In this document: in pieces, positions 1 through 64,000 of the stretch
Position numbering within the stretch: position 1 is the first letter of the stretch
Layout: each line of letters begins with the position of its first letter
NCBI GenBank assembly: GCA_019634625.1
Contig: JAHCBA010000002.1
Coordinates: 78,114 to 142,113 of the forward strand
Length of the DNA: 64,000 nt
Direction of reading: 5' to 3'
Source: Verrucomicrobiia bacterium
GTDB lineage: Bacteria; Verrucomicrobiota; Verrucomicrobiia; Limisphaerales; CAIMTB01
Translations under genes and position numbers: made by a program
Notes under the pieces: model-generated
Told to the model about the DNA's origin: nothing
The model's input: the letters and a program-made list of their open reading frames with translations, nothing else
Database searches by the model: none

Positions 1-415
1 AGCCAGGGCCTGGCCTTGCGAGAAAGCCCGCCTGGGTGAAGTGCCGATCGGTGGTCAGGGCTTCGCGCACCCGGAGCTCCCGCATGACCACGAAGCTGGT
101 GCAGTCGGTAAAGGAATAGGTCTTGTCGCGATGGCGAAAGAACAGACCCCGTGCCTTGTCGGCACGGGCCAGCGTGATGGACTCCCAGCGCAGCCGCGCA
201 CTGCCTTCCACCTGTCGCCACCACGTCTCCGCGGCATCCAGTCCCAACCGCAGGCGCAGGAGCGTCAGGGTTTCATCCACCACGTAATCTGTCGTGAGAA
301 GCTGGGCGCCCGTTTCCAGCCACGCATCGCGCACCGTTACCGCCCTGGAGTGCGAAGGGTCGGCCTCATCGGCGCACGCCACCCAACCGGCCGTATCCAC
401 GAAAAGTGCCTTCAC
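1..415 (-). CDS. vapC: PIN-domain toxin (VapC family), 3' end cut by window edge
   Basis: Not in the ORF track: it runs off the window and starts with GTG at 415-413. My minus-strand translation is VKALFVDTAGWVACADEADPSHSRAVTVRDAWLETGAQLLTTDYVVDETLTLL...FTDCTSFVVMRELRVREALTTDRHFTQAGF, with PIN-like acidic positions (FVDT, DE, TTD). The start overlaps the antitoxin stop as GTGA (412-415). Confidence 0.75.
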   Translation of the reverse strand, partial: MKALFVDTAGWVACADEADPSHSRAVTVRDAWLETGAQLLTTDYVVDETLTLLRLRLGLDAAETWWRQVEGSARLRWESITLARADKARGLFFRHRDKTYSFTDCTSFVVMRELRVREALTTDRHFTQAGFLARPGPG

Positions 416-660
416 GCCGGGTAGAGCACGGCATCATGTTCCGACGCTGATCGCCCGTCGGTCGAGCGCCCCACGGCCTTGGCCCGGTAGAGCGGATCGG
501 ACTCCAGCCCTTCCCGGTCCTCGTCGGGCGCATCCAACGGGACCACCTGGAACGCGGGCCGGCTTCGATACAGTACGGTGAATCGGGCACCGCGCCGGAC
601 CTTCGCGACAACGTCGGGCAGCGTGGCACGGAGCTCCTTGGCGTTGATCACGATACTCAT
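412..660 (-). CDS. Phd/YefM-family antitoxin
   Basis: Internal ATG of ORF 412..762. MSIVINAKELRATLPDVVAKVRRGARFTVLYRSRPAFQVVPLD is a typical prevent-host-death N-terminus. There is a 4-nt overlap with the downstream PIN gene. Confidence 0.8.
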   Translation of the reverse strand: MSIVINAKELRATLPDVVAKVRRGARFTVLYRSRPAFQVVPLDAPDEDREGLESDPLYRAKAVGRSTDGRSASEHDAVLYPA

Positions 661-807
661 GGCAAGTTCATCTTGAGTTGAACCTTTGTCCGGGTCAACA
701 CAGCTGCCTGGAGAATTTCCCAAGCCCCCCGTGTGTTCTCGTCCTCGAACCCCAAGGCACACCTTTTCGAGCGCCGCCCGGACCTCCCATTCCGCGTGGG
801 AACTGGA

Positions 808-891
808 TCTCAGGTCTCAGATCTCAAGTTTCAAGTTTCAGGTTTCAGGTTTCAGGTTTCAGGTTTCAGGTTTCAGGTTTCAGGTTTCATC
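808..891. repeat. Heptanucleotide microsatellite, about 12 units (TCTCAGG/TCTCAAG variants, then TTTCAGG x7)
   Basis: Direct reading of 808-891. All three forward frames stay open through it (ORFs 678, 686, 733 give FQVSGFR-type 7-aa repeats). Confidence 0.95.
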
Positions 892-1060
892 CTGGAGCAT
901 GGGGGTGCCAGCGCGGCGGCGTTTGCGTGGGAGATGCAGCTCCTGGGTGCACACCCGCCGGGAAAGTAGGCCCGGCGCGAGTTCCCCCTCGGCGGCGGCC
1001 GCTCCCCTGTTGGTCGTCCAGGGTCTCCAGTGACGGCCGCGGCGCGACCGTCGCTCAGCT

Positions 1061-1093
1061 GAAAGAAAATCGCCCGCGGCGACCCGCGGGCGA
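1061..1093 (-). terminator. Intrinsic terminator of the PEP-CTERM gene
   Basis: 10-bp GC stem TCGCCCGCGG (1070-1079) / CCGCGGGCGA (1084-1093) with a 4-nt loop. On the minus strand it is followed by TTTTCTTTC (1069-1061), about 40 nt after the stop at 1132. Confidence 0.7.
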
Positions 1094-1131
1094 CCTCACT
1101 TGGACTGTGGACTGGGTTCGGAAAGGTGGAC

Positions 1132-1650
1132 TTACAGGCGCAGCTTGCGGCGGAGTCCGGCGAGGCTGACCATCCCGGCGCCGAGCATCACCAGCATCGA
1201 ACCGGCATCGGGCACGGTGGGCGGATCATCGGAAGGGCAGCTCAGTCCGAAAAAGCTGATGTGCGAGATTTCCTTGTTGATCGAGCCGGAGGAGAAGGTC
1301 AGCGGGAGGTCATCGGCCGGGTACTCGTACCAGGCGATCTGGGTCGCGGCCTTCACGCCGACGAAGATCGTTCCGTAGTCGCTGAGGTCGCCGAGGAAAT
1401 CGAGGTTCGGGTAGGTGTACGACTTCGCTTCGACACCCAGGCCACCCTTCGAGGTCTTCTCGAACGTCAGTTCGTCCTTCGCGATGAAGGACAGCACGCA
1501 GTCCTCGCCGACCGTGATCAGGGTGAGGAGCTTGGTCATCTCACCGCTGGGATTGCCGCCTTGAGCCGTGGTCCCGATGAAACCGGCCCAACTGGAGGTC
1601 GCCATCGTCATCGCCGCCGCCAACACCGCCAACTTCTTGTACATCTTCAT
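1132..1650 (-). CDS. PEP-CTERM sorting-domain secreted protein
   Basis: N-terminal signal peptide MKMYKKLAVLAAAMTMATSSWA. C-terminus VPDAGSMLVMLGAGMVSLAGLRRKLRL has the PEP-like motif, a TM helix and a basic tail. Confidence 0.85.
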   Translation of the reverse strand: MKMYKKLAVLAAAMTMATSSWAGFIGTTAQGGNPSGEMTKLLTLITVGEDCVLSFIAKDELTFEKTSKGGLGVEAKSYTYPNLDFLGDLSDYGTIFVGVKAATQIAWYEYPADDLPLTFSSGSINKEISHISFFGLSCPSDDPPTVPDAGSMLVMLGAGMVSLAGLRRKLRL

Positions 1651-2568
1651 TTTACAACCTTGTGTTACTGCATTGATTCATCCAACACCCTCCATGAAGC
1701 AGACTTGATGCCAGATCGATTTGGAAGGCTGGGGCGGGTGGATAACGTGTTGGAAATCAAGGTCTGCTTGGTCCAGGGCGCGTCCCAATCGTGGAAAGTG
1801 GATGGCCGATCTGTAATCTCCACCGACACTTCAGCGCCCAAGAACGGCCAGTTTTGGGCCATGAATGAGGGGCAACGTGTTTCCGATCAAGGCCTTGCCA
1901 CTCTTGGGTTCAGATCTGTAAGGGATTCCTTCGCCGGGCAACACGTCGCTGCGTTTCCAAGGTGGGGAGGTGCAGATCCACCCAAGGGGGACCCCAATGG
2001 CAATGGACTGGCCGAGGGTGTCCAGCGAGCGGCCCGCGCTGCCCCCGGAAAAGGATGTCGGGGGGATCGCGACCGGAAGGGCACGGGCGGATTCAGTCCG
2101 TTGAAGCAGATCGAGCCATAGGGTCCGGTCCACCCGCATCACCGCGCCATCTCGCCAGCCTGTGGTTTGTCCGGTGCTTCGTCCCGTGGCGCCCCAAGGT
2201 TTCAGCAGACAGGGGGGGGGAGCCTTGCTGCGAGGGCGACCATCCCCGTCAACCGTCCTGCCGGATGCCACGACCCATTTGAATCCTTATGTTCATCGCC
2301 CTGGCCGCCTGGATAGGAGGAGTATTGTTTCGTTCTACAACGGCAACCGCAAACTGCCTTTGGTCGTGCTTCTCATAGGGCTGGGACTGTTGTATGCACA
2401 GATCGCCGGCTGGACGACTGCAGGCATTGCGGTTCTGGCCGCCATCATCTGGATCGCCAACAAGGCAGACATGCAGTGAGGATTGGAATCGTATCACCCA
2501 TGGCGCTGGTGGCACTGGGCGGGCAGGGCGACAGGGTGCGGTGAGTCTCAGCGCGAAGACGACTCTCG

Positions 2569-3378
2569 ATGAACAAGCGGGCCCATTCGGAGAATGAAAT
2601 CACCGGCACCTTGGGCGGATGGTTGAAGCCGCGTTCGTTCACTGGCTCATGCCGGCGGGGATTGCCCCGGGCGTTCACGTTGATCGAACTGCTGGTGGTC
2701 ATCGCCATCGTCGCAATACTGGCCGGCCTGCTCCTGCCGGCGATTTCACGCGCGAAGGCCAAGGCGCAATCCATCCACTGCCTGGGGAACGTCCGCCAGA
2801 TCGGATTGGGATTGCAGATGTATCTGGGCGACAACGGGAAGTATCCCCGAGCGGTCGAATCATCCATCTCGGTTGCCACGGGGGATCCGGTGGGACGTCC
2901 CTGGTACTATGCATTGCAGCCGTACACGACCCAGGTTTGGACGAATGCCCTCTACAAGTGCCCGTCGTATCGCGGCTCCACCTTTGAATCGGTCCCACGA
3001 ACGACACCTGGTCAGGGAACGCTCGTTTGGGCGCCCCACGGCGGCTACGGCTACAACGCACACGGGACAGGAGTAGAGCCGCTGGAATCGCTAACCCTGG
3101 GCCTCAGTCCGTCGATGAACATGGTGGTCTCTGAATCCCAGGTGATCGCACCGAGTGAAATGGTCGCCTTCAGCGAGGAAACAAGCGGCTATTTTATCCT
3201 GTCCGTCGGCCGTGGCAGGCCGCCCCAGTTGCACGGACGCACGGTCGTGACCGCCTTTTGCGATGGACGGGCTTCGATGGAGCCGACCCACCAACTGCAT
3301 GCCGCAACGCCCGAAGCCCGCCGGCGCTGGAACAGAGATCATCAACCTCACCCTGAGACCTGGGACGATCGACGATGA
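2569..3378 (+). CDS. Prepilin-type N-terminal cleavage/methylation domain protein with H-X9-DG motif
   Basis: Contains [23 protein letters not shown], the exact H-X9-DG motif [12 protein letters not shown], and an [11 protein letters not shown]-type tail. The start is uncertain; an in-frame TTG near 2623 is possible. Confidence 0.85.
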
Positions 3379-3402
3379 GAAGGCTCCAGGGTGGCCTTCT
3401 CC

Positions 3403-3467
3403 AGGCTCACATCTCTGATTCTGACAATTGGGAACACCCACACCCCGGCGCAGGCGCAAATGTCAAA
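3403..3467. repeat. Truncated, degenerate copy of palindromic element family A (A0)
   Basis: AGGCTCACATCTCTGATTCTGACAA resembles the family-A left arm. The core has CCCCGGCGCAGGCGCAAA. The right arm stops after TGTCAAA, where homology to the 416.. duplicate begins. Confidence 0.5.
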
Positions 3468-3485
3468 GCCGGGTGGAGCACGGCA

Positions 3486-3686
3486 TCATGTTCCGAGGCT
3501 GATCGCCCGTCGGTAGAGCGGATCGGACTCCAGCCCTTCCCGGTCCTCGTCGGGCGCATCCAACGGGACCACCTGGAACGCGGGCCGGCTTCGATACAGC
3601 ACGATGAATCGGGCACCGCGCCGGACCGGCGCGACAACTTCGGGCAGCGTGGCGCGGAGTTCCTTGGCGTTGATCACGATGCTCAT
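3486..3686 (-). pseudogene. Orphan Phd/YefM antitoxin paralogue with frameshifted C-terminus and no toxin gene
   Basis: MSIVINAKELRATLPEVVAPVRRGARFIVLYRSRPAFQVVPLDAPDEDREGLESDPLYR is near-identical to 412..660. A 26-nt deletion relative to copy 1 (copy-1 coords ~462-487) changes the tail to RAISLGT. Confidence 0.55.
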
Positions 3687-3833
3687 GGCAGGTTGATCTT
3701 GAGTTGAACCTTTGTCCGGGACAACACAGCTGCCCGGAAGCCTTCCCAAGCCCCCCGTGTGTTCTCGTCCTCGAACCCAAAGGCACACCTTTTCAAGCGC
3801 CGCCCGGACCTCCCATTCCCCGTGGGAACTGGA

Positions 3834-3945
3834 TCTCAGGTCTCAGGTCTCAGGTCTCAGGTCTCAGGTCTCAGGTCTCAGGTCTCAGGTCTCAGGTCTC
3901 AGGTTTCAGGTTTCAGGTTTCAGGTTTCAGGTCTCAGGTCTCAGG
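3834..3945. repeat. Heptanucleotide microsatellite, 16 units (TCTCAGG x10, TTTCAGG x4, TCTCAGG x2)
   Basis: Direct count of 3834-3945. All three forward frames are open (ORFs 3704, 3712, 3759 read QVSGLRS repeats). Confidence 0.95.
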
Positions 3946-4045
3946 AGGAACAGCCTTGCCCGCCGCTCCCGAATCGCCTATCCCGATTCCCATCCCGCTC
4001 CAATCCCCGGTCCTCTGGTGCGACCCGGTCCCTTCCCCTTTCCCC

Positions 4046-6811
4046 ATGGCCCCCACCCCGACCCCTCTGCCCTCGGCGGAAATCCCTTTCCACTGGCGCC
4101 GCCCCCTTCACGTTCTGCCGGTCCCGACCGCCCTCGCGTCCCTGCTCCTCGTCTTCCTGGGCACACTCTCCGTTCCGGCCTTCGTCCTGCCCCCGGCCGG
4201 CGATCCCCCTCTCACCTTCGAGCGCGACATCCGGCCCATCCTCAAGGCGCACTGCTTCGACTGTCATGGCGAAGGCGATCGGCCCCGCGGCGAACTCGAT
4301 CTGCGCCTCCGCCGCTTCATGCTCGCCGGCGGCGACTCCGGACCCGCTCTGGTTCCCGGCCAGCCTGACGCCAGCCCCCTCTTCGAACTCGTCCGCTCCG
4401 GCCGCATGCCCAAGCGCGACGCCAAGCTGACTCCGCCCGAACTCGACCTCCTCCGCCGCTGGATCGAACAGGGCGCCCCCACCGCCCGGCCCGAGCCGGA
4501 CTCCCTCGCCGAGGGAATGCAGATCACCCCTGAGGAACGGGAACACTGGGCCTTCCAACCGCCCCGTCGTCCGCCCGTTCCCGACACCGCCGACCCCTCC
4601 CTGGACCATCCGATCGACGCCTTCCTCGCCGCCCGCGCCGCACCCCTCGGAGTCACCCTCTCCGAACCCGCCCCCCACGGCATCCTCGTCCGACGCGCCT
4701 TCCTGAATCTCTGGGGCCTGCCCCCTGGTCCATCGGACCGCGCCGCCCTCGACCTCGATCCGTCCCCCGACGCCTACGCCCGGCTCCTGGATCGCCTGCT
4801 CGACTCCCCCCGCTACGGCGAACGCTGGGCCCGTCATTGGCTCGACATCGCCGGCTATGCCGATTCCGACGGCTACACCAACGACGACACCCCGCGCCCC
4901 TACGCCTGGAAGTACCGCGACTACGTCATCCGCAGCTTCAACGACGACCTCCCCTTCGACCGGTTCCTCCTCGAACAGTTCGCCGGGGACGAACTGGCCC
5001 TCGCACACCACCCCGACCTTTCCACGGCCGCCCGGGATCCCGCCACCCGCGACTGGCTGGTGGCCACGGCGTTCCTTCGCATGGCCGCCGATGGCACCGG
5101 CAGCGGCGCCGTGGACCAGGACACCGCACGCAATCAGGTCCTCGCCGACACCCTCAAGATCGTCTCCACCTCCCTGCTCGGCCTGTCCGTCGGCTGCGCC
5201 CAGTGCCACGATCACCGCTACGATCCCATCCCCCAACTCGACTACTACCGTCTCCGGGCAGTCTTCGAACCCGCCTACGACTGGAAGAACTGGCGCCGAC
5301 CCTCCGAACGCCTCGTCTCCCTCCATACCCCCGAGGAACGCGCCCTGGCCGCCGCCGTCGAGCAGGAAGCCGCCGCCCTCTCCGACGAAAGAAGCTCCAA
5401 ACAGGCCGCGTTCCTCGACGACGCCCTCCGCAAACATCTCGAGAAATTCGAACCGCCCCTGCGCGATGACCTCTGGACTGCCTTCAAGACCTCCGCCGAC
5501 CAGCGCACCCCCGAACAACGCCAGCTCCTTGCCGCCCATCCCAGCGTCCACATCCATCCGGGCGTCCTCTACCAGTACGATCCCCAGGCCGCCGAACAGC
5601 TCAAGGCCCTCGATGCCCGCATCGCCGAAGTCCGCGCCCGCCGCCCCCCCGAGGACTTCATCAGCGTCCTCACCGAACCCGCCGGCGATCCTCCCGTCAC
5701 CCACCTCTTCCATCGCGGCGATCCTCGTCAGCCCCGTCAACCCGTCGCCCCCGGCACCCTCGCCGTCCTCCTTCCCGAAGGCGCCTCCCCCGACCTCGTC
5801 CTGCCCGTCGGCGGTGCGTCCACCTCCGGACGTCGGCTCGCCCTGGCCCGCTGGCTCACCCGGCCCGATCACCCCCTCGTCCCCCGCGTCCTCGTCAATC
5901 GCGTCTGGATGCACCACTTCGGACGCGGCCTCGTCGAGACCCCCGCCGACTTCGGCCTCCAGGGTGCCCCGCCGTCCCATCCCGAACTCCTCGACTGGCT
6001 CGCCTCGGTCTTCGTCGCCCCGGTCAGCGACGATCCCGCCAACCCCGGACTCGGCTGGAGCCTGAAACGCCTCCACCGCCTCATCATGACCTCCCGCGCC
6101 TGGCGCCAGTCGTCGGCCCGCCGCCCGGACATGGAGGCCATCGATCCCGAAAACCGCCTGCTCTGGCGCCAGTCCGTCCGCCGGCTCGATGCCGAAGCCA
6201 TCCGCGACGGTTTCCTCGCCGTGAGCGGTGCCTGCCACGACCATCCCTTCGGCCCGCCCGTGCCCGTTCGCGAGGACGCCGTCGGCCAGATCGTCGTCGG
6301 CATCGACCGCAAACAGGGCGACAACAAGATGCCCGTCGATGTCCCCATGGGCGCCGAGGAGTTCCGCCGCAGCATCTATCTCGAAGTCCGCCGCAGCCGG
6401 CCCCTCGCCTTCCTCACCGCCTTCGACGCCCCCGTCATGGAGGTCAACTGCGAGCTGCGCCCGGTCTCCACCGTGGCCCCGCAATCCCTCATGCTCCTCA
6501 ACAGCGACTTCGCCCTCCAACAGGCCCGCCTCTTCGCCGAACGCCTCGCCCGCGAGGCCGGCCCGCTCCCCGAGGCCCGGGTCGAACGCGCCTTCCAGCT
6601 CGCCTACGCACGTCCGCCGTCCCCCACCGAATTCCGGGCCGCCCTCGACTTCCTCGAACGCCACGTCGCCACCCTCGCCGCGCAACCGCCCCCCGACGCC
6701 CCGCCCGCTCCCCATCCCGACCCCGCCGCCGCCGTTCCCCCTCTCCAACGCGCCCTCGAAAGCCTCTGCCAGGTCCTCCTCGGCTCGAACGAATTCCTCT
6801 ACCTCGACTGA
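4046..6811 (+). CDS. DUF1549/DUF1553 protein with N-terminal planctomycete-type cytochrome c motif (PSD1-like)
   Basis: In-frame ATG at 4046 followed by the signal-like stretch LASLLLVFLGTLSVPAFV. Also CFDCHG, GERWARHWLD, CAQCHDHRYDPI and NRVWMHHFGRGLV. Immediately followed by a DUF1501 partner. Confidence 0.9.
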   Translation: MAPTPTPLPSAEIPFHWRRPLHVLPVPTALASLLLVFLGTLSVPAFVLPPAGDPPLTFERDIRPILKAHCFDCHGEGDRPRGELDLRLRRFMLAGGDSGPALVPGQPDASPLFELVRSGRMPKRDAKLTPPELDLLRRWIEQGAPTARPEPDSLAEGMQITPEEREHWAFQPPRRPPVPDTADPSLDHPIDAFLAARAAPLGVTLSEPAPHGILVRRAFLNLWGLPPGPSDRAALDLDPSPDAYARLLDRLLDSPRYGERWARHWLDIAGYADSDGYTNDDTPRPYAWKYRDYVIRSFNDDLPFDRFLLEQFAGDELALAHHPDLSTAARDPATRDWLVATAFLRMAADGTGSGAVDQDTARNQVLADTLKIVSTSLLGLSVGCAQCHDHRYDPIPQLDYYRLRAVFEPAYDWKNWRRPSERLVSLHTPEERALAAAVEQEAAALSDERSSKQAAFLDDALRKHLEKFEPPLRDDLWTAFKTSADQRTPEQRQLLAAHPSVHIHPGVLYQYDPQAAEQLKALDARIAEVRARRPPEDFISVLTEPAGDPPVTHLFHRGDPRQPRQPVAPGTLAVLLPEGASPDLVLPVGGASTSGRRLALARWLTRPDHPLVPRVLVNRVWMHHFGRGLVETPADFGLQGAPPSHPELLDWLASVFVAPVSDDPANPGLGWSLKRLHRLIMTSRAWRQSSARRPDMEAIDPENRLLWRQSVRRLDAEAIRDGFLAVSGACHDHPFGPPVPVREDAVGQIVVGIDRKQGDNKMPVDVPMGAEEFRRSIYLEVRRSRPLAFLTAFDAPVMEVNCELRPVSTVAPQSLMLLNSDFALQQARLFAERLAREAGPLPEARVERAFQLAYARPPSPTEFRAALDFLERHVATLAAQPPPDAPPAPHPDPAAAVPPLQRALESLCQVLLGSNEFLYLD

Positions 6812-6828
6812 CCGATCCCCGCCCCGCC

Positions 6829-8274
6829 ATGGACCCCCTCCCCGCCTTCAACCGCCGCCGCTTCCTCCACCGCAACGCCCTCGGCATCGGCGGCGTCGCC
6901 CTCGCCTGGCTCCTCCGTCGTGACCGTCTCCTCGCCACGCCGCCCGCCGTCCCGCGCCAGCCCGCCTCCTTCGATCTCCAACCCAAGGCGCCGCCCCAGC
7001 CCGCCCGCGCCCGCGCCATGATCTCCCTCTTCATGCATGGCGGCCCGAGCCACATCGACCTCTTCGATCCCAAACCCGAAATCGACCGCCGCGCCGGCCA
7101 GGATTACCCCGGCGACATCACCTACAGCTTCATCGACCGCGCCAGCAAGACCCTCTTCCCAAGCCCCTGGTCCTTCGCCCGCCACGGTGACTGCGGCATG
7201 GACGTCTCCGAACTCCTCCCTCACTTCGCCCGCATTGTCGATGACGTCTGCCTCATCCGTTCGATGCACACCGACATCAACGGACACGAACCCTCCATCT
7301 GGTCCATGAACACCGGCCGGCCCCAACCCGGCCGCCCCGCCCTCGGCTCCTGGATCACCTACGCCCTCGGCTCCGAATCCCAGGACCTCCCCGCCTACGT
7401 CGTCCTCTCCGATCCCGGCGGCCATCCCGTGGACGGCGCCCGCAACTGGTCCAACGGCTGGCTGCCCCCGCTCTTCCAGGGCACCGTCGTCCGCTCCCGC
7501 GAACCCCGCATCCTCAACCTCGATCCCCCGCCCCACCTCCGCGGCGACCTCCAGCGCCAGAACCTCGATCTCCTCGCCCTCCTCAACCGCGAACACCTCG
7601 CCCGTCACCCGGGCGAACACGACCTCGAAGCCCGCATCGCCAGCTACGAACTCGCCGCCCGCATGCAGGTCGCCGCCAGGGAAGCCCTCGATCTCTCCGG
7701 CGAATCCGAGGCCACACGCCGCCTCTACGGCCTCGACGACCCCGTCACCCGCGAGTACGGCACCCGCTGCCTCATCGCCCGTCGCCTCGTCGAACGCGGC
7801 GTCCGCTTCGTCCAGCTCTTCGTCAACGGTCAGATCTGGGATCACCACGAAAACCTCCGCAAAAACCTCATCGACTGCTGCCGCAAGACCGACCAGCCCG
7901 CCGCCGCCCTCGTCCTCGACCTCAAGGCCCGCGGCCTCCTCGACTCGACCCTCGTCCACTGGGGCGGCGAAATCGGACGCCTCCCCGTCACCGAAAACCA
8001 CGGCCCCGCCGACAAGGCCGGACGCGATCACAACGGGCAAGGCTTCAGCACCTGGCTGGCCGGCGGTGGCATCCGCGGCGGCACGATCTACGGCGCCACC
8101 GACGCCTTCGGTCACAAGGCCGTCGAAAACCCCGTCAGCCCCGCCGACTACCATGCGACCCTCCTGCACCTCTTCGGACTCCAGCACGCCGACCTCACCT
8201 TCCACTTCAACGGCCAGTCCCAGACCCTCACCGACGGCAAACCCTGCCGCATCGTCCACGAGATTCTGAGCTGA
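6829..8274 (+). CDS. DUF1501 (sulfatase-like) protein with TAT signal
   Basis: NRRRFLHRNALGIGGVALAWLL is a twin-arginine signal. MISLFMHGGPSHIDLFDPKP and HWGGEIGRLP are typical DUF1501 blocks. This is the classic pairing with the upstream gene. Confidence 0.9.
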   Translation: MDPLPAFNRRRFLHRNALGIGGVALAWLLRRDRLLATPPAVPRQPASFDLQPKAPPQPARARAMISLFMHGGPSHIDLFDPKPEIDRRAGQDYPGDITYSFIDRASKTLFPSPWSFARHGDCGMDVSELLPHFARIVDDVCLIRSMHTDINGHEPSIWSMNTGRPQPGRPALGSWITYALGSESQDLPAYVVLSDPGGHPVDGARNWSNGWLPPLFQGTVVRSREPRILNLDPPPHLRGDLQRQNLDLLALLNREHLARHPGEHDLEARIASYELAARMQVAAREALDLSGESEATRRLYGLDDPVTREYGTRCLIARRLVERGVRFVQLFVNGQIWDHHENLRKNLIDCCRKTDQPAAALVLDLKARGLLDSTLVHWGGEIGRLPVTENHGPADKAGRDHNGQGFSTWLAGGGIRGGTIYGATDAFGHKAVENPVSPADYHATLLHLFGLQHADLTFHFNGQSQTLTDGKPCRIVHEILS

Positions 8275-8294
8275 GAACGCCCACCCTTCCCTCG

Positions 8295-8401
8295 GTGCAT
8301 CCCCGACGTGTGGGTGCCGAGGCAACCCATCGGAGGGACGAGCTCCGCGAGTCCTCAATCCAACGCTCCACACTCCTGCGGCCTCGCGGAGCTCGTCCCG
8401 G
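8295..8401 (-). mobile_element. Family-B nested-hairpin MITE-like element, copy B1 (right part divergent)
   Basis: GTGCATCCCCGACGTGTGGGTGCCGAGG....GGAGGGACGAGCTCCGCGAGTCCTCAATCCAACGCTCCACACTCCTGCGGCCTCGCGGAGCTCGTCCC aligns by eye with the reverse complement of copies B2/B5. Confidence 0.6.
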
Positions 8402-8576
8402 GCGCATCTCAACCTTCCTGATCTAAACCGCCCAAGCCATCCCTCGTGGTTCTCGTACTCAGCCCGAAGGGCGGTACTCGTCCTCGTCCTCGAACCCGAA
8501 GGCACACCCTCTTGGAGCGTTGCCTTATGAGTTCGATCCTGCTCGGACCCCCATTCCGCGTGTGAACGGACGAGGG

Positions 8577-8610
8577 GAGATTAAGATTAAGATTAAGATT
8601 AAGATTAAGA
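8577..8610. repeat. Hexanucleotide microsatellite (GATTAA x5)
   Basis: Direct reading. It is preceded by the same conserved flank (TCGTCCTCGAACCC.AAGGCACACC...CCCATTCCGCGTG) that precedes the two heptamer arrays. Confidence 0.9.
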
Positions 8611-8885
8611 GTACGCGGACGAGGGCTGCTGCAAGAACGTTAGAAGCACCCACTCAAGAGAAGTCTGGATGGGGCGCACCAAGGCGGGTCACCGCGGACC
8701 TCCCACTCAGCACAGACATCCTGCGAGCCTCACCCTCCATCCGGTCCCAGAAACCCGCAGGGTTTCCAGAGATTAGCCGGGGGTCGGGCCCGGCTCCGCG
8801 GGTTCGACCCCCGGACAGAAATCCCACCCCGCCCACGACCCCGCCAGGGGTCGCAGAACTCCTCCATTGGGACGGAGGCAATCAC

Positions 8886-8983
8886 GCTCGACCGTCCCGC
8901 CTCCGGCCACATCACCGCCCGAAGACCCATTCAATTCCCCCGGCGAGATTCCCTTCCGGACGCCCGAGTTGCTTCACCGCCCA
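8886..8983 (+). repeat. Family-C ~100-bp intergenic repeat, copy C1
   Basis: GCTCGACCGTCCCGCCTCCGGCCACATCACCGCCCGAAGAC...TCCCCCGGCGAGATTCCCTT...CTTCACCGCCC matches 21653-21748 with scattered substitutions. Both copies lie upstream of plus-strand genes. Confidence 0.6.
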
Positions 8984-9027
8984 CCTCCCTTGACCGCGCA
9001 AAGCGCACCGTACCATCCTTCGCTCTC

Positions 9028-9456
9028 ATGTTGGAAAACAAGGCGAAGCTCCGTCGGATCGCGCTCCTGAGCAGTGGTCTCGTGTATGCCATCTCGCTCT
9101 TCTGTCCGGTCTTCAAATTGGCCGAAGGCAACTCGAGCTTTCTCCTGGGCTTTGTCTGTCTTCTGTTCGGCTTCGGGAAGCTCCCCTGGTATGCCAACCT
9201 GTTCTACTTCGCCAGTCTCATCGCATTGTTCCTGAGAAAGGCGCTCCTGACGGTGGTTCTGGCGGTTGTGGCGGTGGCCCTTGCCCTGACGACGCTTGGG
9301 ATCGAAGAGATGCCACGCAATGAAGCGGACAACATGACCGCCGTTGTCGGGTATGGTCCGGGCTTCTATCTGTGGCTGGGCAGCATGCTGATCGTACTGC
9401 TGGCTGCCTTCCCGGCTTCCGCGACGCCCAAAGCGACGATCCAAACGCCGCCGTGA
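9028..9456 (+). CDS. Hypothetical integral membrane protein (about 4 TM helices)
   Basis: 142-aa ORF with hydrophobic segments (LLSSGLVYAISLFCPVF, FLLGFVCLLFGF, LTVVLAVVAVALALT, FYLWLGSMLIVLLAAF). GC is visibly lower than in its neighbours. No family recognised. Confidence 0.6.
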   Translation: MLENKAKLRRIALLSSGLVYAISLFCPVFKLAEGNSSFLLGFVCLLFGFGKLPWYANLFYFASLIALFLRKALLTVVLAVVAVALALTTLGIEEMPRNEADNMTAVVGYGPGFYLWLGSMLIVLLAAFPASATPKATIQTPP

Positions 9457-9574
9457 AAGTGCCAACCCCGCTCCCATCACCCCTCCGGATCACCGTGCAG
9501 GAGCGGTTCTCGATGGAGTTCGATCCCGCGACCATGGAACGTCGATCCCTCCAGGCGTGGCGCAAGCGGCAGCC

Positions 9575-11704
9575 TCACTCCTGCAACCCGTAGCGGCGCA
9601 TCAGCTCCGGACTCATCCCTGGCCCGTCCCCCCCGAAGCGCTGCATCAGCTCCGGACTCATCGCCGCCCCGTCCCGCGGCGTGCCCGGTCGGGCGGGCCG
9701 CACCGGCAGGGGTGGGATGTCCCCGTGCGACGGTACGTCCGCCGGTTCCCCCTCGGCCACCGCTTCGGCCCGCAACGCTTCTCTCAGGGATTCCGCGACG
9801 TTCCCGCGCTGGATGATCAACCGGCGATTCCGCGGCCCGAGCGGCAGTGGCATGGTCCGCCGATACGCGTTGCCACCGCCCGACGACGACGGCGCATCCA
9901 AGGTCACCGCGATCTGGCCCACCTGGAGGTCCCGGTCGATTCCGTGCTGCTCCAGCAGCAACCGCTCCGCCGGACTGAGCCTGGCCTCAAGATCGATCTG
10001 CTGCCGCGTCAGTCCCAGGGCCCGCCCCTCGGCCATCGATCGCGATGCCCATCCCGCCATACCGGCCACTCCGCCCCACAATGCCACCAGAAGTCCGAGA
10101 CACGCGGCTCCCTGCCGTGGCAATCGCCTCCCGGCGTCGCCCGGCCGTACGAAGTTGCGCCACGCGAAGAACACTCCCAGTGCCGCCGGCACTGCCCCCG
10201 TCACCAGCATTAATTGGGGCACCCTGTCCCTCCATCCCCTACCCCGCCTCGCCATCGCCTCCCATGCGGCAGCGTCCAGACGCTCCGCCCGCATCCGCCA
10301 CGCCTCCGGATCCGCGGATCGTTCGATCATCAGCAGCCCGGTCGCTTCCTGGGCGGCTGCGGACCCGAACCGGGCCGTCAGGAAGGCCGCCGCGACGACG
10401 AAGGCCAGGACTCCCATGGCCGCAATCACCGCCCGCACCGGGTGGCCGGTTCCCGACGACATCAGCAGCGCCGTCACAAACACCACCCCCATGCCAATCG
10501 TCACGGCAACCACGTGCCGATGGATGCCGGTTTGACCGTCCCTCGCGGACGCCATCCAGGAAGCGGCCAGAATCACGACCAGCACTGGCAACGCGGCAAT
10601 CGCCATCTTGATCCACCACTGCGATCCGGGCGCAACCGGTTGGAGGCGCTGGCCGTCCGTCACGCCCAGACGTCGTTCCTCGGCGAACGCCGTCGCTCCC
10701 GCGAGCAGCACCACCAGTCCGAGCAGCGATCCCCCTCCCACGGCGAGCGCCTGCCCCATGTCAGATCCCGCGTACGCCAATCCTCCCGGCATCGCCAGCG
10801 CCACGCCCGCCAGGAGCAACCACCAGGTCGCCGCCTGCAGTCGAAGTTCCTTCCGCGCCAGCGTCGCCCACACCGGTGCCCTGCCGCCGTCTCCGATCCC
10901 GGCCAGCGTCCGAAGCCGCGGCAACCCGAGGAGCCCTTCCCCCGTCTCGCCTTCATCCTTCGCCTCCATCCGCCTCCAGCGGCGCCACGCCCCCAAACCC
11001 GTCCCCACGACATAGAGACCGAGCAGCAGCACCGGGACCAAGGTCTCGGAACCGAGCAAGGCAACCACGACGGCGAGGCCCAGCATTGGAATCGCCAGCG
11101 AGAAGACCAGGCCCGATAGCAACCCCCGGGTCAGAAGGGTCCAGTACGGCGTCGTGAACCCGGCCAACACGGCACTCATCCCCATCCCGACAACCAACCC
11201 CGCCCAGGCAGCGCCGAGGATTTCGGCCGTCCCCGCCGCCACCGCCCAATGCACCCCCAGTCCGACCGCCAGCACCGTCATCTTGGTCCGCCACCATGCC
11301 GCCCTGTCCACCGGCTGAGCCAGCATGCCCGCCAGGGTCCGTTGCTGGAACTCAGTCCCGAACGGGATCGCCGCCATCAACGCGCAGGTCGCCGCAAACA
11401 GCCAGGGCAGCAGCGTCATCGCCTCCTCGCCCAGCACCAGGTAGGGCATCTGCATCGCGAACAGGGACGCCAGCCAGGCCGGACGCAATTGATCCACCTC
11501 CTTGCGAACCGCCCACGGCAGCCGGACGACCAGCGCCGGCAATCCGAAGGCCAGCACGATCCCGACGGTCAAGAGCGACGCCCAACCGCCCCCGACCCGT
11601 TCCCCACCGGCCAGCACCGGCATCACCGGCAACAACAATGCCAGCCACCACGACGACGGCCGTACCAGTCCGGGCAGAGCAAGCGAATGGTTCATAACGT
11701 TCAT
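9575..11704 (-). CDS. ABC-2-type permease-like polytopic membrane protein (paralogue 2) with soluble C-terminal region
   Basis: 709 aa with many TM segments. Paralogous to 11701..13812 (shared N-terminal pattern and ...SPAE...RG.L.E.LREALR.E tail). ATGA overlap with the upstream gene (11701-11704). Confidence 0.7.
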   Translation of the reverse strand: MNVMNHSLALPGLVRPSSWWLALLLPVMPVLAGGERVGGGWASLLTVGIVLAFGLPALVVRLPWAVRKEVDQLRPAWLASLFAMQMPYLVLGEEAMTLLPWLFAATCALMAAIPFGTEFQQRTLAGMLAQPVDRAAWWRTKMTVLAVGLGVHWAVAAGTAEILGAAWAGLVVGMGMSAVLAGFTTPYWTLLTRGLLSGLVFSLAIPMLGLAVVVALLGSETLVPVLLLGLYVVGTGLGAWRRWRRMEAKDEGETGEGLLGLPRLRTLAGIGDGGRAPVWATLARKELRLQAATWWLLLAGVALAMPGGLAYAGSDMGQALAVGGGSLLGLVVLLAGATAFAEERRLGVTDGQRLQPVAPGSQWWIKMAIAALPVLVVILAASWMASARDGQTGIHRHVVAVTIGMGVVFVTALLMSSGTGHPVRAVIAAMGVLAFVVAAAFLTARFGSAAAQEATGLLMIERSADPEAWRMRAERLDAAAWEAMARRGRGWRDRVPQLMLVTGAVPAALGVFFAWRNFVRPGDAGRRLPRQGAACLGLLVALWGGVAGMAGWASRSMAEGRALGLTRQQIDLEARLSPAERLLLEQHGIDRDLQVGQIAVTLDAPSSSGGGNAYRRTMPLPLGPRNRRLIIQRGNVAESLREALRAEAVAEGEPADVPSHGDIPPLPVRPARPGTPRDGAAMSPELMQRFGGDGPGMSPELMRRYGLQE

Positions 11705-13812
11705 TCCCGGGGTTGAAAGGTCGGCATCTCGCCCCGAAGAGCCTCACGAAGGTCCTCCGGCAGTTCGCCCCGCTCGATGATCGTCGCCCGGTCCGCAGCG
11801 GACAGCGGCAACTGAAACGTCCGCCGACCGCCGAACATTTCCCTCCGCGGATCGGGCGCCTCTTCCTCCAACGGGTCGGACGCCGGTCGCAGCAACACCG
11901 GAACGATCCTCGCCGGGAAGTTCAACATGCTGCGTGGCACCTGCACGTTGGGTTGGCGCTGCTTGAGGTCCCGGTAGTACTCCCCCCACATGACCTCCCT
12001 CAATCGCACTTCCGCCGGCGACAAGGTCCGCTCAACGGCGAGCGCCCATCGGACATGGGTGAGCACCTGCCCACGCTCCCACCACCCGAGCGCCCCAACC
12101 GCCAACAGCACCCCGAGCAAGCACGTCGCCGTCAGGCCCAGCAACCACCAGGCGCCATCGCGCACCCATCGGAGGGGTGCCGACGCCGGACAGAAGAAGT
12201 TCCTTCGGGCCATCGCCAAGGCCAGCAGGATCGGGATCGCGGCAAGCAGGGGGATTCCCCGGATCCACTGCGGGGAGGAACGGGCTTCGAAGGGCGAAGA
12301 GTCCGGAGGCACGGGTGGCAGGGACGCCGCCAGGGCTCGCCACCGTTCCGGTCGTGTCCCGAGGGATGCCCACAGCCACTCCCGGACTTGCTCCGTTCCG
12401 CCCGCGAACAGCGCCACCGCTCCGACCGCCAGCACGCCGGCCATGGCGATCAGGACCAGGCTTCCGAGCAGGGCCCGCAACGCGTTGGCGGCACCCGATG
12501 ACACCAGCAACGCCACCGGGACCGCTCCGATGGCCAGTCCGGTCAGGATCAAAGGCATGGGAAACGCCAGGTGCCGCACAACTCCGTACACCGCGAAACA
12601 CGCCGGCACGCCCAACGCCAACGCCAGGACCCCCTTCACCCGCCACTGCCAGACCCGGGACACCGGAAGCAACAACTGGCCATCCAATGTCCCCAACCGT
12701 CGCTCCTCGGCGATCGCCGTGGCGCCCGCCAGCAGCATCGTCATCCCCGCCAGCAGAAGGACCAGTCCCTGCAGGCCCTGCGCCGCCATCCAGCCCGACG
12801 GCATCCCCTGCAGCACCACCCAGCACACCGCCATCACCCCGAGCGTCGCCAGGGTGACCGTCTGCAACCGCACTTCCTTGATCGCCAGCGTCACCAACCT
12901 GCCCCGGAGTCCATCGGCACCGGCGGAGCGCATGGCCCCGGGCTGCCGGGCGCTCCGGACGGTTCCACCCGCCCCCAGAAACACCCCCGCCGTCTCACCG
13001 GCCCCCGCGTCCGGTGCCTCCATCGTCTGCCACCGCCGCGCCGTCGCCACGGTCGCCGCCCCCGCATACGCCAGCAGCGCTCCCCAACCGAGAGCCGTCA
13101 TCCAACCGCTCCACATCCGCTCGCTTTCGGCGGGGCTGCCCCCCCACACGAGGATCCCAATGGCGGCGACGGCCACCGCCAGGACCGGGGCCGCCAGGGA
13201 GAACACGGCCCCCGCCAGCAGACTTCGCGTCAGCAACGTCCAGTACGGCGTCGCGCCCCACGCCACCGCTACGATTCCCAGCAACCCCACGGGAACACCC
13301 CCCGGAAGCGGCCGGCCCAGCGCGGCGGCGGACAGCATTGTCACCGCCCACAACAGCAGCAGCGCGGCTCCCGACACTCCCATCTTCACCCGCCACACCT
13401 CCCAGCGGGACACCGGCTGACTCAGCAGTCCCGGCAGGGTGCGATGCAGGAACTCGATGCCGAACGGCATGGCCGCCATCAGCACCGCTCCCCCCACGAG
13501 CAGCGGGACGGCCAGCCCACCCCCTTCATCCGCCGGCAGCAGCGCCACCTGCGCCGCCAGCACCGACCCCAGCCACGCCGTGCGCAGCACGGTCACATCC
13601 TTCCGCAACAGGCAGCCCGCCCGTTCGAGAACGGCGGGCAACCCCCACGTCAGCACCGCTCCCATCCCCGCCAGCACAGCCAGCCATATCCATTCCGCAC
13701 CGCGCTCCCCCGCGGCGCCCGCCAACCCGCCCAGCCATGGCAGCACCGGCAGCAGCAACGGCGCGTAACTCAACGGATGCCGCCCCACCCGGGGCATCGC
13801 GATCGCATGCAT
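11701..13812 (-). CDS. ABC-2-type permease-like polytopic membrane protein (paralogue 1)
   Basis: 703-aa polytopic protein that starts 16 nt after the ABC ATPase gene. Same architecture as 9575..11704. Confidence 0.7.
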   Translation of the reverse strand: MHAIAMPRVGRHPLSYAPLLLPVLPWLGGLAGAAGERGAEWIWLAVLAGMGAVLTWGLPAVLERAGCLLRKDVTVLRTAWLGSVLAAQVALLPADEGGGLAVPLLVGGAVLMAAMPFGIEFLHRTLPGLLSQPVSRWEVWRVKMGVSGAALLLLWAVTMLSAAALGRPLPGGVPVGLLGIVAVAWGATPYWTLLTRSLLAGAVFSLAAPVLAVAVAAIGILVWGGSPAESERMWSGWMTALGWGALLAYAGAATVATARRWQTMEAPDAGAGETAGVFLGAGGTVRSARQPGAMRSAGADGLRGRLVTLAIKEVRLQTVTLATLGVMAVCWVVLQGMPSGWMAAQGLQGLVLLLAGMTMLLAGATAIAEERRLGTLDGQLLLPVSRVWQWRVKGVLALALGVPACFAVYGVVRHLAFPMPLILTGLAIGAVPVALLVSSGAANALRALLGSLVLIAMAGVLAVGAVALFAGGTEQVREWLWASLGTRPERWRALAASLPPVPPDSSPFEARSSPQWIRGIPLLAAIPILLALAMARRNFFCPASAPLRWVRDGAWWLLGLTATCLLGVLLAVGALGWWERGQVLTHVRWALAVERTLSPAEVRLREVMWGEYYRDLKQRQPNVQVPRSMLNFPARIVPVLLRPASDPLEEEAPDPRREMFGGRRTFQLPLSAADRATIIERGELPEDLREALRGEMPTFQPRE

Positions 13813-13828
13813 CGTGCGTTCCTCCAGG

Positions 13829-14719
13829 TTAACGGCTCGAGACCACGAAGATCTCCTCCAGCGTCAGGGCCTCGACCTCGACGCTCTCCGGCCCCAACCC
13901 CCGCAGTTCCTCCACCACCCGCTCGGTGGCGCCGTTGGTCACCAGTTCGATCTCGCGCCCCTGACGTTTCTGGCGCAACACGCCGTCGAGCGGCACGGAC
14001 GGCGCCTCCCCGGCGAACCGGGCCCGCACCTTCCGGAACTTCGCCCGCGCCTCGTCGGCCTCCAGCGACAACGTCGCCCGCCCGTCCTCGATCACCGTGA
14101 ACCGGTCGATCAACCCCTCGAACTCGGCGATCAGATGCGTCGAGACAAACACCGTCCGCCGCCCCGGATCGGCGTCCTGATAGGCCCCGATCACCGCCTC
14201 GATGAATTCCCGCCGCACGATCGGGTCCAGCCCCGACGTCGGCTCGTCCAGCACCAGCAGTTCCGGTTCGGCACAGATGGCAGAGATCAGCGCGAGCTGG
14301 GTGCGCTGCCCCTTCGACAGCCCGCTCACCGGCTTCCCCGCGTCCAGCCGGAAACGGTCCAGCAGATCCGCCTCGGTCGTCCGGTTCCAGTTCGTGCGGA
14401 AGGACGCCGCGTAGTCCAGCGCCTCGCGGGCGCTCATCCACGGGTAGAACGCCACCTGGTCCGGCACATACGCCAGGCGCCGCTTCACCTCGAGTTCCTG
14501 CCGGGCCGGGTCCAGCCCGAACACCCGCACCGTCCCGGCGTCGGGCCGCAGGAGGTTCAGCAGGCACTTGATGGTGGTGGTCTTGCCGGCGCCGTTCCGG
14601 CCGAAGAAGCCGTAACAGCTCCCGGCCGGCACCGTCAGGTCCAGTCCGTTCACCGCGTCCGTCCGGCCGAAACGCCGGGTCAGACCGCGAATCTCGATGG
14701 CAGGGGATTCCGCACTCAT
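13829..14719 (-). CDS. ABC transporter ATP-binding protein
   Basis: Walker A GRNGAGKTT, signature LSKGQRTQ, Walker B LLVLDEPTSGLD. Confidence 0.95.
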   Translation of the reverse strand: MSAESPAIEIRGLTRRFGRTDAVNGLDLTVPAGSCYGFFGRNGAGKTTTIKCLLNLLRPDAGTVRVFGLDPARQELEVKRRLAYVPDQVAFYPWMSAREALDYAASFRTNWNRTTEADLLDRFRLDAGKPVSGLSKGQRTQLALISAICAEPELLVLDEPTSGLDPIVRREFIEAVIGAYQDADPGRRTVFVSTHLIAEFEGLIDRFTVIEDGRATLSLEADEARAKFRKVRARFAGEAPSVPLDGVLRQKRQGREIELVTNGATERVVEELRGLGPESVEVEALTLEEIFVVSSR

Positions 14720-14722
14720 GGC

Positions 14723-15124
14723 TCAGCTCTCGTTCTCCTTTCGCGCCGCGCGGAAATGGTCCAGCCGACCCTTCACCAGCCGCAGCACTTCGTCGTCCGA
14801 CACCCGCAGGTGGTGCGCCTGCACGACGCAGGCATCCACCAGCGGCACCAGCATTTCGGTTCGCGCCGCCTTGTGATACCGCGTCTGGCCGTTCCGCAGG
14901 AAGCAGCCCTTGCCCGGACGCGTCTCGATCACGCCCTCGCGCTCCAGCTCGAGGTAGGCCTTGGCCACCGTGTTGCGGTTGATCCGGAGCTGCTCCGACA
15001 GCGGACGGATCCCCGGCAGCGGTTCCCCCGGGTGAAGCGCCCCCGACGCCGCGGCGGCCTTGATCTGGTCCATGATCTGCGCATAGACCGGCTGCCCGAG
15101 ATCGAACTGGACCTGGATTCTCAT
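14723..15124 (-). CDS. GntR-family transcriptional regulator, short YtrA-like type
   Basis: Winged-HTH region PLPGIRPLSEQLRINRNTVAKAYLELEREGVIETRPGKGCFL. At 133 aa it has no large effector domain. First gene of the ABC operon. Confidence 0.9.
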   Translation of the reverse strand: MRIQVQFDLGQPVYAQIMDQIKAAAASGALHPGEPLPGIRPLSEQLRINRNTVAKAYLELEREGVIETRPGKGCFLRNGQTRYHKAARTEMLVPLVDACVVQAHHLRVSDDEVLRLVKGRLDHFRAARKENES

Positions 15125-15134
15125 GGCGACGGCG

Positions 15135-15158
15135 ACTGTCCTATTACACTAGGACAGT
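15135..15158. promoter_or_regulatory. Candidate GntR operator (perfect 9-bp inverted repeat)
   Basis: ACTGTCCTA-TTACAC-TAGGACAGT lies 11 nt upstream of the GntR start codon. It contains the GT...AC core typical of GntR-family operators. Confidence 0.55.
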
Positions 15159-15200
15159 GATGTCAAGCGGCATCCTTGGGCGGGGTGCGCCTGCCGTGCA

Positions 15201-15707
15201 TCAGGATGGAATTTCGAGATGTTTTCGAACGCTGGCAACCGATTCCTCGTCGTGAAACGGACCGTCCTCACAGGCATAGACCATCCCGACATTGCCAATC
15301 CCAAGGTAGTCGCAGAAATTGCGGAAGGCCTGGGTCAGGGTGGCATCCGGCGCGGGATCGCTTCCCGTCGATAGCAGGGCAAACCGGCATCCCCTCAACT
15401 TCCTTCCGAGTGGCTTCTGCGAAACGAGAAGATCGGAAAAGCGGTCTATAAATATCTTCATCGGTGTGGAGTAGGAGTACCAATAGACCGGGGTGGCCAA
15501 CACAGTGACAGGCGCCTCCACGATGCGTTCGACGATCCCGATGAAGTCATCGTCGTCCGCATACTCCTGCTCATAGGAAAAGTGCGCGATCCTTTGATGG
15601 CGCAGATCGAGGACATGGCAGGGATGCCCCTCAACGAGGCGATGAAGGGCCCTGGCCGTGTTGCCGTCGCTGCGAAGGCTTCCAAGGAGGGCGATGGAAT
15701 GGCTCAT
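15201..15707 (-). CDS. Flavodoxin-like fold NAD(P)H-dependent FMN reductase family protein
   Basis: MSHSIALLGSLRSDGNTARAL... and ATPVYWYSYSTPMKIFIDR are typical of this family. Confidence 0.75.
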   Translation of the reverse strand: MSHSIALLGSLRSDGNTARALHRLVEGHPCHVLDLRHQRIAHFSYEQEYADDDDFIGIVERIVEAPVTVLATPVYWYSYSTPMKIFIDRFSDLLVSQKPLGRKLRGCRFALLSTGSDPAPDATLTQAFRNFCDYLGIGNVGMVYACEDGPFHDEESVASVRKHLEIPS

Positions 15708-15761
15708 GTCACGTTCGAATACTCATGGACTCACGGTCCGGTTCAACGCCCAGGCTTCCAC

Positions 15762-16526
15762 CTATCGCGTGACGAAGCCCCCGTTCACAAACAGGGTTTG
15801 CCCGGTAACCCATTGGGAGGCGGGCGAGACCAGGAACTCCACCATCGGCACAATGTCCTCGATCCTTCCCAAGCGCCCCGCAGGACTTGCCGCACTGAGA
15901 TAGGCCACTGCCTCCGGCGTCTCCTGACCGTGGAAAAATGCCGTATCCACAGGGCCGGGAGCGACCACATTGACGGTGACACCCCTGCTCCCAATCTCCT
16001 TGGACAAGGCCCGCGTGAAATCCTCCAGCGGTGCCTTCGAACCGGCATAGACGGCGTAGTATCCTGTGTACGCACCCAGGAGCGAGGTTCCGATCGAGAT
16101 GATGCGGCCATTGTCGCTGATGTGCCGTGCTGCCTCCTGCATGACAAGAAAGGCCGCCCTGGCATTGGTGGCGAACGAGCGGTCAAAATCCTCCTCGGTG
16201 TAATCGACAAACGGCTTCTTGATCACAATCCCGACGCAGTTGATGACCACATCGACCGTCCCGAACTCCGTCCTCGCGCGGGCGAAAATCCGTCGCACCA
16301 CGTCGCCATCGGCAATGTCGCCGTCAACAACAACGGATTTGGAACCAAGGCGCTCCACGGCAGCCGCGGTCGTGGCGGCATCGCCGGAGGAGGATGCGCC
16401 GTGATGATGGACAACGATGTTCGCCCCTTTCCGGGCCAGGGCTTCCGCGAAGGCCCGTCCCATATTGCGAGCCGAACCGAGGATGATAGCTGTCTTGTCT
16501 TTCAGCATGTGTGTGTTGGTGGTCAT
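15762..16526 (-). CDS. Short-chain dehydrogenase/reductase (SDR)
   Basis: Internal ATG of ORF 15762..16616. KTAIILGSARNMG (glycine-rich NAD site), YAGSKAPLEDF (YxxxK), VNVVAPGPVDT. Confidence 0.9.
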   Translation of the reverse strand: MTTNTHMLKDKTAIILGSARNMGRAFAEALARKGANIVVHHHGASSSGDAATTAAAVERLGSKSVVVDGDIADGDVVRRIFARARTEFGTVDVVINCVGIVIKKPFVDYTEEDFDRSFATNARAAFLVMQEAARHISDNGRIISIGTSLLGAYTGYYAVYAGSKAPLEDFTRALSKEIGSRGVTVNVVAPGPVDTAFFHGQETPEAVAYLSAASPAGRLGRIEDIVPMVEFLVSPASQWVTGQTLFVNGGFVTR

Positions 16527-16739
16527 GGCAGCGCGCAACGTGGCAGCGCCTGCCCTGGCGCCCCACGAAGACGAGGCGACCTTCGTTGAATGGGAGGCCG
16601 GGGGCAAGGCCCTCACCGGACCTGGGCCTGAGGTCTTGAAATCTGGGCGCAGGTTCCGCCGTCAACGCGACGCTTCGTGGCCATGGCGAGATCGGGGACC
16701 TTGGCGTGCGACGCACGACCGCCAGGGCCTTCCAGCCCG

Positions 16740-16897
16740 GTGCATTCCGGAGTTGTGGGTGAGGAGGGAACTCCGCTGAGGGGCGCTTCGGAGGGCCGAG
16801 TTCCACGAGGCCGCAACGGTGTGGAGCGTTGGGTTGAGGACTCGCAGAGCTCGTCCCTCCGATTCGCTTCCTTCTCACCCACAATTCCGGGATGCAC
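16740..16897 (+). mobile_element. Family-B nested-hairpin MITE-like element, full copy B2
   Basis: Outer inverted repeats are GTGCATTCCGGAGTTGTGGGTGAGGAGG / CCTTCTCACCCACAATTCCGGGATGCAC. The inner hairpin is CGGAGGGCCGAGTTCCACGAGGCC...GGACTCGCAGAGCTCGTCCCTCCG. Flanked by the direct repeat CTTCCAGCCCG (16729-16739 and 16900-16910). Confidence 0.7.
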
Positions 16898-17050
16898 GGC
16901 TTCCAGCCCGATTTGAGCGAAACCTCTTGCATTGCCTCGCCGAATTATGTTCATCAGTCTCCTGATCCGTTTGATCGTCGGCGTTCCCGGGCATTTTTCG
17001 ACATCACCCTCGCCCCCTCCCCCCGAAGCCCCTCCTCAATCATCCCCCCA

Positions 17051-18307
17051 ATGATTTCCACTCCGCGCAGTCGGTGCCCCTTCGGTGCCATTTTTGCCAG
17101 GTTCATTCATGGCCGCGACCGCAACTGTGAAGAGAGGCGGACGCAGTTGATTGATTTCGCCCAGCTCGCCTTGCAGGTCGAGTTCGCCACCATTCCGGTC
17201 TATCTGACCGGGATGTATTCCATCGCCGACAGGAGTTGCGCCGCCTATCAAACGCTGCGGTCGGTGGTGATGGAGGAGATGTTCCATGCCAATCTGGCGG
17301 CGAACCTGGTTGTGGCCCTCGGGGGCCGGCCACGCTTTACGGACGATGCCGCGCCCGTTTACCCGGGCTATCTGCCGCATGCCAATGAAGCCACCACGCC
17401 CAGGATCGGTCTCTTCCGGGCATCCGCCGAGGTCTTCAACAAGGTGTACGCAGCCATCGAAAGCCCGGCGCCGGGCGGTGCTCCCGCGCAGGATGACCGG
17501 TACGACAGCATCGCCCAGTTGTACGGGGCGCTCCGGGAGGCGATCGATGCTTACCCCGGCAATCCATTCGAGGTGTCCCCCGGGAAGTGCCGGGGCCGGC
17601 AGAGAACCGATATCTACCTCGGCAAATTCGGGGGACAGGTGGTCGAGGTGACTGACAAGGCCAGCGCCCTTCACGCCATTAAACAGATCGTCGAGCAGGG
17701 CGAAGGGATCGTACCGGGAGGGGAAAAGCCCCTGGTACCGGTCGAACCTTTCGGGGCCTACAACCATTACGGTCCACGCACCGATGGCACCTACGGTCCG
17801 ATCATCGGGACGCCCGAGGAAATGAGCCATTTCATGAAGTTCCGGCAGATTGCCTTCGCGACCACGACGTTTCCCGAGACGCTGCCCATTCTGTCGGACC
17901 CGAGCCTCGATCAGTTCAGCAACCCCGATGCGCGTCAGCTGGCCGAGGCTTTCAATCGAGCCTACAGCCTGATGCTGGTGAATTTCGAGAGGAGCTTTTC
18001 CAACGAGGGTGACCCATATTTCGGAATCGTTCTGCAACTCATGCACCGCGTGCTTCCGGGGCTGGCAGTGAGCCTGATGAACACACCGGCGCACGCCGGA
18101 GGGGACGCCTCGGTGGGCCCCAACGCGGCGCCCACCTGGACGTACCTGCCCATGGAGCGGAAGGAGGAGGATTGCGGGGAGTGCATCGAGGGCCTGGAAC
18201 GGCTGCTTTCCGGAGGGGCACCCGAGACCCCTTCCGCGCAGGCCCTGGCCCATGCCCTCGACGCCTGGCGGCATCTCGCCGCACCTCCCCTGACGTCTGC
18301 CACTTGA
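17051..18307 (+). CDS. Ferritin-like domain protein
   Basis: Internal ATG at 17051; the longer ORF start at 16892 lies inside the B2 element. LALQVEFATIPVYLTGMYSI and VMEEMFHANLAANLVVALGG resemble the uncharacterised ferritin-like family. The gene ends 12 nt before the LodA-like gene. Confidence 0.7.
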   Translation: MISTPRSRCPFGAIFARFIHGRDRNCEERRTQLIDFAQLALQVEFATIPVYLTGMYSIADRSCAAYQTLRSVVMEEMFHANLAANLVVALGGRPRFTDDAAPVYPGYLPHANEATTPRIGLFRASAEVFNKVYAAIESPAPGGAPAQDDRYDSIAQLYGALREAIDAYPGNPFEVSPGKCRGRQRTDIYLGKFGGQVVEVTDKASALHAIKQIVEQGEGIVPGGEKPLVPVEPFGAYNHYGPRTDGTYGPIIGTPEEMSHFMKFRQIAFATTTFPETLPILSDPSLDQFSNPDARQLAEAFNRAYSLMLVNFERSFSNEGDPYFGIVLQLMHRVLPGLAVSLMNTPAHAGGDASVGPNAAPTWTYLPMERKEEDCGECIEGLERLLSGGAPETPSAQALAHALDAWRHLAAPPLTSAT

Positions 18308-18319
18308 ACCGACACAGCC

Positions 18320-20194
18320 ATGAATCGCTACCGGATCTACCCGCCCATTGCCGTAGCACGCGTGGGCGATGCCCCATGCCAGTACTACATCGGACCCGAG
18401 ACCTACCGCGGCCTTCCAATCAATCCCGATGGTCGCCCGTTTACGGAGAAAGACTTCCGCGACCCGGACGGCCGGTTGTGCCGGCAGGCGGCGCGTTTCC
18501 GTATCTTCCGCGATACGGACAAGGGTCCGGAGGAGGTGACACTCAAAACGCCCGATGTCCACAGCATCGAATGGACCGTGCACGTCGCCAACAAGAAGGC
18601 GAGCTGGTACGAGTTCAAAACCAACGCCGGAGAACACGGCTACGCCAGCAATCATCCCCTCCGGAACGCTCACGTGACCGATCGGTCGAGCCTGATCATC
18701 GATCCCGGCCCGCGGAAGATCAGCGGCGCGAAAGCCGGACCGCAGGCATTCGATCGGAAAAGCGTCCCGCCCGAATACCAGGGCGCCACGTTTCCTCCCG
18801 CATTGCTCTATCAATGGCCCGAAGAGACCAAGGAGAACAAGGACACGAAGCCGGTTGAGCATCCGCCCATTTCCATCGACACCCTGGGCGAGTTGCGCAC
18901 CGATGCGGAGGGTCGCCTGATCTTCCTGGGCGGACTGGGCAAGGCCGGATCCAGCCGTTCCGTCCCCGCCATCGCCGAGTACGCCAATAACGACGACTGG
19001 TGGGACGACACCTCGGACGGCCCGCTCCGGGCGGTGGTGACGCTCCACGATGGCACCCGCATCGACGCCGGGACGGCGTGGGTGATCGTGGCTCCGCCCG
19101 CCTACGCGCCACAGATCCCCAACCTCGTCACCCTGTGGGACACGATCTTCGACACCGCCGTCCGCAGCGGACACCACCCGGCTATCTGGTCCGGGGGATT
19201 CTGGTGCCAGGGGCCCGAGGGTTACCGCCCCAACTTTGTCACCGAGATCGCGCCATTGATCGAGCGCGCCACGCTCTACCCCTGGGTCGCCGCCATTCCC
19301 CCGAAGGCCCACCGCTTCGACATGACCCTGCTCGGCCAGGTCCCGGTACCCGGCCAGCCGGACTCGGCGGGCGGCCTGCGGCGATGGATCCTTGGGGTCC
19401 TGCGCCCGCCCAGCGCGGAGAACCAGATCGTCGGCCCGGCGGGCCGCACCATGATGCCGTTCCTGGCCGGTGACAACGCGCTCAACCTGGACTCACTCAC
19501 TTCCAAGTATCTTCGCCTCACGGACACCCAGTACTTCTTCCTCCAGCAGTGGGCCGAAGGTTGGTTCGTCAATGAGCCTGATCGAACCCATGCAGTCGAT
19601 GCATTGACGCGGGCCGTGCTCGACAACTGCGTGGGTGGCGCCTTTTCGCCCGGCATCGAGATGACCTGGATCTCGCGCAACCCGGACATCTACCAGCCCG
19701 ACGACCCGATGCGCATCAATGCGGAACTGCCGGCCGAGGGTCCGCTGCGGCTCACGTTCGATCCCGCCCACATGCAGCCAGGTGATTTGAGCCGGTACAT
19801 GGCCGTGCCCTGGCAGGCGGACTTCAACGAATGCTCGTCGCAACCCATCGACGGCCGGGTCCTGTGGTGGTGGCCGGCTCAGCGACCCGAGTACGTCTAT
19901 CTGGATCCCACTCGACCGCGCCCCCCGCATCCCATGGCGGTGAAGGCGGAACCCGTTCCCACCGAGACGACCGGAGGACAGGTCGCCTGGGTCGGCACCG
20001 ACTTCGACCAGATCCGTTCCGACTATATCAGCTTCGCCGACGACCTTGACATGGTGCGGTACTGGTCCGGTTTGGGATTTGTCATGAAGAAGGAAATACC
20101 GGACCCGGCCAGGGCGCCTTCCGGGAAACACGACAAGGACATACGATACGTCGAGGTGGCGCGCACCCTGCCGCGACCGTTTTTCCCGAAGTAG
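18320..20194 (+). CDS. LodA/GoxA-like quinoprotein amino-acid oxidase (putative cysteine tryptophylquinone enzyme)
   Basis: N-terminus YRIYPPIAVARVGDAP matches the characteristic LodA-like start. PWQADFNECSSQPIDGRVLWWWPAQRP carries candidate CTQ Cys/Trp residues. Followed by a LodB-like flavoprotein. Confidence 0.75.
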   Translation: MNRYRIYPPIAVARVGDAPCQYYIGPETYRGLPINPDGRPFTEKDFRDPDGRLCRQAARFRIFRDTDKGPEEVTLKTPDVHSIEWTVHVANKKASWYEFKTNAGEHGYASNHPLRNAHVTDRSSLIIDPGPRKISGAKAGPQAFDRKSVPPEYQGATFPPALLYQWPEETKENKDTKPVEHPPISIDTLGELRTDAEGRLIFLGGLGKAGSSRSVPAIAEYANNDDWWDDTSDGPLRAVVTLHDGTRIDAGTAWVIVAPPAYAPQIPNLVTLWDTIFDTAVRSGHHPAIWSGGFWCQGPEGYRPNFVTEIAPLIERATLYPWVAAIPPKAHRFDMTLLGQVPVPGQPDSAGGLRRWILGVLRPPSAENQIVGPAGRTMMPFLAGDNALNLDSLTSKYLRLTDTQYFFLQQWAEGWFVNEPDRTHAVDALTRAVLDNCVGGAFSPGIEMTWISRNPDIYQPDDPMRINAELPAEGPLRLTFDPAHMQPGDLSRYMAVPWQADFNECSSQPIDGRVLWWWPAQRPEYVYLDPTRPRPPHPMAVKAEPVPTETTGGQVAWVGTDFDQIRSDYISFADDLDMVRYWSGLGFVMKKEIPDPARAPSGKHDKDIRYVEVARTLPRPFFPK

Positions 20195-20205
20195 CCCGGT
20201 CCACC

Positions 20206-21390
20206 ATGAGCCCGCCGGCGGCTACCGGCCGCGCCCGACTCCTGGACGTGCTGATTGTCGGGGCGGGCCCGGCAGGTTGCGCCACGGCCCTGGCCTTGCT
20301 TCGGGCGGGCGTTCAGGACGTCGCCCTCGTGACGCCGCCCGCTTCAACCGCCTGGCGACTCAGCGAGTCGGCCACGCCCGATGTGCCCGCCCTCCTCGCG
20401 CAATTGGGAGTCCGGATGCCTCCGGGGCACCACCCGTATCTGGGCAACCTCTCGGCCTGGGGAGAACCGATGAGACAGGACGACTTCGTCCGTCGCGGCC
20501 ATCCCCCCGGCTGGTTGGTGGACCGGAAGCGGTTCGACGACCAGTTGCGGGAAGCCACCGTCGCCGCGGGATCAGAACTCCTCCAGCCCTTCCGATTGCG
20601 GGAGGCAGTGCGCATCAGGAACGGCTGGAGCGTGACGTTGCAGCCGGTCGCTTCCACGCGTCCACCGGGCCCGCCTGTCACGCTGCAAACCCGTTTGCTG
20701 GTGGATGCCTCGGGACGCCGCGCCGCTCTCGCGCGAGGCCAGCTCGGGGCCAGACGTCAACGCATCGATGATCAGGTGGCCCTTGCCGCCCGAATTCCGG
20801 GGGCCCGACCGGCACGGATCGACGACTTGCTGGCCGGCCGCGTTCTGGTCGAAGCGGTGCCCTGCGGGTGGTGGTACGCCTCCGCCCCGCCGGATGGCCC
20901 GATGATGCTAAGCCTGATGACCGACATGGATCTGGCCCGGAATCTGCGGACACCCACTGCATGGCGGGAAGCCCTGGACCACACCCAGGTTCTCCAAGCC
21001 CTCGGCGTCCCGCCATCCGACACCGGTCAGGCACCCCCCGCGATCCGGACGTTCGCCGCGCAAAGCGGTTGTCTGGATCGTATCGCCGGGCCCGGCTGGC
21101 TCGCCGTCGGGGACGCCCTGATGAGCCTCGACCCACTCACTTCATCGGGCCTGTCCGGCGCGTTGCGCGATGGCATCGCGGCTGCGTCCGAGGTGTTGCT
21201 GCCCTGGCTCGAAGGCGCCTCACCGGGCACCGCCGGAAGGGCCTGGGGCAGACGTGCCAACCATGTCTGGCAGCGCTTTCTGGTCGAGCGTCGAGCCCGC
21301 TACGCCATGGTGTCCGACTGGCGCACGTCCCGGTACTGGCGGCGACGCCAGAGCGAATACGAGGCCAGTGCATCCCGGATTCTTCGGTAG
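20206..21390 (+). CDS. LodB-like FAD-dependent oxidoreductase (cofactor-maturation flavoprotein)
   Basis: LDVLIVGAGPAGCATALAL is an FAD GxGxxG fold, with a halogenase/monooxygenase-like GD motif in WLAVGDALMSLDPLTSSG. Positioned directly after the LodA-like gene. The last ~7 codons and the stop lie in element B3. Confidence 0.75.
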   Translation: MSPPAATGRARLLDVLIVGAGPAGCATALALLRAGVQDVALVTPPASTAWRLSESATPDVPALLAQLGVRMPPGHHPYLGNLSAWGEPMRQDDFVRRGHPPGWLVDRKRFDDQLREATVAAGSELLQPFRLREAVRIRNGWSVTLQPVASTRPPGPPVTLQTRLLVDASGRRAALARGQLGARRQRIDDQVALAARIPGARPARIDDLLAGRVLVEAVPCGWWYASAPPDGPMMLSLMTDMDLARNLRTPTAWREALDHTQVLQALGVPPSDTGQAPPAIRTFAAQSGCLDRIAGPGWLAVGDALMSLDPLTSSGLSGALRDGIAAASEVLLPWLEGASPGTAGRAWGRRANHVWQRFLVERRARYAMVSDWRTSRYWRRRQSEYEASASRILR

Positions 21391-21492
21391 AGTTGCGAAC
21401 TTCGCGAAGCGTCGCTTCGGAGGGCCGGGTGCCACGAGGCCGCAACCGTGTGGAGCGTTGGGTTGAGGACTCGTGGAACCCGGCCCTCCGAA
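21368..21492 (+). mobile_element. Family-B element, copy B3 (second outer arm missing or degenerate)
   Basis: GTGCATCCCGGATTCTTCGG...GCGAACTTCGCGAAGCG...CTTCGGAGGGCCGGGTGCCACGAGGCCGCAACCGTGTGGAGCGTTGGGTTGAGGACTCGTGGAACCCGGCCCTCCGAAG. Confidence 0.6.
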
Positions 21493-21652
21493 GTAAAGCG
21501 GAGAGGTGGGATCGGATGGACCGTTGGGTGTACACGCTTCAGCGTGAGCCTCCCAAATCCGCCCCGACACGCCAAAGCGTCTGACGTTTGGCCATTTGAC
21601 TGGCGAACCGGCGGGCCCCAAAGCGGCCCATCGGTTGACGCAGGGAAATCAG

Positions 21653-21748
21653 GCTCGACCGTCCCGCCTCCCGCCACACCACCACCCGAAGACTCGTTCA
21701 GCTCCCCCGGCGAAGTTCCCTTGCGAATGCCCGGGTTCCTTCACCCCC
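21653..21748 (+). repeat. Family-C intergenic repeat, copy C2
   Basis: GCTCGACCGTCCCGCCTCCCGCCACACCACCACCCGAAGAC...TCCCCCGGCGAAGTTCCCTT...CTTCACCCCCC. Followed by a small GCGTCTTC tandem at ~21758-21777. Confidence 0.6.
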
Positions 21749-21965
21749 CGCTTCCTTTGCGTCTTCGCGTCTTCGCGTGAGCACCAGGCGTCGCGTTGCA
21801 CCCTTCGATGAAACCGCCTCGCCGCATCCTCACGCCACGACCCAAAGACGCCAGGAATGCGCCGCCGCGCCGTAAGCCAAGGGCATCGCGGGATTGAGTT
21901 CCGCGTGCCGCCGTTCAAGCTCTTCCCGGCTGGCAGGCATCGCCCATCGCCCATCGCCCATCGTC

Positions 21966-22286
21966 ATGCGCCCCTTGGATCTACAGGTTGTCGGCAACGA
22001 ACTGGCCATCCGCTGGGAGGATGGCACGGAGAGCTTCATCCCCCTGGAAACCCTGCGCCGCCACTGCCCGTGTGCGAGCTGCGGCGGGGAACGCGACATC
22101 TTCGGCAACGTCTATCGCGGTCCCGAGCGACCCCTGACCCCGGCCGGGATGACCCTCGTCCGCCTGGAACCAGTGGGCGGCTACGCCGTGCAGCCGATCT
22201 GGGGCGACGGCCACAACACCGGCCTGTTCAGCTACGAGTACCTCCGTCGCCTGGGCGCCATGGCGTCATCGGGGTCAGATCTCTGA
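21966..22286 (+). CDS. DUF971 (gamma-butyrobetaine hydroxylase-like N-terminal domain) protein
   Basis: Internal ATG of ORF 21894. LAIRWEDGTESFIPLETLRRHCPCASCGGE and YAVQPIWGDGHNTGLFSYEYLR are typical DUF971 blocks. The last 5 codons and the stop come from element A1. Confidence 0.8.
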   Translation: MRPLDLQVVGNELAIRWEDGTESFIPLETLRRHCPCASCGGERDIFGNVYRGPERPLTPAGMTLVRLEPVGGYAVQPIWGDGHNTGLFSYEYLRRLGAMASSGSDL

Positions 22287-22351
22287 ATTTGACAATCTTG
22301 CCCCGCAGGGCGCGGTGCGACGGCCAATGTCAAAATCAGGGATCTGACCCC
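22271..22351. repeat. Family-A ~82-bp palindromic element, copy A1
   Basis: Left arm GGGGTCAGATCTCTGAATTTGACA, right arm TGTCAAAATCAGGGATCTGACCCC, core ..CCCCGCAGGGCGCGGTGCGACGGCC.. Confidence 0.85.
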
Positions 22352-22424
22352 GGGAGGCTTTCGTCCTTCCGCCGCAGCGACCCGCCATGCTAGCGTTGTT
22401 AGCACAACGGAGGACGCCATCGCC

Positions 22425-22661
22425 ATGCCACAGCTTCTGGTCAGACAGATTGAGGAGAAGGTCGTTCGAAAGCTCAAGGAGCGGGCCGGAAGGCATGGGG
22501 TCTCGATGGAGGAGGAGCACCGCCGAATCCTGCGCGAGGCCCTGCTCGGCTCGTCGGTGAAGGGCCGGTCGTTCAAGGACCACCTGCTCGCCATGCCCAA
22601 CGTGGGGGATGACGAGGACTTTTCCCGCGGGCCCCAGATCGAGCGGCCCGTTGAGCTATGA
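22425..22661 (+). CDS. FitA/VapB-type (RHH, plasmid-stability-like) antitoxin
   Basis: MPQLLVRQIEEKVVRKLKERAGRHGVSMEEEHRRILREAL is the Arc/RHH-like antitoxin pattern. There is a 4-nt overlap with the PIN gene. Confidence 0.8.
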   Translation: MPQLLVRQIEEKVVRKLKERAGRHGVSMEEEHRRILREALLGSSVKGRSFKDHLLAMPNVGDDEDFSRGPQIERPVEL

Positions 22662-23092
22662 GCGGCTTTCTGCTTGATACGAACCTCCTGAGCGAACTGC
22701 GCAAGGAGCAGCGTTGCGATGCGGGAGTGCGTCGATGGGTCGAAGGCACCTCCGCCGAAGCGATGTTTGTCAGTGTCGTGGTGCTCGGCGAGATCAGGCG
22801 GGGGGTCGAGCGAATCCGCCTGCGCGACCTCAAGCAGGCTCGGGCATTGGAGAAGTGGCTTCATGGCATCCCCACGGTGTTTTCGGACCGCGTGTTGCAC
22901 GTGGACGAGCGCGTCGCGGACCAGTGGGGACGCCTCGGCTCGCGCCAACCTGTACCGCCCGTCGACGCACTGTTGGCTGCGACGGCCCTGGTTCACGATC
23001 TGACGGTCGTCACCCGGGATGCGGATGGTTTTCGCAACACCGGGGCACGGGTGCTGAATCCGTTCACGTCAGGCTCAGATCTCCGAATTTGA
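22658..23092 (+). CDS. vapC: PIN-domain toxin (VapC/FitB type)
   Basis: FLLDTNLLSELRK, VVLGEIRRGV and DALLAATALVHDLTVVTRDADGF. The C-terminal SGSDLRI and the stop are encoded by element A2. Confidence 0.85.
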   Translation: MSGFLLDTNLLSELRKEQRCDAGVRRWVEGTSAEAMFVSVVVLGEIRRGVERIRLRDLKQARALEKWLHGIPTVFSDRVLHVDERVADQWGRLGSRQPVPPVDALLAATALVHDLTVVTRDADGFRNTGARVLNPFTSGSDLRI

Positions 23093-23152
23093 CCATCGGG
23101 ACCCGCAGGGCGCGGCGGGACGGCGAAATGTCAAATTCAGAGACTTGACCCC
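23071..23152. repeat. Family-A palindromic element, copy A2
   Basis: AGGCTCAGATCTCCGAATTTGACC ... core CCCGCAGGGCGCGGCGGGACGGCG ... TGTCAAATTCAGAGACTTGACCCC. Confidence 0.85.
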
Positions 23153-23205
23153 GAGAGGGGAAGATTTGTCCGGTTTGGCGCGCGACCGGCAGTATTCCGG
23201 GCGAG

Positions 23206-24834
23206 ATGGATACCGTGGTCGTTGACCAGGAATTGGTGGACTCCTATGTGCGGAACGGTTCGGAAGAGGCGTTTCGGGCATTGGTCACACGGCACGTGAA
23301 TCTTGTCTATGCGGCTGCCCTGCGGCAGGTCGGGGATTCGAATCTGGCGGAGGAGATCGTCCAGAATGTCTTTGTCGCCCTGGCGCGCAAGGCTCCCCGC
23401 CTGGTGGGGCATGCGACATTGGCGGGGTGGTTGCACCGGACCGCAATCCTCGAGGCGAAGGCAGTCATTCGTGCGGAGTTGCGTCGACGTCGGCGGGAGG
23501 AGGCGGCGGTTCGGTTGGCATCGGTTGTTCCCCAGGCCGGCGATCCGGCCGATCCGGACCTGGTTCCGTTACTGGACGAGGCATTGTTGCACCTTCGGGA
23601 GAACGACCGGTTGGCGGTGGTGTTGCGGTACCTGGAGAAGAGGAGCCTTCGGGAAGTGGGGGCCGTTCTGGGTGTGGACGAAGACGCCGCCCGAAAGCGG
23701 GTGTCCCGGGCCCTTGAGCGGCTGAGCACGTATTTTCGGTCGCAGGGATGGGCGGTGCCTGTGGCGAAGAGTGTTGCGGTCCTGGGTCAGGCGTCGGTGC
23801 AGGCCGCGCCAGCCGAATTGGCGGTGGCCGCCACCACTGCAGGTCTTTCTGCGGGAAACGTGGCGGGCGGACTGAACCTGTTTCTACTCAATCTGATGAA
23901 CCTTCCAAAAATCCCGGTGATGGTCGGATGTGGGCTTCTTGTGGTGGTTCCGTGGGTGTGGCAGGAGCGCTCCTTGGCCGCACTCGAAGGGGCGGAGCAG
24001 CGGTGGTTGACGGAACAACGCACGTTGGCGAGCCAGTGGAACGCGGTGACAGGGGAAAGCCGGCAGTTGCGTGCCGCCATTGACAGGGAGCGACGCCACC
24101 TGCAAGAGGCCGAGTTCAGGGTGTCCGAGATGCATGGGCATCTCGCCTCTCTGGCGCCTGCCGAACCTTACCGCTGGGACGATACCTCCCCGCTGGCCCG
24201 GGTGCCCAAGGACCTGGTGCGCCGGATGGGTGTGGATGCGCTGGCGAACCTGCGGGGTGACCTCTCGCACGACATGATGGCAGTCCTTCAGTTCACTCCC
24301 GGGGAAGCAACGGCCATTCAGGAGGCGGTGCATCAGTTTCTGGCCGGTTATCACCAGGCTTTGGCGACCTCGACCCGTCCGGTGGATCCGTCGGCGGAGG
24401 AAACCGCTTGGGGTGGGGCGACCGGCGTTCGGGTGTTTGAAGTGGACGATGTGGGGGACGCGATACGGGTTCTGCGAGGCCGCCTGATGGACGAATTGAA
24501 GTTCGTCCTGGATGAAGAGCGTTATGAACTCCTGCTTCATGGCCTGGAAAATCGGATTCCCGTCGATGACGAGGATCGCGGAGTGAACTCGGGCATGCTG
24601 GTCCTTCCAGGGAAGCATCGGGTGCGGGTGGCGCCGGTGGATGGATGGGATCCGGAGCATCCCATCCTTCGGTGGGGGCACTCGGGCTTGCAGTACACCA
24701 TGTCGGGAATCCGCCATGTCGAGGATGTTCCCGACTCTTTCAGATCTCACCTTCAGGATTGGATCGATGCGGCACGTCTCGGACCGCACGCGCCAGGAAC
24801 CCCATCGGTGCAGGCGGTGCCCCCAGGGGAATGA
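23206..24834 (+). CDS. ECF-type sigma-70 factor fused to a TM helix and a ~300-aa C-terminal domain
   Basis: Region 2 is FRALVTRHVNLVYAAALRQVGDSNLAEEIVQNVFVAL. Region 4 is NDRLAVVLRYLEKRSLREVGAVLGVDEDAARKRVSRALERL. A TM segment VMVGCGLLVVVPWVW follows, then coiled-coil and globular parts. Confidence 0.85.
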   Translation: MDTVVVDQELVDSYVRNGSEEAFRALVTRHVNLVYAAALRQVGDSNLAEEIVQNVFVALARKAPRLVGHATLAGWLHRTAILEAKAVIRAELRRRRREEAAVRLASVVPQAGDPADPDLVPLLDEALLHLRENDRLAVVLRYLEKRSLREVGAVLGVDEDAARKRVSRALERLSTYFRSQGWAVPVAKSVAVLGQASVQAAPAELAVAATTAGLSAGNVAGGLNLFLLNLMNLPKIPVMVGCGLLVVVPWVWQERSLAALEGAEQRWLTEQRTLASQWNAVTGESRQLRAAIDRERRHLQEAEFRVSEMHGHLASLAPAEPYRWDDTSPLARVPKDLVRRMGVDALANLRGDLSHDMMAVLQFTPGEATAIQEAVHQFLAGYHQALATSTRPVDPSAEETAWGGATGVRVFEVDDVGDAIRVLRGRLMDELKFVLDEERYELLLHGLENRIPVDDEDRGVNSGMLVLPGKHRVRVAPVDGWDPEHPILRWGHSGLQYTMSGIRHVEDVPDSFRSHLQDWIDAARLGPHAPGTPSVQAVPPGE

Positions 24835-24870
24835 GCGGTCGAGCCACGCCTTCCCGACAATACTCCGGTC

Positions 24871-25755
24871 ATGAAGCCCAACCCGTATCTCCTCGGAGCA
24901 ATTCTGCTGCTGGGGGTGTGGGGACTGATTCGTTGCTGGCGGGTCGCCGAAGCGCGAGAAAGGTGGGAGCAATCCAACCGGCCTCGGGAAGAGCAGCTTG
25001 CGGCAACGCGAAGCGGTTTGGCGGAGGAGAAGGAACGGCTCGAGATTCTGCGTCGGGAATACTCGGAGGTTCGTCAGGCTCGGCAGTACGTGACGGCCAG
25101 AGCGGCAGGACTCGCGGGAGCGATGCATGAGACTGTCCAGGCGACGACATGGAACCAGGCTCCCGCACAATGGCCGGCCTGGGAACCGGACTCACCCTTC
25201 ATCTGGTTGTCGAAGGACACCCTGGCCCGCCTGCATCCGAGCGGTTTGAACCCCGACGGATCCCTGCATCCCGATGTGGCGGCCGTGATGACCTTGGCGC
25301 CGGAGCGTTTGGAATCGTTGAACCGGACGTTGAAGGGTCTCATGCAGGAATTCCGGGCGGCCAAGGCGGCTCGATCGCATCCCATCGAGGAACATCCGGA
25401 CAAGCATCTCGATCAGCCCGGGCGCAAATGGACGATTCAGGTGGAGCCCATGGGGGAACTGGGCCAGACACTCCAGCAGCAGTTTCGGGACGCGCTCCAG
25501 GCGCATCTCGGGGAGCAAAGGATGGGAATCCTTCTGGAAGCCTCCGAAGGCTGGCTAAGTCAGCATTTCGACGCGACGGCGACGGAGCCCCTGCTCATCT
25601 CGGTATTGAGAACCGAGGAGGGCCAGACTTCCGTGGTGTTTCGCCGGGGCACCAGTCACCACAGCGTGTGGGGCGACATCGCGTTGGGAGATTACATTCC
25701 CGCCCACATCCTCCCGTTGTTCGATCCGATCCTGAACCCGGACTCCTCCGAGTGA
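24871..25755 (+). CDS. Membrane-anchored hypothetical protein, paralogous to the C-terminal domain of the upstream sigma factor
   Basis: N-terminal TM helix LLGAILLLGVWGLI, then coiled coil. WEPDSPFIWLSKDTLARL...DVAAVMTLAPERLESL parallels WDDTSPLARVPKDLVRRM...DMMAVLQFTPGEATAI in 23206..24834. Confidence 0.65.
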   Translation: MKPNPYLLGAILLLGVWGLIRCWRVAEARERWEQSNRPREEQLAATRSGLAEEKERLEILRREYSEVRQARQYVTARAAGLAGAMHETVQATTWNQAPAQWPAWEPDSPFIWLSKDTLARLHPSGLNPDGSLHPDVAAVMTLAPERLESLNRTLKGLMQEFRAAKAARSHPIEEHPDKHLDQPGRKWTIQVEPMGELGQTLQQQFRDALQAHLGEQRMGILLEASEGWLSQHFDATATEPLLISVLRTEEGQTSVVFRRGTSHHSVWGDIALGDYIPAHILPLFDPILNPDSSE

Positions 25756-25831
25756 TTCTGCAGGCGCAGGCCAAGCCCCTGAATCCGTATCCGCGTCCCC
25801 GCGGCTCTGGCAGCGCGCATGTCCAGCTCCG

Positions 25832-25983
25832 GTGCATCCCGGAGTCGTGGTTGAGGAGGCAGCGAATTGGAGGGACGAACTCCGCGAGTTCTGACCCCAA
25901 CGCTCCCCACCGTTGCGGCCTCGTGGAACTCGGCGCTCCCCGCCGACGCTTCAAGAAGCCGGCACCTCTCCCCAAGTATCCAC
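25832..25983 (-). mobile_element. Family-B element, full copy B4 (inverted orientation)
   Basis: By eye it aligns end to end with the reverse complement of B5: GTGCATCCCGGAGTCGTGGTTGAGGAGGCAGCGAATTGGAGGGACGAACTCCGCGAG...GCGGCCTCGTGGAACTCGGCGCTCC...CACCTCTCCCCAAGTATCCAC. Confidence 0.7.
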
Positions 25984-26041
25984 TGAAAATGACGCCCTTT
26001 TGATGATGCCTTGACATCATTATTAGGTGATGCACGGTGGC

Positions 26042-26308
26042 ATGGTGCGTACCACCCTCACCCTCGATCCGGAAGTCGCCGACCGGTTGAAGCAGGAAGC
26101 CGCCTTGGGAAAGCGCTCTTTCAAGGTCATCGTCAATGAAGCGCTGCGAAAGGGGCTGGGCATGGAGGCGCCGCGGCGCGCGCCTCGATTCCGCGTCCAG
26201 CCCCACTCCTCCCGCCTGCAACCCGGCGTGGATCCGACCCGCCTGAATCAACTCGTGGATGAACTCGATGTGGAGGCCTTCGTGGCGAAGCAAGGACCCC
26301 GGACATGA
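26042..26308 (+). CDS. RHH/CopG-like antitoxin of a VapBC pair
   Basis: MVRTTLTLDPEVADRLKQEAALGKRSFKVIVNEALRKGL. The ORF-track start is 26027 and I prefer the ATG at 26042. ATGA-type overlap with the PIN gene. Confidence 0.75.
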   Translation: MVRTTLTLDPEVADRLKQEAALGKRSFKVIVNEALRKGLGMEAPRRAPRFRVQPHSSRLQPGVDPTRLNQLVDELDVEAFVAKQGPRT

Positions 26309-26742
26309 TCATTCCCGACGTCAATCTCCTCATCTACGCGTACAACGATCAGGCTCCGCAACACCTGCCGGCGAAGGAATGGTGGGAGAATCTGCTGAAC
26401 GGTCAGAGGCCGGTCGGGCTCCCTTGGATCACCATCAGCGGTTTCATCCGGCTCATCACTCATCCCCGAATCCTGGTTACCCCCCTTGATGTTCCGTCCA
26501 CCGTCCGCCACGTACGCGCGTGGCTGGCCCAACCCCCGGTCCGGGTCGTGTACCCCGGCTCCCGTTTCGAGCGACTATTCATGGACTATCTGATCCAGCT
26601 CGGAACGGCCGCCAATCTGACAACCGACGCCCAACTCGCCGCGCTTGCCGTGGAACATCAGGCCGAACTGCACAGCTCCGACCATGATTTCGCGCGATTC
26701 GACGGTCTTCGTTGGCTGAACCCATTGAAGGCCGGGGCCTGA
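26305..26742 (+). CDS. vapC: PIN-domain toxin (VapC family)
   Basis: MIIPDVNLLIYAYN (PIN Asp), ISGFIRLITHP, TTDAQLAALAVEHQAELHSSDHDFARF. Confidence 0.85.
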   Translation: MIIPDVNLLIYAYNDQAPQHLPAKEWWENLLNGQRPVGLPWITISGFIRLITHPRILVTPLDVPSTVRHVRAWLAQPPVRVVYPGSRFERLFMDYLIQLGTAANLTTDAQLAALAVEHQAELHSSDHDFARFDGLRWLNPLKAGA

Positions 26743-26751
26743 CTGATCATC

Positions 26752-26833
26752 GGGGTCAGATCTCTGAATTTGACATTTGCGAGCCTTCAGATCTGCCAGG
26801 AAGGCAAAATGTCAAATTCAGAGATCTGACCCC
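26752..26833. repeat. Family-A palindromic element, copy A3 (near-perfect long hairpin)
   Basis: GGGGTCAGATCTCTGAATTTGACATTTGCGAGCCTTC-AGATCTGCCAG-GAAGGCAAAATGTCAAATTCAGAGATCTGACCCC. Starts 10 nt after the vapC stop. Confidence 0.9.
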
Positions 26834-26840
26834 GACGCCT

Positions 26841-27539
26841 TCACGGCCAGGACCAGACCCAATCCATGGAACGTAAGGGGACGTCGGGGGAGTGCTCCAT
26901 CGAACCGTTGTCGTCCCGGGCATCGATGGCGAGAGACCATAGCCGGAACCGATCATTGGACTCCCGGGCATACCGCAAGGGCCGGCCGTCGATGGGATCC
27001 AAGGGTACGGAAGCGAACCCGGTGGGGACGAGGGCTTCGAGGCGCTCCGGATAGGTCCCTTCGGCAAGGCGATGGCGTTCGAGGACACACGCGGTCATGG
27101 CGAGACGGGCCTGGGCCTGGGCGCGGAGGGCCTGGGCCGGCGCCCTGGCCAGACTGCTGATGTAGGGTTCCTTCCCCGGACTGAGGGCCGCCCGATACAG
27201 CCGGTAACGGGAAGAGGCGGAAGGCGCCGGGGGAGGCCAGGAAGCGATGAGGGAATGCTGTTGATCCGCGGGGGTCGTCTCCAGTTGACGCAATGCTCCC
27301 GAGAAAGCGGCGGCGCTGGCATACAACCAACCCCTTGGAGCCGAGGAGAGGTAGAGGTCACTCAGAGGGGCGTTGGCAGTCCCTTGACGGTCAGGACTGG
27401 GCTCGAACCGCCCGACCATCGTGCGTCGTCCCTCCGCAGAATCGAGAATGGTGCGAACGACTTCCAAGAAGCCACAGCGTTCGCCCGCGACAGCGCGTTG
27501 CAGGCCGGGATGCAGGTCCACATTTCTGAATCGAACCAA
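26841..27539 (-). CDS. Hypothetical protein, probably 5'-truncated
   Basis: 232-aa ORF with a TTG start and no signal peptide. The C-terminal LDPIDGRPLRYARESNDRFRLWSLAIDARDDNG resembles tails of secreted pseudopilin-like proteins from this phylum. Bracketed by A3 and half-copy A4. Confidence 0.45.
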   Translation of the reverse strand: MVRFRNVDLHPGLQRAVAGERCGFLEVVRTILDSAEGRRTMVGRFEPSPDRQGTANAPLSDLYLSSAPRGWLYASAAAFSGALRQLETTPADQQHSLIASWPPPAPSASSRYRLYRAALSPGKEPYISSLARAPAQALRAQAQARLAMTACVLERHRLAEGTYPERLEALVPTGFASVPLDPIDGRPLRYARESNDRFRLWSLAIDARDDNGSMEHSPDVPLRSMDWVWSWP

Positions 27540-27560
27540 TGGGAAGGGCTGGACCGTCGC

Positions 27561-27595
27561 GCGAAGGCAAATGTCAAATTCAGAGATCTGACCCC
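27561..27595. repeat. Family-A element, right-half copy A4
   Basis: GCGAAGGCAAATGTCAAATTCAGAGATCTGACCCC matches the right half of A3. No left arm is present. Confidence 0.75.
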
Positions 27596-27605
27596 GGTGA
27601 GTCGC

Positions 27606-28382
27606 CTACGCATCAATCCAGACCAGTTCCGGCGGGCAGAGGAACCGGACGTTGAGGTGGAAGGTCCCGATGCCGCTGCTGACATAGAGGGGCCCGGCCG
27701 GGGTGTCGTACCGGCCCCATTCGTAGCGACCGACCCCGGAAGGCTTGGCCAGCGCGCCGAAGAACGGGAGCCGAACCTGGCCACCATGGGAATGCCCGGC
27801 GAGGATGAGGTCGTACCCGACCGGCAGTCGCTCGACCCATTTCGGGTAATGGATGAGCGCGAAGTTCTTCTGGTTGGGTTCGGGCGGCAGCACGACATCG
27901 GTCTGGCAGGTGTGGCCGTTGACCCGGACGTGACCCCGCCCGGCCCCGACAGGGACCCTCGCACTGGCATCGAGCAGCCAGTCGCCGCCGGTTCGCCTCA
28001 GCGCCTCCCCGATGCGGTCGAAGTCGGAACCGCTCCAGTAGTCGTGGTTGCCGGGAACGCCGAAAATGGGGAGGCCCGCCCTGCCCAGGGCCTCCAGGGC
28101 GGCGTCGAGGTGGTCGGCCTTCTCGACAAGATCCCCACCGAACAAGGCGAACTCGGGGCGCATGGCGCGAAGCCGGCTGACCACCCGGTTGAGAAGTCGG
28201 GGATCTCCCTTGAAATGGAGATCGGTGAAGTAGGCGAAGCGTACGGTAGGCCGGTCGGAGAGCCGAAGCCGCCGTTCCCGCAATCGGCGCGGCTCGATGC
28301 CGAAGGCGTACCCGGCCACCAGCGGAGGCCCCCCGTAGAGCAGGGCCCGCAACCAGGCGCGACGAGTGCCGATCAGGGACAT
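27606..28382 (-). CDS. Metallophosphoesterase (YkuE-like)
   Basis: FGGDLV, VPGNHDYW and LILAGHSHGGQVRLP. I prefer the internal start at 28382 (MSLIGTRRAWLRALL); the ORF track extends to 28466. Confidence 0.85.
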   Translation of the reverse strand: MSLIGTRRAWLRALLYGGPPLVAGYAFGIEPRRLRERRLRLSDRPTVRFAYFTDLHFKGDPRLLNRVVSRLRAMRPEFALFGGDLVEKADHLDAALEALGRAGLPIFGVPGNHDYWSGSDFDRIGEALRRTGGDWLLDASARVPVGAGRGHVRVNGHTCQTDVVLPPEPNQKNFALIHYPKWVERLPVGYDLILAGHSHGGQVRLPFFGALAKPSGVGRYEWGRYDTPAGPLYVSSGIGTFHLNVRFLCPPELVWIDA

Positions 28383-28455
28383 GGCAGGAGGCAGGCTGCG
28401 TTCGTACCGGACGTCTGGAGATTGGGCATTCTGGGGTCGGATCTCTCCACGCGTT

Positions 28456-30177
28456 TTAGTGGGCAACCACGCGGGGTCCTGACCCCGCCACCAACTCCAC
28501 TTCGCGCAGGGGGCGCAGGGCGATCATGGCCCGGCGGAGGAGGCGGTATCCCGTTTCCCCCAGGCGCCAGCGGGCGGCCAGGTTGGCGGCCCGCCGGTCG
28601 TAGCCGTAACGCCGCACCGCGAGGTGTTCCATGCGCCAGCCAAGGGTGGTGACCAGGTTCCCCAACGACTGGGCCGTCCAGTGGAACAGATGCCGGTTGG
28701 GATCGTCGGGACGGTACCGGGCGTGGCGGCGTTCCACTTCCCAGGGGACATGGAGAATCAGGCGTCCGCCCGGCTTGAGGATGCGCCCGAGCTGTCTCAG
28801 CGCCCCGGCCGGATCGATCAGGTGTTCGAGGGTCTGATGGCAGATCGCCACGTCGGCGATGGCTTCGGGAACAATCTCTGGATCGTCGAGGAACTCGATG
28901 CCAAGGGCGGTCACCGTCCCGGCGAGGAAGGTCGAGACATCGGCACCCAGCCGACGCGCGCAGGGAAGACGCGCGAGGTTCCAACCCGCTCCCACGCCCA
29001 GTTCGAAGACCGTGTGGTGGGGCTCCACCCAGGGACGGAACTTCTCCGCACGAAGCCGGTACACCCACTCGGTGGCGGTCGGATCCAAGCCCCGCTTGCC
29101 TTTGTGGTAGGCGCGGCCGGGTTCACCCTGGTAGGCGTGCGATGCCGCATCGGGCGCGGCTTGATCGCCGGGCGAGGCGGGGGTGGGTGCTTCGGGGCTG
29201 GGTGGCGGTTCACTGGCCGGTGGGGCCGCCACCCCGGTACCGGGTTCACGGCGGGTGAGTTCTTCGAGCCAGGGCGGATCGCAACCGGCCCGGCTGCAGG
29301 TGACCGCGGCCGCCTCCGCCGCGAATCGCAGCATCGCCTCGAGGTCTGCCGGCACCAGGTCGCGCACGCCGTCCGGACGCCAGCGTTCCCGCGTTCCCAG
29401 CCAGGCGAGGAGTCCGGCCTGAAAGGTGTCGCCGGCGCCGACCGTATCGATCACCTGCACGTCGGGCGGCGGAACACTCACGCGGTGCTGTCGTGTCCAT
29501 GCCGTCGATCCCTCCCCGCCGCGGGTCAGCACGACGAGGCCGGCACCCCGGTCGAGGTATTGCCGGACCACGGGTTCCGGTTCGGTGCCGGGATGCAGCC
29601 ATTCGAGATCCTCGAGACTGAGCTTCACCATGTCCGCGCGTTCGAGGAGACGCCGGTAGCGCCCGAGGAACGCCTCGCGGTCAGGGATCAGGAAGGGCCG
29701 GATGTTGGGATCGAGGGAGACGAGGCGCCCGGCGGCCTGTTGGACCAGGGTTTCGAGGGCGGTACCGAACGATTCGAGGGCGAGCGAGAACGAGCCGACG
29801 TGCACCGCGCGGATGGCTTCGGGGAAAGGTTCGGGCAGGTCGGTCGCCTCGAGCGCGCAACCCGCCGTGCCCTCGGTGTAGAAGGCGTACCGGGCGCTCT
29901 GAAGGGCGTCGTCCCACGTCACCCAGCCCAGCGTGGACAACGCTTCCGTGCTCGGACAGCCGTCCAGATCGACATGGCTGGCTTCGAGCAGGCGCCGTTG
30001 CCGCTGGCCGCAGGCGTCGGTCGAGAACCGGCAGAGGAACCGGACCGGTTGTCGAAGGCGTCCGAGGGCCAGCGCGACATTGAACGGCGATCCGCCCGGG
30101 ACCGGATGGAGCCTAGGCGTCCGGTCGTCGCCGACGGGGAGGAGATCGATGAGCGCTTCGCCGGCAACGAGGATCAT
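28456..30177 (-). CDS. Fusion protein: PfkB-family carbohydrate kinase + class I SAM-dependent methyltransferase
   Basis: The N-terminal half has MILVAGEALIDLLP and DTVGAGDTFQAGLLAWL (PfkB signatures). A Pro-rich linker follows. The C-terminal half has VFELGVGAGWN and LKPGGRLILHVP (methyltransferase motifs I and post-I). Confidence 0.8.
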   Translation of the reverse strand: MILVAGEALIDLLPVGDDRTPRLHPVPGGSPFNVALALGRLRQPVRFLCRFSTDACGQRQRRLLEASHVDLDGCPSTEALSTLGWVTWDDALQSARYAFYTEGTAGCALEATDLPEPFPEAIRAVHVGSFSLALESFGTALETLVQQAAGRLVSLDPNIRPFLIPDREAFLGRYRRLLERADMVKLSLEDLEWLHPGTEPEPVVRQYLDRGAGLVVLTRGGEGSTAWTRQHRVSVPPPDVQVIDTVGAGDTFQAGLLAWLGTRERWRPDGVRDLVPADLEAMLRFAAEAAAVTCSRAGCDPPWLEELTRREPGTGVAAPPASEPPPSPEAPTPASPGDQAAPDAASHAYQGEPGRAYHKGKRGLDPTATEWVYRLRAEKFRPWVEPHHTVFELGVGAGWNLARLPCARRLGADVSTFLAGTVTALGIEFLDDPEIVPEAIADVAICHQTLEHLIDPAGALRQLGRILKPGGRLILHVPWEVERRHARYRPDDPNRHLFHWTAQSLGNLVTTLGWRMEHLAVRRYGYDRRAANLAARWRLGETGYRLLRRAMIALRPLREVELVAGSGPRVVAH

Positions 30178-30199
30178 GGCCGGAAAGGGGTGGGGGGGA

Positions 30200-31288
30200 T
30201 TACAGGACCCCGCAGGCGCGCAGCAGGGTCTCCTGAACGTCCCGTTCACGATCGAGCGAGACCTCCAGGGGTTCGCCGCTTCGGATGGCCCGGGCCAGGG
30301 CCGGAAACTCGTCCACGTAACGCCGGTAGGCGGGCAGCGGCACCGCCTGGGGTCCGGCGTGGTAAGGCCCGACGGCCCGGGCCAGGTCCAGATGCAGCGT
30401 GGGCGGTTCGAGGGGTCGGATCACCGCTGTGCCGCGCGTCCCCAGGATCTCGAAAGCCCGATGCGCCCCTGCGTTGGGTTGCAGGGCCGCGCTGGTGAGG
30501 ATGGCCGTTGCCTTCGGGTACGTGAAGATCGCGACGTTGTTGTCGGCCAGGGTGTCGCCGTCGCCGCCATGCGTGTTGAGAAACGAGGCCACCCGATCCG
30601 GCCGCCCGAGCAGTCGCACGATGGCATCCACGAGATGGCTGCCGAGTTCGAACAGGACCCCGCCCCGGAAGGCGGCCCACTCGACGCGGCGGCGCGCATC
30701 GAGACTGTTGTTGAGCGCGGCCCGGACGAGGAAGACATCGCCCAGCCAGCCTTCGCGGGCCGCCTCGAACGCGGTGCGCAAGGCCGGATTGTAGCGCCAC
30801 ATGTATCCGACCTGGAGCAGCCGGTCCTTCTCCCGGGCCAATCGGACCAGGGCATCGAAATCCTCCATCGTCTCGGCGGGCGGCTTCTCGAGATGGACAT
30901 GACAGCCCGCTTCGAGAGCCAGGCGGGCGTGTTCGGCATGGGCCTGCACTTCGGACTCGACGGCGATGACCTCGCAGCGGCGCAGCAGTTCGTCGCGCTC
31001 CAGCACGGGAACATCCTGCTCGCTGTAGGTGCGGGCCAGGGCCTCCGTTTCGGCCCAGACGCCGACCAGCTCGAAGTCCGGGGAAGTCCGCATCAGCCGG
31101 ATCTTCTCGGCGGCGTGGGAGTAGGCCACACCCAGGAACCCGATCCGCAGACGCGCCGCATCCGGTGTCTCGGCCCGGCCGGCTGCGGAGGTGCCCCACA
31201 GCGCGGTGCCCGCGGTGGCGGCGACCGTGGCACCCAGGAAAGCCCGGCGATCCAGGGAACTGCGATGGGAAGGCGTCGCCGGATTCAT
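30200..31288 (-). CDS. Gfo/Idh/MocA-family oxidoreductase with TAT signal
   Basis: [27 protein letters not shown] and HVHLEKPPA. Confidence 0.85.
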
Positions 31289-31298
31289 CGGGCAGACC

Positions 31299-32411
<1,113 letters not shown>

Positions 32412-32442
32412 GGCGGGGTCGTTGGGCTTGGAGGGCGGCGTG

Positions 32443-33939
32443 TCAGGCGATCTCCCAGCCGGAACGGCAGGGTTCGCGCAGGAAGGCGTCGGCTTCGGGG
32501 ACATTGCGGACCTTCATGTTCGCGGCATCCCAGTCGAGGCGCTTGCCGGTCCGCAGCGAGACGATGCCGAGCAACAGCAGCTCGGTCAGACGCGCTCCGT
32601 ATTCGAAGTGGCTGCTGGCCGCCGGGCCGCCCTTGCAGGCGTCGATCCAGTCGCGGTGATGGCCCTTCGAACGGGGAATGGTCTTCGGCGGCGGCTGGTA
32701 GCTGTCGTCGAGCGATTCGGGCAGCAACCTGGGTCTCCCGCCCAGTCCCGGGCACAGCATCGTCCCGCGTTCCCCGACGAACAGGCTGCCCCGGCTCGGC
32801 AGATCCTCGTCCGGCAGCAGGCCATCCGGGTTCCGCGGGCGCAATCCGCCATCGTACCAGGTCACCTCCACGGGTGGCCGGTCGCCCCGCGCCCCGAACC
32901 GCCAGTAGCAGATCTCCCCGTGCGGAGAGATGTCGTGGTCCATCTGGCTGGCCGGCCGGGCATGGATCGACAGGGGATCCGCGAGGTCGAGGGCCCAGCA
33001 GGCGGCATCGAGGTCGTGACAGACGAAGTCGCCGATGGCGCCGCCACCGAAGTCCCAGAAATCGCGCCATTGAACAGGGAAATACGCGGGGTGGTAGGGC
33101 CTTGGCTGGCGCGGGCCGAGCCAGAGGTCCCAGTTGAGTCCGGCGGGGACCGGCGGGGTTCCGGGGGGACGGCCGGTGAGGGATTTGTTCCAGCGCGTCG
33201 CACCGACCCAGGCATGGACTTCGCGGACCTTCCCGATGGCGCCGGCCGCGAGCCATTCGCAGGTCAGGCGCATGCCTTCGAGGGAATGCCCGATGTTCCC
33301 CATCTGGGTGGCCACGCCGGTTTCGCGTGCCACCCGGGCCACGGTGCGGGCCTCCCACACGTTGTGGGTCAGCGGCTTCTCGCAGTACACATGCTTGCCG
33401 GCGCGCATCGACATCACGGAGATGAGGGCGTGCAGGTGGTCGGGGGTGGCGCACAGGACCGTGTCGATCGACTTCTCCCGTTCGAGCATCACCCGGAAAT
33501 CCTCGTAGGTCGCGCAGCGGAAGTTCGGGGTCCGCGCCGAGTAATGCTTCTCGACCAGCGCCCGGGTAGGGCCGCGCCCGCCCTGTCCCCGGTAATAGAA
33601 CTCCTCGAGGCTGAAGGATTCCGCGGGGTCGGCCACGGCGATCACCTGCACGTCCGCCATGGGGAAGAGGGATTGCAGGTTGATCCGGCCCTGACCGCCC
33701 GCCCCGACCAGGGCGACGTTCACCTTTTCGCTCGGCGGTACGAACCGCGCCCCGCCCAGGACGTGGCGCGGTACAATGGTGAATCCCGCCAGTGCGGACG
33801 CCGACCGGGTCAGGAACGTCCGGCGGTTGGAAGACAGCCCGGAGCCGGGTGTCGTCCCGGCGGACGGAGCGGACCCGACGGTCTCGGACGGGGCGTCGGG
33901 GGACGCGGCATCGCGGTTCGGAGGAGGGTGCATGGTCAC
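32443..33939 (-). CDS. Gfo/Idh/MocA-family oxidoreductase (large, TAT signal)
   Basis: NRRTFLTRSASALAG, VALVGAGGQGR, HVYCEKPLTHN and GAIGDFVCHDLD. Confidence 0.85.
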   Translation of the reverse strand: MTMHPPPNRDAASPDAPSETVGSAPSAGTTPGSGLSSNRRTFLTRSASALAGFTIVPRHVLGGARFVPPSEKVNVALVGAGGQGRINLQSLFPMADVQVIAVADPAESFSLEEFYYRGQGGRGPTRALVEKHYSARTPNFRCATYEDFRVMLEREKSIDTVLCATPDHLHALISVMSMRAGKHVYCEKPLTHNVWEARTVARVARETGVATQMGNIGHSLEGMRLTCEWLAAGAIGKVREVHAWVGATRWNKSLTGRPPGTPPVPAGLNWDLWLGPRQPRPYHPAYFPVQWRDFWDFGGGAIGDFVCHDLDAACWALDLADPLSIHARPASQMDHDISPHGEICYWRFGARGDRPPVEVTWYDGGLRPRNPDGLLPDEDLPSRGSLFVGERGTMLCPGLGGRPRLLPESLDDSYQPPPKTIPRSKGHHRDWIDACKGGPAASSHFEYGARLTELLLLGIVSLRTGKRLDWDAANMKVRNVPEADAFLREPCRSGWEIA

Positions 33940-33957
33940 GCGTTGCAGGGTGGGCGT

Positions 33958-35376
33958 TCAGGAGATTTCCCAGCCGCGCCGGTATTCGCCCTTGATGTGG
34001 CGATCGGCCTCGGAGGTGTTGGTGGCGCGCATCGCCTCGGCGTCCCACCACAGCTTGCGGCCGGTCCGCAGCGCCACGTTCCCCAGGAAGATCAGTTCCG
34101 TGAGGCGCGCCCCGTACTCGAAATTCGCGCTGGCCGCCGGACCGCCCTTGCAGGCGTTGATCCAGTCGCGGTGATGCCCCTTCGAACGCGGGATCGTGGC
34201 CGCCGGGCGCTGATACTCCTCGTGCAACGTCATCGGGAACAGCCGTGGTGCCCCGCCCCACCCGGCGCAGGACATCACACCCTTGTCACCGATGAACAGC
34301 GTCCCGTTACCCCCGCCCTCGAGGATCTCGTCCGGGCTCAACGCCTCCGGCACCGGCGGTCGCAATCCGCCGTCGTACCAGGTCATCCGCAACGGCACGC
34401 GCGAGCCTTTCGCGGGGAAATGGTAGTGATAGATCGCGCAGAACGGCACGCGCTCGGCATCGACGCGTTCCGGGGCGTAGGCCTCGACGCTGGTGGGCGC
34501 ATCCAAATCGAAGGCCCACACCGCGTTGTCGATGTTGTGGCAGCCCATATCCCCAAACGCGCCGCCCCCGAAAGCCCACCAGCCGCGCCAGTTGTACGGG
34601 GCGTAATCCGGATGATACGGGCGTTCCGGACGCGGCCCGAGCCACAGGTCCCAGTTGAACCCCGCCGGCACGTCCGGCCGGTCGCTCGGGCGTCCGCGCC
34701 CGGTGACCCAGCGCCCGGCATCGGACCAGGCATGCACCTCGCGCACGGTCCCGATGGCGCCGGCCCGCAGCCACTCGACCGTCTGCCGGATGCCGTCGCT
34801 CGAATGTCCCTGGTTGCCCATCTGCGTGGCCACCCCGGTCTCCCGCGCCACCGCGGCCATCCGCCGGCATTCCCAGATGTTATGGGCGAGCGGCTTCTCA
34901 CAATAGACATGCTTGCCCAGCCGCATTGCATCGATGGCTGCCACGGCATGGGCATGGTCCGGCGTCGCCACCACCACCGCGTCAATCGCCTTCTCCTTTT
35001 CCAGCATCACCCGGTAATCCTCGTACTCCGCGCAACGGAACGCGGGCCGGTCCGGCTGATACCGTTTCTCGACCTCGGCCTTCACGGGACGCCGCCCTGC
35101 CATGCCACGGTAATAGAAGCGGTCGTAGTCCGCGGATTCCATCGGGTCGGCCACGGCGATCACCCGCACGTCGTCCGACCGCATCAGCTCCCGCAGGTTC
35201 GTTCGGCCCTGTCCTCCGCAGCCGATGATGGCCACGTTCAAGGTCTCGCTGGGGGCGGCGACATTGGCCCCGCCCAGGACGTGGCGGGGAACGATGGAGG
35301 CGGCGGTGACCGCCACACCGGCCCGGGTCAGGAACTGGCGGCGGGTTGAACCCGAAGGAGGAATGCGCTTGTTCAT
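33958..35376 (-). CDS. Gfo/Idh/MocA-family oxidoreductase (paralogue of 32443..33939)
   Basis: TRRQFLTRAGVAVTAASIV, VAIIGCGGQGR, HVYCEKPLAHN and GAFGDMGCHNID. Confidence 0.85.
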   Translation of the reverse strand: MNKRIPPSGSTRRQFLTRAGVAVTAASIVPRHVLGGANVAAPSETLNVAIIGCGGQGRTNLRELMRSDDVRVIAVADPMESADYDRFYYRGMAGRRPVKAEVEKRYQPDRPAFRCAEYEDYRVMLEKEKAIDAVVVATPDHAHAVAAIDAMRLGKHVYCEKPLAHNIWECRRMAAVARETGVATQMGNQGHSSDGIRQTVEWLRAGAIGTVREVHAWSDAGRWVTGRGRPSDRPDVPAGFNWDLWLGPRPERPYHPDYAPYNWRGWWAFGGGAFGDMGCHNIDNAVWAFDLDAPTSVEAYAPERVDAERVPFCAIYHYHFPAKGSRVPLRMTWYDGGLRPPVPEALSPDEILEGGGNGTLFIGDKGVMSCAGWGGAPRLFPMTLHEEYQRPAATIPRSKGHHRDWINACKGGPAASANFEYGARLTELIFLGNVALRTGRKLWWDAEAMRATNTSEADRHIKGEYRRGWEIS

Positions 35377-35472
35377 GGGAACGCGTGTTGGATTGGGAAT
35401 TCGGGGTTGAGCGTGGGAGCGTGAGCCAGTCCTTCCTCCGGCTCAAGGGTCAAGGCGGGGGCGCCGTGGGTC

Positions 35473-36999
35473 TCAGCCTTCAGCCCTGGCAAACGCTTCG
35501 GCCAAGGCCAGGGCCTGGCGCATGGCCTTCGACTTGTTCACCGTCTCCGCGAACTCCCCTTCCGGAGTGGAATCGTGCACCCAGCCCCCACCCGCCTGGA
35601 CGTAGGCCGTGCCATCTTTCAACAGCGCCGTCCGGATCGTGATGCACGAATCGAGGTTCCCGTTGAAGCCGAAGTACCCCACGCACCCCCCGTAGGGTCC
35701 GCGCGTGCTCTGTTCCAGCTCCGAAATGATCTGCATGGCCCGGATCTTCGGGGCGCCACTCAAGGTTCCCGCCGGGAACGTGGCCCGCATCAGATCGTAC
35801 GGAGACCGGCCTGCGCTCAGTCGCCCCACCACCTCGGAGACGATGTGCATCACGTGGCTGTACCGCTCGATCACCATGAGGTCCCGGACCTCCACTGTCC
35901 CGAAATCGCAGACCCGTCCGACGTCGTTCCGGGCCAGATCGATGAGCATCACGTGCTCGGCCCGTTCCTTGGGGTCCGCGAGCAGTTCCGCTTCGAGCGC
36001 CCGATCCTCTTCGGGTGTCCGGCCGCGCCGCCGGGTGCCGGCAATCGGGCGGATCTCAACCTGGCCGTGCTCGCACCGCACATGAATTTCCGGAGAAGCG
36101 CCCACCAGTGCGAACCCCTCCAGTTCGAGAAGGAACAGGTACGGCGACGGATTGATCGAGCGCACCGCCCGGTACACATCCAGCGGCGTGGCCGTCACCG
36201 GCCCGCTGAACCGCTGCGAACCCACCACCTGGAAGATGTCCCCGGTCCGGATGTACTCCTTGGCCCGAACGACGTTGGCATGGAACCGCTCCGGGTCCTG
36301 GTTCGAGACGAAGGGCATCTCCGGGGCGTCTTCCTCGAAGGAAACCGGCCTGCCCTGGATCGGCTGCTCGAGCAGGGACACCAGTCGCTCGATTTCGGCC
36401 ACCGCATCGTCGTACGCCTCCTCCACCCCGGCCCCGTCGAGACTTGCATTCACAATCACCGTCAACGTCTGGGCCACGCGGTCGAACACCAGCACCTCAT
36501 CGGCGATCAGGAAATAGAGGGTTGGCGTCCCCAGTTCGTCCCGTTCCGGCCGCGGCACCACCGGCTCGATATCGTGAACGAACTCGTACCCCAGGAACCC
36601 GATCGCCCCGCCCGTGAACCGTGGCAGATCCGGCACTTCCACCGCCCGGTACCGCCCCATCACCCGCTCCACCACCGCCAGTCCATCCGGGACCGTTTCC
36701 CCCTCCGCCGGAGCCCCGGGGACCACCTTGAACGTCTCCCGCGGACGGCCCTGCTCGAGGACGTCCACCCGGTCGCCCCGCTGCCGGACCACCGCCTTCG
36801 GACTGCACCCGACGAAGGAATAGCGGCCGAGGTGTTCGCCTCCCTCCACCGACTCGAACAGGAAGGACTCGCCCTGCCCCCGGATCTTTGCGTAGGCGGA
36901 CAGCGGGGTCTCGAAATCGGCCAGGAGACGCCTCCGGACAGGGATCAGGTTCCCTTGGGAGGCCAGGGCACGAAACGCCTCACGCGACGGTTGATACAT
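35473..36999 (-). CDS. trpE: Anthranilate synthase component I
   Basis: GNLIPVRRRLLADFETPLSAY, FLFESVEGGE, IAGTRRRG, LMVIERYSHVMHIVS and GTLSGAPKIRAMQII. Start is at 36999 (MYQPS); ATG 37059 is the alternative. Confidence 0.9.
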   Translation of the reverse strand: MYQPSREAFRALASQGNLIPVRRRLLADFETPLSAYAKIRGQGESFLFESVEGGEHLGRYSFVGCSPKAVVRQRGDRVDVLEQGRPRETFKVVPGAPAEGETVPDGLAVVERVMGRYRAVEVPDLPRFTGGAIGFLGYEFVHDIEPVVPRPERDELGTPTLYFLIADEVLVFDRVAQTLTVIVNASLDGAGVEEAYDDAVAEIERLVSLLEQPIQGRPVSFEEDAPEMPFVSNQDPERFHANVVRAKEYIRTGDIFQVVGSQRFSGPVTATPLDVYRAVRSINPSPYLFLLELEGFALVGASPEIHVRCEHGQVEIRPIAGTRRRGRTPEEDRALEAELLADPKERAEHVMLIDLARNDVGRVCDFGTVEVRDLMVIERYSHVMHIVSEVVGRLSAGRSPYDLMRATFPAGTLSGAPKIRAMQIISELEQSTRGPYGGCVGYFGFNGNLDSCITIRTALLKDGTAYVQAGGGWVHDSTPEGEFAETVNKSKAMRQALALAEAFARAEG

Positions 37000-37070
37000 G
37001 GCGCGCGGACTGTATGGGCAAGGCCCCTCCGCGGGAAATCGCGAAACCGCGATCCCCATGTGGGTCGGCT

Positions 37071-37454
37071 CAAATAGTCAGGCATTTCAAATAGTCAGGC
37101 ATTTAATTTGTTGTCGTTGTCAATTAGTCAGGCGCTTTATTTGTTGACGTTGTTGATCAATTCGTCAGGCACATAGTTTGTTGTCCTAGTTCATACGAGC
37201 CCATTTCTCCCCAATTCCCATTCCCTCGGGCCGCCGTGGACGATCCCTCCGCTCCGCCTTTGCCTTCGTTGTATTGGCATCCGTCAATTAGTCAGGCGCT
37301 TTATTTGTTGACGTTGTTGATCAATTCGTCAGGCACATAGTTTGTTGTCCTAGTTCATACGAGCCCATTTCTCCCCAATTCCCATTCCCATTCCCTCGGG
37401 CCGCCGTGGACGATCCCTCCGCTCCGCCTTTGCCTTCGTTGTATTGGCATCCGT
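37071..37454. repeat. AT-rich iteron-like array (GTCAGGC x6) including a 164/170-bp tandem duplication
   Basis: GTCAGGC occurs at 37077, 37094, 37127, 37164, 37291 and 37328, each in the context CAAWTMGTCAGGC....TTTGTTG. Units 37121-37284 and 37285-37454 are near-identical and differ by one extra CCCATT. Confidence 0.9.
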
Positions 37455-38115
37455 AAACTGATAAATGCATGGCTATATATTTGTGAAAGTAAACTTTACT
37501 GCCACTGCCTCAATACGGGCCGTGTCAAACTTTATTCGCCTGGCCTTTTCCGCGACAACCCTTTGGGCGACGGCTCTTTCGGCTTGGGCCTGCGTTGGCT
37601 CGACCGTTACAGCCCGCTGCGGGGATGCGCCGGCCTCACCGTCACGCGGCTGCGGGACCAAAACCCCTCGTCGCAGGGCTCCTTGCAGTTTTCAGCCAGC
37701 CTCTTAGGCAGGGACGTTGAGTCAACAAATTACCTGTTCGATTGTCTGCCAAATCCACCGATCGATCGACCCCCCACGCCATGAGCCCCCTTCCATGGTC
37801 TCGCCGAATCCGCCTGCGCTCGGTCCCATACCGCCGTCAACTGCATTTCGAGATCCTCAGGCCGATGGACGCCATAACACTTTGAACATCAATATGATAA
37901 AAACAGATCCTGCACCTGGCTCCCACGGCCGACCAGACCCCACTTCCGGGAGGTTCTGGGTAAAGGATCGTCTCCCTTGACGCCTTGCAATGAAAGTGGG
38001 TAGAAAGCCGCACGTAAGGGCCGGGTGTTATGCAATTTTGTTAGGCTCAATTGCGCCACGGCGATTCTGCAGCCCGATCCTAACCCGCACGTAATCAGTC
38101 CATAAGAAACATCTC

Positions 38116-38811
38116 ATGACGTATTCCACCAAACTGGCCACCGCCGCGTTGGCACTGGCGCTGGCCACTGGCGCTCACGCCACCCAGATCGTCTACAACA
38201 ATCTGGTCAACCCGCTTGGCAATTACATCGGCGGATTCCCGTACGAGGAAGTGGCCGACGATATCCAGCTCAGCGGCTCGGCCCGGATTTTCGAATCCAT
38301 CACCGTCGGGTACGCTGGGTTCAACTTCGACGGGGACGAAACCCTGACAGTGAGCCTGTACCGGATGGACGGAGCCCCGACCCCGGGCAGCTTCGGCTTC
38401 AACACGCCGGGAAGCCTCCTCTTTTCGAGCACCGTGCCGATCGGCGCGACCGATGGGACCACCCTGACCATCCCGGGCAACGGCATCATCCTGCCGGATT
38501 ATCTGGGCGTGGGCTTCAGCTTCGGCGGTGTGGACTTCGATCCGACCGGAGCCGGTTCCGACGGCGGCCCCCTGCTGTTCGATCCGATTGGCGAAGGCTC
38601 CAGCTTCGAGGACTACTGGCTGCGCGGGTACCCGAACCCGGGCGATCCCTGGGCGCTCTTCACTTTCGGAGGCGAACCGCCGGTCAACCTCGGCATTCAG
38701 ATTTCCGCTCGTTCCAGCGGGGTGCCGGATGCCGGCTCGACCCTCGGTTTGACCGGCCTTGCCGCGCTCGGCCTGCTCGCTGTTGCACGCCGCGGGCGTC
38801 GGACTGCCTGA
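38116..38811 (+). CDS. PEP-CTERM sorting-domain secreted protein
   Basis: Signal peptide MTYSTKLATAALALALATGAHA. C-terminus VPDAGSTLGLTGLAALGLLAVARRGRR. Confidence 0.85.
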   Translation: MTYSTKLATAALALALATGAHATQIVYNNLVNPLGNYIGGFPYEEVADDIQLSGSARIFESITVGYAGFNFDGDETLTVSLYRMDGAPTPGSFGFNTPGSLLFSSTVPIGATDGTTLTIPGNGIILPDYLGVGFSFGGVDFDPTGAGSDGGPLLFDPIGEGSSFEDYWLRGYPNPGDPWALFTFGGEPPVNLGIQISARSSGVPDAGSTLGLTGLAALGLLAVARRGRRTA

Positions 38812-38836
38812 CCCTCAAGCCCCTTTCGCAACCCAT

Positions 38837-38872
38837 GGCCCGCGGGACTGCCGCGGGCCCTTTTCTTTTTTT
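38837..38872 (+). terminator. Intrinsic terminator
   Basis: 9-bp stem GGCCCGCGG / CCGCGGGCC with loop GACTG, followed by TTTTCTTTTTTT. Lies 26 nt after the stop at 38811. Confidence 0.8.
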
Positions 38873-38921
38873 GAGGCACCGCTGGGTTGAGCGCCGAAAG
38901 CACTGGAGCCTACGCTCCGGC

Positions 38922-41033
38922 ATGCGCTGGAAGGCAACCGACATCGTGAAGAGCTTGGCCGGCCGGCTTTCGGCAGCCATCCCCGGCCTGGGCCGCATCC
39001 TTGGCATTCTATCCTGCCTCGTCTCCGTGTCGGCCGCCGCCGACCGGGCTGTCGAGGGCAGACTGGACGCCTTCCTCGGCAGCCCGCGCTTCGAAATCGA
39101 GCAGATCTTCACCCGGGATCGCTTCCCGAACGTCGTGGTGGCCCGTGACGGTTCCGTGCTGGCGTTCTGGAACGGAGTGGTCGTTCGCCGCAGCGAGGAC
39201 GGCGGTCAGACCTGGGGCGACGAGATTCCCGTCGGCAAGGGCTTCATGGGCGGCGGCGTCATCGTGGATGAATCGAGCGGCGACATCCTGGCCTTTGTGG
39301 AAGCCGGGCATCCCCCCAGTCCCCTCACCGTCCATCGTTCCCGCGATCACGGCCGGACCTGGCAACCCCAGGAGACCGTCGTCCGGGGCAATCAGGCCGG
39401 GAACGTCCCGGCCATGCACATGAACGAGCGCGGCATCACCCTGCGCCATGGCCCGCATCGGGGGCGGCTCATCCGGCCCAGTCGCTGGTACGCCGATGCC
39501 AACTACCCACAGGAGCACTGGCCCAGACACTACACGGACGCGATCTACAGCGATGACGGCGGGAAAACGTGGCAGGCCAGCGAGCCCTTCCCGGTGATGG
39601 GCACGGGCGAGGCCGCGATCGTCGAACTCTCCGACGGCCGCCTCTACTACAACTCGCGACGTCACTGGGCGCCCACTCGGGCAGAGGCGCTGCATCGCTG
39701 GGTGGCGTGGAGTTCCGACGGGGGGGCCACCTGGACCGACCCGGCGCAGTCGTCGATCCTCCCCGACGGCAATCTCGACAGCACCTACGGCCTGATGGGC
39801 GGTCTGGTGCGTCTGCCGGTCCAGGGCCGCGACATCCTTGTTTTCAGCAACATCGACAGCGCCGAAGGCCGCCGCAACGGCATGGTCTGGGCCAGCTTCG
39901 ACGGTGGCCGGACCTGGCCGGTCCGCCGCGGAGTCCATCCAGGCTCCTTCGCCTATTCCTCGATCGATGCCGGCCGCCCAGGCACCTCCTCCGAGGGCTG
40001 GATCTATTTGTTCTTCGAGGGTGGCCCACGAAGCGGCGGCACCATGGCCCGGTTCAACCTGGCGTGGCTCCTTGGCGGCGAACCCACCGGCAACGGCGCG
40101 GTGCCCGGCTGGCTGGCCGAAGCGGCCGTCACCCGATCGAGCGCCGCGTCCGGCACCGTCACCGTCACCGACCGCGTCCGCCTGATGACCTACAACCTCT
40201 GGATTGGCGGTGAGTCCGGAGGCCAGCCGTTGACCCAGTCCGCCCTGGTGATTCAGGCCGCCCAGGCGGACATCGTTGGCCTTCAGGAAGGACACGGCCA
40301 ACGCCGTCCCGACGGCACCCATCCCGACAACGCTGCGGAAATCGCCAAACTGCTCGGCTGGAATCACGCCCCTCAGGTCGGCGGCCGGTCCGTCCTCAGT
40401 CGATTTCCCATCGCCGGGGTCACCGCGGGACGCCAGGGGGCGATTGTCGTGCTCCCCTCGGGACGCCACCTCCATGTGTTCAACGTCCATCTCGCCGCCA
40501 GTCCCTATCAACCCTACCAGCTTCTGCGCATCCCCTACGGCAACGCGCCGTTCCTCGAGACGGCCGACGCCCTTGTGGAGGCGGCCGAGGCGGCCAGGGG
40601 GGCCGGCGTGACGGCGCTCCTCGATGAACTCGTTCCACGGGTCCAGGCCGGCGACGCCGTGGTCCTCACCGGGGACTTCAACGAACCTTCGCACCAGGAC
40701 TGGACTCCGGTCGCGGTCGCGGCCGGTCTGGCGCCAATGGCCGTGCCGTATCCCACCACCCGGCGGATCGTCGCTGCGGGGATGACCGATGCCTACCGGG
40801 CGGTGCACCCGGATCCTGTGACGCATCCGGCCTGGACCTGGACTCCGATCACCCGAGAGGACGATCCTGAAGACCGACACGACCGCATCGACATGATCTT
40901 CACCGGGCCGGGCATCGCGGCAACCTCCGCCACCGTGGTCGGGGAACGACCCGAACGCGCCGACATCGTGGTGCGCCCCTACCCTTCCGATCACCGGGCG
41001 GTGGTGGCGGTGATTGAACTCCGCGGCCCCTGA
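38922..41033 (+). CDS. Fusion: BNR/Asp-box sialidase-like beta-propeller + endonuclease/exonuclease/phosphatase (EEP) domain
   Basis: Five Asp-boxes (SEDGGQTW, SRDHGRTW, SDDGGKTW, SSDGGATW, SFDGGRTW). The EEP blocks are MTYNLWIGG, IVGLQE, LTGDFNEPSHQDW and PSDHRAVVAVIEL. The ATG at 38922 lies downstream of the terminator. Confidence 0.8.
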   Translation: MRWKATDIVKSLAGRLSAAIPGLGRILGILSCLVSVSAAADRAVEGRLDAFLGSPRFEIEQIFTRDRFPNVVVARDGSVLAFWNGVVVRRSEDGGQTWGDEIPVGKGFMGGGVIVDESSGDILAFVEAGHPPSPLTVHRSRDHGRTWQPQETVVRGNQAGNVPAMHMNERGITLRHGPHRGRLIRPSRWYADANYPQEHWPRHYTDAIYSDDGGKTWQASEPFPVMGTGEAAIVELSDGRLYYNSRRHWAPTRAEALHRWVAWSSDGGATWTDPAQSSILPDGNLDSTYGLMGGLVRLPVQGRDILVFSNIDSAEGRRNGMVWASFDGGRTWPVRRGVHPGSFAYSSIDAGRPGTSSEGWIYLFFEGGPRSGGTMARFNLAWLLGGEPTGNGAVPGWLAEAAVTRSSAASGTVTVTDRVRLMTYNLWIGGESGGQPLTQSALVIQAAQADIVGLQEGHGQRRPDGTHPDNAAEIAKLLGWNHAPQVGGRSVLSRFPIAGVTAGRQGAIVVLPSGRHLHVFNVHLAASPYQPYQLLRIPYGNAPFLETADALVEAAEAARGAGVTALLDELVPRVQAGDAVVLTGDFNEPSHQDWTPVAVAAGLAPMAVPYPTTRRIVAAGMTDAYRAVHPDPVTHPAWTWTPITREDDPEDRHDRIDMIFTGPGIAATSATVVGERPERADIVVRPYPSDHRAVVAVIELRGP

Positions 41034-41090
41034 GCCCGCCAATGGTAACAGCAGGGGTCTGACCCCAGGACCCGGTGGATCCCGGGGGCA

Positions 41091-44000
41091 TCAGGGAACG
41101 AGTTCCAGCCGGTAGAACCACGGGCCCGGACCGGTGGCACTGGCATCGAGATGGAGGTTGGTCGGGGGCGTGGCGACGATGCCGTGGGCGACCGCCTGAT
41201 ATGGGCCGTGGACCGCGGAGGCCCGGAGCACGCGATACCGCCGGTCCGCCCTCGACGACCAGCGGAGTTCGATGCCCCCGCCGGCCGCACGCCGGATTCC
41301 CCTCGGATCCAACCCGAACCGATCGTCGGCCCGGGTGGGATCGGTGCCTGCCAGGTATTCGGCGATGTCCGACTGACCGTCGCCGTCGCGATCGGACCGT
41401 CCCGAGACGTGGGGGAGCGCCCCTCCGAATTGTCGTCGCCAGGCGAGGTAATCGAGGGCCGCTTCGAGGACGTAGTCCCGCTGGAGGGCGTCATCGAAGC
41501 TGCGACCGGGATCCACGGCGATGGCCGGGGCGATCCCATGGTCTTCGAAGGGGCGTTGTTCGGCATCATAGGCGATCCAACGGCTGATCGAGTACTCGAT
41601 GTCGAGTGCCTGGAGGGTGCGGGCTTCGGGATGGCCCGAGGCGCCACGGGTTCGGTCACCCATGAGCACGGCGTTGGGACAGACCTGCATCATGAGGGTG
41701 AACCATTCCGCGGAACTCATGCAGCGCTGGCCAATCAGGACCGCGACCGGTTGGAGCACAGGACCCGAGGCGGCCGGCTGAAGGGTCTTTTCGAGGAACG
41801 GCTCGAAGGTGTGGGGGCGGGACTTGGGGATCCGGTACCGCACGTACCCGTAGGTCCGCGTTTCGTGGATGAACCGGGAGGCGATGCGGGCGGCGTTGGC
41901 TTCGTTGCCACCGCTGTTGTTGCGGAGGTCGAGGATCCATCCCTCGGCGCCGGCGTGGGTGGCGAAGACCGCATCCAGGTCCGCATCGGTGATCGTCGAG
42001 AAGGCTCCCTGGTCCAGGGTATCGACAACCAGGTGGGCGATGTTGCCCGTCAATCGCGCGTGATAGAGCACGTTGGCATCGCGGAGATTCGCGTAGTCCG
42101 AGCCTCCGGTGTAGCCGGCATAGAGCGTCAGGGGATGGTTCCGGGGATACTCGCCGCGGTATCCCAGCCACGTGCCGTCCGGGAGCCGGACGTTGACATG
42201 CCAGTCGTGGAGGATCTGGAGGACATCGTTGAGGCGTTGACCGAACTGCGCGGGAGCAAGGCCCTGGAACCCGGGCCGTTCGGACTCGAGCACCGCGTCC
42301 CAATCAACGCCCTTGTGTCCGAAGTAGGAATAGCGGTCTTCGAAGTCCTGCCACACCTCCTGCCACGGATCGGAGGCCGGGCCGGTGTCTCCGGTGCCCG
42401 CGAGGCCGAGGGCGATGTCCGGCTGCCCGGGCGCCGTGGTCCGGAAGCGAAGCGTCGCAACGTGCGGTCCGGCGCTCGCGGGGGTGAAGGACACCTCCAG
42501 GGACTGAAGGCGCCCGGGTGCCAGGCGTGCGTCGAGGGGCGACACCAGGCGGAAGGCGTCTGTCGCGGCGCCTTCCAGGGAGGCCCCGATGAGTTCGAGG
42601 TCGGCGTTGCCGGTATTCCGGACTTCAAGAGTGCGCCCGAGGGTGCCGCCGGTGGCGACGATTCCGAAATCGAGGCTGGCGGGGGAGACTTCAAGGCGAC
42701 CGGCGGGCGGCGCGTAGCTGCCGGTGCGGAAGGCGACGGGATAGACGAGTTCCGCGACCGACCAAAGGAGGGCGGAAGGGGCCCCTGGCACGAGGGCATC
42801 GCGGTCGGCGGACAGCATGGCCTCATGGAGGAAATGCAGTCCGTCACGCCAGGTGCTGAAGACCAGCCGTCGATCATCGCCGCGGAGGGAAGGGGTGGCG
42901 AGGATGGGGAGTCCCGAGAGGAGGACGCCGAGCCGGTTCTGGCCAAGATCGAGGGACACCATGCCGAGGGTGACTTGGCCGTTGGTGGTGAACACGTAGT
43001 CCGCAACGAGATATCCCGGCAGGGTATGCGCGGGGGACGGATTGCCCACCTGAAGGCCGGGACTGAGGGGTAGCAGGAGGCGGCATTGCAGATCCTTGAC
43101 CCGCAGCGCGAAGAGCCCCCAACAGCCGTAGTCCGCCTGGGCCAGGCTGCCTTCGGTCCAGGCATCGAAGTACAGGACGTCCCCGATACAATTGAAGGCG
43201 AGGACATCGGCGAAGCCAGCGGCCAGGTCGTCTCCGTTTCGATTGGGGATCCGGATTTCACCGGTCAGCACCGCGTCCGCCGCCACGTCGAGCACATGAA
43301 TGCGGTGATCGAAGGCCATGGTGGTAAAGGCGACGCGGGTCAGGTCCTTGGACAGGGCGATGGTGCGGATATCGCCGGTGTCGGTGAGGGGTTCATCGGT
43401 CGCGGAGCCGTCGGTCCAATAGACATTGTGGTCCTCGCCAACGTAGAGCGCCCAGGTGCCGTCGCCGGAAACGGCAGGACGGACGGGTTGGAGGAGGTTG
43501 AACGACACGGCTTCGAACTGCTGGGCATCCATGACGAAGAAGCTGTAGCCCAGGAGCAGATTGAACCATGGATCGCGCTCGGCCCGGAGGAAGACGACCC
43601 GTTCGTCGCCGGTGGTGGCGGGAACCGGCGTGGGAGGCGGGGTGGCCTCGCCGTCGAGAATCCCGACGGCATCGAAGGCGGCGGCAACGACGCCGGCCTC
43701 GGTTCCGCCAGGATGAAGATCCGTGGCCGCGGCGACCGCGGCCCGCCGGTAATCGATGAAGGCCGAGTACTGCGTCATGTAGCGGGTGAGGGCGCGATAG
43801 ACGATGCGCTCGGCCCGGGCGCGTCCGAGGCCTCCGGGTCCATCGGCGAAGAGGAAGGCGGCGTAGCTGGGGATGGTGGAATTGACATGCACGCCGCCGA
43901 GGTCGCCCTCGGGGGTGTTGGGCAGGTTGCGGTACTCGGCCATGGTTTTGGGGCCCGGTTCCTTGACGTTTGGGTTTGCAGGATTGCTGAGATCCCTCCA

Positions 44001-45686
44001 GGCGGCGTGCGGCAGGGAACCCATGGTATCCTCGCCCAGCAGCCAGTCGTCTCGATCGACCATGCAGGCGAAGAAGTCGGCCATGTGTTCGTGGAGGGCG
44101 CCGGGCTGGTTTTCGTAGCGGAAGGCGGCGGCGTTATCGACGACACCGTGGGTCAGTTCGTGGGCGGCGATATCGAGGGCGGCAGGGAGCATTCCGGGGG
44201 CCGTGTGTTGCTCGCCATCCCCGAAGACCATGAGGTTCAGGTTGGGATTGAAGAAGGCGTTGTCCTGGTAGAGCCGGCCCTGGGAATCCTTGAACCGGGC
44301 ATGGATCAGGCCCGTGATGTTGATCCCCCGACCGTCGAATGAGCGGCGTTGATGGGTTTCCTCGTAGTACCGGTAGATCTCGCGGAAATGGTTCATCACG
44401 CTCACCACCGTGGGATCCCAGGCGTTGGGGTGGTTGGCCCGGGCGTAGCCGACCCCTTCGCGCAGCGCCACCTCGACATCGCGCTGTCCGACATCGAACA
44501 CGCAAATGGCGCCGGCCATGTTCGTGTACACCGGGGGTTGCGACCGGGCGGCGTCGTACATCGGCAGCGAGGTGTCGATCGCCAGAAACTCCGAACCCTG
44601 CTGCCAGGAGTGCACCGGGCGCGACTGCCCAAGCAGATCCGCCGCTCCTCCCACCGCCGCAGCGCGATAAACCGTGGGCGTGACCCGGAGGACGCTTCCA
44701 TCCGATGCGGCCAGATACACCCGCCAGCCGGAGCCGACCGAGGGAACCAGCTCCACCCGGTAGGCAGGGACAGGACTGACCTGCGGGTTCCAGTAGTAGA
44801 GACGGGTGACCGTCGGGGGAACGAGTGGCGGCCCGACAGCGTTCACGGCAGCCCGGACCCGTTCGATCGCCCCGGCGTCATCGAGGGAGAACACCGGACG
44901 ATCGAGTCCCGCCGGGGTGGCGGCATAGGCGCCGCCGATTCCGACGGGAATTCCGGCCGGGCTGAAGTGGACCACCACCTGGGCTCCGTCGATGGGGAAG
45001 CCATGGTGTTGCCGATTAAGCCGGACATGGATCATGCCGAGTTCGTCGGCGTCCGGATCCTGGGCGACCCATTCGGCGTCCGGATCCCGGATGCGCATCA
45101 GGCGGGCCAGGGACGACACCGTGGCCATGGCCATGCCCGCGTAGTCGGCCCGTTCCCGGGCCGCGGCATACGCCGGATTGCCTTCGGCAAGGAACGACAG
45201 ATCCCCCCGCAACCAGCGCAGGGTTCCGCTGGGACCATCCATCTGGAGGGAACCGCCGGGTCCGATCCGGTCCGCCACCGCATCGATGGCGGCCTGCTGT
45301 TCCGCGTCCAGGCCTCGGCGTCCGCGATCGCGAGGCTGACCGCGGAGAGGCGCTCGAGACGCCCCGGTGTCGGGACCGACCCTGGCGCGAAGACCGTCAA
45401 GGATCTGCCGGGCGACCCGGTCGCGAGCGGCCTCCACGCCCAGTGGATCCCCCGGACGTTCCCGCGCGTTCCGGGCGCGCTCGATCAGATCGGGCGCCTT
45501 GTCGAGCCTCGTGGCCCGCTCCGGATCGCGGACGGCCACGGCATTCGTGGGGATGACGGTGAGGGCGGTGATACTGAAGTCCGCCGGCCGGCGGTCCGGT
45601 GCTGCAAGCCGGCTGATCCACAGCCACCCGGCAACTGCCAGGAGAAGGCCGGTGGCGATCCAACCGGCGAGGCGACGCTGTTTCAT
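41091..45686 (-). CDS. Giant secreted multidomain protease: M4 (thermolysin-like) + beta-propeller + ASH/PapD-like + S41 peptidase + TSP3-like C-terminal module
   Basis: N-terminal anchor LLLAVAGWLWI. M4 motifs are AAHELTHGVV...GALHEHMADFF...GGVHVNSTIP. S41 motifs are WILDLRNNSGGN and VLIGQRCMSSAEWF. The C-terminus has DRDGDGQSDIAEYLAGTDPTRAD. Confidence 0.8.
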   Translation of the reverse strand: MKQRRLAGWIATGLLLAVAGWLWISRLAAPDRRPADFSITALTVIPTNAVAVRDPERATRLDKAPDLIERARNARERPGDPLGVEAARDRVARQILDGLRARVGPDTGASRAPLRGQPRDRGRRGLDAEQQAAIDAVADRIGPGGSLQMDGPSGTLRWLRGDLSFLAEGNPAYAAARERADYAGMAMATVSSLARLMRIRDPDAEWVAQDPDADELGMIHVRLNRQHHGFPIDGAQVVVHFSPAGIPVGIGGAYAATPAGLDRPVFSLDDAGAIERVRAAVNAVGPPLVPPTVTRLYYWNPQVSPVPAYRVELVPSVGSGWRVYLAASDGSVLRVTPTVYRAAAVGGAADLLGQSRPVHSWQQGSEFLAIDTSLPMYDAARSQPPVYTNMAGAICVFDVGQRDVEVALREGVGYARANHPNAWDPTVVSVMNHFREIYRYYEETHQRRSFDGRGINITGLIHARFKDSQGRLYQDNAFFNPNLNLMVFGDGEQHTAPGMLPAALDIAAHELTHGVVDNAAAFRYENQPGALHEHMADFFACMVDRDDWLLGEDTMGSLPHAAWRDLSNPANPNVKEPGPKTMAEYRNLPNTPEGDLGGVHVNSTIPSYAAFLFADGPGGLGRARAERIVYRALTRYMTQYSAFIDYRRAAVAAATDLHPGGTEAGVVAAAFDAVGILDGEATPPPTPVPATTGDERVVFLRAERDPWFNLLLGYSFFVMDAQQFEAVSFNLLQPVRPAVSGDGTWALYVGEDHNVYWTDGSATDEPLTDTGDIRTIALSKDLTRVAFTTMAFDHRIHVLDVAADAVLTGEIRIPNRNGDDLAAGFADVLAFNCIGDVLYFDAWTEGSLAQADYGCWGLFALRVKDLQCRLLLPLSPGLQVGNPSPAHTLPGYLVADYVFTTNGQVTLGMVSLDLGQNRLGVLLSGLPILATPSLRGDDRRLVFSTWRDGLHFLHEAMLSADRDALVPGAPSALLWSVAELVYPVAFRTGSYAPPAGRLEVSPASLDFGIVATGGTLGRTLEVRNTGNADLELIGASLEGAATDAFRLVSPLDARLAPGRLQSLEVSFTPASAGPHVATLRFRTTAPGQPDIALGLAGTGDTGPASDPWQEVWQDFEDRYSYFGHKGVDWDAVLESERPGFQGLAPAQFGQRLNDVLQILHDWHVNVRLPDGTWLGYRGEYPRNHPLTLYAGYTGGSDYANLRDANVLYHARLTGNIAHLVVDTLDQGAFSTITDADLDAVFATHAGAEGWILDLRNNSGGNEANAARIASRFIHETRTYGYVRYRIPKSRPHTFEPFLEKTLQPAASGPVLQPVAVLIGQRCMSSAEWFTLMMQVCPNAVLMGDRTRGASGHPEARTLQALDIEYSISRWIAYDAEQRPFEDHGIAPAIAVDPGRSFDDALQRDYVLEAALDYLAWRRQFGGALPHVSGRSDRDGDGQSDIAEYLAGTDPTRADDRFGLDPRGIRRAAGGGIELRWSSRADRRYRVLRASAVHGPYQAVAHGIVATPPTNLHLDASATGPGPWFYRLELVP

Positions 45687-45773
45687 CTTTGGCCCTTGGG
45701 TTGCGCACGGGTCGGAGGGTGTCCGATGACCGGCTGCCAGGGCCGGGCGGCCGGTGACGACATCCCCGATCCG

Positions 45774-48700
45774 TCATGGTTCGACTTCAACGAGCAGAAA
45801 TCCGTGGGGCTCCGTTCCCGGAGGCGACGTCCAGGACGTGACCGCACCGGAGGCAGTAAGTCCCGTGACCATGGGCGTGCCGAACGGACCGGCACCGGTG
45901 AGCGACGATGACCGGCGAACGGCATAGCGTTTTCCGGGCACGCTGGACCAGGTCACGATCAGTGCCCGCCCATCGGGTCCGCGGGTGACCGACAAGAGGC
46001 GAAGCAGCGAATCGGCCCGGGTCGGATCCGTGCCGGCCACATACTCAAAGCGGTCCAGGAAGCCGTCGCCGTCCGCATCCGAGGTGGCAGTCAGCACGAG
46101 GCCATGCTGCTGAATCCAGGAATCGGGGATGTTCCAGGGGTTGGCTTCGGCCCACGGGCGAACGGGATGCAGGGTTACGAGGACTTCGGCTGGAGACCCC
46201 AGCCGGGCGGTTCCCCCCGGATCGGATAGCCGAACCGTGAAGGTGCGGGGTTCCAGTCCCAACCGATCCCGATGCAGGGGAATCCGAATCTCGGCGACGG
46301 ACTGTCCGCCGGCTAAGGTCACCTGTCCCTGGACCGCCTCGAAGTCGGTGCCGGCGCGGGCGGTGCCCTCGAAGGTGGCAAAAGGGACAGCCACAGCAGT
46401 GGCCAGTCCGACCGTTCGCCTCAGGGTGAGGCGACATTCCCCGTCGGCCATGTGGACGACCGCCGTCGGCGCCGGGAACTGGATCTGCCCGACGACCGTG
46501 GGGTGAACCATTTCGTAGGCACCGAGATCCGCGCCGGGGAAGCCGTCGGCGTCGCCATCGAGCGGGCGCGGCAGGCCATCCGCGTCGTTCTCGGGGGCGA
46601 ACGCTGGATCTCCTGCGTCGATGCACAGCGAGCCGGGTTGGAGTCGAAAATCGCCATCGAGGGAGCGGAAGCGGGGATCGACGGACAGGTCCGAAGGATG
46701 GAACAAGGGAGCGCCGGGGATGCCGAAGGCGCCAACGGTTTGGTAGTCGCGGTCCTGGTTGGCGAAGACGTTGTTACGGACGAGAAGGGGGCTGACCGGG
46801 CTGGCCTGACGATTGAAGAGGCCGCTGCTGTTGTGGGCGATGATGTTGTTCGCCAGCACGAGGGTGGGGTGGGCAAGGAGATACAGGTGGATGCCGCCTC
46901 CGAAATTGAGACCGAAGAATTCCGCGGTGTTGCCGAGGATGGAGTTGTGGGCGACCAGGAGGGTTCCTCCGCCGTCCTCGCCGCCGGTGAGGGACATGCC
47001 TCCCCCGTAGCCGCCTCCTTCGAGGGTCCCGCTTCGGTTGAGCAGGACGAGGTTGTTGACGATGCGACCGGCACAGAAGAGGACATGGAGACCGGCTCCC
47101 TCGTGCGAGGTCACATTTCGCAGAATCCGATTGCGGGCGACTTCGAGGCGGTCGGCCAGGGTCCAGCCCAGACCGCGGCTGTTCCAGAGGGAGATGCCCT
47201 TGCCTGAATTGTCGGCGATTTCGCAATCAAGAATCCGAGGCTGGCTGAACGAGGCGAAGAGGCCGCCGCCATCCGAGGCCGCATTCCGGGCAAGGACACA
47301 CCGCTCGATCGTTCCAAGGGAGCGGTCCAGGTGGATGCCGCCCCCGAGGCCGCGTCCATCGGCGCCGGCGGCGTTGTCGGTAAGCCGGCAATCGGTGATC
47401 CAGGGGTCGGCCCCGAAACCGCCAATGGCGCCGCCCAGGTTGGCGACGTTGCCCGTCACGGTGCATCCGGCGATGCGCGGTCCGGAGTAGTAGCACTCCA
47501 TGCCGCCCCCCTGGTCGGAGGGTCCGCCAGTCAACCGGCCGCCTTGAACGCGGAATCCATCCACCGTGTGGACTCGATGGCCACCCCAGATGAGCAGGAC
47601 CCGATTGCGGGAAGTTCCGTCGATGACCGTCGCGTGCGCGTCCGGATTGCGCTCTGCCCGCGTGATCTCGCCTCCGACGAAGCCCCCGTAAAGATGCACA
47701 TGGGGCGGGAGAACCAGATTTTCGCGGTAGGTGCCGGCAGCCACCCAGATCTCGCCACCCCCAATCCCGGGAGCCGCATCCAGAGCGGCCTCATGCAGGG
47801 CGGCGATGGCAGCTGCAATCGTCCGCTTCGCGCCCGTCCAGGACGCACCGTCGCGAAGATCGTCGCCCGAAGGATGCACGCGCAGAACCCGGAGCAAGGG
47901 GACGCGGACGTTCCCGTCCCATTCCTCGGCCCCGATGTCGACCCGCCCGCCCCGGATCCGTGGCTGGCCATGGAGATCCCGCCAGTCGGACGCCACAGCC
48001 GAGTCATCCCCCGCCTGGATGCAGGGCGAGGTGGCGGTCAGGCGATAGTCCCCGTGGGAAAAGCCCGCGAAGCGGGGATCGAAGGAGAGATTCCCGTCCT
48101 GCCCGGTGAGATCGGCGAGACCGTCGTAGTCGAGTTGATTGCCATGCAACAGGTTGTGGGAGGCGGTGACGGGTCCGCCTGGCGAATCGATCGAACGGGA
48201 AAGCCCGGCGGCATTGAAGGCAATGAGATTATTGGCGATTCGGATGGAACGGACACCGAGCCAGCGGAGGGCGGGACCGCTGTTCCCGGCCAGGGTGTTG
48301 TTGATGACCTGAGGATGGTCGCGGGCACCGCCCACCAGGAGAATCCCGCCGGCCTGCCAGCCGCTATTGGCGACGATGAGGTTGTTGGCCACCACCTCCG
48401 CCATGCCGTCATTCACGCAGGCAATGGCGCCGCCCCCCAGACTGCGATCTCCCAGCGGGGGTTGGGTGGCGATGTTCTCCGCCAGGATGTTGTTCAGGAT
48501 TCGCGGGGCACTGGGCACCACCACCTGCCCGTCCTCCGAGACGAAGATGTCGCGGGCCACGATACCGCCCCCGTTCTCGCCCGCCTGGTTCCGGGCGATG
48601 AGGTTGCCCACGATCCAAGGGGACGAACCCAGATTGCCACGACGCCCGGCCATGCAGGCGATGCCCCCGCCGTCCGCGTCGTCGCCCTCGGCCCGGTTTC

Positions 48701-49268
48701 CCAGGATGCGGTTATTCAGAATCACCGGGTTGGCACCGTTGTAGCAGCAGATTCCGCCGCCGGGTCCCAGCGAGACGTTCCCGGTGATGAGATTGTTGGC
48801 GAGGGTGGGGGAGGTGGCGGTGCACGCGATCCCGCCGCCCAGGACGCCACGGCCGTTCCGCACCACGAAGCCGTCCAGGCGCGTCGCCGGCGTGGCGCCT
48901 GCACTTTCGCATCGCACGACCGTACCCGCCGCTTCTCCATCGAGGATGGTGAGGTGGCGGTTGAAATCGCGTTGGTCGCGAGCTGTCTCGGTTCCCTCGA
49001 AGCCGCCGTAGAGGGCCACCTCATTCTGCAGAGCGATCCGCTCGAAATAGATCCCCGCCGCCACCCAAACCTCGTCGCCTTCACTGGACTGGGCCAACGC
49101 CGCCGCCACGGACCGCTTCGCCGAAGTCCAGGAACTGCCGGATGCCGCATCCGAACCCGTGGACCGAACATGCCAGATGGCGGCCGACGCCGAGGGAACG
49201 AGGAGCACGATCCCCAACCACCATGCCGACCATCGCACGCCACAGCGACCTCGCATGGCTGACCTCAC
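45774..49268 (-). CDS. Giant right-handed parallel beta-helix repeat protein with Calx-beta-like domain and TSP3-like C-terminal module
   Basis: Two similar head modules (WHVRSTGSDAASGSSWTSAKRSV..EVWVAAGIY and RVHPSGDDLRDGASWTGAKRTI..EIWVAAGTY). Many GGGI/NN.I beta-helix turns. GTARAGTDFEAVQGQVTLAGGQSVAEIRIPL is the Calx-beta-like part. DADGDGFLDRFEYVAGTDPTRAD. Confidence 0.8.
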   Translation of the reverse strand: MRSAMRGRCGVRWSAWWLGIVLLVPSASAAIWHVRSTGSDAASGSSWTSAKRSVAAALAQSSEGDEVWVAAGIYFERIALQNEVALYGGFEGTETARDQRDFNRHLTILDGEAAGTVVRCESAGATPATRLDGFVVRNGRGVLGGGIACTATSPTLANNLITGNVSLGPGGGICCYNGANPVILNNRILGNRAEGDDADGGGIACMAGRRGNLGSSPWIVGNLIARNQAGENGGGIVARDIFVSEDGQVVVPSAPRILNNILAENIATQPPLGDRSLGGGAIACVNDGMAEVVANNLIVANSGWQAGGILLVGGARDHPQVINNTLAGNSGPALRWLGVRSIRIANNLIAFNAAGLSRSIDSPGGPVTASHNLLHGNQLDYDGLADLTGQDGNLSFDPRFAGFSHGDYRLTATSPCIQAGDDSAVASDWRDLHGQPRIRGGRVDIGAEEWDGNVRVPLLRVLRVHPSGDDLRDGASWTGAKRTIAAAIAALHEAALDAAPGIGGGEIWVAAGTYRENLVLPPHVHLYGGFVGGEITRAERNPDAHATVIDGTSRNRVLLIWGGHRVHTVDGFRVQGGRLTGGPSDQGGGMECYYSGPRIAGCTVTGNVANLGGAIGGFGADPWITDCRLTDNAAGADGRGLGGGIHLDRSLGTIERCVLARNAASDGGGLFASFSQPRILDCEIADNSGKGISLWNSRGLGWTLADRLEVARNRILRNVTSHEGAGLHVLFCAGRIVNNLVLLNRSGTLEGGGYGGGMSLTGGEDGGGTLLVAHNSILGNTAEFFGLNFGGGIHLYLLAHPTLVLANNIIAHNSSGLFNRQASPVSPLLVRNNVFANQDRDYQTVGAFGIPGAPLFHPSDLSVDPRFRSLDGDFRLQPGSLCIDAGDPAFAPENDADGLPRPLDGDADGFPGADLGAYEMVHPTVVGQIQFPAPTAVVHMADGECRLTLRRTVGLATAVAVPFATFEGTARAGTDFEAVQGQVTLAGGQSVAEIRIPLHRDRLGLEPRTFTVRLSDPGGTARLGSPAEVLVTLHPVRPWAEANPWNIPDSWIQQHGLVLTATSDADGDGFLDRFEYVAGTDPTRADSLLRLLSVTRGPDGRALIVTWSSVPGKRYAVRRSSSLTGAGPFGTPMVTGLTASGAVTSWTSPPGTEPHGFLLVEVEP

Positions 49269-49516
49269 ACCTGCGCATCCTCCGCGGTCTGCGAGATTTT
49301 GCTACGCAAAATTTGCTAAGGTATTGACCGGACTTGCCCTTGCCCTGGTCATCAATTCCTCTTCCTGCCCTCCTGTCCTGAGCCGGTACACCCCCCAAAG
49401 GCGTGTCAATTTCTATATGCCAGTCCTATAGTAGTTTGGAGCAGCCCAGAACCTCCCTGCGGGCGCCTTGGTTCTGCCGGCTTGCCCGGATCCGGGTAAG
49501 GGCGAGAGTGAGGGCC

Positions 49517-50056
49517 ATGACGACAACCCTTCGATGGCTGGCTTTGGCAGGCGCAGCGCTGGTGCTCAATGGTCCGGTGGCTTGGCCGAAGGATGAGCCG
49601 ACGCTTTCGGAACAGGTGGGGACGGCTCTTGCCTCGTTTCAACGGGCCGACTCCACCTTGGCGGAGAGGTTGACAGGAGCGGTCGGCTACGCGGTGTTCC
49701 CGTCGGTTGGAAAGGGCGGGCTCGTATTCGGGGGTGCCCGGGGGACGGGGCAGGCGTTCGAGCAGGGGCGATTGATTGGGGAGGTTGTGCTGACGCAGGT
49801 GACCTTCGGGTTGCAGGTCGGCGGCCAAGCGTTCGCCCAACTGGTGCTGTTCGAGGATTCGGCGGCGCTGGACCGACTCAAAGAGAGCAAACTCGAGATG
49901 AGCGCCCAGATCGGGGCCGTAGCTGCCGCAGAGGGCGCCGCCAAGAACGCACGGTACGTCGAGGGGGTCCTGATTTTCACGCGTCCCCTGACAGGATTGA
50001 TGGCGGAGGCCACCGTGGGAGGGCAGCGGTTCCGCTTTCGATCTGAAAAGCCTTGA
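49517..50056 (+). CDS. SYLF (DUF500/Ysc84-like) lipid-binding domain protein, secreted
   Basis: Internal ATG at 49517 with signal MTTTLRWLALAGAALVL. AVGYAVFPSVGKGGLVFGGARGTGQAF and GLQVGGQAF are typical SYLF blocks. Confidence 0.75.
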   Translation: MTTTLRWLALAGAALVLNGPVAWPKDEPTLSEQVGTALASFQRADSTLAERLTGAVGYAVFPSVGKGGLVFGGARGTGQAFEQGRLIGEVVLTQVTFGLQVGGQAFAQLVLFEDSAALDRLKESKLEMSAQIGAVAAAEGAAKNARYVEGVLIFTRPLTGLMAEATVGGQRFRFRSEKP

Positions 50057-50170
50057 GGACGCACGGCGCCCGCCGTTCCGGCAGCCCTTCTGAAAGGCGT
50101 CGGCTGCTCGTTGAGAACTTGGGGAGACTCCGGGTTGGCACCGGGCAAAAAGTCCGGTTTCAATCGGTGC

Positions 50171-51235
50171 GTGGATCTGCACGTTGAGCCATTCGATCTC
50201 CATCTCGCCCATCGCTGGGCCATTGCCAGTCGCACCGGTCCCGGCGGGGGAGACGGCACCGACACCTTCCCGGTGGTGCTGGTTCGCATACGGGATGCGG
50301 ATGGAATCGAGGGCTGGGGCGAAAGTGCTCCTTCCACGCGCTATGGCGAGTCGCCGGAGTCGGTCCGGGAAGTCCTGAAGACGGTGGATGGCACCCGGTT
50401 GTCGTGGGACGACCTCGAGGCGAGCCGGGCCTACTTGCAGGAACTGGGGCCGGAATCTCCCGCGGCGCGGTGCGCTCTGGATATCGCGCTACTCGACGGG
50501 GCGGCCCGGAAGGCGCGCCAGGCGGTGCATACTTTTCTGGGGGTTCCGTTCACCGAGGGCCGGCACGTGACGTCCTTCAGCATCGGCCTCGATACCCCGG
50601 AGGTGATCCGCGCCAAAGTCCTGGAGGCGGAACCGTATCCGATCCTCAAACTAAAGCTGGGGAGCGCCTCCGACCGCGAAAACCTCGCCGCTCTCCGCTC
50701 GGCGGCCCCGGAAAAGCCGGTCCGTGTGGATGCCAACGAGGCCTGGAAAACGCGGGAGCATGCGCTGCGCGAACTCGAATGGCTGGCCACCGACGGGCGC
50801 ATTGAATTCGTTGAACAGCCGATGCCGGCCGGCACGCCCCGTGCCGACCGGGAATGGCTTCACGCCCGCTCTCCGATTCCGCTGATGGCGGATGAATCGT
50901 ACCGGGACGCCTCGGATCTGCCAGCGGTGCTCGGATGTTTCGCTTCGGTGAACGTGAAGCTGGTGAAGACCGGAGGCATCACTGGCGCCCACGCCGCCCT
51001 TCAAGCGGCCCGCAATGCCGGACTGAAGACGATGCTCGGCTGCATGATCGAGAGCAGCGTCCTGATCGCCGCAGCGGCGCACCTGGCGGACCTCACGGAT
51101 TACCTGGACCTCGACGGGAATCTTCTGGTGACCAACGACCCATTTCAAGGCCTCACGGCAAACGCCGGGGTGTTGTCATGGGCCGACGCATCCGAGGTTC
51201 ACGGCCTGCGGGTGACGCGCCGGGCGGGGACCTGA
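50171..51235 (+). CDS. Dipeptide epimerase (L-Ala-D/L-Glu epimerase-like), enolase superfamily
   Basis: ILKLKLG, VRVDANEAW, FVEQP, LMADES, VNVKLVKTGGI and GCMIES. The start is uncertain (GTG 50171 preferred; the ORF-track TTG is at 50111). Confidence 0.8.
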   Translation: MDLHVEPFDLHLAHRWAIASRTGPGGGDGTDTFPVVLVRIRDADGIEGWGESAPSTRYGESPESVREVLKTVDGTRLSWDDLEASRAYLQELGPESPAARCALDIALLDGAARKARQAVHTFLGVPFTEGRHVTSFSIGLDTPEVIRAKVLEAEPYPILKLKLGSASDRENLAALRSAAPEKPVRVDANEAWKTREHALRELEWLATDGRIEFVEQPMPAGTPRADREWLHARSPIPLMADESYRDASDLPAVLGCFASVNVKLVKTGGITGAHAALQAARNAGLKTMLGCMIESSVLIAAAAHLADLTDYLDLDGNLLVTNDPFQGLTANAGVLSWADASEVHGLRVTRRAGT

Positions 51236-51299
51236 TATTGCCCAACCCGCCCGGCCGAAGTCGAGACAACCATACCCCCTTGGACACGCATTAACCGGC

Positions 51300-51480
51300 C
51301 ATTGCGGTCAACAATTAAGAGTCAGACAAATTGCTGTCTTTTATTGTGTCAGTCTAATTTTTATTGTCATTGTCAGCGTCAATTTCTTTGAGTCAGTTTT
51401 ATTATTTATTCTAGTCTAGTGGCAGGCTTAGTTTTGTTGTCGGCGTCAAGCGTCAATAACTTTGCGTCAGCCTTATTACT
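51300..51480. repeat. AT-rich island with GTCAG iteron-like array
   Basis: GTCAG occurs at 51321, 51348, 51372, 51392 and 51466, plus the variants GGCAGGC at 51421 and GTCAAG/GTCAAT at 51445/51452. Each is followed by a T-rich ATT..TTG tract. The island lies between convergent genes. Confidence 0.8.
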
Positions 51481-51611
51481 TCGTTGCCCATCGGTCGCGC
51501 AGTTGGCGTTTGGGATCCCCTTCTTCAGCCGTGCTGGGAGCGGTGCTTGGTGCCCACTCTCCAGCGTGCACTGGCTCACCGGCCCCGTTTGGCGTTTGGC
51601 GCGGGAATGGA

Positions 51612-53807
51612 TCAGGGAAGGGCGAAGCACCAGTAGGCGTCGCCGGGTCGGGTGCCCGGTTTGCCGGCGCCGCCAGCAGCGATCACCACGTATTGCCGGT
51701 CCCCAACCTGGTACGTCGCAGGTGTCGCGTAGCCTCCTGCATCGAGTTGAAAGGTCCAGAGCACATCGCCGGTGCGAGAGTCGAAGGCCCGGAATCGCTC
51801 GTCCATGGTCGCCGCGATGAACACCAGGCCCCCGGCCGTCGCGATCGGGCCGCCGATATTGAAAGTGCCCGTCGGCGGCATGCCGCGTCTTTCCAGTTCG
51901 GGATAAGTGCCCAGCGGCACTTGCCAGGCGATTCGACCGCGATTCAGGTCCACCGCGGTGAGGGTTCCCCAAGGCGGACGGGTGGCAGGGAAACCATCGG
52001 GATCGCGGAGTTCAGGGTGCCCGTTGGCCAGCCAGGGGATGCGGTTGGCCCAGGCGGCCTGGGTCGAATCGAGAGGCACCGTCTCACCCCCACGTTCACC
52101 GAAGAGGTAGGTCGCCACGGCGTCCCGTTCGAGGTCTGAGAGGTTGGCGAACGACGGCATCTGGCCGCGGCCCGACAGGAGGAGGTCGATCAGTGCCTCG
52201 CGCGAAAGCCGCTCCCGGACGTCCCGCAACGAAACCGAGCCGGGAAGGTCCGGACGGCCTCCGCCATGACATTGAGCACAAAGCGCTCGGTGCAGGTGGT
52301 TCCCCAGTTCATACCGGGTGAGGGCCTCCTTCGGCCGGGCGGGGAACATCTGGATCCATTCGGGCTCGTTGCTGGCGTTGACGTAGAGCCAGCCGTGCGG
52401 TGGATCAACGGCCGCGCCGCCCCATTCGCCGCCGCCGTTGAACTGCGGCATCACCACGGTGGGCCGTGTCGAGGGTGGGGTGAAGAGCCCCTGGGACCGC
52501 ATTTCCCTCAGGCGATTGCGGACAGCAGCCCTAGCTTCCGGGGAGCGTGTCGTGACGTCGTCCTCGCTCATCCCCTGGTGGGCAAACGGTGGGGGTCGCA
52601 CCGGGAATGGCTGGGTGGGCCAGCCGACTTCGCCAGGAACGTCGGAGGCGGGTACGGGGCGTTCTTCCACTGGGAAGAGTGGCCGGCCGGTCACGCGATC
52701 GAAGACGAACAGATGGCCCATCTTGGTGATCTGCGCCGCGGCGTCGATCCGGCGGAATCCGCGGCGCAGCGTCAACAGAACCGGAGGGCAGGGGAGGTCG
52801 TAGTCCCAAAGGTCATGATGAACCGTCTGAAAGTGCCAGCGGCGTTCCCCGGTGGCTGCGTCGAGGGCGAGGGTGCAGTTGGCGAACAGGTTCATACCGG
52901 GCCGATCGCCGCCGTAATGGTCGGAATTGGCCGATCCGGTGCCGGCGTAGACGATGGCCCGGTGGACATCCAGCGTGAGGCCACCCCAGGCGTTGGCGCC
53001 GCCGTTGATCTGCCAGTTGTCGGGGCCCCAGGTCTCGTACCCGTATTCGCCCGGGTGCGGGAGGGTGTGGAAGATCCAGCGTCGTTCGCCGGTCCGGACA
53101 TCGAAGGCCCGGATATGACCCGGAGCCGTCGGCGGCAAGGTGTCGGGGATTGACGATCCCATGATCAACAGATCGCGAAAGACCACCCCGGGTGTCGGGG
53201 CGAGCACCGGGAGGTCGAAGGCGTCCTGGTCAAGGCCCTGGCGCAAGTCGATGAATCCGCCTGGCCCGAATTCGGGAACAGGTTCGCCGGAGTCGGCACG
53301 GAGGGCGAACAGGCGCGGACCGGCGGCAAAGAAGAGCCGGCGTTCGTGGCCTTCACCCCACCAAGCCAGACCGCGGTTCACTCCGCTCCCGGGACGGCCG
53401 GCCCACGGATCGAACACCCAGCGTTCGCGCCCGGTATCCGCGTCGAGGGCGAACACCTTCATCCCGGGAGTCGTACCGTAGAGGATGCCGTCAAGGATCA
53501 GCGGATTGCATTGAATGGTGGTCGGGGGCCGATCGCGCCGATCGTCGCAGCGGTACACCCAGACCGGGCGCAACCGGGCGACATTGCGCCGGTGAATCTG
53601 GCGGAGGCTGGAGTAATGGGTCCCGGCGGCGTCGCCGTGGTACACCGCCCAATCGCGCCCCGCCTGCGCTCCAGCCTCCCAACCCCAAGTAATCCACAGA
53701 AGTGAGGCTCCCACCCGAAGCGCGCCCCAGGCGCGTCCCCACCCGGCGGCGCCCTGAACCTCCACAGTCAGGCGGGGTTCGGGGTGGAGCGGTCGAGGGA
53801 TCGCCAC
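51612..53807 (-). CDS. PQQ-dependent dehydrogenase (glucose/quinate-type beta-propeller) with an embedded c-type cytochrome domain
   Basis: DWAVYHGDAAGTHYSSL and repeated W-containing propeller blades. Heme site CAQCH at nt ~52265-52279 (about aa 510). About 220 aa of propeller follow (AVDLNRGRIAWQVPLG, DSRTGDVLWTFQL). Confidence 0.8.
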   Translation of the reverse strand: MAIPRPLHPEPRLTVEVQGAAGWGRAWGALRVGASLLWITWGWEAGAQAGRDWAVYHGDAAGTHYSSLRQIHRRNVARLRPVWVYRCDDRRDRPPTTIQCNPLILDGILYGTTPGMKVFALDADTGRERWVFDPWAGRPGSGVNRGLAWWGEGHERRLFFAAGPRLFALRADSGEPVPEFGPGGFIDLRQGLDQDAFDLPVLAPTPGVVFRDLLIMGSSIPDTLPPTAPGHIRAFDVRTGERRWIFHTLPHPGEYGYETWGPDNWQINGGANAWGGLTLDVHRAIVYAGTGSANSDHYGGDRPGMNLFANCTLALDAATGERRWHFQTVHHDLWDYDLPCPPVLLTLRRGFRRIDAAAQITKMGHLFVFDRVTGRPLFPVEERPVPASDVPGEVGWPTQPFPVRPPPFAHQGMSEDDVTTRSPEARAAVRNRLREMRSQGLFTPPSTRPTVVMPQFNGGGEWGGAAVDPPHGWLYVNASNEPEWIQMFPARPKEALTRYELGNHLHRALCAQCHGGGRPDLPGSVSLRDVRERLSREALIDLLLSGRGQMPSFANLSDLERDAVATYLFGERGGETVPLDSTQAAWANRIPWLANGHPELRDPDGFPATRPPWGTLTAVDLNRGRIAWQVPLGTYPELERRGMPPTGTFNIGGPIATAGGLVFIAATMDERFRAFDSRTGDVLWTFQLDAGGYATPATYQVGDRQYVVIAAGGAGKPGTRPGDAYWCFALP

Positions 53808-54202
53808 GGCTCCTGGTCGCTCACATCCACGAGGAACGGACCCTTGGCGGCGGCCGGCGATAGAATTGCGAGGATCACCGCATCGTCCCCGGAACGGTTG
53901 AAGGTGGCGTGGACCACGCCGGCGGGGATGTGCGCGCTATCGCCCGGGCCGAGTCTGCGGGACGACGTCTCGACCCATTGCTCGACGTGGCCGGAGAGCA
54001 CGTAGATCACCTCCTCGAGTTCGGGATGGGTATGGAAGTTATGTCCTTTGCCCGGAGGCAGGGTGGCCTGGCAGATCTGGAGGCGCTCGGCCTCGACTAC
54101 TTCCGGGCGGCAGATCCAATAGTTGGTTCGACCCTTGAACTCCTCCTTCAAGGCATCGGCGAGGGTGACAAAACGGCGGGGGGCGGATGGGGTTGGATTC
54201 AT
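53768..54202 (-). CDS. Cupin-domain protein
   Basis: Internal ATG at 54202. GKGHNFHTHPELEEVIYVLSG...GDSAHIPAGVVH are the two cupin motifs. Confidence 0.8.
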   Translation of the reverse strand: MNPTPSAPRRFVTLADALKEEFKGRTNYWICRPEVVEAERLQICQATLPPGKGHNFHTHPELEEVIYVLSGHVEQWVETSSRRLGPGDSAHIPAGVVHATFNRSGDDAVILAILSPAAAKGPFLVDVSDQEPWRSLDRSTPNPA

Positions 54203-54299
54203 GGGGACCGTGGGGTTGTGGGACGCTGACAGGCATTGGCCTGATGCCGAGGAGAACGCATCCGCGTTTCGCACTCTGAGGCGGATGGCCGGCTCGCCT

Positions 54300-55232
54300 T
54301 CATCCCTTCCTCCGGGCGCTCTTGCGACCGGCGGGACGCGTCCTGGCCAGCGTCCTGGCTAGATTGGCCGAGGCCGGGGCCTTCAACGCCTTGAAGTCCC
54401 GGGTCAACTGGGTCAGGGACGCCTCGACGCCCATGCGTTCGAGGGAACTCGCGCCGACGAAGCCGACGGCGTCGGTGGTGCGCAGGATGCGTTCGGCGTC
54501 GGCGGGGGTGTTGATGGGTCCGCCGTGGGCAAGGAAGAGGATGTCCTTCCGCACGCGCCGGGCGGCCTCGATGATCTGCTGGGTGCGTTCGATGGCGAAA
54601 TCCCAGGTCACCACCGCGTTCTTCACCCCGATGCTGCCGCCGACGGTGGTGCCGACATGGGCGATGATGGCGTCGGCGCCGGCCTTGGCCATCTCGACGG
54701 CCTCCTGCGCCGTGGCCACATAGACCACGGAGAAGAGATCCATGCGTCGGGCCAGCGCCACCATCTCGAACTCCTTCTGGACGCTCATGCCGGTTTCCTC
54801 CAGCACACCGCGGAAATGGCCATCCACGATGGTGTGGGTGGGGAAGTTGTTCACTCCGCTGAAGCCCATCTCCTTGACCTTCAACAGCCAGTGCCACATG
54901 CGCCGACGCGGGTCGGTGGCATGGACCCCGCAGATGACCGGGATCTCGTCCACCACCGGCAGCACCTCGTACTCGCCGATCTCCATGGCGATGGCATTGG
55001 CGTCCCCGTAGGCCATCAGCCCGCAGGTCGAGCCATGCCCCATCATGCGGAAGCGCCCGCTGTTGTAGATGATCAGGAGGTCGGCACCGCCCTTCTCGAT
55101 GAACTTCGCGCTGATGCCCGTCCCGGCGCCGGCCGCGATGATGGCGTCGCCCTGGTCCAGGGTGGCGCGCAGGCGCTCGATCACTTCGGTTCGGGTGTAG
55201 GGATTGCCTCGGCCGGTCCAGGGATTAGGCAT
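54300..55232 (-). CDS. PEP-hydrolase-like TIM-barrel protein (UPF0261-partner family)
   Basis: Internal ATG at 55232. IIAAGAGTGISAKFIEKGGADLLIIYNSGRFRMMGHGS, FSGVNNFPT and AHVGTTVGG. Confidence 0.75.
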   Translation of the reverse strand: MPNPWTGRGNPYTRTEVIERLRATLDQGDAIIAAGAGTGISAKFIEKGGADLLIIYNSGRFRMMGHGSTCGLMAYGDANAIAMEIGEYEVLPVVDEIPVICGVHATDPRRRMWHWLLKVKEMGFSGVNNFPTHTIVDGHFRGVLEETGMSVQKEFEMVALARRMDLFSVVYVATAQEAVEMAKAGADAIIAHVGTTVGGSIGVKNAVVTWDFAIERTQQIIEAARRVRKDILFLAHGGPINTPADAERILRTTDAVGFVGASSLERMGVEASLTQLTRDFKALKAPASANLARTLARTRPAGRKSARRKG

Positions 55233-55403
55233 GACGGGTGTTGGGGTTGGTCGAACGCGCGAACGGGCCAAGGAGTGCCAGATCGCGCGGCACTTGTCAG
55301 CCTGTTGTCGTCTCGAATCCCGACAGCCAGGGATGTTTTGGGGGAGGTTGACAGTGGGATGGGAGTTCGGGCATGGTCCCGGTCTTTTCGCGACGTAGAT
55401 CGT

Positions 55404-55679
55404 ATGCCCAACACCAAGTCCGCCGAGAGATACGCCCGCTTGAGCGCCACCCGTCACGCGCGCAACAAGTCGGTCAAGTCCCGTCTTCACACCCTGGAGA
55501 GGAAGTACCGCACCCTGGTCACGTCCGGGCAGTCGGACGAGGCGAAGCTGGCCTTGCGCGAGGCAGTCTCGGCGCTCGACAAGGCGGCCAAGCGGGGCGT
55601 GATTCCGGCGGCCCGGGCCAGCCGGAAGAAGTCGCGCCTTGCCCTCCGCCTCGCCGCCCCGGCGACCGCCAAAGCTTAG
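55404..55679 (+). CDS. rpsT: 30S ribosomal protein S20
   Basis: MPNTKSAERYARLSATRHARNKSVKSRLHTLERKY...DKAAKRGVIP, 91 aa, embedded in the longer shadow ORF 54525..55679. Confidence 0.9.
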   Translation: MPNTKSAERYARLSATRHARNKSVKSRLHTLERKYRTLVTSGQSDEAKLALREAVSALDKAAKRGVIPAARASRKKSRLALRLAAPATAKA

Positions 55680-55818
55680 CCGTCCCAGGACCTGGTTCGG
55701 TTCCTACGCGTGGCTGTCGCTCCCGGCACCACGCTCGCCTGGGTCCGATTCGATCGGTTGGGGGGCTCCCGGTTCATCCTCCACCCTCCGCACTCGAACG
55801 GCTGGCAAACTGGCCTGG

Positions 55819-56868
55819 ATGTCTTCACGCTCGGACGTGCGCCCGAGCTTCCTCGATTTGCTGGATGCGACCGTCGGTCACCTGAAGCGCCTTCAGGCCG
55901 ACGGAATTCAGTTCATCCCAGTGGACCGGGCGCTACTCGATGCCCTGATCGGCCGCCCACCGCCGCGCTCGGCAGGCTCTCCCGGCCGGATGGCCCGTCC
56001 TGTCTCAAGTCCGGTGGCGTCGGTGACGCCGACGCCGGTGGCCCGGCCCACGCCCGCGCCCGCGCCTGGACCTGTCCGAACGCCCTTGTCGGTGGCACCG
56101 CGTCCGGCTCCAGCTCCGATCGCCCGGACGCCCACGCTGCCGGTGCCCGAGCCGGTCCGGCTGGAAGCCCCCGTCCGTCCTCCGGCTGCGGTGGAATCCC
56201 GGTCGTCGCTTCCTGGCGCGGACAAGGCCGCGGCCATGGAGGAACTGCGTCAACGGGCTGTGGTATGCGAACGGTGTTCACACCTGGCGCGATCGCGAAC
56301 GCAGGTCGTCTTCGGCGTGGGCCATCTGGATGCCGAGCTGATGTTTGTCGGAGAAGCGCCTGGGGCCGAGGAGGATCTGGCCGGGGAGCCGTTTGTCGGG
56401 CCGGCGGGGCAGGTGCTCACCCGGATCATCACGGCGATGGGGTATTCGCGGGACACGGTCTATATCGGGAACGTGCTGAAGTGCCGTCCGGATCTCCCGC
56501 CCGGCACCTCGACGGGCAACCGGGCGCCGCGGCCGGACGAGATGGAGACCTGCAAGCCCTACCTGCTGCGGCAGATTGAAATCATCCGGCCCAGGGTGCT
56601 GGTGGCGCTGGGGGCGACGGCGGTTCAGGGCCTGCTTGGGCTGACTTCGACGCTGGGATCGGTGCGTGGCCGGTGGCAGCAGTTCCAAGGGGTTCCGGTG
56701 ATGCCGACCTATCATCCCGCCTACCTGTTGCGGGCGGAGCGGGGCCCGGACCGGGGATTCCGGGAGAAGCGCAAGACTTGGGAAGACATGCTGCTGGTCC
56801 TGGAACGGCTGGGGCGCCCTATCACCGAGCGCATGCGGGGATTTTTCCTGAAGCCGCCCGGCGCATGA
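55819..56868 (+). CDS. Family-4 uracil-DNA glycosylase with a Pro-rich N-terminal extension
   Basis: [45 protein letters not shown] and [12 protein letters not shown] prefer the start at ATG 55819, which avoids overlap with rpsT. Confidence 0.85.
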
Positions 56869-56911
56869 GATGTTTGGCAGAACGGGCGCGACCTGATTGA
56901 CTCCCCTTACG

Positions 56912-58222
56912 ATGAAGCTCTTGGTCATCGGCTCCGGTGGTCGGGAGCACGCCCTGGTGTGGAAGCTGGCGCAGTCGCCCCACGCCAAACGGATCTGGTG
57001 TGCCCCTGGAAACTCGGCGATGACGCTCGAACGCTGTGCCGGAACCGGACTGGCCCCGGAGTGCGTCCCGGTCGCGGCGGAGGATGTGGAGGGACTGGTC
57101 CAGTTCGCGTTGGAACAGCGCCCCGATCTCACGGTGGTGGGACCCGACAATCCGCTGGCGCTCGGGGTGGTGGATCGGTTTCAGCAGCACCGGCTCCGGA
57201 TCTGGGGTCCGAATCGCCGGGCGGCGCAGTTCGAATCCTCGAAGGCCTTCGCCCAGAACTTCATGGCGATGCACGGGATTCCCACGGCAGCGGCGGCGGT
57301 CTTCACCGACGCCCATGCGGCCAAGCGGTTTGCGGCCCGGCTGGAGGGGCGTTGTGCCATCAAGGCGGACGGTCTGGCCCTCGGCAAAGGGGTGGTGCTG
57401 GCGCAGGACCTGGCGCAGGCGGAGGAGGCCATCGACGACATGATGGTGCGACGGGTTTTTGGGGACGCGGGGGAACAGGTGGTGATCCAGGAATGGCTGG
57501 AGGGCACGGAGATTTCCCTGCACGCCTTGTGCGACGGGCATGTGGCGCGGCTCTTTCCGACCGCCCAGGACCACAAGCGGGCCCTGGACGGCGACCAGGG
57601 ACTCAACACCGGCGGGATGGGGACCTATTCCCCCGCGCCGTTCCTGACGGAGGACGAATTGCTCGGCGCGGCCCAGCATATTCTGGGGCCCTGGCAGCGC
57701 GGCTGCGCGGCGGAAGGCATCGATTTCCGGGGAGTGATCTTTCCCGGGGTCATGCTGACCCCACAAGGGCCCAAGGTCCTTGAGTTCAACGCCCGGCTCG
57801 GAGATCCCGAGACGCAGGTGTACCTCACCCGGCTCGAGAACGACCTGGTCGAGCTGCTGGACGCCTCGGTGAGCGGTTGCCTCAAGGACGTGCCCCTTCG
57901 CTGGTCCTCCCAGGCTTCGGTCTGCGTGGTGATGGCAGCGGAGGGTTATCCCCGGACCCCCCGGAAGGGCGACCCGATCTTCGGGCTGGAAAGCCTCGCC
58001 TCCCTCCCCAACGTCAAGGCGTTCCATGCCGGGACCACCTGGCGCGATCACGGCTGGTTCACCAATGGCGGGCGGGTCCTTGGGATCACCGCCTGGGCCC
58101 CGACGCTCGAGGAGGCTCAGGAAAGGGCCTATGCCGCGGTGGATCTGGTCCAGTTTGAAGGCGCCCATTACCGCCGCGACATCGGTGCCAAGGCCCTCGG
58201 TCACGGACCTGCCTGCGAATGA
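56912..58222 (+). CDS. purD: Phosphoribosylamine--glycine ligase
   Basis: MKLLVIGSGGREHALVWKLAQS, VLEFNARLGDPETQ and AGTTWRDHGWFTNGGRVLG. Confidence 0.95.
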   Translation: MKLLVIGSGGREHALVWKLAQSPHAKRIWCAPGNSAMTLERCAGTGLAPECVPVAAEDVEGLVQFALEQRPDLTVVGPDNPLALGVVDRFQQHRLRIWGPNRRAAQFESSKAFAQNFMAMHGIPTAAAAVFTDAHAAKRFAARLEGRCAIKADGLALGKGVVLAQDLAQAEEAIDDMMVRRVFGDAGEQVVIQEWLEGTEISLHALCDGHVARLFPTAQDHKRALDGDQGLNTGGMGTYSPAPFLTEDELLGAAQHILGPWQRGCAAEGIDFRGVIFPGVMLTPQGPKVLEFNARLGDPETQVYLTRLENDLVELLDASVSGCLKDVPLRWSSQASVCVVMAAEGYPRTPRKGDPIFGLESLASLPNVKAFHAGTTWRDHGWFTNGGRVLGITAWAPTLEEAQERAYAAVDLVQFEGAHYRRDIGAKALGHGPACE

Positions 58223-59244
58223 ATCCGCCGTTCGCCTTCGTTCTGCGCCCTTGGTTGATGGTGGTCGTCCTGTTCGGTGCCTTGCCGCTTCCGGCCGACA
58301 CCGCCGGTTCCTGGCCCCCGGTGGAGGTCCTTCGCGAATGGCTCGTCGGTGAAGCTCCCGACGAGTCCTGGCCGGATGCCGGCGACCTTGAACCCCACGC
58401 CTATCTGGATGCCCTGAGCCCGGCCGTCCTGATGGGCCCCCACCCGGAAGCGTTGGGTCCCGCGGTCTCCAGGGTCGCCGTGTACCCCACCGATCACGGG
58501 TACATCCGGGTGGCGCGCGTGGACGAGTCCCTGCCGCTGGCCATGGCGGACGCCCTCGACTCCCTGGCACGTTCGAATGCCTGGTCAGGGTTGGTGCTTG
58601 ATCTGCGCTTCGCCCATGGCAACGACTTCCTGGCGGCGACCGCCGTTGCCGCCCAGGTGGCTAACCGTTCCGGGGTGGCCCTGACTGTGGGAGAGCGCCG
58701 CCTGCCGATCGAACCCCGCGCCCCGGAGGGACTGGCGGTCGTCCTGGTGCTCGTCAACGGTTCGACCCGTGGCGCGGCGGAGGCTTTGGCGGCCGGCGTT
58801 CGACGCAGCGCCCGGATGTCGCTCATCCTTGGCCAGACCACCGCCGGTCAGGCCAGGGAGTACCGGGAAGCCTCGGTTCCGGAAGGGGGCCGGGTGCGCC
58901 TGGGAGGCCCCCCTGCGCGCGTGGAGGGTGAAGACCCGCTTTCCCCGGAAGGACGGGTCCCGGACCTTGAAGTGGCGGTGTCGGAGCGGGACCAGGAGCT
59001 CTATTTCGAGGACGAATACCGGCGGGTGATGGGGGGAGTGCCGATCGCCTCCGGACCGACAACCACCCGCGTGAACGAAGCCGAACTGGTCCGGCGCCAG
59101 CGCGGCCTTCGGGCCTCCGTTCCAACCCAGGAATCTGAATTCGGGCGTCCGGTTCGGGATCCGGTGCTCGCCCGGGCCCTGGATCTCCTGGGCGGTATTG
59201 CCCGGGGGGCGGCAGGGCCCCCGGAGGGGGGTCTTTCGCGTTGA
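58219..59244 (+). CDS. S41-peptidase-like secreted protein (catalytic motif possibly degenerate)
   Basis: Signal-like [26 protein letters not shown] corresponds to the S41 DLRxNxGG block. [13 protein letters not shown] sits where S41 enzymes carry S-[SA]-A-E. ATGA overlap with purD. Confidence 0.55.
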
Positions 59245-59287
59245 CGCCCATGACCCCGGCCAACAATTTGCGCCCGCCATCCTTGGC

Positions 59288-61450
59288 ATGAAGACCATCC
59301 TGTTCGTATGCACCGGGAACATCTGCCGCAGCCCCATGGCGGAGGGACTGTTCCGTCATTTGACCGCGCGGATGGGGGACAAGTACCGCACCCGCTCGGC
59401 CGGGGTGGGGGCTGCGGACGGCATGGCACCCAGCCCGCACTCGGTTCAGGTCCTGAAGGAACTGGGGATCGACATTTCCGGATTGCGAAGCCGGTCGCTG
59501 ACCGCCGAGATGGTCCGTGAGGCGGACCTTATCTTCGGGATGACCCACGGGCACGCCCATGCGGTGGCCCTGATGTACCCGCAGGCCGTCGAGAAGACGT
59601 TCGTTCTACGTGAGTTCGACGACACCCTGGACGCCTTCGAGAAGGACATCGCCGACCCGATCGGCGGTTCTTATGAGACCTACCTTCGGTGCCGGGATGA
59701 GATCGAGCAGGGGATTTTCAGCATGTTGAAGCACCTCGAACAGCAGGAAGGCGCCGCCCGTGAGGCGGGGAATCCGCCGGTCAAGACCATCGCCCTGGGC
59801 TCGGATCATGCCGGCTTCGAGTTGAAGGAATCCGTCAAGCGGCACCTCAGCTCGGGACCCTACAGCGTCGAGGATCTCGGCGCCCGCTCGCCCGAATCCG
59901 TGGATTATCCGGATTACGCCCAGCCCGTCGCCCAGGCGGTCGCCGAAGGACGCGCCGATCTTGGCATTCTGTTCTGCGGCACCGGGATCGGAGTGAGCAT
60001 TGCAGCCAACAAGGTGCCGGGCGTTCGCGCCGCCCTGTGCACCAGCGAGGAGATGGCCCGCCTCGCCAGGGCCCACAACGATGCCAACGTCCTCTGCCTG
60101 GGCGGTCGCGTCATCGGCGTGGACGTTGCCCGCTCGATCGTGGACACCTTCCTGCGCTCGTCGTTCGAGGAAGGGGGACGCCATGCCCGCCGGGTCGCCA
60201 AGCTCGAACACGCCCACACCGGGCTGTCGGCCACCGATCCGGACATCACCCGCGTCATCGCCTTCGAGCGCCGTCGGCAGGAGGAGAATATCGAGCTGAT
60301 CGCCAGCGAGAACTTCGCCAGCCGCGCGGTCATGGAAGCCCAGGGATCGGTCCTGACCAACAAGTATGCGGAAGGCTACCCTGGACGTCGGTGGTACGGG
60401 GGCTGCGAGCGGGTGGACGAGGCCGAACAACTGGCGATCGACCGGGCGCGCCTCCTCTTCGGCGCGGAGCATGCCAACGTCCAGCCCCACTCGGGATCCG
60501 GCGCCAACATGGCGGTCTACTTCGCCTTCCTGAAGCCCGGCGACAGGATGCTCACCATGGACCTGTCCCATGGGGGCCACCTGACCCACGGGAACAAGGC
60601 CAATTTCTCGGGGAAATTCTTCGATATTGTCCACTACGGCGTAAACCCGGCCTCGGAACGTCTCGACTACGACCGGCTGGCGGCTCTGGCCCGCGAACAT
60701 TCGCCGCGGATGATCACCGTCGGGGCCAGCGCCTACTCCCGCCAGATCGACTTCGCGGTCCTCGGCGAAATTGCCCGGGAGGTGGGCGCCCTGCTCCTGG
60801 CGGACATCGCCCACATTGCCGGTCTGGTGGCCACCGGGCTCCATCCCAGCCCGGTACCCCATGCGGATTTCGTCACCACCACCACCCACAAGACCCTCCG
60901 GGGACCCCGGGGCGGTCTCATTCTCTGCCGCGCCAAGTACGCCAAGGAAGTGGACTCATGCGTCTTTCCCGGGATCCAGGGCGGCCCGTTGATGCACGTC
61001 ATTGCCGCCAAGGCCGTGTGCTTCCATGAGGCGCTCCAACCCGAATTCAAGACCTACCAGGCCCAGATCGTCCGGAACGCCGCCGCGCTGGCGGACGGCA
61101 TGCTCCGCAACGGCTTCCGGCTCGTCTCCGGCGGCACTGACAATCACCTGATGCTGGTGGATGTGGGGTCCCGGGGGCTCTCCGGGAAGGACTGCCAGCT
61201 CGCCCTCGACGAGGCCGGCATCACCGTCAACAAGAACACCATCCCCAACGAGACCCGATCCCCGTTCCAAGCCAGCGGGATACGCCTCGGCACCCCGGCT
61301 GTCACCTCCCGCGGCATGAAGGAACCCGAGATGGCTGCCATCGCCGACATGATCAGCGAGGTCCTGATGGACATGAAGAACCCCGACACCCCGGCCCTCG
61401 TTCGCAGCCGGGTTCGAGAACTGACCAGCCGTTTCCCCCTGCCGGGTTAA
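59288..61450 (+). CDS. Single-ORF triple fusion: LMW protein phosphatase + ribose-5-phosphate isomerase B + serine hydroxymethyltransferase
   Basis: aa 1-150 carry [13 protein letters not shown] (CX5RS P-loop) and DPIGG. aa ~166-308 carry [23 protein letters not shown] and GGRHARRV (RpiB). aa ~313-720 carry [18 protein letters not shown] and [14 protein letters not shown] (SHMT PLP lysine). No stop codon, ATG or GTG occurs at either junction. Confidence 0.8.
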
Positions 61451-61601
61451 GCAAGTTCGCCAGGCGCCGAGAGGCGTCCCTCCCGGCGCCCCTCCCCATT
61501 TTCCAGGATGCGCGGCTTGGTGGTGGTTTGAGACCTGTCTCCAGCGGCGTGCTGGGCTTGTCCACCGGTCGCGGTGCCGGATACGGGCCAGATCCCGTGC
61601 C

Positions 61602-61760
61602 GTGCATCCCGAAGAGGTGGGGAGAGGTGCGAACTTCGCGAAGCGTCATCTCGGAGGGCCGAGTTCCACGAGGCCGCAACAGTGTGGAGCGTTGGGTTGA
61701 GGACTCGCAGAGCTCGTCCCTCCGATTCGCTGCCTCCTCACCCACAACTCCGGGATGCAC
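61602..61760 (+). mobile_element. Family-B element, full copy B5
   Basis: GTGCATCCCGAAGAGGTGGGGAGAGGTGCGAACTTCGCGAAGCG...CGGAGGGCCGAGTTCCACGAGGCCGCAACAGTGTGGAGCGTTGGGTTGAGGACTCGCAGAGCTCGTCCCTCCG...CCTCCTCACCCACAACTCCGGGATGCAC. ATCCCGTG lies on both sides (61592-61599 and 61764-61771). Confidence 0.7.
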
Positions 61761-61966
61761 CGTATCCCGTGTTTCGAAGAGAATTACCCTTGCGGTCCCG
61801 GGCGCGTTGGTATTTCTTGACGGCCTTGGCACGCTGACGTCGCCCGCTCTGGTTGGGTCCTGTCCCCTGATTTTTCCTAAGGGAGGTTTAGTCCCTCGCC
61901 GATTCAGCCTCTGGGACACGCTTTGCGTGAGACGTCCTCTCCTGCCACCATTCCCACCCACCGCCC

Positions 61967-63778
61967 ATGCCCAGACCCAAGAAGGCCCCCTCCTCTGGCG
62001 GCCCCGATGCCGCCCCCCCCCCGGAGCCAGGTTCCGCCCCCCCACGCCCGGCGCGCGGCCGGAAAAAGGCCGCCAAAGCGGCTGCGTCCGATGTCCCGCT
62101 GTTTCCTGCGGCGCCGGCTGTGGCCGCGCCTGCCGTGCCGGATTCCGCTCCTTCGCCGGTTGCGCCGGCCCCGCTCCCGTCCGCATCGCGCGTCGCCCCG
62201 CCTCCGACCGCAGCCGCCCCGGTGCCGTCTCCTCGTCCTGCGCCCGCACCTTCTCCGACCGCCGTCCCGCCGCGGGCGTCGCAACCGTTGCCTCCCGGTT
62301 CCTCGGCGCCCCCTTCCCCCCGTCCGGCATCGCCTCCGGCCCCGGCTGTCGCCCGTCCCGTTCCGCCTCCCGCCCACCAGGGCCCGGCCGGTCCGAAATC
62401 GCCCGCTCCCGCGCAGGGGTCGCTGCCCCTCCGTGAAGCCACTGCGGCTCCGCCCTCCGACGGCGCCGTGCCCAGGACCCCCCCGGCAGTCCAGGGACAG
62501 GAACTTCCCCGTGGCGAGACGATCAACATCGCGACCCTCCACGCGATGTCGATCACGGAGCTGAACGCCAAGGCCAAGGAGCTCGGTGTCGAGAACTTCG
62601 GCACCATGAAGAAGCACGAGCTGGTCTTCGCCATCCTCCAGAAGAACGCGGAGCGCCGGGGCATCCTCTTCGCCGAAGGCGTCCTGGAGGTCATGCCCGA
62701 AGGCTACGGCTTCCTCCGGTCCCCCAGCTTCAGCTACCTCGCGTGCCCGGAGGACGTGTACGTCTCGCCGTCGCAGATCCGTCGCTTCGATCTGCAGACG
62801 GGCGACCACATCGGGGGTCAGATCCGCCCCCCGAAGGAGAAGGAACGCTATTTTGCCCTGCTCAAGGTCGAGTCCGTCGGTCAGGAGGACCCCGATCTGG
62901 CCAAGGAAAAGACCCATTTCGAGAACCTCACACCCCTGTTCCCGACCAAGCGGATCCTTCTCGAGACGGAGACCGAGGAGGTCAGCTCGCGCGTGGTGGA
63001 CCTGGTCTGTCCCATCGGCAAAGGCACCCGCGGCCTCATCGTCGCCCCGCCCAGGACCGGCAAGACGGTCCTCATGCAAAAGCTGGCCAACGCGGTCCTG
63101 AAGAACAATCCGGAGGTGTACCTGATCATCCTCCTGATCGACGAGCGGCCGGAAGAGGTGACCGACATGGAACGGTCGTGCCGCGGCGCGGAGGTGGTGA
63201 GTTCGACCTTCGACGAACCCCCGGAGCGCCATGTCCAGGTGGCCGAGATGGTGATCGAGAAGGCCAAGCGCATGGTCGAGCACAAGAAGGACGTGATGAT
63301 CCTGCTCGACTCCATCACCCGCCTGGCCCGCGCCTACAACACCGTCCAGCCCCACTCGGGAAAGATCCTCTCCGGCGGCGTCGATGCGAATGCCCTCCAC
63401 AAGCCGAAACGGTTTTTCGGGGCCGCTCGCAACATCGAGGAGGGCGGCTCCCTGACGATCATGGCCACGGCCCTGGTGGACACCGGCAGCCGCATGGACG
63501 AAGTCATTTTCGAGGAGTTCAAGGGCACCGGCAATATGGAGGTCCATTTGGACCGGGCCCTGGTGGACCGCCGCATCTTCCCTTCGATCAACATCGAACG
63601 TTCCGGCACCCGCAAGGAGGAGCTGCTGTACCATCCGGACGAGTATCAGCGGGTCTCGGTGCTGCGTCGGGCGTTGGTCGGGGTGCCCCCCGTCGAGGCC
63701 ATGGAGCTGCTGCTCGGCAAGCTCAGGAAGACGCCGAACAACATCATGTTCCTCCTGAGCATGGCCATGAACTCCTGA
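61967..63778 (+). CDS. rho: Transcription termination factor Rho with a ~183-aa Pro/Ala-rich N-terminal extension
   Basis: Canonical part: [65 protein letters not shown] and SGTRKEELL. aa 1-183 are low-complexity P/A/S. Confidence 0.95.
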
Positions 63779-63795
63779 CTTTCCGCAGCGTTGCC

Positions 63796-63870
63796 TCGGA
63801 GGGCCGGGTTCCACGAGGCCGCGGGGGAGTGGTGCACGGGCGTGCGGACTCGCGAAGCTGTGGGGCTCGA
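63796..63870 (+). repeat. Degenerate family-B-related core
   Basis: CGGAGGGCCGGGTTCCACGAGGCCGC matches the inner left arm of family B. The remainder diverges and no outer arms are seen. Confidence 0.35.
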
Positions 63871-64000
63871 TATTGCCAGCGGGTGTTCGGAGCGCGGACA
63901 GCCTTGTCCGCGGGGTGCGGGTCGGAGGGGGGGAGTGCGGAAGGGCGGACAGGTGGGATCCGGCCAGGATTGGCACCGGGGGATCTGGGGCAACTCGTCG

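Follow-up and report, generated by a model that had tools for sequence, protein, structure and literature searches.

A toxin-less antitoxin copy adjoining a truncated hairpin repeat in a Verrucomicrobiia genome: a candidate remnant of a duplicated vapC module

Chromosomal toxin-antitoxin (TA) modules are reported to decay through inactivation of the toxin before loss of the antitoxin (PMC13617665). The decaying ccdO157 locus of Escherichia coli is associated with a REP element (PMC3184786), REP elements being defined as palindromes of 20-40 nt with GTAG or CGTC at one end and with a RAYT gene in the genome (PMC3733652). In Microcystis aeruginosa PCC 7806, ParE/ParD lies beside MaOC1 and is bounded on either side by copies of one repeat that bears inverted repeats (PMC7935541). 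The locus described here occurs in a 64,000-nucleotide stretch of a Verrucomicrobiia genome (assembly GCA_019634625.1, contig JAHCBA010000002.1, positions 78,114 to 142,113; the window, hereafter). It matches the order of events of toxin-first decay in ccdO157 and in the TA repertoire of Photorhabdus, where the lesions are mostly small deletions and truncations. It differs from these cases in that the toxin appears to have been removed cleanly up to its start codon, with the end of the deletion inside a hairpin repeat, and in that an intact paralogous module is present 3 kb away. The copy-2 locus is ordinary biology, probably a duplicated TA module with its toxin lost, eroding, and with one break-point in a hairpin repeat. 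Taken by itself it is of small importance. It offers a clean and well-polarised example of toxin-first decay, with the intact paralogue at 3 kb as internal standard, and each later lesion can be seen in copy 2: the tail frameshift, the replacements at conserved sites and the mutations of the -35 box and operator.

The intact module (copy 1) is carried by the minus strand at the left edge of the window. Its vapC gene (1-415, GTG start at 413-415) encodes a PIN-domain toxin of 138 amino acids, which matches PF01850 with an E value of 1e-5 and 26.6 bits against a curated cut-off of 23.6, and which is 100% identical to a 138-residue database protein named VapC family toxin (P0241). The stop codon is made up of base 1 of the window and two bases beyond its left edge, and the exact length of the database twin shows that the gene is complete save these 2 nt; vapC, called edge-truncated in the initial annotation, is thus not truncated in any meaningful sense. 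VapC homologues are 135-144 residues long, and the copy-1 N-terminus, VKALFVDTAGW, aligns with MKxLFVDTAGW of the homologues. The antitoxin gene (412-660, minus strand) adjoins vapC on its upstream side, the start of vapC overlapping the antitoxin stop as GTGA (412-415). The N-terminal domain of its intact product of 82 residues is weakly Phd/YefM-like, and the C-terminal tail is conserved. The promoter and operator (666-698, minus strand) comprise a -35 box TTGACC at 693-698 and a palindromic operator GTTCAACTCAAGATGAAC at 666-683. This promoter was called by the motif TTGAC(A/C)...GTTCAACTTAAGATGAAC, which precedes most homologues and corresponds to a -35 box plus a palindromic operator with half-sites GTTCA...TGAAC; the TA promoters were missed by a scan for consensus promoters.

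Judged by its sequence, copy 1 is a type II toxin-antitoxin operon, for which growth inhibition and its neutralisation are predicted. It resembles known type II modules of PIN (VapC) toxins with Phd/YefM-like antitoxins in the upstream antitoxin, the GTGA overlap, the operator lying over the promoter, the N-terminal domain of DNA-binding type and the conserved tail. The Phd/YefM assignment itself is sub-threshold. The N-terminal domain scores 19.6 bits against PF02604 (cut-off 29.8) and the antitoxin 17.8 bits against TIGR01552 (cut-off 20.8), so that the Phd-type label given initially is backed by matches that lie below both cut-offs. Profile alignment with P1 Phd, for which an approximate query sequence was used, is in register and weak (E 0.005, probability 7%). 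No match to YefM was obtained, and a PDB profile search returned no relative; a single-sequence AlphaFold model of the antitoxin (pLDDT 50) was too poor for a fold search.

The conservation of the antitoxin was assessed with 94 homologues gathered from genome and metagenome contigs; relatives in these collections are at most 78% identical. The protein is 82 residues long with the same tail in 87 of them, and nine tail positions are near-invariant across the 94: A60, G64, S66, D68, G69, H75, D76, L79 and Y80. A vapC gene adjoins the antitoxin at 90 of 95 homologue loci. The near-invariant tail and the almost constant pairing with a PIN gene, seen over the 94 homologues, suggest a putative toxin-binding role for the tail. 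Orphan antitoxins account for at most 2 of 92 loci in the family, and independent toxin loss with an intact antitoxin was observed in two relatives, L061, through an internal vapC deletion, and L067, which has no vapC.

The region 3468-3833 is a second copy of 416-807 in direct orientation. Pairwise alignment gave 345 identical bases out of 366 (94.3%), with 41/43 between 416-458 and 3468-3510 and 304/323 between 485-807 and 3511-3833. The duplication had been claimed over the same coordinates in the initial annotation and is borne out by this alignment. The similarity extends on the right through 7-nt tandem arrays, up to about 890 in copy 1 and about 3945 in copy 2, beyond which the two sides match only at a random level (27/70). 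In copy 1, a family-C repeat (701-815) is followed by an array of 11.4 units (810-889), and in copy 2 the corresponding repeat (3727-3841) and array (3834-3945, 16 units) form the right end of the duplicated block; both were recognised by an nhmmer family-C profile (E 4e-34 for the copy-1 repeat) and TRF and carry no strand assignment. This C/array unit is a dispersed repeat; the window contains a third copy (8447-8610), and units like it are present in relatives. On the left, the last homologous base is 416 in copy 1 and 3468 in copy 2, only 5 of the next 24 positions leftward being matched. The copy-1 edge thus abuts the GTG start of vapC (413-415), in agreement with where the homology had been said to stop. 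The two copies, as direct repeats, are spaced by 3052 nt.

No vapC remnant could be detected near copy 2 by tblastn, and no PIN-coding sequence lies within reach. With no toxin gene adjoining the antitoxin, copy 2 is a remnant and not a TA module, and the description of it as toxin-less therefore stands. It differs from type II VapC modules in this lack of a toxin, in its frameshifted tail and in its damaged promoter. The frameshift results from the absence of 26 nt of copy 1 (459-484), as had been deduced earlier. The gap lies between the imperfect 10-nt direct repeats CGGTCGAGCG (459-468) and CGGTAGAGCG (485-494, equivalent to 3511-3520), and 3511-3520 is the direct repeat left at the deletion site in copy 2. 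Deletion between short direct repeats is typical of replication slippage. Owing to the deletion, the copy-2 ORF (3486-3686, minus strand) encodes 66 residues and ends in RRAISLGT after residue 59, instead of continuing to 82 residues. The sequence that coded for residues 65-82 persists out of frame at 3467-3520 on the minus strand, where tblastn found 17 of 18 residues identical and where 3468 is the last homologous base.

The lesions of copy 2 are not confined to the tail. The first 59 residues are still open, and 56 of them are identical to copy 1; the ORF carries D16E, K20P and T28I. Position 20 is R or K in 85 of the 94 homologues and P in none, and position 28 is T in 90 of the 94 and I in none. 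All nine near-invariant tail positions are kept in copy 1 and all are lost in copy 2. The degenerate promoter/operator of copy 2 (3692-3724, minus strand) has a -35 box TTGTCC (3719-3724), in which the conserved TTGAC retained by copy 1 is lost, and an operator (3692-3709) whose right half-site reads TCAAC as against TGAAC in copy 1. The 64-nt promoter/operator segment is the most diverged stretch of the whole duplication (56/64 identical). All changes at conserved positions fall on the copy-2 side, and comparison with the 94 homologues shows copy 1 to be ancestral and copy 2 to be derived. The N-terminal coding sequences of the two copies are separated by only 8 substitutions, about 4 synonymous and 4 non-synonymous, so that relaxed selection is deduced from which sites have changed and not from a rate test. 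From these sequence comparisons we regard copy 2, with high confidence, as a decaying pseudogene; the initial annotation had called it a surviving antitoxin, a description that does not hold when conserved residues and the promoter/operator are damaged as well. The locus is probably now without function.

The opposite reading, in which the 66-residue protein is a functional orphan antitoxin kept under selection, for instance in the role of an anti-addiction module or by repressing the copy-1 promoter, appears very improbable. The open N-terminal 59 residues with their high identity to copy 1 agree with it, and such roles of orphan antitoxins are discussed in the literature. It is contradicted by the absence of the near-invariant tail, by P20 and I28 at sites conserved in 85-90 of 94 homologues, by mutation of both the -35 box and the operator, and by the rarity of orphans in the family.

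The left side of copy 2 is joined, without homology, into the right arm of a palindromic element of a family here called A. The truncated element (3398-3467, plus strand) was identified by nhmmer and alignment. Its left arm and loop survive, as do the first 7-12 nt of its right arm (GCAAATGTCAAA); the sequence breaks after TGTCAAA, and the last ~20 nt of that arm are missing. A family-A profile built without the candidate, from the four copies at 22266-22356, 23066-23157, 26747-26838 and 27529-27603, matched 3401-3468 with an E value of 9.9e-7 over model positions 4-71 of 91. When two copies from a related metagenome-assembled genome (RA.bin27, L001) were added to the profile, the E value became 3.8e-8 (model positions 4-73). 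The earlier proposal that 3403-3467 represents a truncated family-A element is thereby supported with E values of 1e-6 to 4e-8 from an independent profile, and the doubt raised with it, that the similarity might not be backed by alignment statistics, is answered by a statistically supported match. Hairpin folding is lost in the truncated element (z +0.2). It starts 20 nt from the stop codon of the neighbouring N_methyl gene, farther than any intact copy lies from its stop, which suggests that the missing end is the stop-proximal one. In a relative with about 69% protein identity, a PSD1 gene follows the N_methyl gene after 144 nt; this spacing shows no more than that the A/antitoxin/C/array block is extra DNA in the present lineage.

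Family A is a non-coding palindrome of about 90 nt (85-95), with inverted arms of 25-29 nt (consensus GGGGTCAGATCTCTGAATTTGACA) and a loop of 28-45 nt. Five to six copies were found in the 64-kb window and two in L001, and a weak trace was recorded at 41040-41068. The copies A1 (22266-22356), A2 (23066-23157) and A3 (26747-26838) are intact, the last with perfect 29-nt arms, and in A4 (27513 to about 27600-27603) the left arm is degenerate and the right arm intact; all four are placed on the plus strand. A1, A3 and both L001 copies form strong hairpins (z -7 to -11), A2 a weaker one (z -2.3), and A4 does not fold (z +1.5). The arms co-vary between the window genome and L001 at 5 compensated stem positions, so that the hairpin is maintained.

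The best description of family A is that of a MITE/REP-like element, hitherto undescribed. With MITEs it shares its terminal inverted repeats, its small size, its lack of coding capacity and its occurrence in several dispersed copies. It also resembles MITE/REP-like repeats such as Correia/NEMIS, ERIC and REP/REPIN in its dispersal at the 3' ends of genes, its inverted arms and its strong hairpin. It differs from them in having no consistent target-site duplication (TAA...TAA at one L001 copy, none consistent at A1-A4), no GTAG tag, no Rfam match and no cognate transposase or RAYT gene in the window. A search of the window genes found no transposase, RAYT, integrase or tyrosine recombinase; these genes are ordinary chromosomal ones, e.g. 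purD, glyA, rho and trpE. At the gathering score no Rfam family matched the window, and on the A elements only generic hairpin/miRNA matches far below threshold were seen. Assignment of A to REP/REPIN was rejected on its length of ~90 nt with a 28-45-nt loop, the lack of GTAG, the presence of CGTC beside some copies only and the lack of a RAYT gene in the window. Family A was seen in the source genome and in one related MAG lineage only; among viral contigs the arm motif gave one chance match, located inside a coding region.

The intact A copies either overlap stop codons or lie 0-7 nt away from them. A1, 68 nt upstream of a fitA-like gene, overlaps the stop of a DUF971/GBBH-like gene. A2 encodes in its left arm the last residues of a vapC product, SGSDLRI, and the stop. 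A3 lies between two convergent stops, 5 nt after that of a vapC gene and 3 nt before that of a minus-strand ORF, and A4 is 6 nt from the stop of a metallophosphoesterase gene. Two upstream genes take their final codons and stop from the left arm of an A element (...SGSDL* and ...SGSDLRI*). A similar reading at the window edge, in which the minus-strand ...CCTGGCT (C-terminus ...GSDL*) would be the start of an A arm, was ruled out by the 138-residue protein, which places the copy-1 vapC stop at base 1.

Two further vapC genes occur in the window, both on the plus strand: a cassette of a fitA-like RHH antitoxin and vapC (22425-23092; Pfam FitA-like_RHH 5.6e-16, PIN 1.5e-16) bounded by A1 and A2, and a cassette of an RHH antitoxin and vapC (PIN) at 26027-26742 with A3 next to it. 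In L001, an orthologous VapC, 74% identical, is followed by an A element 8 nt after the vapC stop. An A element therefore follows all three of the other vapC genes examined, comprising both in the window and the L001 orthologue. These three cases, and A3 between convergent stops, which is the geometry required, lend indirect support to the former presence of an A element beside a vapC gene at the second locus.

We lean slightly towards reading 3398-3945 as the eroding remnant of a second antitoxin-vapC module, in which the vapC gene and a nearby A element, both of which we infer, were hit by one deletion and decay followed. The second copy, convergent with the N_methyl gene, would originally have included vapC and, a few bases after the vapC stop, an A hairpin. 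A single illegitimate deletion, about 440-450 nt long, would then have taken out vapC along with the proximal portion of the A arm. Deletions favour hairpins as end-points. Once the toxin was gone, or was covered by the copy-1 antitoxin, the antitoxin and its promoter would have been freed from selection and would have started to decay.

The deletion route from A across vapC, taken by itself, is given about an even chance. The junction 3467|3468 has no microhomology, which argues against a single deletion, and the truncated A may have belonged from the start to the N_methyl gene's 3' end and not to vapC, which also argues against it. With respect to the vapC that was lost, the truncated A has its loop oriented opposite to the A elements that follow the other three vapC genes; this too weighs against the route, but the orientation varies at other gene ends (A4 and the upstream copy in L001). 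One deletion from A across vapC had been put forward in the initial annotation. That part of the claim is consistent with the occurrence of A at vapC stops and with the derived, toxin-less state of copy 2; as the sole explanation it does not stand, several other scenarios fitting equally well. The single-deletion model, which predicts an intact A element just to the left of coordinate 1, is thus consistent and not proven, and an equally good fit is obtained if a partial copy was inserted at a broken A hairpin.

In this second explanation, which we hold to be possible though on balance unlikely, a partial copy consisting of the antitoxin 3' end, the promoter, C and the array was inserted into a broken A hairpin behind the N_methyl gene. 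A vapC gene would never have been present at locus 2, and the antitoxin would have decayed for want of a partner. The insertion could have come about by break repair, by template switching or by homology-facilitated illegitimate recombination anchored in a pre-existing C/array, with the other end inside A. The junction without microhomology is in keeping with such an event, and the dispersal of the C/array unit (8447-8610 and relatives) makes a homologous anchor plausible. The truncated A is oriented to its upstream N_methyl gene as A1 is to its own upstream gene, and the promoter side of copy 1 has no A element, so A is not an obligatory part of the cassette. However, the missing right arm is not found across the block, no A match being present at 3946-4045, and an extra loss would be needed. 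The distance of 20 nt from the N_methyl stop, greater than for intact copies, speaks against it as well, as does the A element found after every other vapC gene examined.

Tandem duplication of 416-3467, with a junction 3467|416', followed by deletion from 891' onward together with the rest of A, is considered improbable. Direct repeats 3052 nt apart and a junction of the expected form conform to it, and the right end of the homology at a microsatellite array is a plausible deletion end-point. It requires two illegitimate events, the second ending exactly at the array end, however, and no trace of 891-3400 sequence occurs after 3945.

The source is a metagenome-assembled genome, and the evidence for the junction is assembled sequence and not reads. 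A chimera of two similar repeats or strains produced by the metagenome assembler would accord with this origin and with the repeat-rich region, and a short-read contig from the same sample (L131) ends inside A4. We nevertheless consider such an artefact very unlikely. Chimeras arise in shared k-mers, and the junction has no shared sequence; both flanks would need to be chimeric; and 5842 nt in another part of the window are matched with 100% identity by an independent assembly from this sample.

The association of A with TA borders is a modest lead and the one feature of the locus that is to some degree new. Of 39 intergenic gaps, 7 adjoin a TA module, and these 7 contain four of the six A matches (post hoc test, P about 0.01-0.02). 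The borders concerned are those of three unrelated vapC cassettes in the window and of the orthologous cassette in L001. The A copies that flank one cassette are mutual closest relatives, with loop identities of 0.79 and 0.86 as compared to 0.51-0.66 for other pairs. The L001 cassette has a second A copy, inverted, upstream of the antitoxin, and is thus bounded by two A copies. The enrichment in TA gaps, the L001 cassette with its two A copies and the identity of paired loops hint at a rather unlikely reading, namely that A hairpins, far from being passive repeats, would in these Verrucomicrobia be the boundaries of small mobile TA cassettes or the sites at which such cassettes integrate or recombine. 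Different vapC modules, whether their antitoxin is Phd-like, FitA-like or CopG-like, would insert, duplicate and be excised there, and the truncated A with its antitoxin would be the scar of an aberrant toxin excision. Most vapC orthologues elsewhere have no A element, so that A is a lineage-specific repeat and not part of the module, a point that is neutral or unfavourable to the deletion route. Were the association to extend genome-wide, it would point to a repeat-mediated route for moving or deleting TA cassettes in Verrucomicrobia.

The arrangement A1-fitA-vapC-A2 of the window and the arrangement A-antitoxin-vapC-A of L001 resemble that of Microcystis; the repeat sequence, phylum and TA families differ, and the L001 pair is inverted, not direct. 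Integron cassettes are similar in that short, promoter-bearing TA cassettes lie between imperfect palindromes of similar size (attC). They differ in that the A ends lack RYYYAAC/GTTRRRY cores, no integrase is present in the window and the cassettes are not in one orientation. An attC reading of the A element was itself rejected, its ends being TCRGGGTCAG...CTGACCCCGA without AAC/GTT cores, with no tyrosine recombinase in the window. Among 10 independent contigs the layout of A around the L001 cassette did not vary, a result uninformative on polymorphism. No A elements were present at the fitA-vapC cassette orthologues L132 and L133. As a separate observation, a fitA-vapC cassette orthologue from another metagenome is flanked by a different direct repeat of 23 nt.

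Family-A elements, which are palindromic repeats of ~90 nt, are present on both sides of toxin-antitoxin cassettes in the window (22266-23157) as well as in L001, a contig of a relative (9595-10510), the flanking pair being in direct orientation in the former and inverted in the latter. The cassette-flanking copies are the mutual closest relatives when compared by their loops, with values of 0.79 and 0.86 as against 0.51-0.66 for other pairs. An orthologous fitA-vapC cassette, the VapC of which is 86% identical, lies in the metagenome contig L132 between 23-nt direct repeats (AAAGACCGGTCCCTTTGGATCCA, at ~9580-9605 and ~10435-10460); this repeat is different from family A, and occupies a comparable position around the cassette. 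A cassette-like placement is also seen for a 232-aa ORF on the minus strand (26841-27539) without a Pfam match, located between the family-A elements A3 (26747-26838) and A4 (27513-27600); the start region of this ORF is overlapped by the degenerate left arm of A4. Furthermore, the gene upstream of a family-A element twice takes its C-terminal residues and its stop codon from the left arm of the element, in the same frame both times: at 22266-22286 for the DUF971 gene (...SSGSDL*) and at 23066-23092 for vapC (...TSGSDLRI*).

Toxin has been lost independently in two relatives. The antitoxin is intact in both L061 (690-1200), where a large part of the interior of the vapC behind it is deleted, and L067 (10240-10760), where no vapC is found behind it.

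Family B is a dispersed repeat of ~147 nt containing a 33-nt hairpin (CTTCGGAGGGCCGGGT...ACCCGGCCCTCCGAAG), without a match in Rfam. Its six copies in the 64 kb of the window are located at 8293-8399 (-), 16757-16904, 21386-21533, 25830-25974 (-), 61620-61767 and 63778-63859, and one of them is situated immediately 5' of the vapB-vapC cassette at 26027. A family-B element also occurs ~100-480 nt upstream of each copy of a 116-nt dispersed repeat (8877-8992 and 21644-21759), the two copies of which are 83-86% identical to each other. The start of L131, a short-read contig from the same sample, falls within the second of these copies.

A third repeat family, C, with the core CGTCCTCGTCCTCGAACCCNAAGGCACACC ... 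CCCATTCCGCGTGKGAAC, is present at 701-889, 3727-3945 and 8447-8610, and similar units are found in relatives (L130, 8680-8830; L013, ~4120-4180). Every family-C copy is followed by a short tandem array, which is different each time (GGTTTCA x11, GGTCTCA x16 and AGATTA x5.5), and the family-C-like unit of one relative carries a GATTAC-type array. Since these arrays are intergenic and lie 5' of genes, they could be hypervariable.

Two further regions of the window contain repeated sequence. The GFO/IDH/MocA oxidoreductase genes at 32443-35376 are two paralogues side by side, with repeated blocks 71-90% identical in DNA at a spacing of 1515-1518 nt. The AT-rich intergenic stretch 5' of the anthranilate synthase gene (37070-37457) comprises two copies of a 164-nt unit, 96% identical to each other, together with several occurrences of the 17-nt motif TCAAATAGTCAGGCATT and its variants, and may represent a binding-site cluster.

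Follow-up and report, generated by a model that had tools for sequence, protein, structure and literature searches.

A conserved three-gene operon encodes a ferritin-like protein beside a group IC LodA-like oxidase

The locus

The window analyzed here, meaning the whole 64,000-nt stretch of DNA, contains three tandem genes on the forward strand with 12 nt and then 11 nt between neighbors (Table 1). In order, they encode a ferritin-like protein (gene 1, fer), a LodA-like protein (gene 2), and a LodB-like flavoprotein (gene 3). Identical proteins, from a Verrucomicrobiae MAG, are present in public databases. Recomputation returned the three reading frames and both gaps as the first-pass annotation of this DNA had given them, and the two strings that it quoted, MNRYRIYPPIAVARVGD and PWQADFNEC...LWWWPAQRP, are found in the sequence.

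Copies of a dispersed palindromic intergenic repeat flank the genes, and the downstream copy contains a 33-nt hairpin. Further copies occur elsewhere in the window; thus, this is a genome-wide repeat, not a cassette end. The upstream copy is a boundary marker, outside the function of the fer-lodA-lodB unit.

Table 1. Features of the fer-lodA-lodB locus, in window coordinates
Feature	Position	Strand	Description
Palindromic repeat, upstream copy	16740..16897	.	Dispersed intergenic repeat; marks unit boundary
Gene 1 (fer)	17051..18307	+	418-aa PF12902 ferritin-like protein, VioB/RebD C-terminal-domain type, predicted two-metal binder; ATG at 17051, stop-to-stop reading frame starts further upstream
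Candidate metal-ligand stretch, gene 1	17180..17830	+	Codons: E44 17180-82, E76 17276-78, H79 17285-87, E137 17459-61, E218 17702-04, E257 17819-21, H260 17828-30
Subfamily insert, gene 1 residues 222-256	17714..17818	+	Candidate docking/lid loop
Gene 2 (lodA-like)	18320..20194	+	624-aa LodA_N+LodA_C protein, group IC, putative CTQ-dependent amine/amino-acid oxidase
CTQ site, gene 2	19820..19873	+	D501 19820-22, C505 19832-34, W518 19871-73
Gene 3 (lodB-like)	20206..21390	+	394-aa LodB/GoxB/QhpG-like FAD monooxygenase, putative CTQ maturase
GAGPAG dinucleotide-binding motif, gene 3	20260-20277	+	
Palindromic repeat, downstream copy	21362..21493	.	Dispersed intergenic repeat; begins at lodB-like stop codon; hairpin 21415-21447 / 21461-21493
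Palindromic repeat, further copies	8295-8399, 25832-25981, 61602-61760, 63778-63859		

The oxidase and its flavoprotein

Gene 2 matches both Pfam domains of the LodA family (LodA_N, E 2e-67; LodA_C, E 2.6e-37) and the PDB LodA chains 3weu/2ymw (E 3e-70). Its AF2 model (pLDDT 84, pTM 0.90) has a predicted fold with TM 0.75 to LodA and 0.66 to GoxA. Scores against the NCBIfam LodA model (345 bits; equivalog cut-off 600) and GoxA model (235 bits; equivalog cut-off 750) fall under both cut-offs, so that gene 2 is orthologous to neither the lysine nor the glycine oxidases. Gene 2 clusters with L003 (Litchfieldella/Halomonas anticariensis), which a 2015 supplement assigns to group IC, and it is a member of group IC of the LodA-like proteins (Campillo-Brocal et al. 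2015).

D501, C505, and W518 of gene 2 align with D512/C516/W581 of LodA and with D678/C682/W697 of PlGoxA. The Trp in question is the third of the LWWWP motif, and C505 is its partner. W498-Q-x-D501, C505, W517-W518, and P519 are invariant in 80/80 related sequences. Cys and Trp are spaced 13 residues apart in the gene 2 clade, 17-37 in outgroups, and 65 in LodA, and the AF2 model is of low confidence in this loop.

Gene 3 matches the NCBIfam models GoxB (E 2e-50), LodB (E 1.8e-45), and QhpG (E 2.4e-42), scoring under the equivalog cut-offs of all three alike, and Pfam places FAD-binding motifs at its N terminus. Nearly all loci have a gene 3 homologue directly 3' of their LodA-like gene. Together, these matches, too strong to be due to chance, uphold what had been read from the letters alone: LodA-family membership of gene 2, for which the strong family matches and the predicted fold agree; the candidate Cys/Trp pair, which, like the catalytic Asp, falls on the CTQ residues when aligned to LodA and GoxA; and a LodB-like FAD protein encoded 11 nt after the oxidase gene. 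By homology with LodA/LodB and GoxA/GoxB, the gene 3 product would hydroxylate Trp518 of the gene 2 product, and Trp518 would then be cross-linked to Cys505, with Asp501 assisting, to form CTQ. The mature enzyme would carry out oxidative deamination of a primary amine or amino acid.

The ferritin-like partner

The gene 1 product matches Pfam PF12902 (E 1.2e-38, residues 38-267). It also weakly matches VioB model positions 665-813, and over its residues 47-364 it is 26% identical to the C-terminal region of VioB (E 2e-13). By these alignments, its "ferritin-like" domain is specifically of the VioB/RebD C-terminal type. Its AF2 model reaches pLDDT 87.6 and pTM 0.89. The sole solved relative is 3hl1/CC_0557 (sequence E 4.6e-10; Foldseek E 2e-9).

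A set of 114 close gene 1 homologues shows no variation at four Glu and two His (E44, E76, H79, E137, E218, and H260), and the same six are invariant in distant PF12902 proteins, including VioB. E257 is invariant among the close homologues only, not in distant members. Given the pattern E...ExxH...E...ExxH, these Glu/His residues may be expected to coordinate a pair of metal ions, probably iron.

A hallmark of the subfamily is the insert at residues 222-256 (...YNHYGPRTDGTYGPI...), which falls between two ligand-bearing segments. All LodA-linked gene 1 homologues carry it in nearly invariant form, and it is absent from the GMC-linked, fused, and VioB-type PF12902 proteins compared. Residues 229-257 have AF2 pLDDT below 50 despite their high sequence conservation. 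The loop probably docks the gene 1 product onto the oxidase, and we infer a physical interaction between the two proteins. A conserved, predicted-disordered loop is typical of an interaction segment, and in Polyangia a domain of the gene 1 type is fused to four LamG/ConA-like domains. Moreover, LodA leaves cells by a signal-peptide-independent route. Such features would suit a gene 1 product that does no catalysis and instead serves the oxidase as a structural subunit, chaperone, or export/anchoring factor. We consider this role very unlikely: six potential ligands stay invariant even between very distantly related proteins, which points to a functional metal site.

Linkage and coevolution

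Within the clade, 39 of the 45 informative genome loci have the ferritin-like gene directly upstream of the LodA-like gene and in the same orientation, as against none of 34 outgroup loci (0/34). A reverse search gives the matching result: every informative metagenome locus found with the ferritin-like protein has a LodA-like gene downstream (34/34). The median distance between the fer stop codon and the start of lodA is 27 nt (n=71). An NJ tree recovers the fer+ clade as monophyletic, with the six fer- loci in one nested subclade, indicating a single loss. Because this subclade keeps lodA-lodB without a neighboring fer, the partner is either dispensable, at least in these loci, or encoded elsewhere. 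Pairwise distances are more tightly correlated for fer-LodA (r=0.94) than for LodA-LodB (r=0.87), a comparison pair assumed, by homology with LodA/LodB, to be specific partners.

Linkage of the ferritin-like gene is therefore conserved in other genomes, both forward and in reverse, and the three-gene unit that the first-pass annotation had suggested from spacing gains support. Specifically, fer-lodA-lodB is a real three-gene operon, widely conserved, of the group IC LodA-like type. The Pfam clan name, and weak structural similarity to Dps and bacterioferritin (E 0.13 or weaker), might suggest instead an ordinary iron-storage or DNA-protecting ferritin/Dps lying upstream by chance, or some other unrelated neighbor. 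That idea is extremely improbable. The gene 1 product has 418 aa with large insertions and a TM of about 0.2 to ferritins/Dps, and the linkage (39/45 and 34/34), with the 12-nt gap here, effectively refutes a chance neighbor.

Possible roles of the partner

Contexts of distant PF12902 proteins come from a small, hand-picked sample (n=12), several of them from one operon type. In all five examples of this type (5/5), genes for a small subunit and a GMC oxidoreductase lie immediately upstream of the PF12902 gene. In the sldSLC-type dehydrogenases, whose genes are in like order, the third gene encodes a cytochrome c electron acceptor. Among the sampled PF12902 domains, one shares its polypeptide with a flavin amine oxidase and another with an animal-type haem peroxidase, and one gene has a DyP peroxidase neighbor; Zn-ADH neighbors also occur. 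Fusion to a CDGSH/Fer4_19 Fe-S domain is found in about half of the top 120 matches to the family profile. That PF12902 accompanies FAD, CTQ, and haem enzymes argues against a role specific to CTQ biogenesis. Thus, among the roles first offered for the partner, the context data favor oxygen/peroxide chemistry and disfavor CTQ-specific maturation.

The reading that we prefer, and to which we give about an even chance, is that the gene 1 product serves the oxidase as a redox module in its oxidant half-reaction, acting as a sink for electrons or H2O2. This dedicated, co-inherited four-helix-bundle protein has the four Glu and two His intact and would bind two metals, probably iron. As for the chemistry that we infer for it, the partner could take electrons from the reduced cofactor and reduce O2, or it could consume oxidase-made H2O2 as a catalase, peroxidase, or peroxygenase. 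Other LodA-like groups possess fused catalase-like or iron-redox domains (PMC4417212; 2026 preprint). The Chromobacterium violaceum group IC homologue is reportedly required for H2O2 production in biofilms (PMC4417212), which is hard to square with an efficient adjacent peroxide scavenger or a water-forming acceptor.

By analogy, the VioA-VioB precedent would fit a product-processing role equally well. VioB, RebD, and StaD take the imine from the amino-acid oxidases VioA, RebO, and StaO, and gene 1 could likewise encode an enzyme whose substrate is the imine, aldehyde, or keto acid made by the oxidase, with coupling, further oxidation, or deformylation as the reaction. The homology of residues 47-364 to the VioB C-terminal domain and the flavin amine oxidase fusion point this way. 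GMC enzymes and Zn-ADH neighbors make or use carbonyl compounds too, and ferritin-like di-iron enzymes such as ADO and AurF/CmlI act on aldehydes or amines. Nonetheless, which part of VioB holds the coupling chemistry is not established (no VioB structure existed as of 2021), the Fe-S electron-transfer and peroxidase fusions have no organic substrate in common, and the products of the partner enzymes are chemically unrelated, with O2 or H2O2 the one reactant that all can share. We regard this role as possible but unlikely.

Strict two-way linkage to one LodA-like clade, and coevolution with LodA tighter than that of LodB, could also signify a second maturation factor: a di-iron oxygenase that finishes CTQ by the second oxygen insertion or cross-link, in analogy to MauG in TTQ biogenesis. 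The unusually short 13-residue Cys-Trp loop, where the AF2 model is unsure, might need help maturing. We find this quite unlikely, given that LodB or GoxB alone suffices for maturation of LodA or GoxA, that lodA-lodB persists in the nested fer- subclade with the loop likewise 13 residues long, and that homologous PF12902 proteins partner FAD and haem enzymes, which lack a tryptophylquinone.

The first-pass annotation named no characterization of this partner. The protein is indeed uncharacterized, yet not wholly absent from print: in the searchable literature, a ferritin-like neighbor of LodA-like genes receives passing mention only, for five fungal genes.

Comparison with known systems

The lodAB pair of Marinomonas mediterranea (3WEU/2YMW; L-lysine epsilon-oxidase LodA and flavoprotein LodB) shares with this locus the LodA_N/LodA_C domains, the fold (TM 0.75, with gene 2 and LodA 28% identical), the aligned CTQ-site Asp/Cys/Trp, and a LodB-like FAD protein encoded immediately downstream. 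The gene 2 product, however, is about 100 residues shorter. With a Cys-Trp spacing of 13 rather than 65, the LodA segment carrying Lys530 is missing here, and lodAB lacks the third, upstream gene. Cultures of C. violaceum, a group IC organism, showed no lysine oxidase activity (PMC4417212). The goxAB pair (CTQ glycine oxidase GoxA and GoxB; 6BYW) is of the same family, with the same cofactor residues and, in PlGoxA, a likewise short Cys-Trp spacing of 15 residues, whereas GoxA is 18% identical to gene 2 (TM 0.66) and GoxAB has no ferritin-like partner.

Closest are the group IC examples C. violaceum CV3268/CV3269 and H. anticariensis F567DRAFT_04168, for which Campillo-Brocal et al. 2015 do not mention a ferritin-like neighbor. 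Gene 2 shares 63% identity with the H. anticariensis-lineage protein and 57-58% with proteins from Chromobacterium, all of which belong to its clade and have the three-gene layout. Group IC is without a characterized enzyme, and the member described here comes from a Verrucomicrobiae MAG. Among fungi, the group V lodA-like loci (Gymnopus, Hypholoma, Laccaria, etc.) differ in being eukaryotic, with the lodB-like gene in opposite orientation and no operon.

Caulobacter CC_0557 (3HL1, a structural-genomics "ferritin like protein") resembles gene 1 in fold (Foldseek TM 0.76 on target), and CC_0557 with CC0556 has been reported among iron/Fur-responsive genes. It has 317 aa, is 24% identical to gene 1, and neighbors a catalase-like protein rather than a LodA-like oxidase. 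Finally, VioA-VioB, RebO-RebD, and StaO-StaD each combine an H2O2-producing amino-acid oxidase with a PF12902-domain protein, as proposed here, and the six conserved Glu/His are common to both. VioA, RebO, and StaO are flavoproteins whereas gene 2 encodes a quinoprotein; VioB, of about 1000 aa, has a large N-terminal part missing from gene 1, and H332 and the 222-256 insert set the gene 1 subfamily apart from VioB.

A Conserved Three-Gene Unit

The window carries three same-strand genes encoding a PF12902 ferritin-like protein (gene 1, fer), a LodA-like oxidase (gene 2), and a LodB-like flavoprotein (gene 3). The open reading frames, the intergenic gaps of 12 nt (genes 1 and 2) and 11 nt (genes 2 and 3), and the domain matches all bear out the first-pass annotation (Table). 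The gene 1 start at 17051 is consistent with public annotation and with homologue N termini, and public databases hold proteins identical to all three products, from a Verrucomicrobiae MAG. No duplicate of gene 1, 2, or 3 was found in the window, and a promoter and terminator scan gave nothing exceeding shuffled expectation. The neighbors in the window (SDR, FMN reductase, GntR, ABC ATPase, GBBH-like_N, PIN toxins, and ECF sigma) are unrelated to the trio.

Table. Coordinates of features in the window and in homologous loci (L handles)
Feature	Location	Strand	Detail
Gene 1, PF12902 ferritin-like, 418 aa	17051-18307	+	Pfam E 1.2e-38
Gene 2, LodA-like oxidase, 624 aa	18320-20194	+	Pfam LodA_N E 2e-67, LodA_C E 2.6e-37
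Gene 3, LodB/GoxB/QhpG-like flavoprotein, 394 aa	20206-21390	+	NCBIfam GoxB, LodB, QhpG
Palindromic intergenic repeat, ~100-160 nt	8295-8399, 16740-16897, 21362-21493, 25832-25981, 61602-61760, 63778-63859		
Second repeat family, ~90 nt, around inverted motif GGGGTCAGATCTCTGAATTTGACA	22257-22353, 23069-23154, 26750-26847		
PIN-domain (VapC-like) toxin genes	22658-23092, 26305-26742		
G+C 0.69-0.71, GC skew -0.22 to -0.33	4001-8000, 10001-14000		Unusual versus rest of window
Very hydrophobic ORF, 703 aa	11701-13812	-	Within 10001-14000; adjoins ABC ATPase and GntR regulator
ECF-type sigma factor, 542 aa	23206-24834		Sigma-70 regions 2 and 4 in first ~175 residues; ~365-residue C-terminal extension without Pfam match
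ORF after sigma-factor gene, 294 aa	24871-25755		No Pfam match
Subclade-restricted fourth gene	L008:3722-4678, L016:3722-4678, L040:3717-4646, L011:3744-4646, L010:3562-4683, L004:3517-4617, L029:9019-9978		
Ferritin-like/LamG fusion, Polyangia MAG	L041:1259-5941		~1500 aa
Violacein operon, Chromobacterium vaccinii	L016:11977-13785	-	Convergent with fer-lodA-lodB
GMC gene	L130:2209-3930		Uncalled in public annotation

That the three genes form a unit had been suggested from their spacing, and linkage of the ferritin-like gene, conserved in both directions among related loci, upholds the suggestion. Specifically, a forward scan covering a single genome from each species, with the oxidase alignment as query, returned 80 loci at 72-33% identity. 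Of the 45 informative loci in the gene 2 clade, 39 have the ferritin-like gene directly upstream in the same orientation, and results from tblastn and from a fer HMM are concordant. The gene adjoins the LodA-like gene in 0 of 34 more distant loci; in 29 of these, the available upstream stretch measures 1.3 kb or more. The reverse scan, of metagenomes with the ferritin-like alignment, returned 40 loci; all 34 with downstream sequence carry an adjacent LodA-like gene, and most of these carry lodB too. A median of 27 nt separates the fer stop from the lodA start (n = 71). Pairwise distances correlate at r = 0.94 for Fer–LodA versus r = 0.87 for LodA–LodB, a pair taken as specific partners by homology, with all values inflated by shared phylogeny. 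The fer–lodA linkage is real, specific, and two-way, and fer-lodA-lodB is very probably a conserved three-component unit. Its hosts span Beta-, Gamma-, and Alphaproteobacteria, Actinobacteria, Cyanobacteria, Acidobacteria, Myxococcota, Planctomycetota, and Verrucomicrobia.

On a neighbor-joining (NJ) tree, the oxidases with an adjacent fer form one clade. The six exceptions (L021, L022, L024, L026, L028, and L043) group together as one subclade nested within it, pointing to a single event of secondary loss or relocation of fer. All-against-all clustering of neighbors in the 45 loci revealed no conserved gene beyond the trio save one restricted to certain subclades. The window lacks this fourth gene (~310-370 aa, no Pfam match), which immediately precedes fer in Chromobacterium, Oceanobacter, and Halomonas and follows lodB in a Burkholderia.

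Individual loci show further arrangements. Metagenome contig Ga0181519_10000415 (L106) carries fer and LodA-like genes, with no lodB-like gene detected within 2.5 kb downstream. In a Hormoscilla MAG (L044), the fer match (residues 306-412) and the LodA-like match (166-589) are both partial, which could reflect a decaying copy or assembly frameshift errors. The Polyangia MAG protein carries its ferritin-like domain at the C terminus, along with four Laminin_G_3/ConA-like domains, and a second myxobacterial LodA-linked member (P0287, 1277 aa) likewise combines a C-terminal ferritin-like domain with Laminin_G_3/ConA-like domains. A signal peptide after the first Met is not obvious in these myxobacterial fusions.

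Two copies of a palindromic repeat, forming a 102-nt direct repeat, bracket the trio exactly. We rejected the idea of a mobile cassette bounded by direct repeats because the same element occurs at six or more sites in the 64-kb window. The copies are 77-88% identical, each contains a ~33-nt hairpin, and they resemble REP or MITE elements. Two copies of the second repeat family are found at the 3' ends of the PIN-domain toxin genes, and the third separates GBBH-like_N from the first PIN gene.

The Oxidase and Its Flavoprotein

The product of gene 2 belongs to the LodA family: both LodA_N (227.7 bits; Pfam gathering cut-off 26.3) and LodA_C (128.3 bits; cut-off 25) exceed their gathering scores. 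Among PDB sequences, Marinomonas lysine epsilon-oxidase (3weu/2ymw) is the best match (E 3e-70), followed by GoxA. The Cys/Trp pair nominated in the first-pass annotation as the source of a cysteine tryptophylquinone (CTQ) cofactor also holds up. Specifically, D501/C505/W518 align with D512/C516/W581 of LodA and with D678/C682/W697 of Pseudoalteromonas luteoviolacea GoxA, and C505/W518 thereby coincide with the CTQ residues of both enzymes. The cofactor tryptophan is the third Trp of LWWWP. The residues W498-Q-x-D501, C505, W517-W518, and P519 are invariant across 80 of 80 related sequences. The Cys-to-Trp loop spans 13 residues in the gene 2 clade versus 17-37 in outgroups and 65 in LodA; this minimal loop is a sequence hallmark of the clade. 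An AlphaFold (AF2) model of gene 2 (pLDDT 84, pTM 0.90) has the fold of the LodA/GoxA family, matching LodA 3weu (Foldseek E 3e-42, TM 0.75) and GoxA 6byw (E 1e-29, TM 0.66). The gene 2 product is thus a putative CTQ-dependent LodA/GoxA-family oxidase. Because it scores below both equivalog cut-offs (344.7 bits versus 600 for lysine 6-oxidase LodA, NF038172; 235.5 versus 750 for glycine oxidase GoxA, NF038173), it should not be named a lysine or a glycine oxidase.

As in the known LodA/GoxA pairs, a LodB-like flavoprotein gene adjoins the oxidase gene on its downstream side, the position of the LodB and GoxB CTQ maturases, and this arrangement is kept in related loci. Pfam detects only generic FAD-binding N-terminal motifs in gene 3; a dinucleotide-binding GAGPAG motif stands at residues 19-24. 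NCBIfam models support the identification end to end for GoxB (E 2e-50) and LodB (E 1.8e-45), and also for QhpG (E 2.4e-42). Scores under the equivalog cut-off of 400 bits for both LodB (NF038171, 155.6 bits) and GoxB (NF038174, 171.9 bits) place the predicted product in the CTQ-maturase family as an orthologue of neither.

Phylogenetic placement among LodA-like groups, also proposed in the first-pass annotation, puts gene 2 in group IC. The call rests on clustering with author-assigned proteins in our NJ tree: gene 2 shares a clade with L003, of the Litchfieldella/Halomonas anticariensis DSM 16096 lineage, and with Chromobacterium proteins, and H. anticariensis and C. violaceum CV3268 are assigned to group IC in the supplement of Campillo-Brocal et al. 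2015. By its sequence, gene 2 is a member of group IC.

LodA-like quinoproteins attract interest for their H2O2-based antimicrobial and biofilm-dispersal activities and for biosensing. They form a large family in which, to our knowledge, only lysine and glycine oxidases are characterized. The LodA/LodB part of the unit is a further member of a known group, itself uncharacterized. What group IC gains is a defining feature, a third gene, that extends from Proteobacteria to Actinobacteria, Cyanobacteria, Myxococcota, Planctomycetota, and Verrucomicrobia. The third gene may be one reason that group IC has yielded no activity so far.

The Ferritin-Like Partner

Gene 1 matches PF12902 over model positions 2-219 of 221 (133.6 bits; gathering cut-off 22.3), and AlphaFold models it confidently as a helical protein (pLDDT 87.6, pTM 0.89). 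Its sole solved relative is Caulobacter CC_0557 (3hl1), a structural-genomics protein. Nine residues are invariant in 114 close homologues: E44, E75, E76, H79, E137, E218, E257, H260, and H332. E44, E76, H79, E137, E218, and H260 remain so out to very distant PF12902 members and VioB. These six comprise four carboxylates and two histidines; they include one ExxH motif, and a second (E257-x-x-H260) exists in most members. The E/ExxH/E/E/H set corresponds to the metal ligands of carboxylate proteins with di-iron or di-manganese centers, suggesting that gene 1 encodes a metal-binding protein.

That protein is most improbably an ordinary ferritin. A cage of the ferritin, bacterioferritin, or Dps type is built of four-helix-bundle subunits of ~150-180 aa, and was ruled out by size (418 aa), fold scores, and linkage. 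The similarities that favor it are marginal, which argues against an iron-storage cage: E 0.022 to bacterioferritin by sequence and, by Foldseek, E 0.13 or weaker to ferritin/Dps with a query-normalized TM of ~0.2.

An insert at residues 222-256 (YNHYGxRTDGTYGPI) is near-invariant in LodA-linked members and missing in all other subfamilies compared. Because it is conserved, disordered alone (modeled with pLDDT < 50), and located between two ligand-bearing segments, it is a good candidate for contact with the oxidase. A purely non-catalytic subunit is, in our judgment, an improbable identity for a protein with this ligand set.

Residues 47-364 of gene 1 align (26% identity, E 2e-13) with the C-terminal part of VioB, an enzyme of violacein synthesis; RebD (rebeccamycin) and StaD (staurosporine) also carry a PF12902 domain. 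The VioB fragment used, to which the VioB model gives a score of 1147 bits, is encoded at a C. vaccinii locus. VioA–VioB offers a precedent for a partner that acts on the imine or aldehyde product of the oxidase; by this analogy such a role is conceivable for gene 1, if rather unlikely.

In C. vaccinii, VioB starts ~3 kb past lodB, a distance matching the size of vioE-vioD-vioC, so that two PF12902 domains occur at this single locus, both of them next to an amino-acid oxidase. The loci of two further Chromobacterium species and of Janthinobacterium, 12.9-13.8 kb long, yielded no VioB. We rejected a functional link to violacein on this ground and treat the adjacency as coincidental.

The first-pass annotation cited no characterization of the partner. 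In the literature searched, the gene surfaces only in a remark on five fungal loci. With regard to a link to the fungal group V, the names of ten cluster representatives, surveyed for fungal homologues, are those of bacteria only. As far as the literature searched extends, fer as a bacterial group IC signature, the conserved ligand set, an alignment spanning the entire C-terminal domain of VioB, and the oxidase-centered contexts of the family are unreported.

Possible Roles of the Partner

An exhaustive search returned 1,704 PF12902 clusters (50% identity) at E<=1e-3, only 48 of them at E<=1e-30. Thus, the LodA-linked set is a small branch of a large family. For twelve members further removed, we examined the genes nearby. 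One combines the domain with a flavin amine oxidase and adjoins a Na+/alanine symporter gene (P0349), one is fused to an animal-type haem peroxidase (P0278), and one has a DyP peroxidase as neighbor (P0285). P0297 is fused to CDGSH [2Fe-2S] and Fer4_19 iron-sulfur domains, an architecture that accounts for about half of the best 120 matches of a family profile (P0391-P0509). These fusions, of ~565-575 aa, have a rubrerythrin-like architecture, and none is apparently characterized. Five members lie behind GMC flavoprotein genes, one behind a Zn-ADH gene, and one behind a tetrapyrrole methylase gene; one context is uninformative. In Caulobacter, catalase-like CC0556 and CC0557 are both among the genes downregulated by iron limitation and fur mutation (PMC3751524). 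The PF12902 partners are united by O2/H2O2 redox chemistry and not by a cofactor or an organic product.

We propose that gene 1 encodes a dedicated redox partner of the group IC oxidase, a metal-dependent protein that would serve the oxidant half-reaction by either accepting the two electrons of reduced CTQ or consuming the H2O2 formed. That it serves the oxidant side is a proposition that we regard as evenly balanced. In other LodA-like groups, a catalase-like (PF00199) or iron-redox (PF14518) domain is present at the N terminus (PMC4417212), and in-situ peroxide removal has been proposed for the catalase fusion (2026 preprint). Against a sink stand one subclade without a neighboring fer and the C. 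violaceum homologue, reported, in work cited in PMC4417212, to be a net H2O2 source. The same contexts bear on whether gene 1 could instead encode a second CTQ maturation factor. This we consider unlikely, given that the PF12902 domain also partners FAD and haem enzymes and that the subclade lacking fer retains the 13-residue Cys–Trp loop. Should the partner prove to be a sink for electrons or peroxide, the physiological role assigned to these oxidases would have to be read differently, and tryptophylquinone enzymes would gain a new kind of acceptor.

We speculate, more tentatively, that PF12902 is a widespread but so far unrecognized di-iron oxidant-side module that partners CTQ LodA-like enzymes, GMC flavoproteins, and flavin amine oxidases, the last as fusions and as VioA–VioB and RebO–RebD. 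Group IC enzymes would then be two-component systems that hand electrons or H2O2 to the di-iron partner via loop 222-256 rather than just releasing peroxide, and the C-terminal domain of VioB/RebD/StaD could play the same role. The unit offers a first functional handle on PF12902, including that uncharacterized domain.

The GMC loci invite a comparison with known enzymes. P0288, P0307, P0344, P0432, and P0481 are encoded directly behind a GMC oxidoreductase gene that is itself preceded by a gene for a ~160-aa protein, one of which weakly matches the FAD-sorbitol dehydrogenase small subunit. The operon of small subunit, GMC, and PF12902 genes recurs in L122, L125, L127, L130, and L131-L133. In sldSLC-type dehydrogenases, which are three-subunit FAD enzymes, the genes likewise run small, large, third, and the third encodes the cytochrome c acceptor. 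The gene order is the same, with a PF12902 protein in the position of the cytochrome c subunit.

What the first reader, a model, noticed from the sequence alone, without database searches (positions are those of the whole stretch)
22271..23152. An ~82-bp palindromic element (family A) follows every PIN toxin gene, and one VapBC pair is bracketed by two copies
Copies are A1 22271-22351, A2 23071-23152, A3 26752-26833, half copy A4 27561-27595 and truncated A0 3403-3467. A full copy has 24-nt arms GGGGTCAGATCTCTGAATTTGACA / TGTCAAATTCAGAGATCTGACCCC around a ~33-nt core that can also pair. A1 and A2 share CCCGCAGGGCGCGG, and the A3 core extends the stem. A2 begins inside the last codons of vapC 22658..23092. 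A3 begins 10 nt after vapC 26305..26742. A0 abuts the remnant of the phd/vapC duplicate. A1 and A2 delimit a 0.88-kb unit containing only an antitoxin-toxin pair. This looks like a cassette boundary: a recombination site, a MITE pair, or a structured 3' end co-inherited with the toxin. I do not recognise it as a described element.
Basis: partly seen in the sequence, partly recalled or inferred. Interest (0 to 1): 0.7.

Follow-up and report, generated by a model that had tools for sequence, protein, structure and literature searches.

The report
Transposon-like palindromic repeats at gene ends
Five copies of an ~85-bp hairpin-forming repeat sit within 25 bases of the stop codons of five genes (two are PIN toxin genes) in a verrucomicrobial chromosome; its arms resemble the inverted-repeat ends of a tyrosine-transposase element from another verrucomicrobial contig, so it is most likely a new, lineage-private example of a known kind of miniature mobile repeat and not a toxin-specific signal.

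Summary
The repeat family is real. The 24-nt arm occurs 6 times at up to 3 mismatches against 0 expected, and a profile search finds exactly five copies (A0-A4). A4 is a full-length copy with a decayed left arm, not a half copy. All five copies lie 0-25 nt from a stop codon, but only two follow PIN genes. The others follow a DUF971 gene, a pseudopilin-like gene and a metallophosphoesterase gene.

The vapBC-1 pair is bracketed exactly. This FitAB-like cassette is 83% identical in DNA to one on a distant contig and 70-88% in protein to many metagenome proteins. In the six other contexts where I could read sequence beside the same cassette, none carries the element. A2 replaced the native last seven codons of vapC. 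A co-inherited toxin 3' end is therefore refuted.

The arms begin GGGGTCAG, which fits the published GGGGWSAS motif of inverted repeats flanking RAYT-like Y1 transposase genes. They match 18/24 positions of the inverted repeats of such an element beside a homologous vapBC cassette on another contig.

Best reading: inverted dimers of a Y1-transposase terminal repeat (REPIN/MITE-like). The genome-wide distribution and the partner transposase could not be checked. The cassette carries flanking direct repeats in several genomes, so a role in cassette capture stays open.

The parts
3403..3467 (+). A0: left arm (GGCTCACATCTCTGATTCTGACA), spacer, and the first ~10 nt of the right arm. It is truncated at the junction with a duplicated phd segment.
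   Evidence: nhmmer E = 2.4e-17. It lies 25 nt after the stop of gene 2569..3378.
22266..22356 (+). A1: full dimer with arms 22271-22294 and 22328-22351 (2 mismatches) and a 33-nt spacer containing CCCGCAGGGCGCGG.
   Evidence: The arm supplies the codons SSGSDL and the TGA stop of the DUF971 gene.
23066..23157 (+). A2: full dimer that is decaying. The left arm is GGCTCAGATCTCCGAATTTGACC with a 2-nt deletion. Its spacer is 79% identical to A1's.
   Evidence: The left arm encodes the last codons (SGSDLRI) and the stop of vapC-1.
26747..26838 (+). A3: perfect dimer with 29-nt arms that are 100% complementary (26750-26778 / 26807-26835). Its spacer is unrelated to A1's (13/34).
   Evidence: (I16). 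It lies between the convergent stops of vapC-2 (26742) and ORF 26841..27539.
27513..27602 (+). A4: full-length copy with a perfect right arm (27572-27595) and a decayed left arm (about 27513-27545). Its spacer is closest to A0's (20/34).
   Evidence: It lies 10 nt from the stop of the metallophosphoesterase gene 27606..28466 (minus strand).
22425..23092 (+). vapBC-1: a FitA-like RHH antitoxin (22425..22661) and a PIN toxin (22658..23092). This is a horizontally mobile cassette bracketed by A1 and A2.
   Evidence: PF22513, PF01850; 83% nt identity to L012, with homology confined to about 22352-23066.
26027..26742 (+). vapBC-2: an RHH antitoxin (26027..26308) and a PIN toxin (26305..26742). It is bounded on the left by a family-B palindrome (25830-25981) and on the right by A3.
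   Evidence: (TIGR00028, E = 6.6e-38).
21894..22286 (+). DUF971 / GBBH-like_N gene whose 3' end runs into A1.
   Evidence: PF06155, E = 1.4e-21; the domain ends at residue 118 of 130.
26841..27539 (-). 232-aa ORF with no family hit, bracketed by A3 and A4. A4's decayed left arm overlaps its 5' end.
   Evidence: GC3 = 0.72.
2569..3378 (+). Pseudopilin-like gene (N_methyl motif) followed by A0.
   Evidence: PF07963.
3486..3788 (-). phd remnant, the second copy of a ~480-bp duplication. Its PIN partner is missing and the junction lies inside A0's right arm.
27606..28466 (-). Metallophosphoesterase gene whose stop lies 10 nt from A4.
   Evidence: PF00149.

Best explanation
Family A is a small, lineage-private family of non-autonomous palindromic repeats. 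Each copy is an inverted (head-to-head) dimer of a 24-29-nt terminal-inverted-repeat unit, (TCAYC)GGGGTCAGATCTCTGAATTTGACA, separated by a ~30-nt spacer that is poorly conserved.

The unit belongs to the class of long inverted repeats that flank RAYT-like Y1 (HUH) tyrosine-transposase genes. The literature calls these elements 'TIRtrons' and their transposases 'TIRYT'.

I infer that such a transposase, encoded elsewhere in the genome or now lost, copied the units or dimers through single-stranded hairpin intermediates. That would explain the absence of target-site duplications. Copies persist where they do least harm, which is immediately after stop codons. In one reading frame the arm itself supplies a stop after 5-6 codons (S-G-S-D-L-stop). 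This explains how A1 and A2 could overwrite the last codons of the DUF971 gene and of vapC without killing either gene.

The link with PIN genes is not specific. TA cassettes and these repeats accumulate in the same short variable stretch (21.4-27.6 kb), which also holds two family-B palindromes.

The A1/A2 bracket reflects duplication of one particular dimer, because the two share a spacer. The duplication arose either when the dimer was copied to the next gene end or when the mobile vapBC cassette integrated.

Shown here: the copies, their anatomy and their gene-end positions; the mobility of the cassette; the replacement of the vapC tail; the resemblance to a Y1-element TIR.

Inferred: mobilisation by a Y1 transposase, and any effect on RNA.
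For: Existence and anatomy.

- The arms are nearly invariant: the A1 and A3 left arms match 24/24, and the A3 and A4 right arms match 24/24. The spacers fall into groups: A1-A2 27/34, A0-A4 20/34, A1-A3 13/34.
- Single arms do not fold (z about 0); only dimers do.
- No flanking target-site duplication is seen at any copy (sequences).
- All five copies lie 0-25 nt from a stop codon.
- A second palindromic family, B, has three of six copies starting at or within 20 nt of a stop. Gene-end palindromes are therefore a general habit of this genome.

Link to Y1 elements:
- On L029 (ENA contig k141_1539446) a ~1.42-kb element is bounded by 27-nt inverted repeats, CAATGGGGTCACATCTAGATCTTTGAC / GTCAAAGGTTGAGACTCGACCCCATTG.
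- Its frameshift-corrected ORF hits PF01797 Y1_Tnp (E = 5.3e-8, 33.5 bits against a cut-off of 23). Its only NCBIfam hit is NF047646, REP-associated tyrosine transposase (E = 6.8e-17).
- A weight matrix built only from the window's arms was scanned over 133 kb of other loci. Its three best hits are exactly the three TIR arms of L029 (19.4, 19.4 and 14.7 bits; the next best is 9.1).
- 18/24 identity to the consensus is expected 0.043 times in 148 kb.
- The arm start GGGGTCAG fits the consensus GGGGWSAS that PMC3733652 reports for TIRs flanking TIRYT genes. That paper also reports such TIRs as moderately abundant singles, dimers and clusters, mostly downstream of coding regions.

Not toxin-specific:
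- Three of the five copies follow non-PIN genes.
- The same cassette lacks the element in the six other contexts where an adjacent flank could be read.
- The native vapC tail was replaced.
- A2 and the left arm of A4 are decaying without compensatory changes.
Against: - No Y1 or any other transposase, integrase or recombinase gene lies in the 64-kb window. The rest of the source genome could not be read.
- The similarity to the L029 repeats covers mainly the outer GGGGTCA.ATCT and the inner TTTGACA. The central 5-6 positions differ. The two best-matching L029 arms are paralogues of each other, so they count as one observation.
- The family seems to be low-copy. The exact arm gave no hit in the genome collection, though a control pattern from family B also gave none there, so the source genome is evidently not searchable. 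A word search for the peptides that read-through of the arms would encode found one candidate among 5.8 billion protein clusters, and it did not score. Classical REPIN families have tens to hundreds of copies.
- Four of the five copies touch a TA module or its remnant, and both complete TA pairs are bounded by palindromes. That is more than a random scatter over gene ends would give: roughly p = 0.01 for both complete PIN genes being among the five tagged genes out of ~48, ignoring clustering.
- The native vapC 3' end is not found beyond A2. The A2 junction is therefore a replacement, not a simple insertion.
Confidence: 0.58

Rival explanations
1. Cassette-capture site. The A dimer acts as a landing pad or recombination substrate for small mobile modules. 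A circular vapBC intermediate carrying one dimer, or one that invaded beside a dimer, integrated by a single crossover. This left direct copies A1 and A2 on either side. The same element then marks other rearrangement junctions. A would work like an att/attC-type or PeSL-type boundary, whether or not it is also transposon-derived.
For: - Cassette homology to L012 and L029 begins within about 10 nt of A1's inner edge and ends at A2's inner edge.
- A1 and A2 are direct copies that share a spacer absent from A3, A4 and A0.
- The same FitAB-like cassette is flanked by host-specific direct repeats elsewhere. L012 has a 23-nt exact repeat. L034 has a ~230-nt duplication at about 80% identity that includes the 3' end of the upstream gene. 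L029 has GGGGTCAC-type TIR arms on both sides.
- A0's right arm is the exact breakpoint of a segmental duplication.
- The vapC tail was replaced rather than interrupted.
- Precedent: PeSL promoter/stem-loop repeats bracket and shuffle small gene cassettes in T4-type phages (PMC2839356).
Against: - There is no recombinase gene in the window.
- The dimers are almost perfectly symmetric, without the asymmetry or extrahelical bases that give directional sites their polarity.
- L014 has no flanking repeat of 9 nt or more.
- The flanking repeats in other genomes are unrelated in sequence and very different in length (23 to ~230 nt). This argues for a property of the cassette's integration, or of homologous recombination, and not of the A element.
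- A1 and A2 differ at about 20% of positions, so the event is old and its polarity cannot be read.
Confidence: 0.22
2. Functional 3'-end hairpin. The elements are kept because the transcribed hairpin ends or stabilises the upstream mRNA, or because a stem this close to the stop codon modulates translation termination, as reported for REP sequences in E. coli. On this reading their repeat nature is secondary.
For: - All five copies lie within 25 nt of a stop codon.
- A1 and A3 form very stable stems.
- Family B shows a similar placement at three of its six copies.
- PMC3733652 notes that REP-type repeats lie mostly downstream of coding regions and are probably transcribed.
Against: - No T-run follows any copy, and the terminator scan does not pick the elements out above background (5 found against 4.8 expected).
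- A2, and the left arms of A4 and A0, have decayed by uncompensated mismatches. The stem is therefore not under consistent selection.
- Orthologous genes elsewhere do without the element.
- No expression data exist.
Confidence: 0.12
3. Integron-type attC sites of a cassette array that lacks its integrase (a CALIN).
For: The palindromes are imperfect and of attC-like length, and they begin at or just after cassette stop codons. TA cassettes are common in chromosomal integrons (established knowledge).
Against: - No RYYYAAC...GTTRRRY core sites occur in or beside any copy (sequences).
- The stems are perfectly paired, without extrahelical bases.
- The copies are not arranged as a co-oriented cassette array: A2 and A3 are separated by 3.6 kb that includes a sigma-factor gene, and ORF 26841..27539 is reversed.
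- No IntI gene is present.
Confidence: 0.02
4. A structured element that belongs to the toxin gene and travels with it, for example a cis-regulatory RNA or a VapC target.
For: Two copies directly follow PIN genes, and one abuts a TA remnant.
Against: - Homologous cassettes at 70-88% protein identity lack the element.
- A2 overwrote the conserved vapC tail.
- Three copies follow unrelated genes.
Confidence: 0.02

Closest known systems
TIR repeats of TIR-associated tyrosine transposases ('TIRtrons'/TIRYT; Di Nocera et al. 2013, PMC3733652)
   Same: - Long (about 25-30 nt) inverted-repeat units whose outer end fits GGGGWSAS.
- They occur as singles and inverted dimers in intergenic DNA downstream of genes, in modest copy number.
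- They are related to the repeats flanking a RAYT-like Y1 transposase gene.
- An element of this type with similar repeats was found here on L029.
   Different: - The cognate transposase gene flanked by the A arm has not been seen in this genome.
- The A sequence itself matches nothing in the collections searched.
- The link with TA cassettes has not been described for this class.
REPINs / REP sequences mobilised by RAYTs (Bertels & Rainey 2011, PMC3116915)
   Same: - An inverted doublet forms a long hairpin of about 80-100 nt.
- Decayed single arms occur.
- The location is extragenic and there are no target-site duplications.
- A Y1/HUH transposase is the presumed mobiliser.
   Different: - Each REP unit is itself a short imperfect palindrome carrying a GTAG (or CGTC) tag. 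The A arm does not fold on its own and has no such tag inside the unit.
- REPIN populations usually number tens to hundreds. Here five copies are known, and indirect evidence suggests few more.
Bacterial MITEs (Correia/NEMIS, ERIC, RUP, Nezha)
   Same: A 70-300-bp non-coding element with 15-30-bp terminal inverted repeats, inserted next to or overlapping gene ends, transcribed into a stable hairpin.
   Different: Classical MITEs derive from DDE insertion sequences and leave short target-site duplications. None is visible at any A copy.
Integron attC sites / CALINs
   Same: An imperfect palindrome placed at the 3' boundary of small, promoter-poor cassettes that often encode TA pairs.
   Different: The A copies have no R''/R' core sites, no extrahelical bases, no array architecture and no integrase nearby.
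PeSL promoter/stem-loop cassettes of T4-type phages (PMC2839356, PMC4122927)
   Same: Repeated ~70-bp stem-loop motifs bracket single small genes and act as recombination points that move them as cassettes.
   Different: PeSLs are phage regulatory motifs with a functional early promoter. No promoter-like site is detected at A, and recombination at A has not been shown.
pdif (XerC/XerD) modules of Acinetobacter plasmids (own knowledge; not checked against a paper here)
   Same: Small modules, several of them TA pairs, are bounded by short palindromic recombination sites.
   Different: The A arms do not have the 11-6-11 Xer site architecture. The setting is a chromosome, not a plasmid, and no Xer dependence is known.

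Membership tests
TIRYT-associated TIR repeats (TIRtron class) | The outer end of the repeat unit fits the motif GGGGWSAS. | tested here: met
   GGGGTCAG is present in five of the ten arms. The right arm of A2 reads GGGGTCAA, which misses the last position of the motif. Variants GGCTCAG and GGCTCAC occur in the A2 and A0 left arms. The motif is as quoted from PMC3733652.
TIRYT-associated TIR repeats (TIRtron class) | The same repeat flanks a Y1 (IS200-like, RAYT-like) transposase gene in the same genome. | not testable with these tools
   No such gene lies in the window. The rest of the source MAG could not be retrieved.
TIRYT-associated TIR repeats (TIRtron class) | Related repeats flank a Y1 transposase gene in some genome. 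| tested here: met
   L029 has 27-nt TIRs around an ORF that hits PF01797 (E = 5.3e-8) and NF047646 (E = 6.8e-17). These arms are the top three hits of the A-arm matrix in 133 kb, with 18/24 identity against 0.043 expected.
TIRYT-associated TIR repeats (TIRtron class) | Copies are dispersed as singles, dimers or clusters, mostly downstream of coding regions. | tested here: met
   There are five dimers, all 0-25 nt from a stop codon.
Classical REP / REPIN | Each unit is a 20-40-nt imperfect palindrome (a stem-loop on its own). | tested here: not met
   The single arm folds no better than shuffles (-1.3 kcal/mol, z = 0.05).
Classical REP / REPIN | A GTAG or CGTC tetranucleotide tag at one end of the unit. 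| tested here: inconclusive
   No GTAG is present. CGTC occurs just outside the arm at A1 (GGCGTCATCGGGG), at A2 (CACGTCAGGC) and, as GACG, on the right of A3. It is not in a fixed register.
Classical REP / REPIN | Tens to hundreds of copies per genome. | not testable with these tools
   Only 64 kb is available. The indirect negatives hint at low copy number but are not decisive, because the control for genome presence failed.
MITE (DDE-type) | Terminal inverted repeats of 15-30 bp on a non-coding element shorter than 300 bp. | tested here: met
   Arms of 24-29 nt on an ~85-bp element (I16).
MITE (DDE-type) | A short direct target-site duplication flanks each copy. | tested here: not met
   The flanks of A1-A4 share no direct repeat: TCATC|...|GGGAG, CGTCA|...|GAGAG, TCATC|...|GACGC.
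Integron attC | R'' RYYYAAC and R' GTTRRRY core sites, with extrahelical bases in the folded strand. | tested here: not met
   The motifs are absent from all copies and their flanks. The stems are fully paired in A3.
Integron attC | An adjacent integron integrase or a co-oriented cassette array. | tested here: not met
   There is no integrase, and the spacing and gene orientations are irregular.
Rfam RNA families | A score at or above a family's gathering threshold. | tested here: not met
   0 matches in the whole window.

The most novel reading that the evidence does not exclude
The inverted dimers, or the Y1 transposase that recognises their arms, are the vehicle or landing pad by which a promiscuous FitAB-type vapBC cassette moves between and within verrucomicrobial genomes. 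On this reading the A1-vapBC-A2 block is a composite, non-autonomous unit that can excise as a circle and reinsert at other dimers. The direct repeats that flank the same cassette in other genomes would be scars of the same process. This would give a concrete mechanism for the unexplained mobility of naked chromosomal TA cassettes.
Probability: 0.15. Interest if true: 0.65.

Novelty: new member of a known kind. Interest (0 to 1): 0.36.

Why it matters
Taken alone, the element adds a Verrucomicrobiae example to the little-studied 'TIR repeat' branch of REP-like elements. It also shows how such a repeat can overwrite gene ends harmlessly, because the arm carries an in-frame stop.

The more useful lead is the cassette. 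A 0.7-kb FitAB-like TA pair is 83% identical in DNA between genomes whose sigma-factor genes reach at most 54% protein identity. In four of the five contexts where both flanks could be read, it is bracketed by direct repeats or by transposase-type inverted repeats. How chromosomal TA pairs that carry no mobility gene spread so widely is an open question. These loci offer junctions that can be tested directly in metagenomic reads.

Tried and rejected
1. Searches for the exact or degenerate arm in public collections found nothing real.
   - Genome contigs: 0 hits.
   - Metagenome contigs: 10 hits, all chance. None has the GGGG prefix or a partner arm, and their GC is 34-59%.
   - Viral contigs: 4 chance hits.
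   - plasmids by blastn: only E >= 3.

2. Control for whether the source genome is in genome contigs. A family-B core pattern that matches 5 of 6 window copies also gave 0 hits. The negative therefore says nothing about copy number.

3. Walking out of the window by exact-protein look-up.
   - The edge proteins are not on record.
Only a 5.8-kb Logan contig, identical to the window, is served.

4. Orthologous-region comparison. The nearest sigma-factor homologue is 54% identical and there is no synteny. A 45% homologue from GCA_019634635.1 has neither A nor B elements.

5. Word search for the peptides that read-through of the arms would encode (GVRSLNLTF, MSNSEI, RGQISEFD, NVKFRDLTP, CQIQRSDP): one candidate, which did not score.

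6. Promoter idea. The arm's inner end is TTGACA, but no promoter-like site was found.

7. Intrinsic-terminator idea. There is no T-run and the scan is at background level.

8. Possible sixth copy at 41032-41068 (D7). The family profile does not detect it, so I rejected it.

9. Tn3-type inverted repeat (GGGGTCTGA...TAAG, from memory). Only the first 9 nt are alike, with no 5-bp target duplication and no inner TAAG, so I rejected it.

10. Xer/dif-like architecture, rejected by inspection.

11. Literature search for TA cassettes linked to REPIN/RAYT elements or flanked by direct repeats found nothing specific.
Full report
**1. The observation**

The 24-nt arm GGGGTCAGATCTCTGAATTTGACA occurs six times in the window at up to 3 mismatches, against 0.00 expected from shuffles. 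The inner 13-mer occurs eight times against 0.57 expected.

A profile built from the five aligned copies finds exactly those five in the 64 kb:
- A0, about 3395-3473
- A1, 22263-22359
- A2, 23063-23159
- A3, 26745-26839
- A4, 27513-27602

A4 is therefore a full-length copy. Its left arm has decayed and resembles A0's left arm (TCACATYTCTGA). It is not a half copy.

A1 and A3 fold into long hairpins as RNA (-53.4 and -58.7 kcal/mol; z = -7.2 and -11.5) and as DNA. A2 has six uncompensated arm mismatches (z = -2.5). A0 is truncated. Rfam has no match anywhere in the window, and there are no tRNA genes.

**2. Surroundings**

The window is ordinary chromosome from a high-GC (66%) member of the Verrucomicrobiae. 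It carries trpE, purD, glyA, rho, a PQQ dehydrogenase, PSD1/DUF1501 pairs and VPDSG-CTERM proteins. It has no transposase, integrase or recombinase gene.

The source is an NCBI MAG with a 307-kb contig. Only a 5.8-kb Logan contig, identical to the window, could be fetched.

Every A copy lies 0-25 nt from a stop codon:
- A0 lies 25 nt after a pseudopilin-like gene.
- A1 overlaps the stop of a DUF971 gene.
- A2 overlaps the stop of vapC-1.
- A3 lies 10 nt after vapC-2 and 7 nt from the stop of a convergent ORF.
- A4 lies 10 nt after a metallophosphoesterase gene.

So the element follows both complete PIN genes but also three unrelated genes. A third PIN gene runs off the left edge of the window.

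A second palindromic family, B (~150 nt, six copies), has three of its copies starting at or within 20 nt of a stop codon. One B copy bounds vapBC-2 on its left. Gene-end palindromes are thus a general feature of this genome.

**3. Anatomy**

The arms are almost invariant, while the ~33-nt spacers fall into groups: A1-A2 27/34, A0-A4 20/34, A1-A3 13/34. A single arm does not fold. Only the dimer makes a hairpin.

No copy has a flanking target-site duplication. The palindrome extends a few bases outward, as TCAYCGGGG...CCCCGRTGA (I13, I16, I17).

In one reading frame the arm reads S-G-S-D-L-stop. That is the frame in which both the DUF971 gene and vapC-1 enter it.

No sigma-70-like promoter or intrinsic-terminator signature accompanies the copies.

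**4. The toxin-antitoxin cassette**

VapC-1 has thousands of homologues at 70-88% identity. The neighbouring sigma factor reaches only 54%. The pair therefore moves horizontally.

Homologues end ...NPFS-KPKPAGN. The window's protein ends ...NPFT-SGSDLRI, encoded by A2's left arm. The displaced native end is not found beyond A2.

DNA homology to the cassette on L012 is 83%. It starts just inside A1 and stops at A2.

Sequence beside the cassette could be read in six other contexts. Both flanks were read in L012, L014, L029 and L034; the 3' flank only was read in L013 and L027. None has an A element. This refutes the idea of a structure inherited with the toxin gene.

**5. What the arms resemble**

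On L029 a homologous vapBC (74% identity) is followed by a ~1.42-kb element with 27-nt inverted repeats. Its frameshift-corrected ORF hits Y1_Tnp (PF01797, E = 5.3e-8). Its only NCBIfam hit is REP-associated tyrosine transposase (E = 6.8e-17, below the equivalog cut-off).

A further copy of the left repeat, followed by a truncated second Y1 gene and a PIN remnant, lies upstream of the same vapBC.

A matrix built from the window's arms alone ranks these three L029 arms first, second and third among 133 kb of unrelated loci. Their 18/24 identity is expected 0.043 times by chance. Each hit is also in register with a transposon end.

Di Nocera et al. describe exactly this class. RAYT-like genes are flanked by long inverted repeats that share GGGGWSAS, and those repeats also occur as moderately abundant singles and dimers (PMC3733652). 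GGGGTCAG fits the motif.

**6. Mechanism I commit to**

Family A consists of inverted dimers of a Y1-transposase terminal repeat. I take it to be copied through single-stranded hairpin intermediates by a transposase encoded elsewhere or since lost. Copies survive at gene ends, where the in-frame stop makes insertion cheap.

This part is inference. What is shown is the anatomy, the placement, the decay of some copies and the sequence relationship.

The PIN association is best read as co-accumulation in one variable stretch (21.4-27.6 kb). That stretch also holds two B copies, a third repeat family and two TA pairs.

**7. What remains open**

A1 and A2 share a spacer, so one is a copy of the other. 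Either the dimer was copied to the next gene end, or the cassette's integration duplicated it.

The second option gains weight from other loci:
- L012 has a 23-nt exact direct repeat around the cassette.
- L034 has a ~230-nt flanking duplication that includes the end of the upstream gene.
- L029 has transposon arms on both sides.
- L014 has no flanking repeat.

A0 also marks the exact breakpoint of a segmental duplication that lost a PIN gene.

I could not test genome-wide distribution. The arm and a control pattern from family B both gave no hit in the genome collection. The metagenome hits were chance. A search for arm-encoded peptide words found nothing, which hints at low copy number.

**8. 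Verdict**

This is a real, previously unrecorded repeat family of a known kind. It is not toxin-specific and not an attC site. The TA cassette's recurrent flanking repeats are the part worth following up.

Noticed in passing
window 8293-8399, 16738-16897, 21377-21533, 25830-25981, 61618-61767, 63778-63859: A second repeat family (B). It is a ~150-nt nested palindrome with the conserved core CGAGGCCGCAnnnGTGKGGAGCGTTGG and has six copies. Three copies start at or within 20 nt of a stop codon (DUF1501 gene, FAD oxidoreductase, rho). One sits between divergent genes. One bounds vapBC-2 on the left. There is no match in genome contigs.
   Followed up: partly
window 416-890 and 3467-3950: A ~480-bp segmental duplication (about 94% identical) carries a phd antitoxin gene and its upstream region. 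Copy 1 keeps its PIN toxin gene (2..421, minus strand). Copy 2 has lost it, and the junction falls inside A0's right arm. Copy 2's phd also has a 26-nt deletion.
   Followed up: partly
window 810-889 and 3834-3945: Heptanucleotide tandem arrays, (TCAGGTT)x11 and (TCTCAGG)x16, lie at the far end of both copies of that duplication. They sit upstream of the likely true start of a PSD1/DUF1553 gene. They could be slipped-strand (phase-variable) tracts.
   Followed up: no
window 37070-37454: A 164-nt unit is repeated twice at 96% identity, with shorter 17- and 33-nt repeats (TCAAATAGTCAGGCA...). It lies immediately upstream of trpE (35473..37059, minus strand). No Rfam family matches.
   Followed up: no
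window 8877-8992 and 21644-21759: A third dispersed repeat, 116 nt at 83% identity. In both places it lies a few hundred bases from a family-B copy. The Logan contig breaks inside it.
   Followed up: no
window 22326-22351, 23127-23152, 26808-26833, 27570-27595: The right half of every A copy keeps an asymmetric GGC(N0-2)AAATGTCAAA. In A1-A4 this gives a six-codon mini-ORF: ATG TCA AAT TCA GAG ATC TGA (MSNSEI) in A3 and A4, MSKSGI in A1 and MSNSET in A2. GAAGG precedes it in A3 and A4. A0 is cut off before it can be read. The left arm has no equivalent conservation. It may be a transposase-recognition asymmetry and not a coding feature.
   Followed up: no
L012 5581-5603 and 6433-6455; L034 3411-3640 and 4565-4790: The same FitAB-like vapBC cassette is bracketed by host-specific direct repeats in other genomes. 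L012 has a 23-nt exact repeat, AAAGACCGGTCCCTTTGGATCCA. L034 has a ~230-nt duplication at about 80% identity that includes the last ~66 nt of the upstream nuoB-like gene, plus 30-nt inverted repeats just inside it.
   Followed up: partly
L013 508-1389; L027 697-3195; L028 726-962: In L013 and L027 the stop codon of the homologous vapC is followed directly by a brxC/pglY gene of a BREX defence system (PADLOC BrxC, E = 2.6e-139 and E = 0). This places the TA pair at the head of a defence locus. L028 has the same gene layout, but its downstream ORF was not scanned.
   Followed up: partly
L029 1998-2050 and 243-560: The outer end of the Y1 element's left repeat is tandemly duplicated (CGAAAGGCAATGGG x3). 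A second left-repeat copy, followed by a truncated Y1 gene and a PIN C-terminal remnant, lies upstream of the vapBC. A further GGGGTCGGTTCTTG... inverted pair sits at 320 and 856.
   Followed up: partly
L036 488-546 and 4283-4347; L037 3222-3280: A phage contig (IMGVR_UViG_3300031578_001908; portal and capsid genes) carries two intergenic copies of a 59-65-nt palindrome, GGGGTCAAATCTTTATTnTTGACAA...TTGTCAAnAATAAAGATTTGACCCC. It was found with the generalised arm pattern. Its outer end is also tandemly duplicated (CGCGAAGGGGTC x2). Whether it is homologous to family A or merely a similar GC-clamped hairpin was not resolved.
   Followed up: partly
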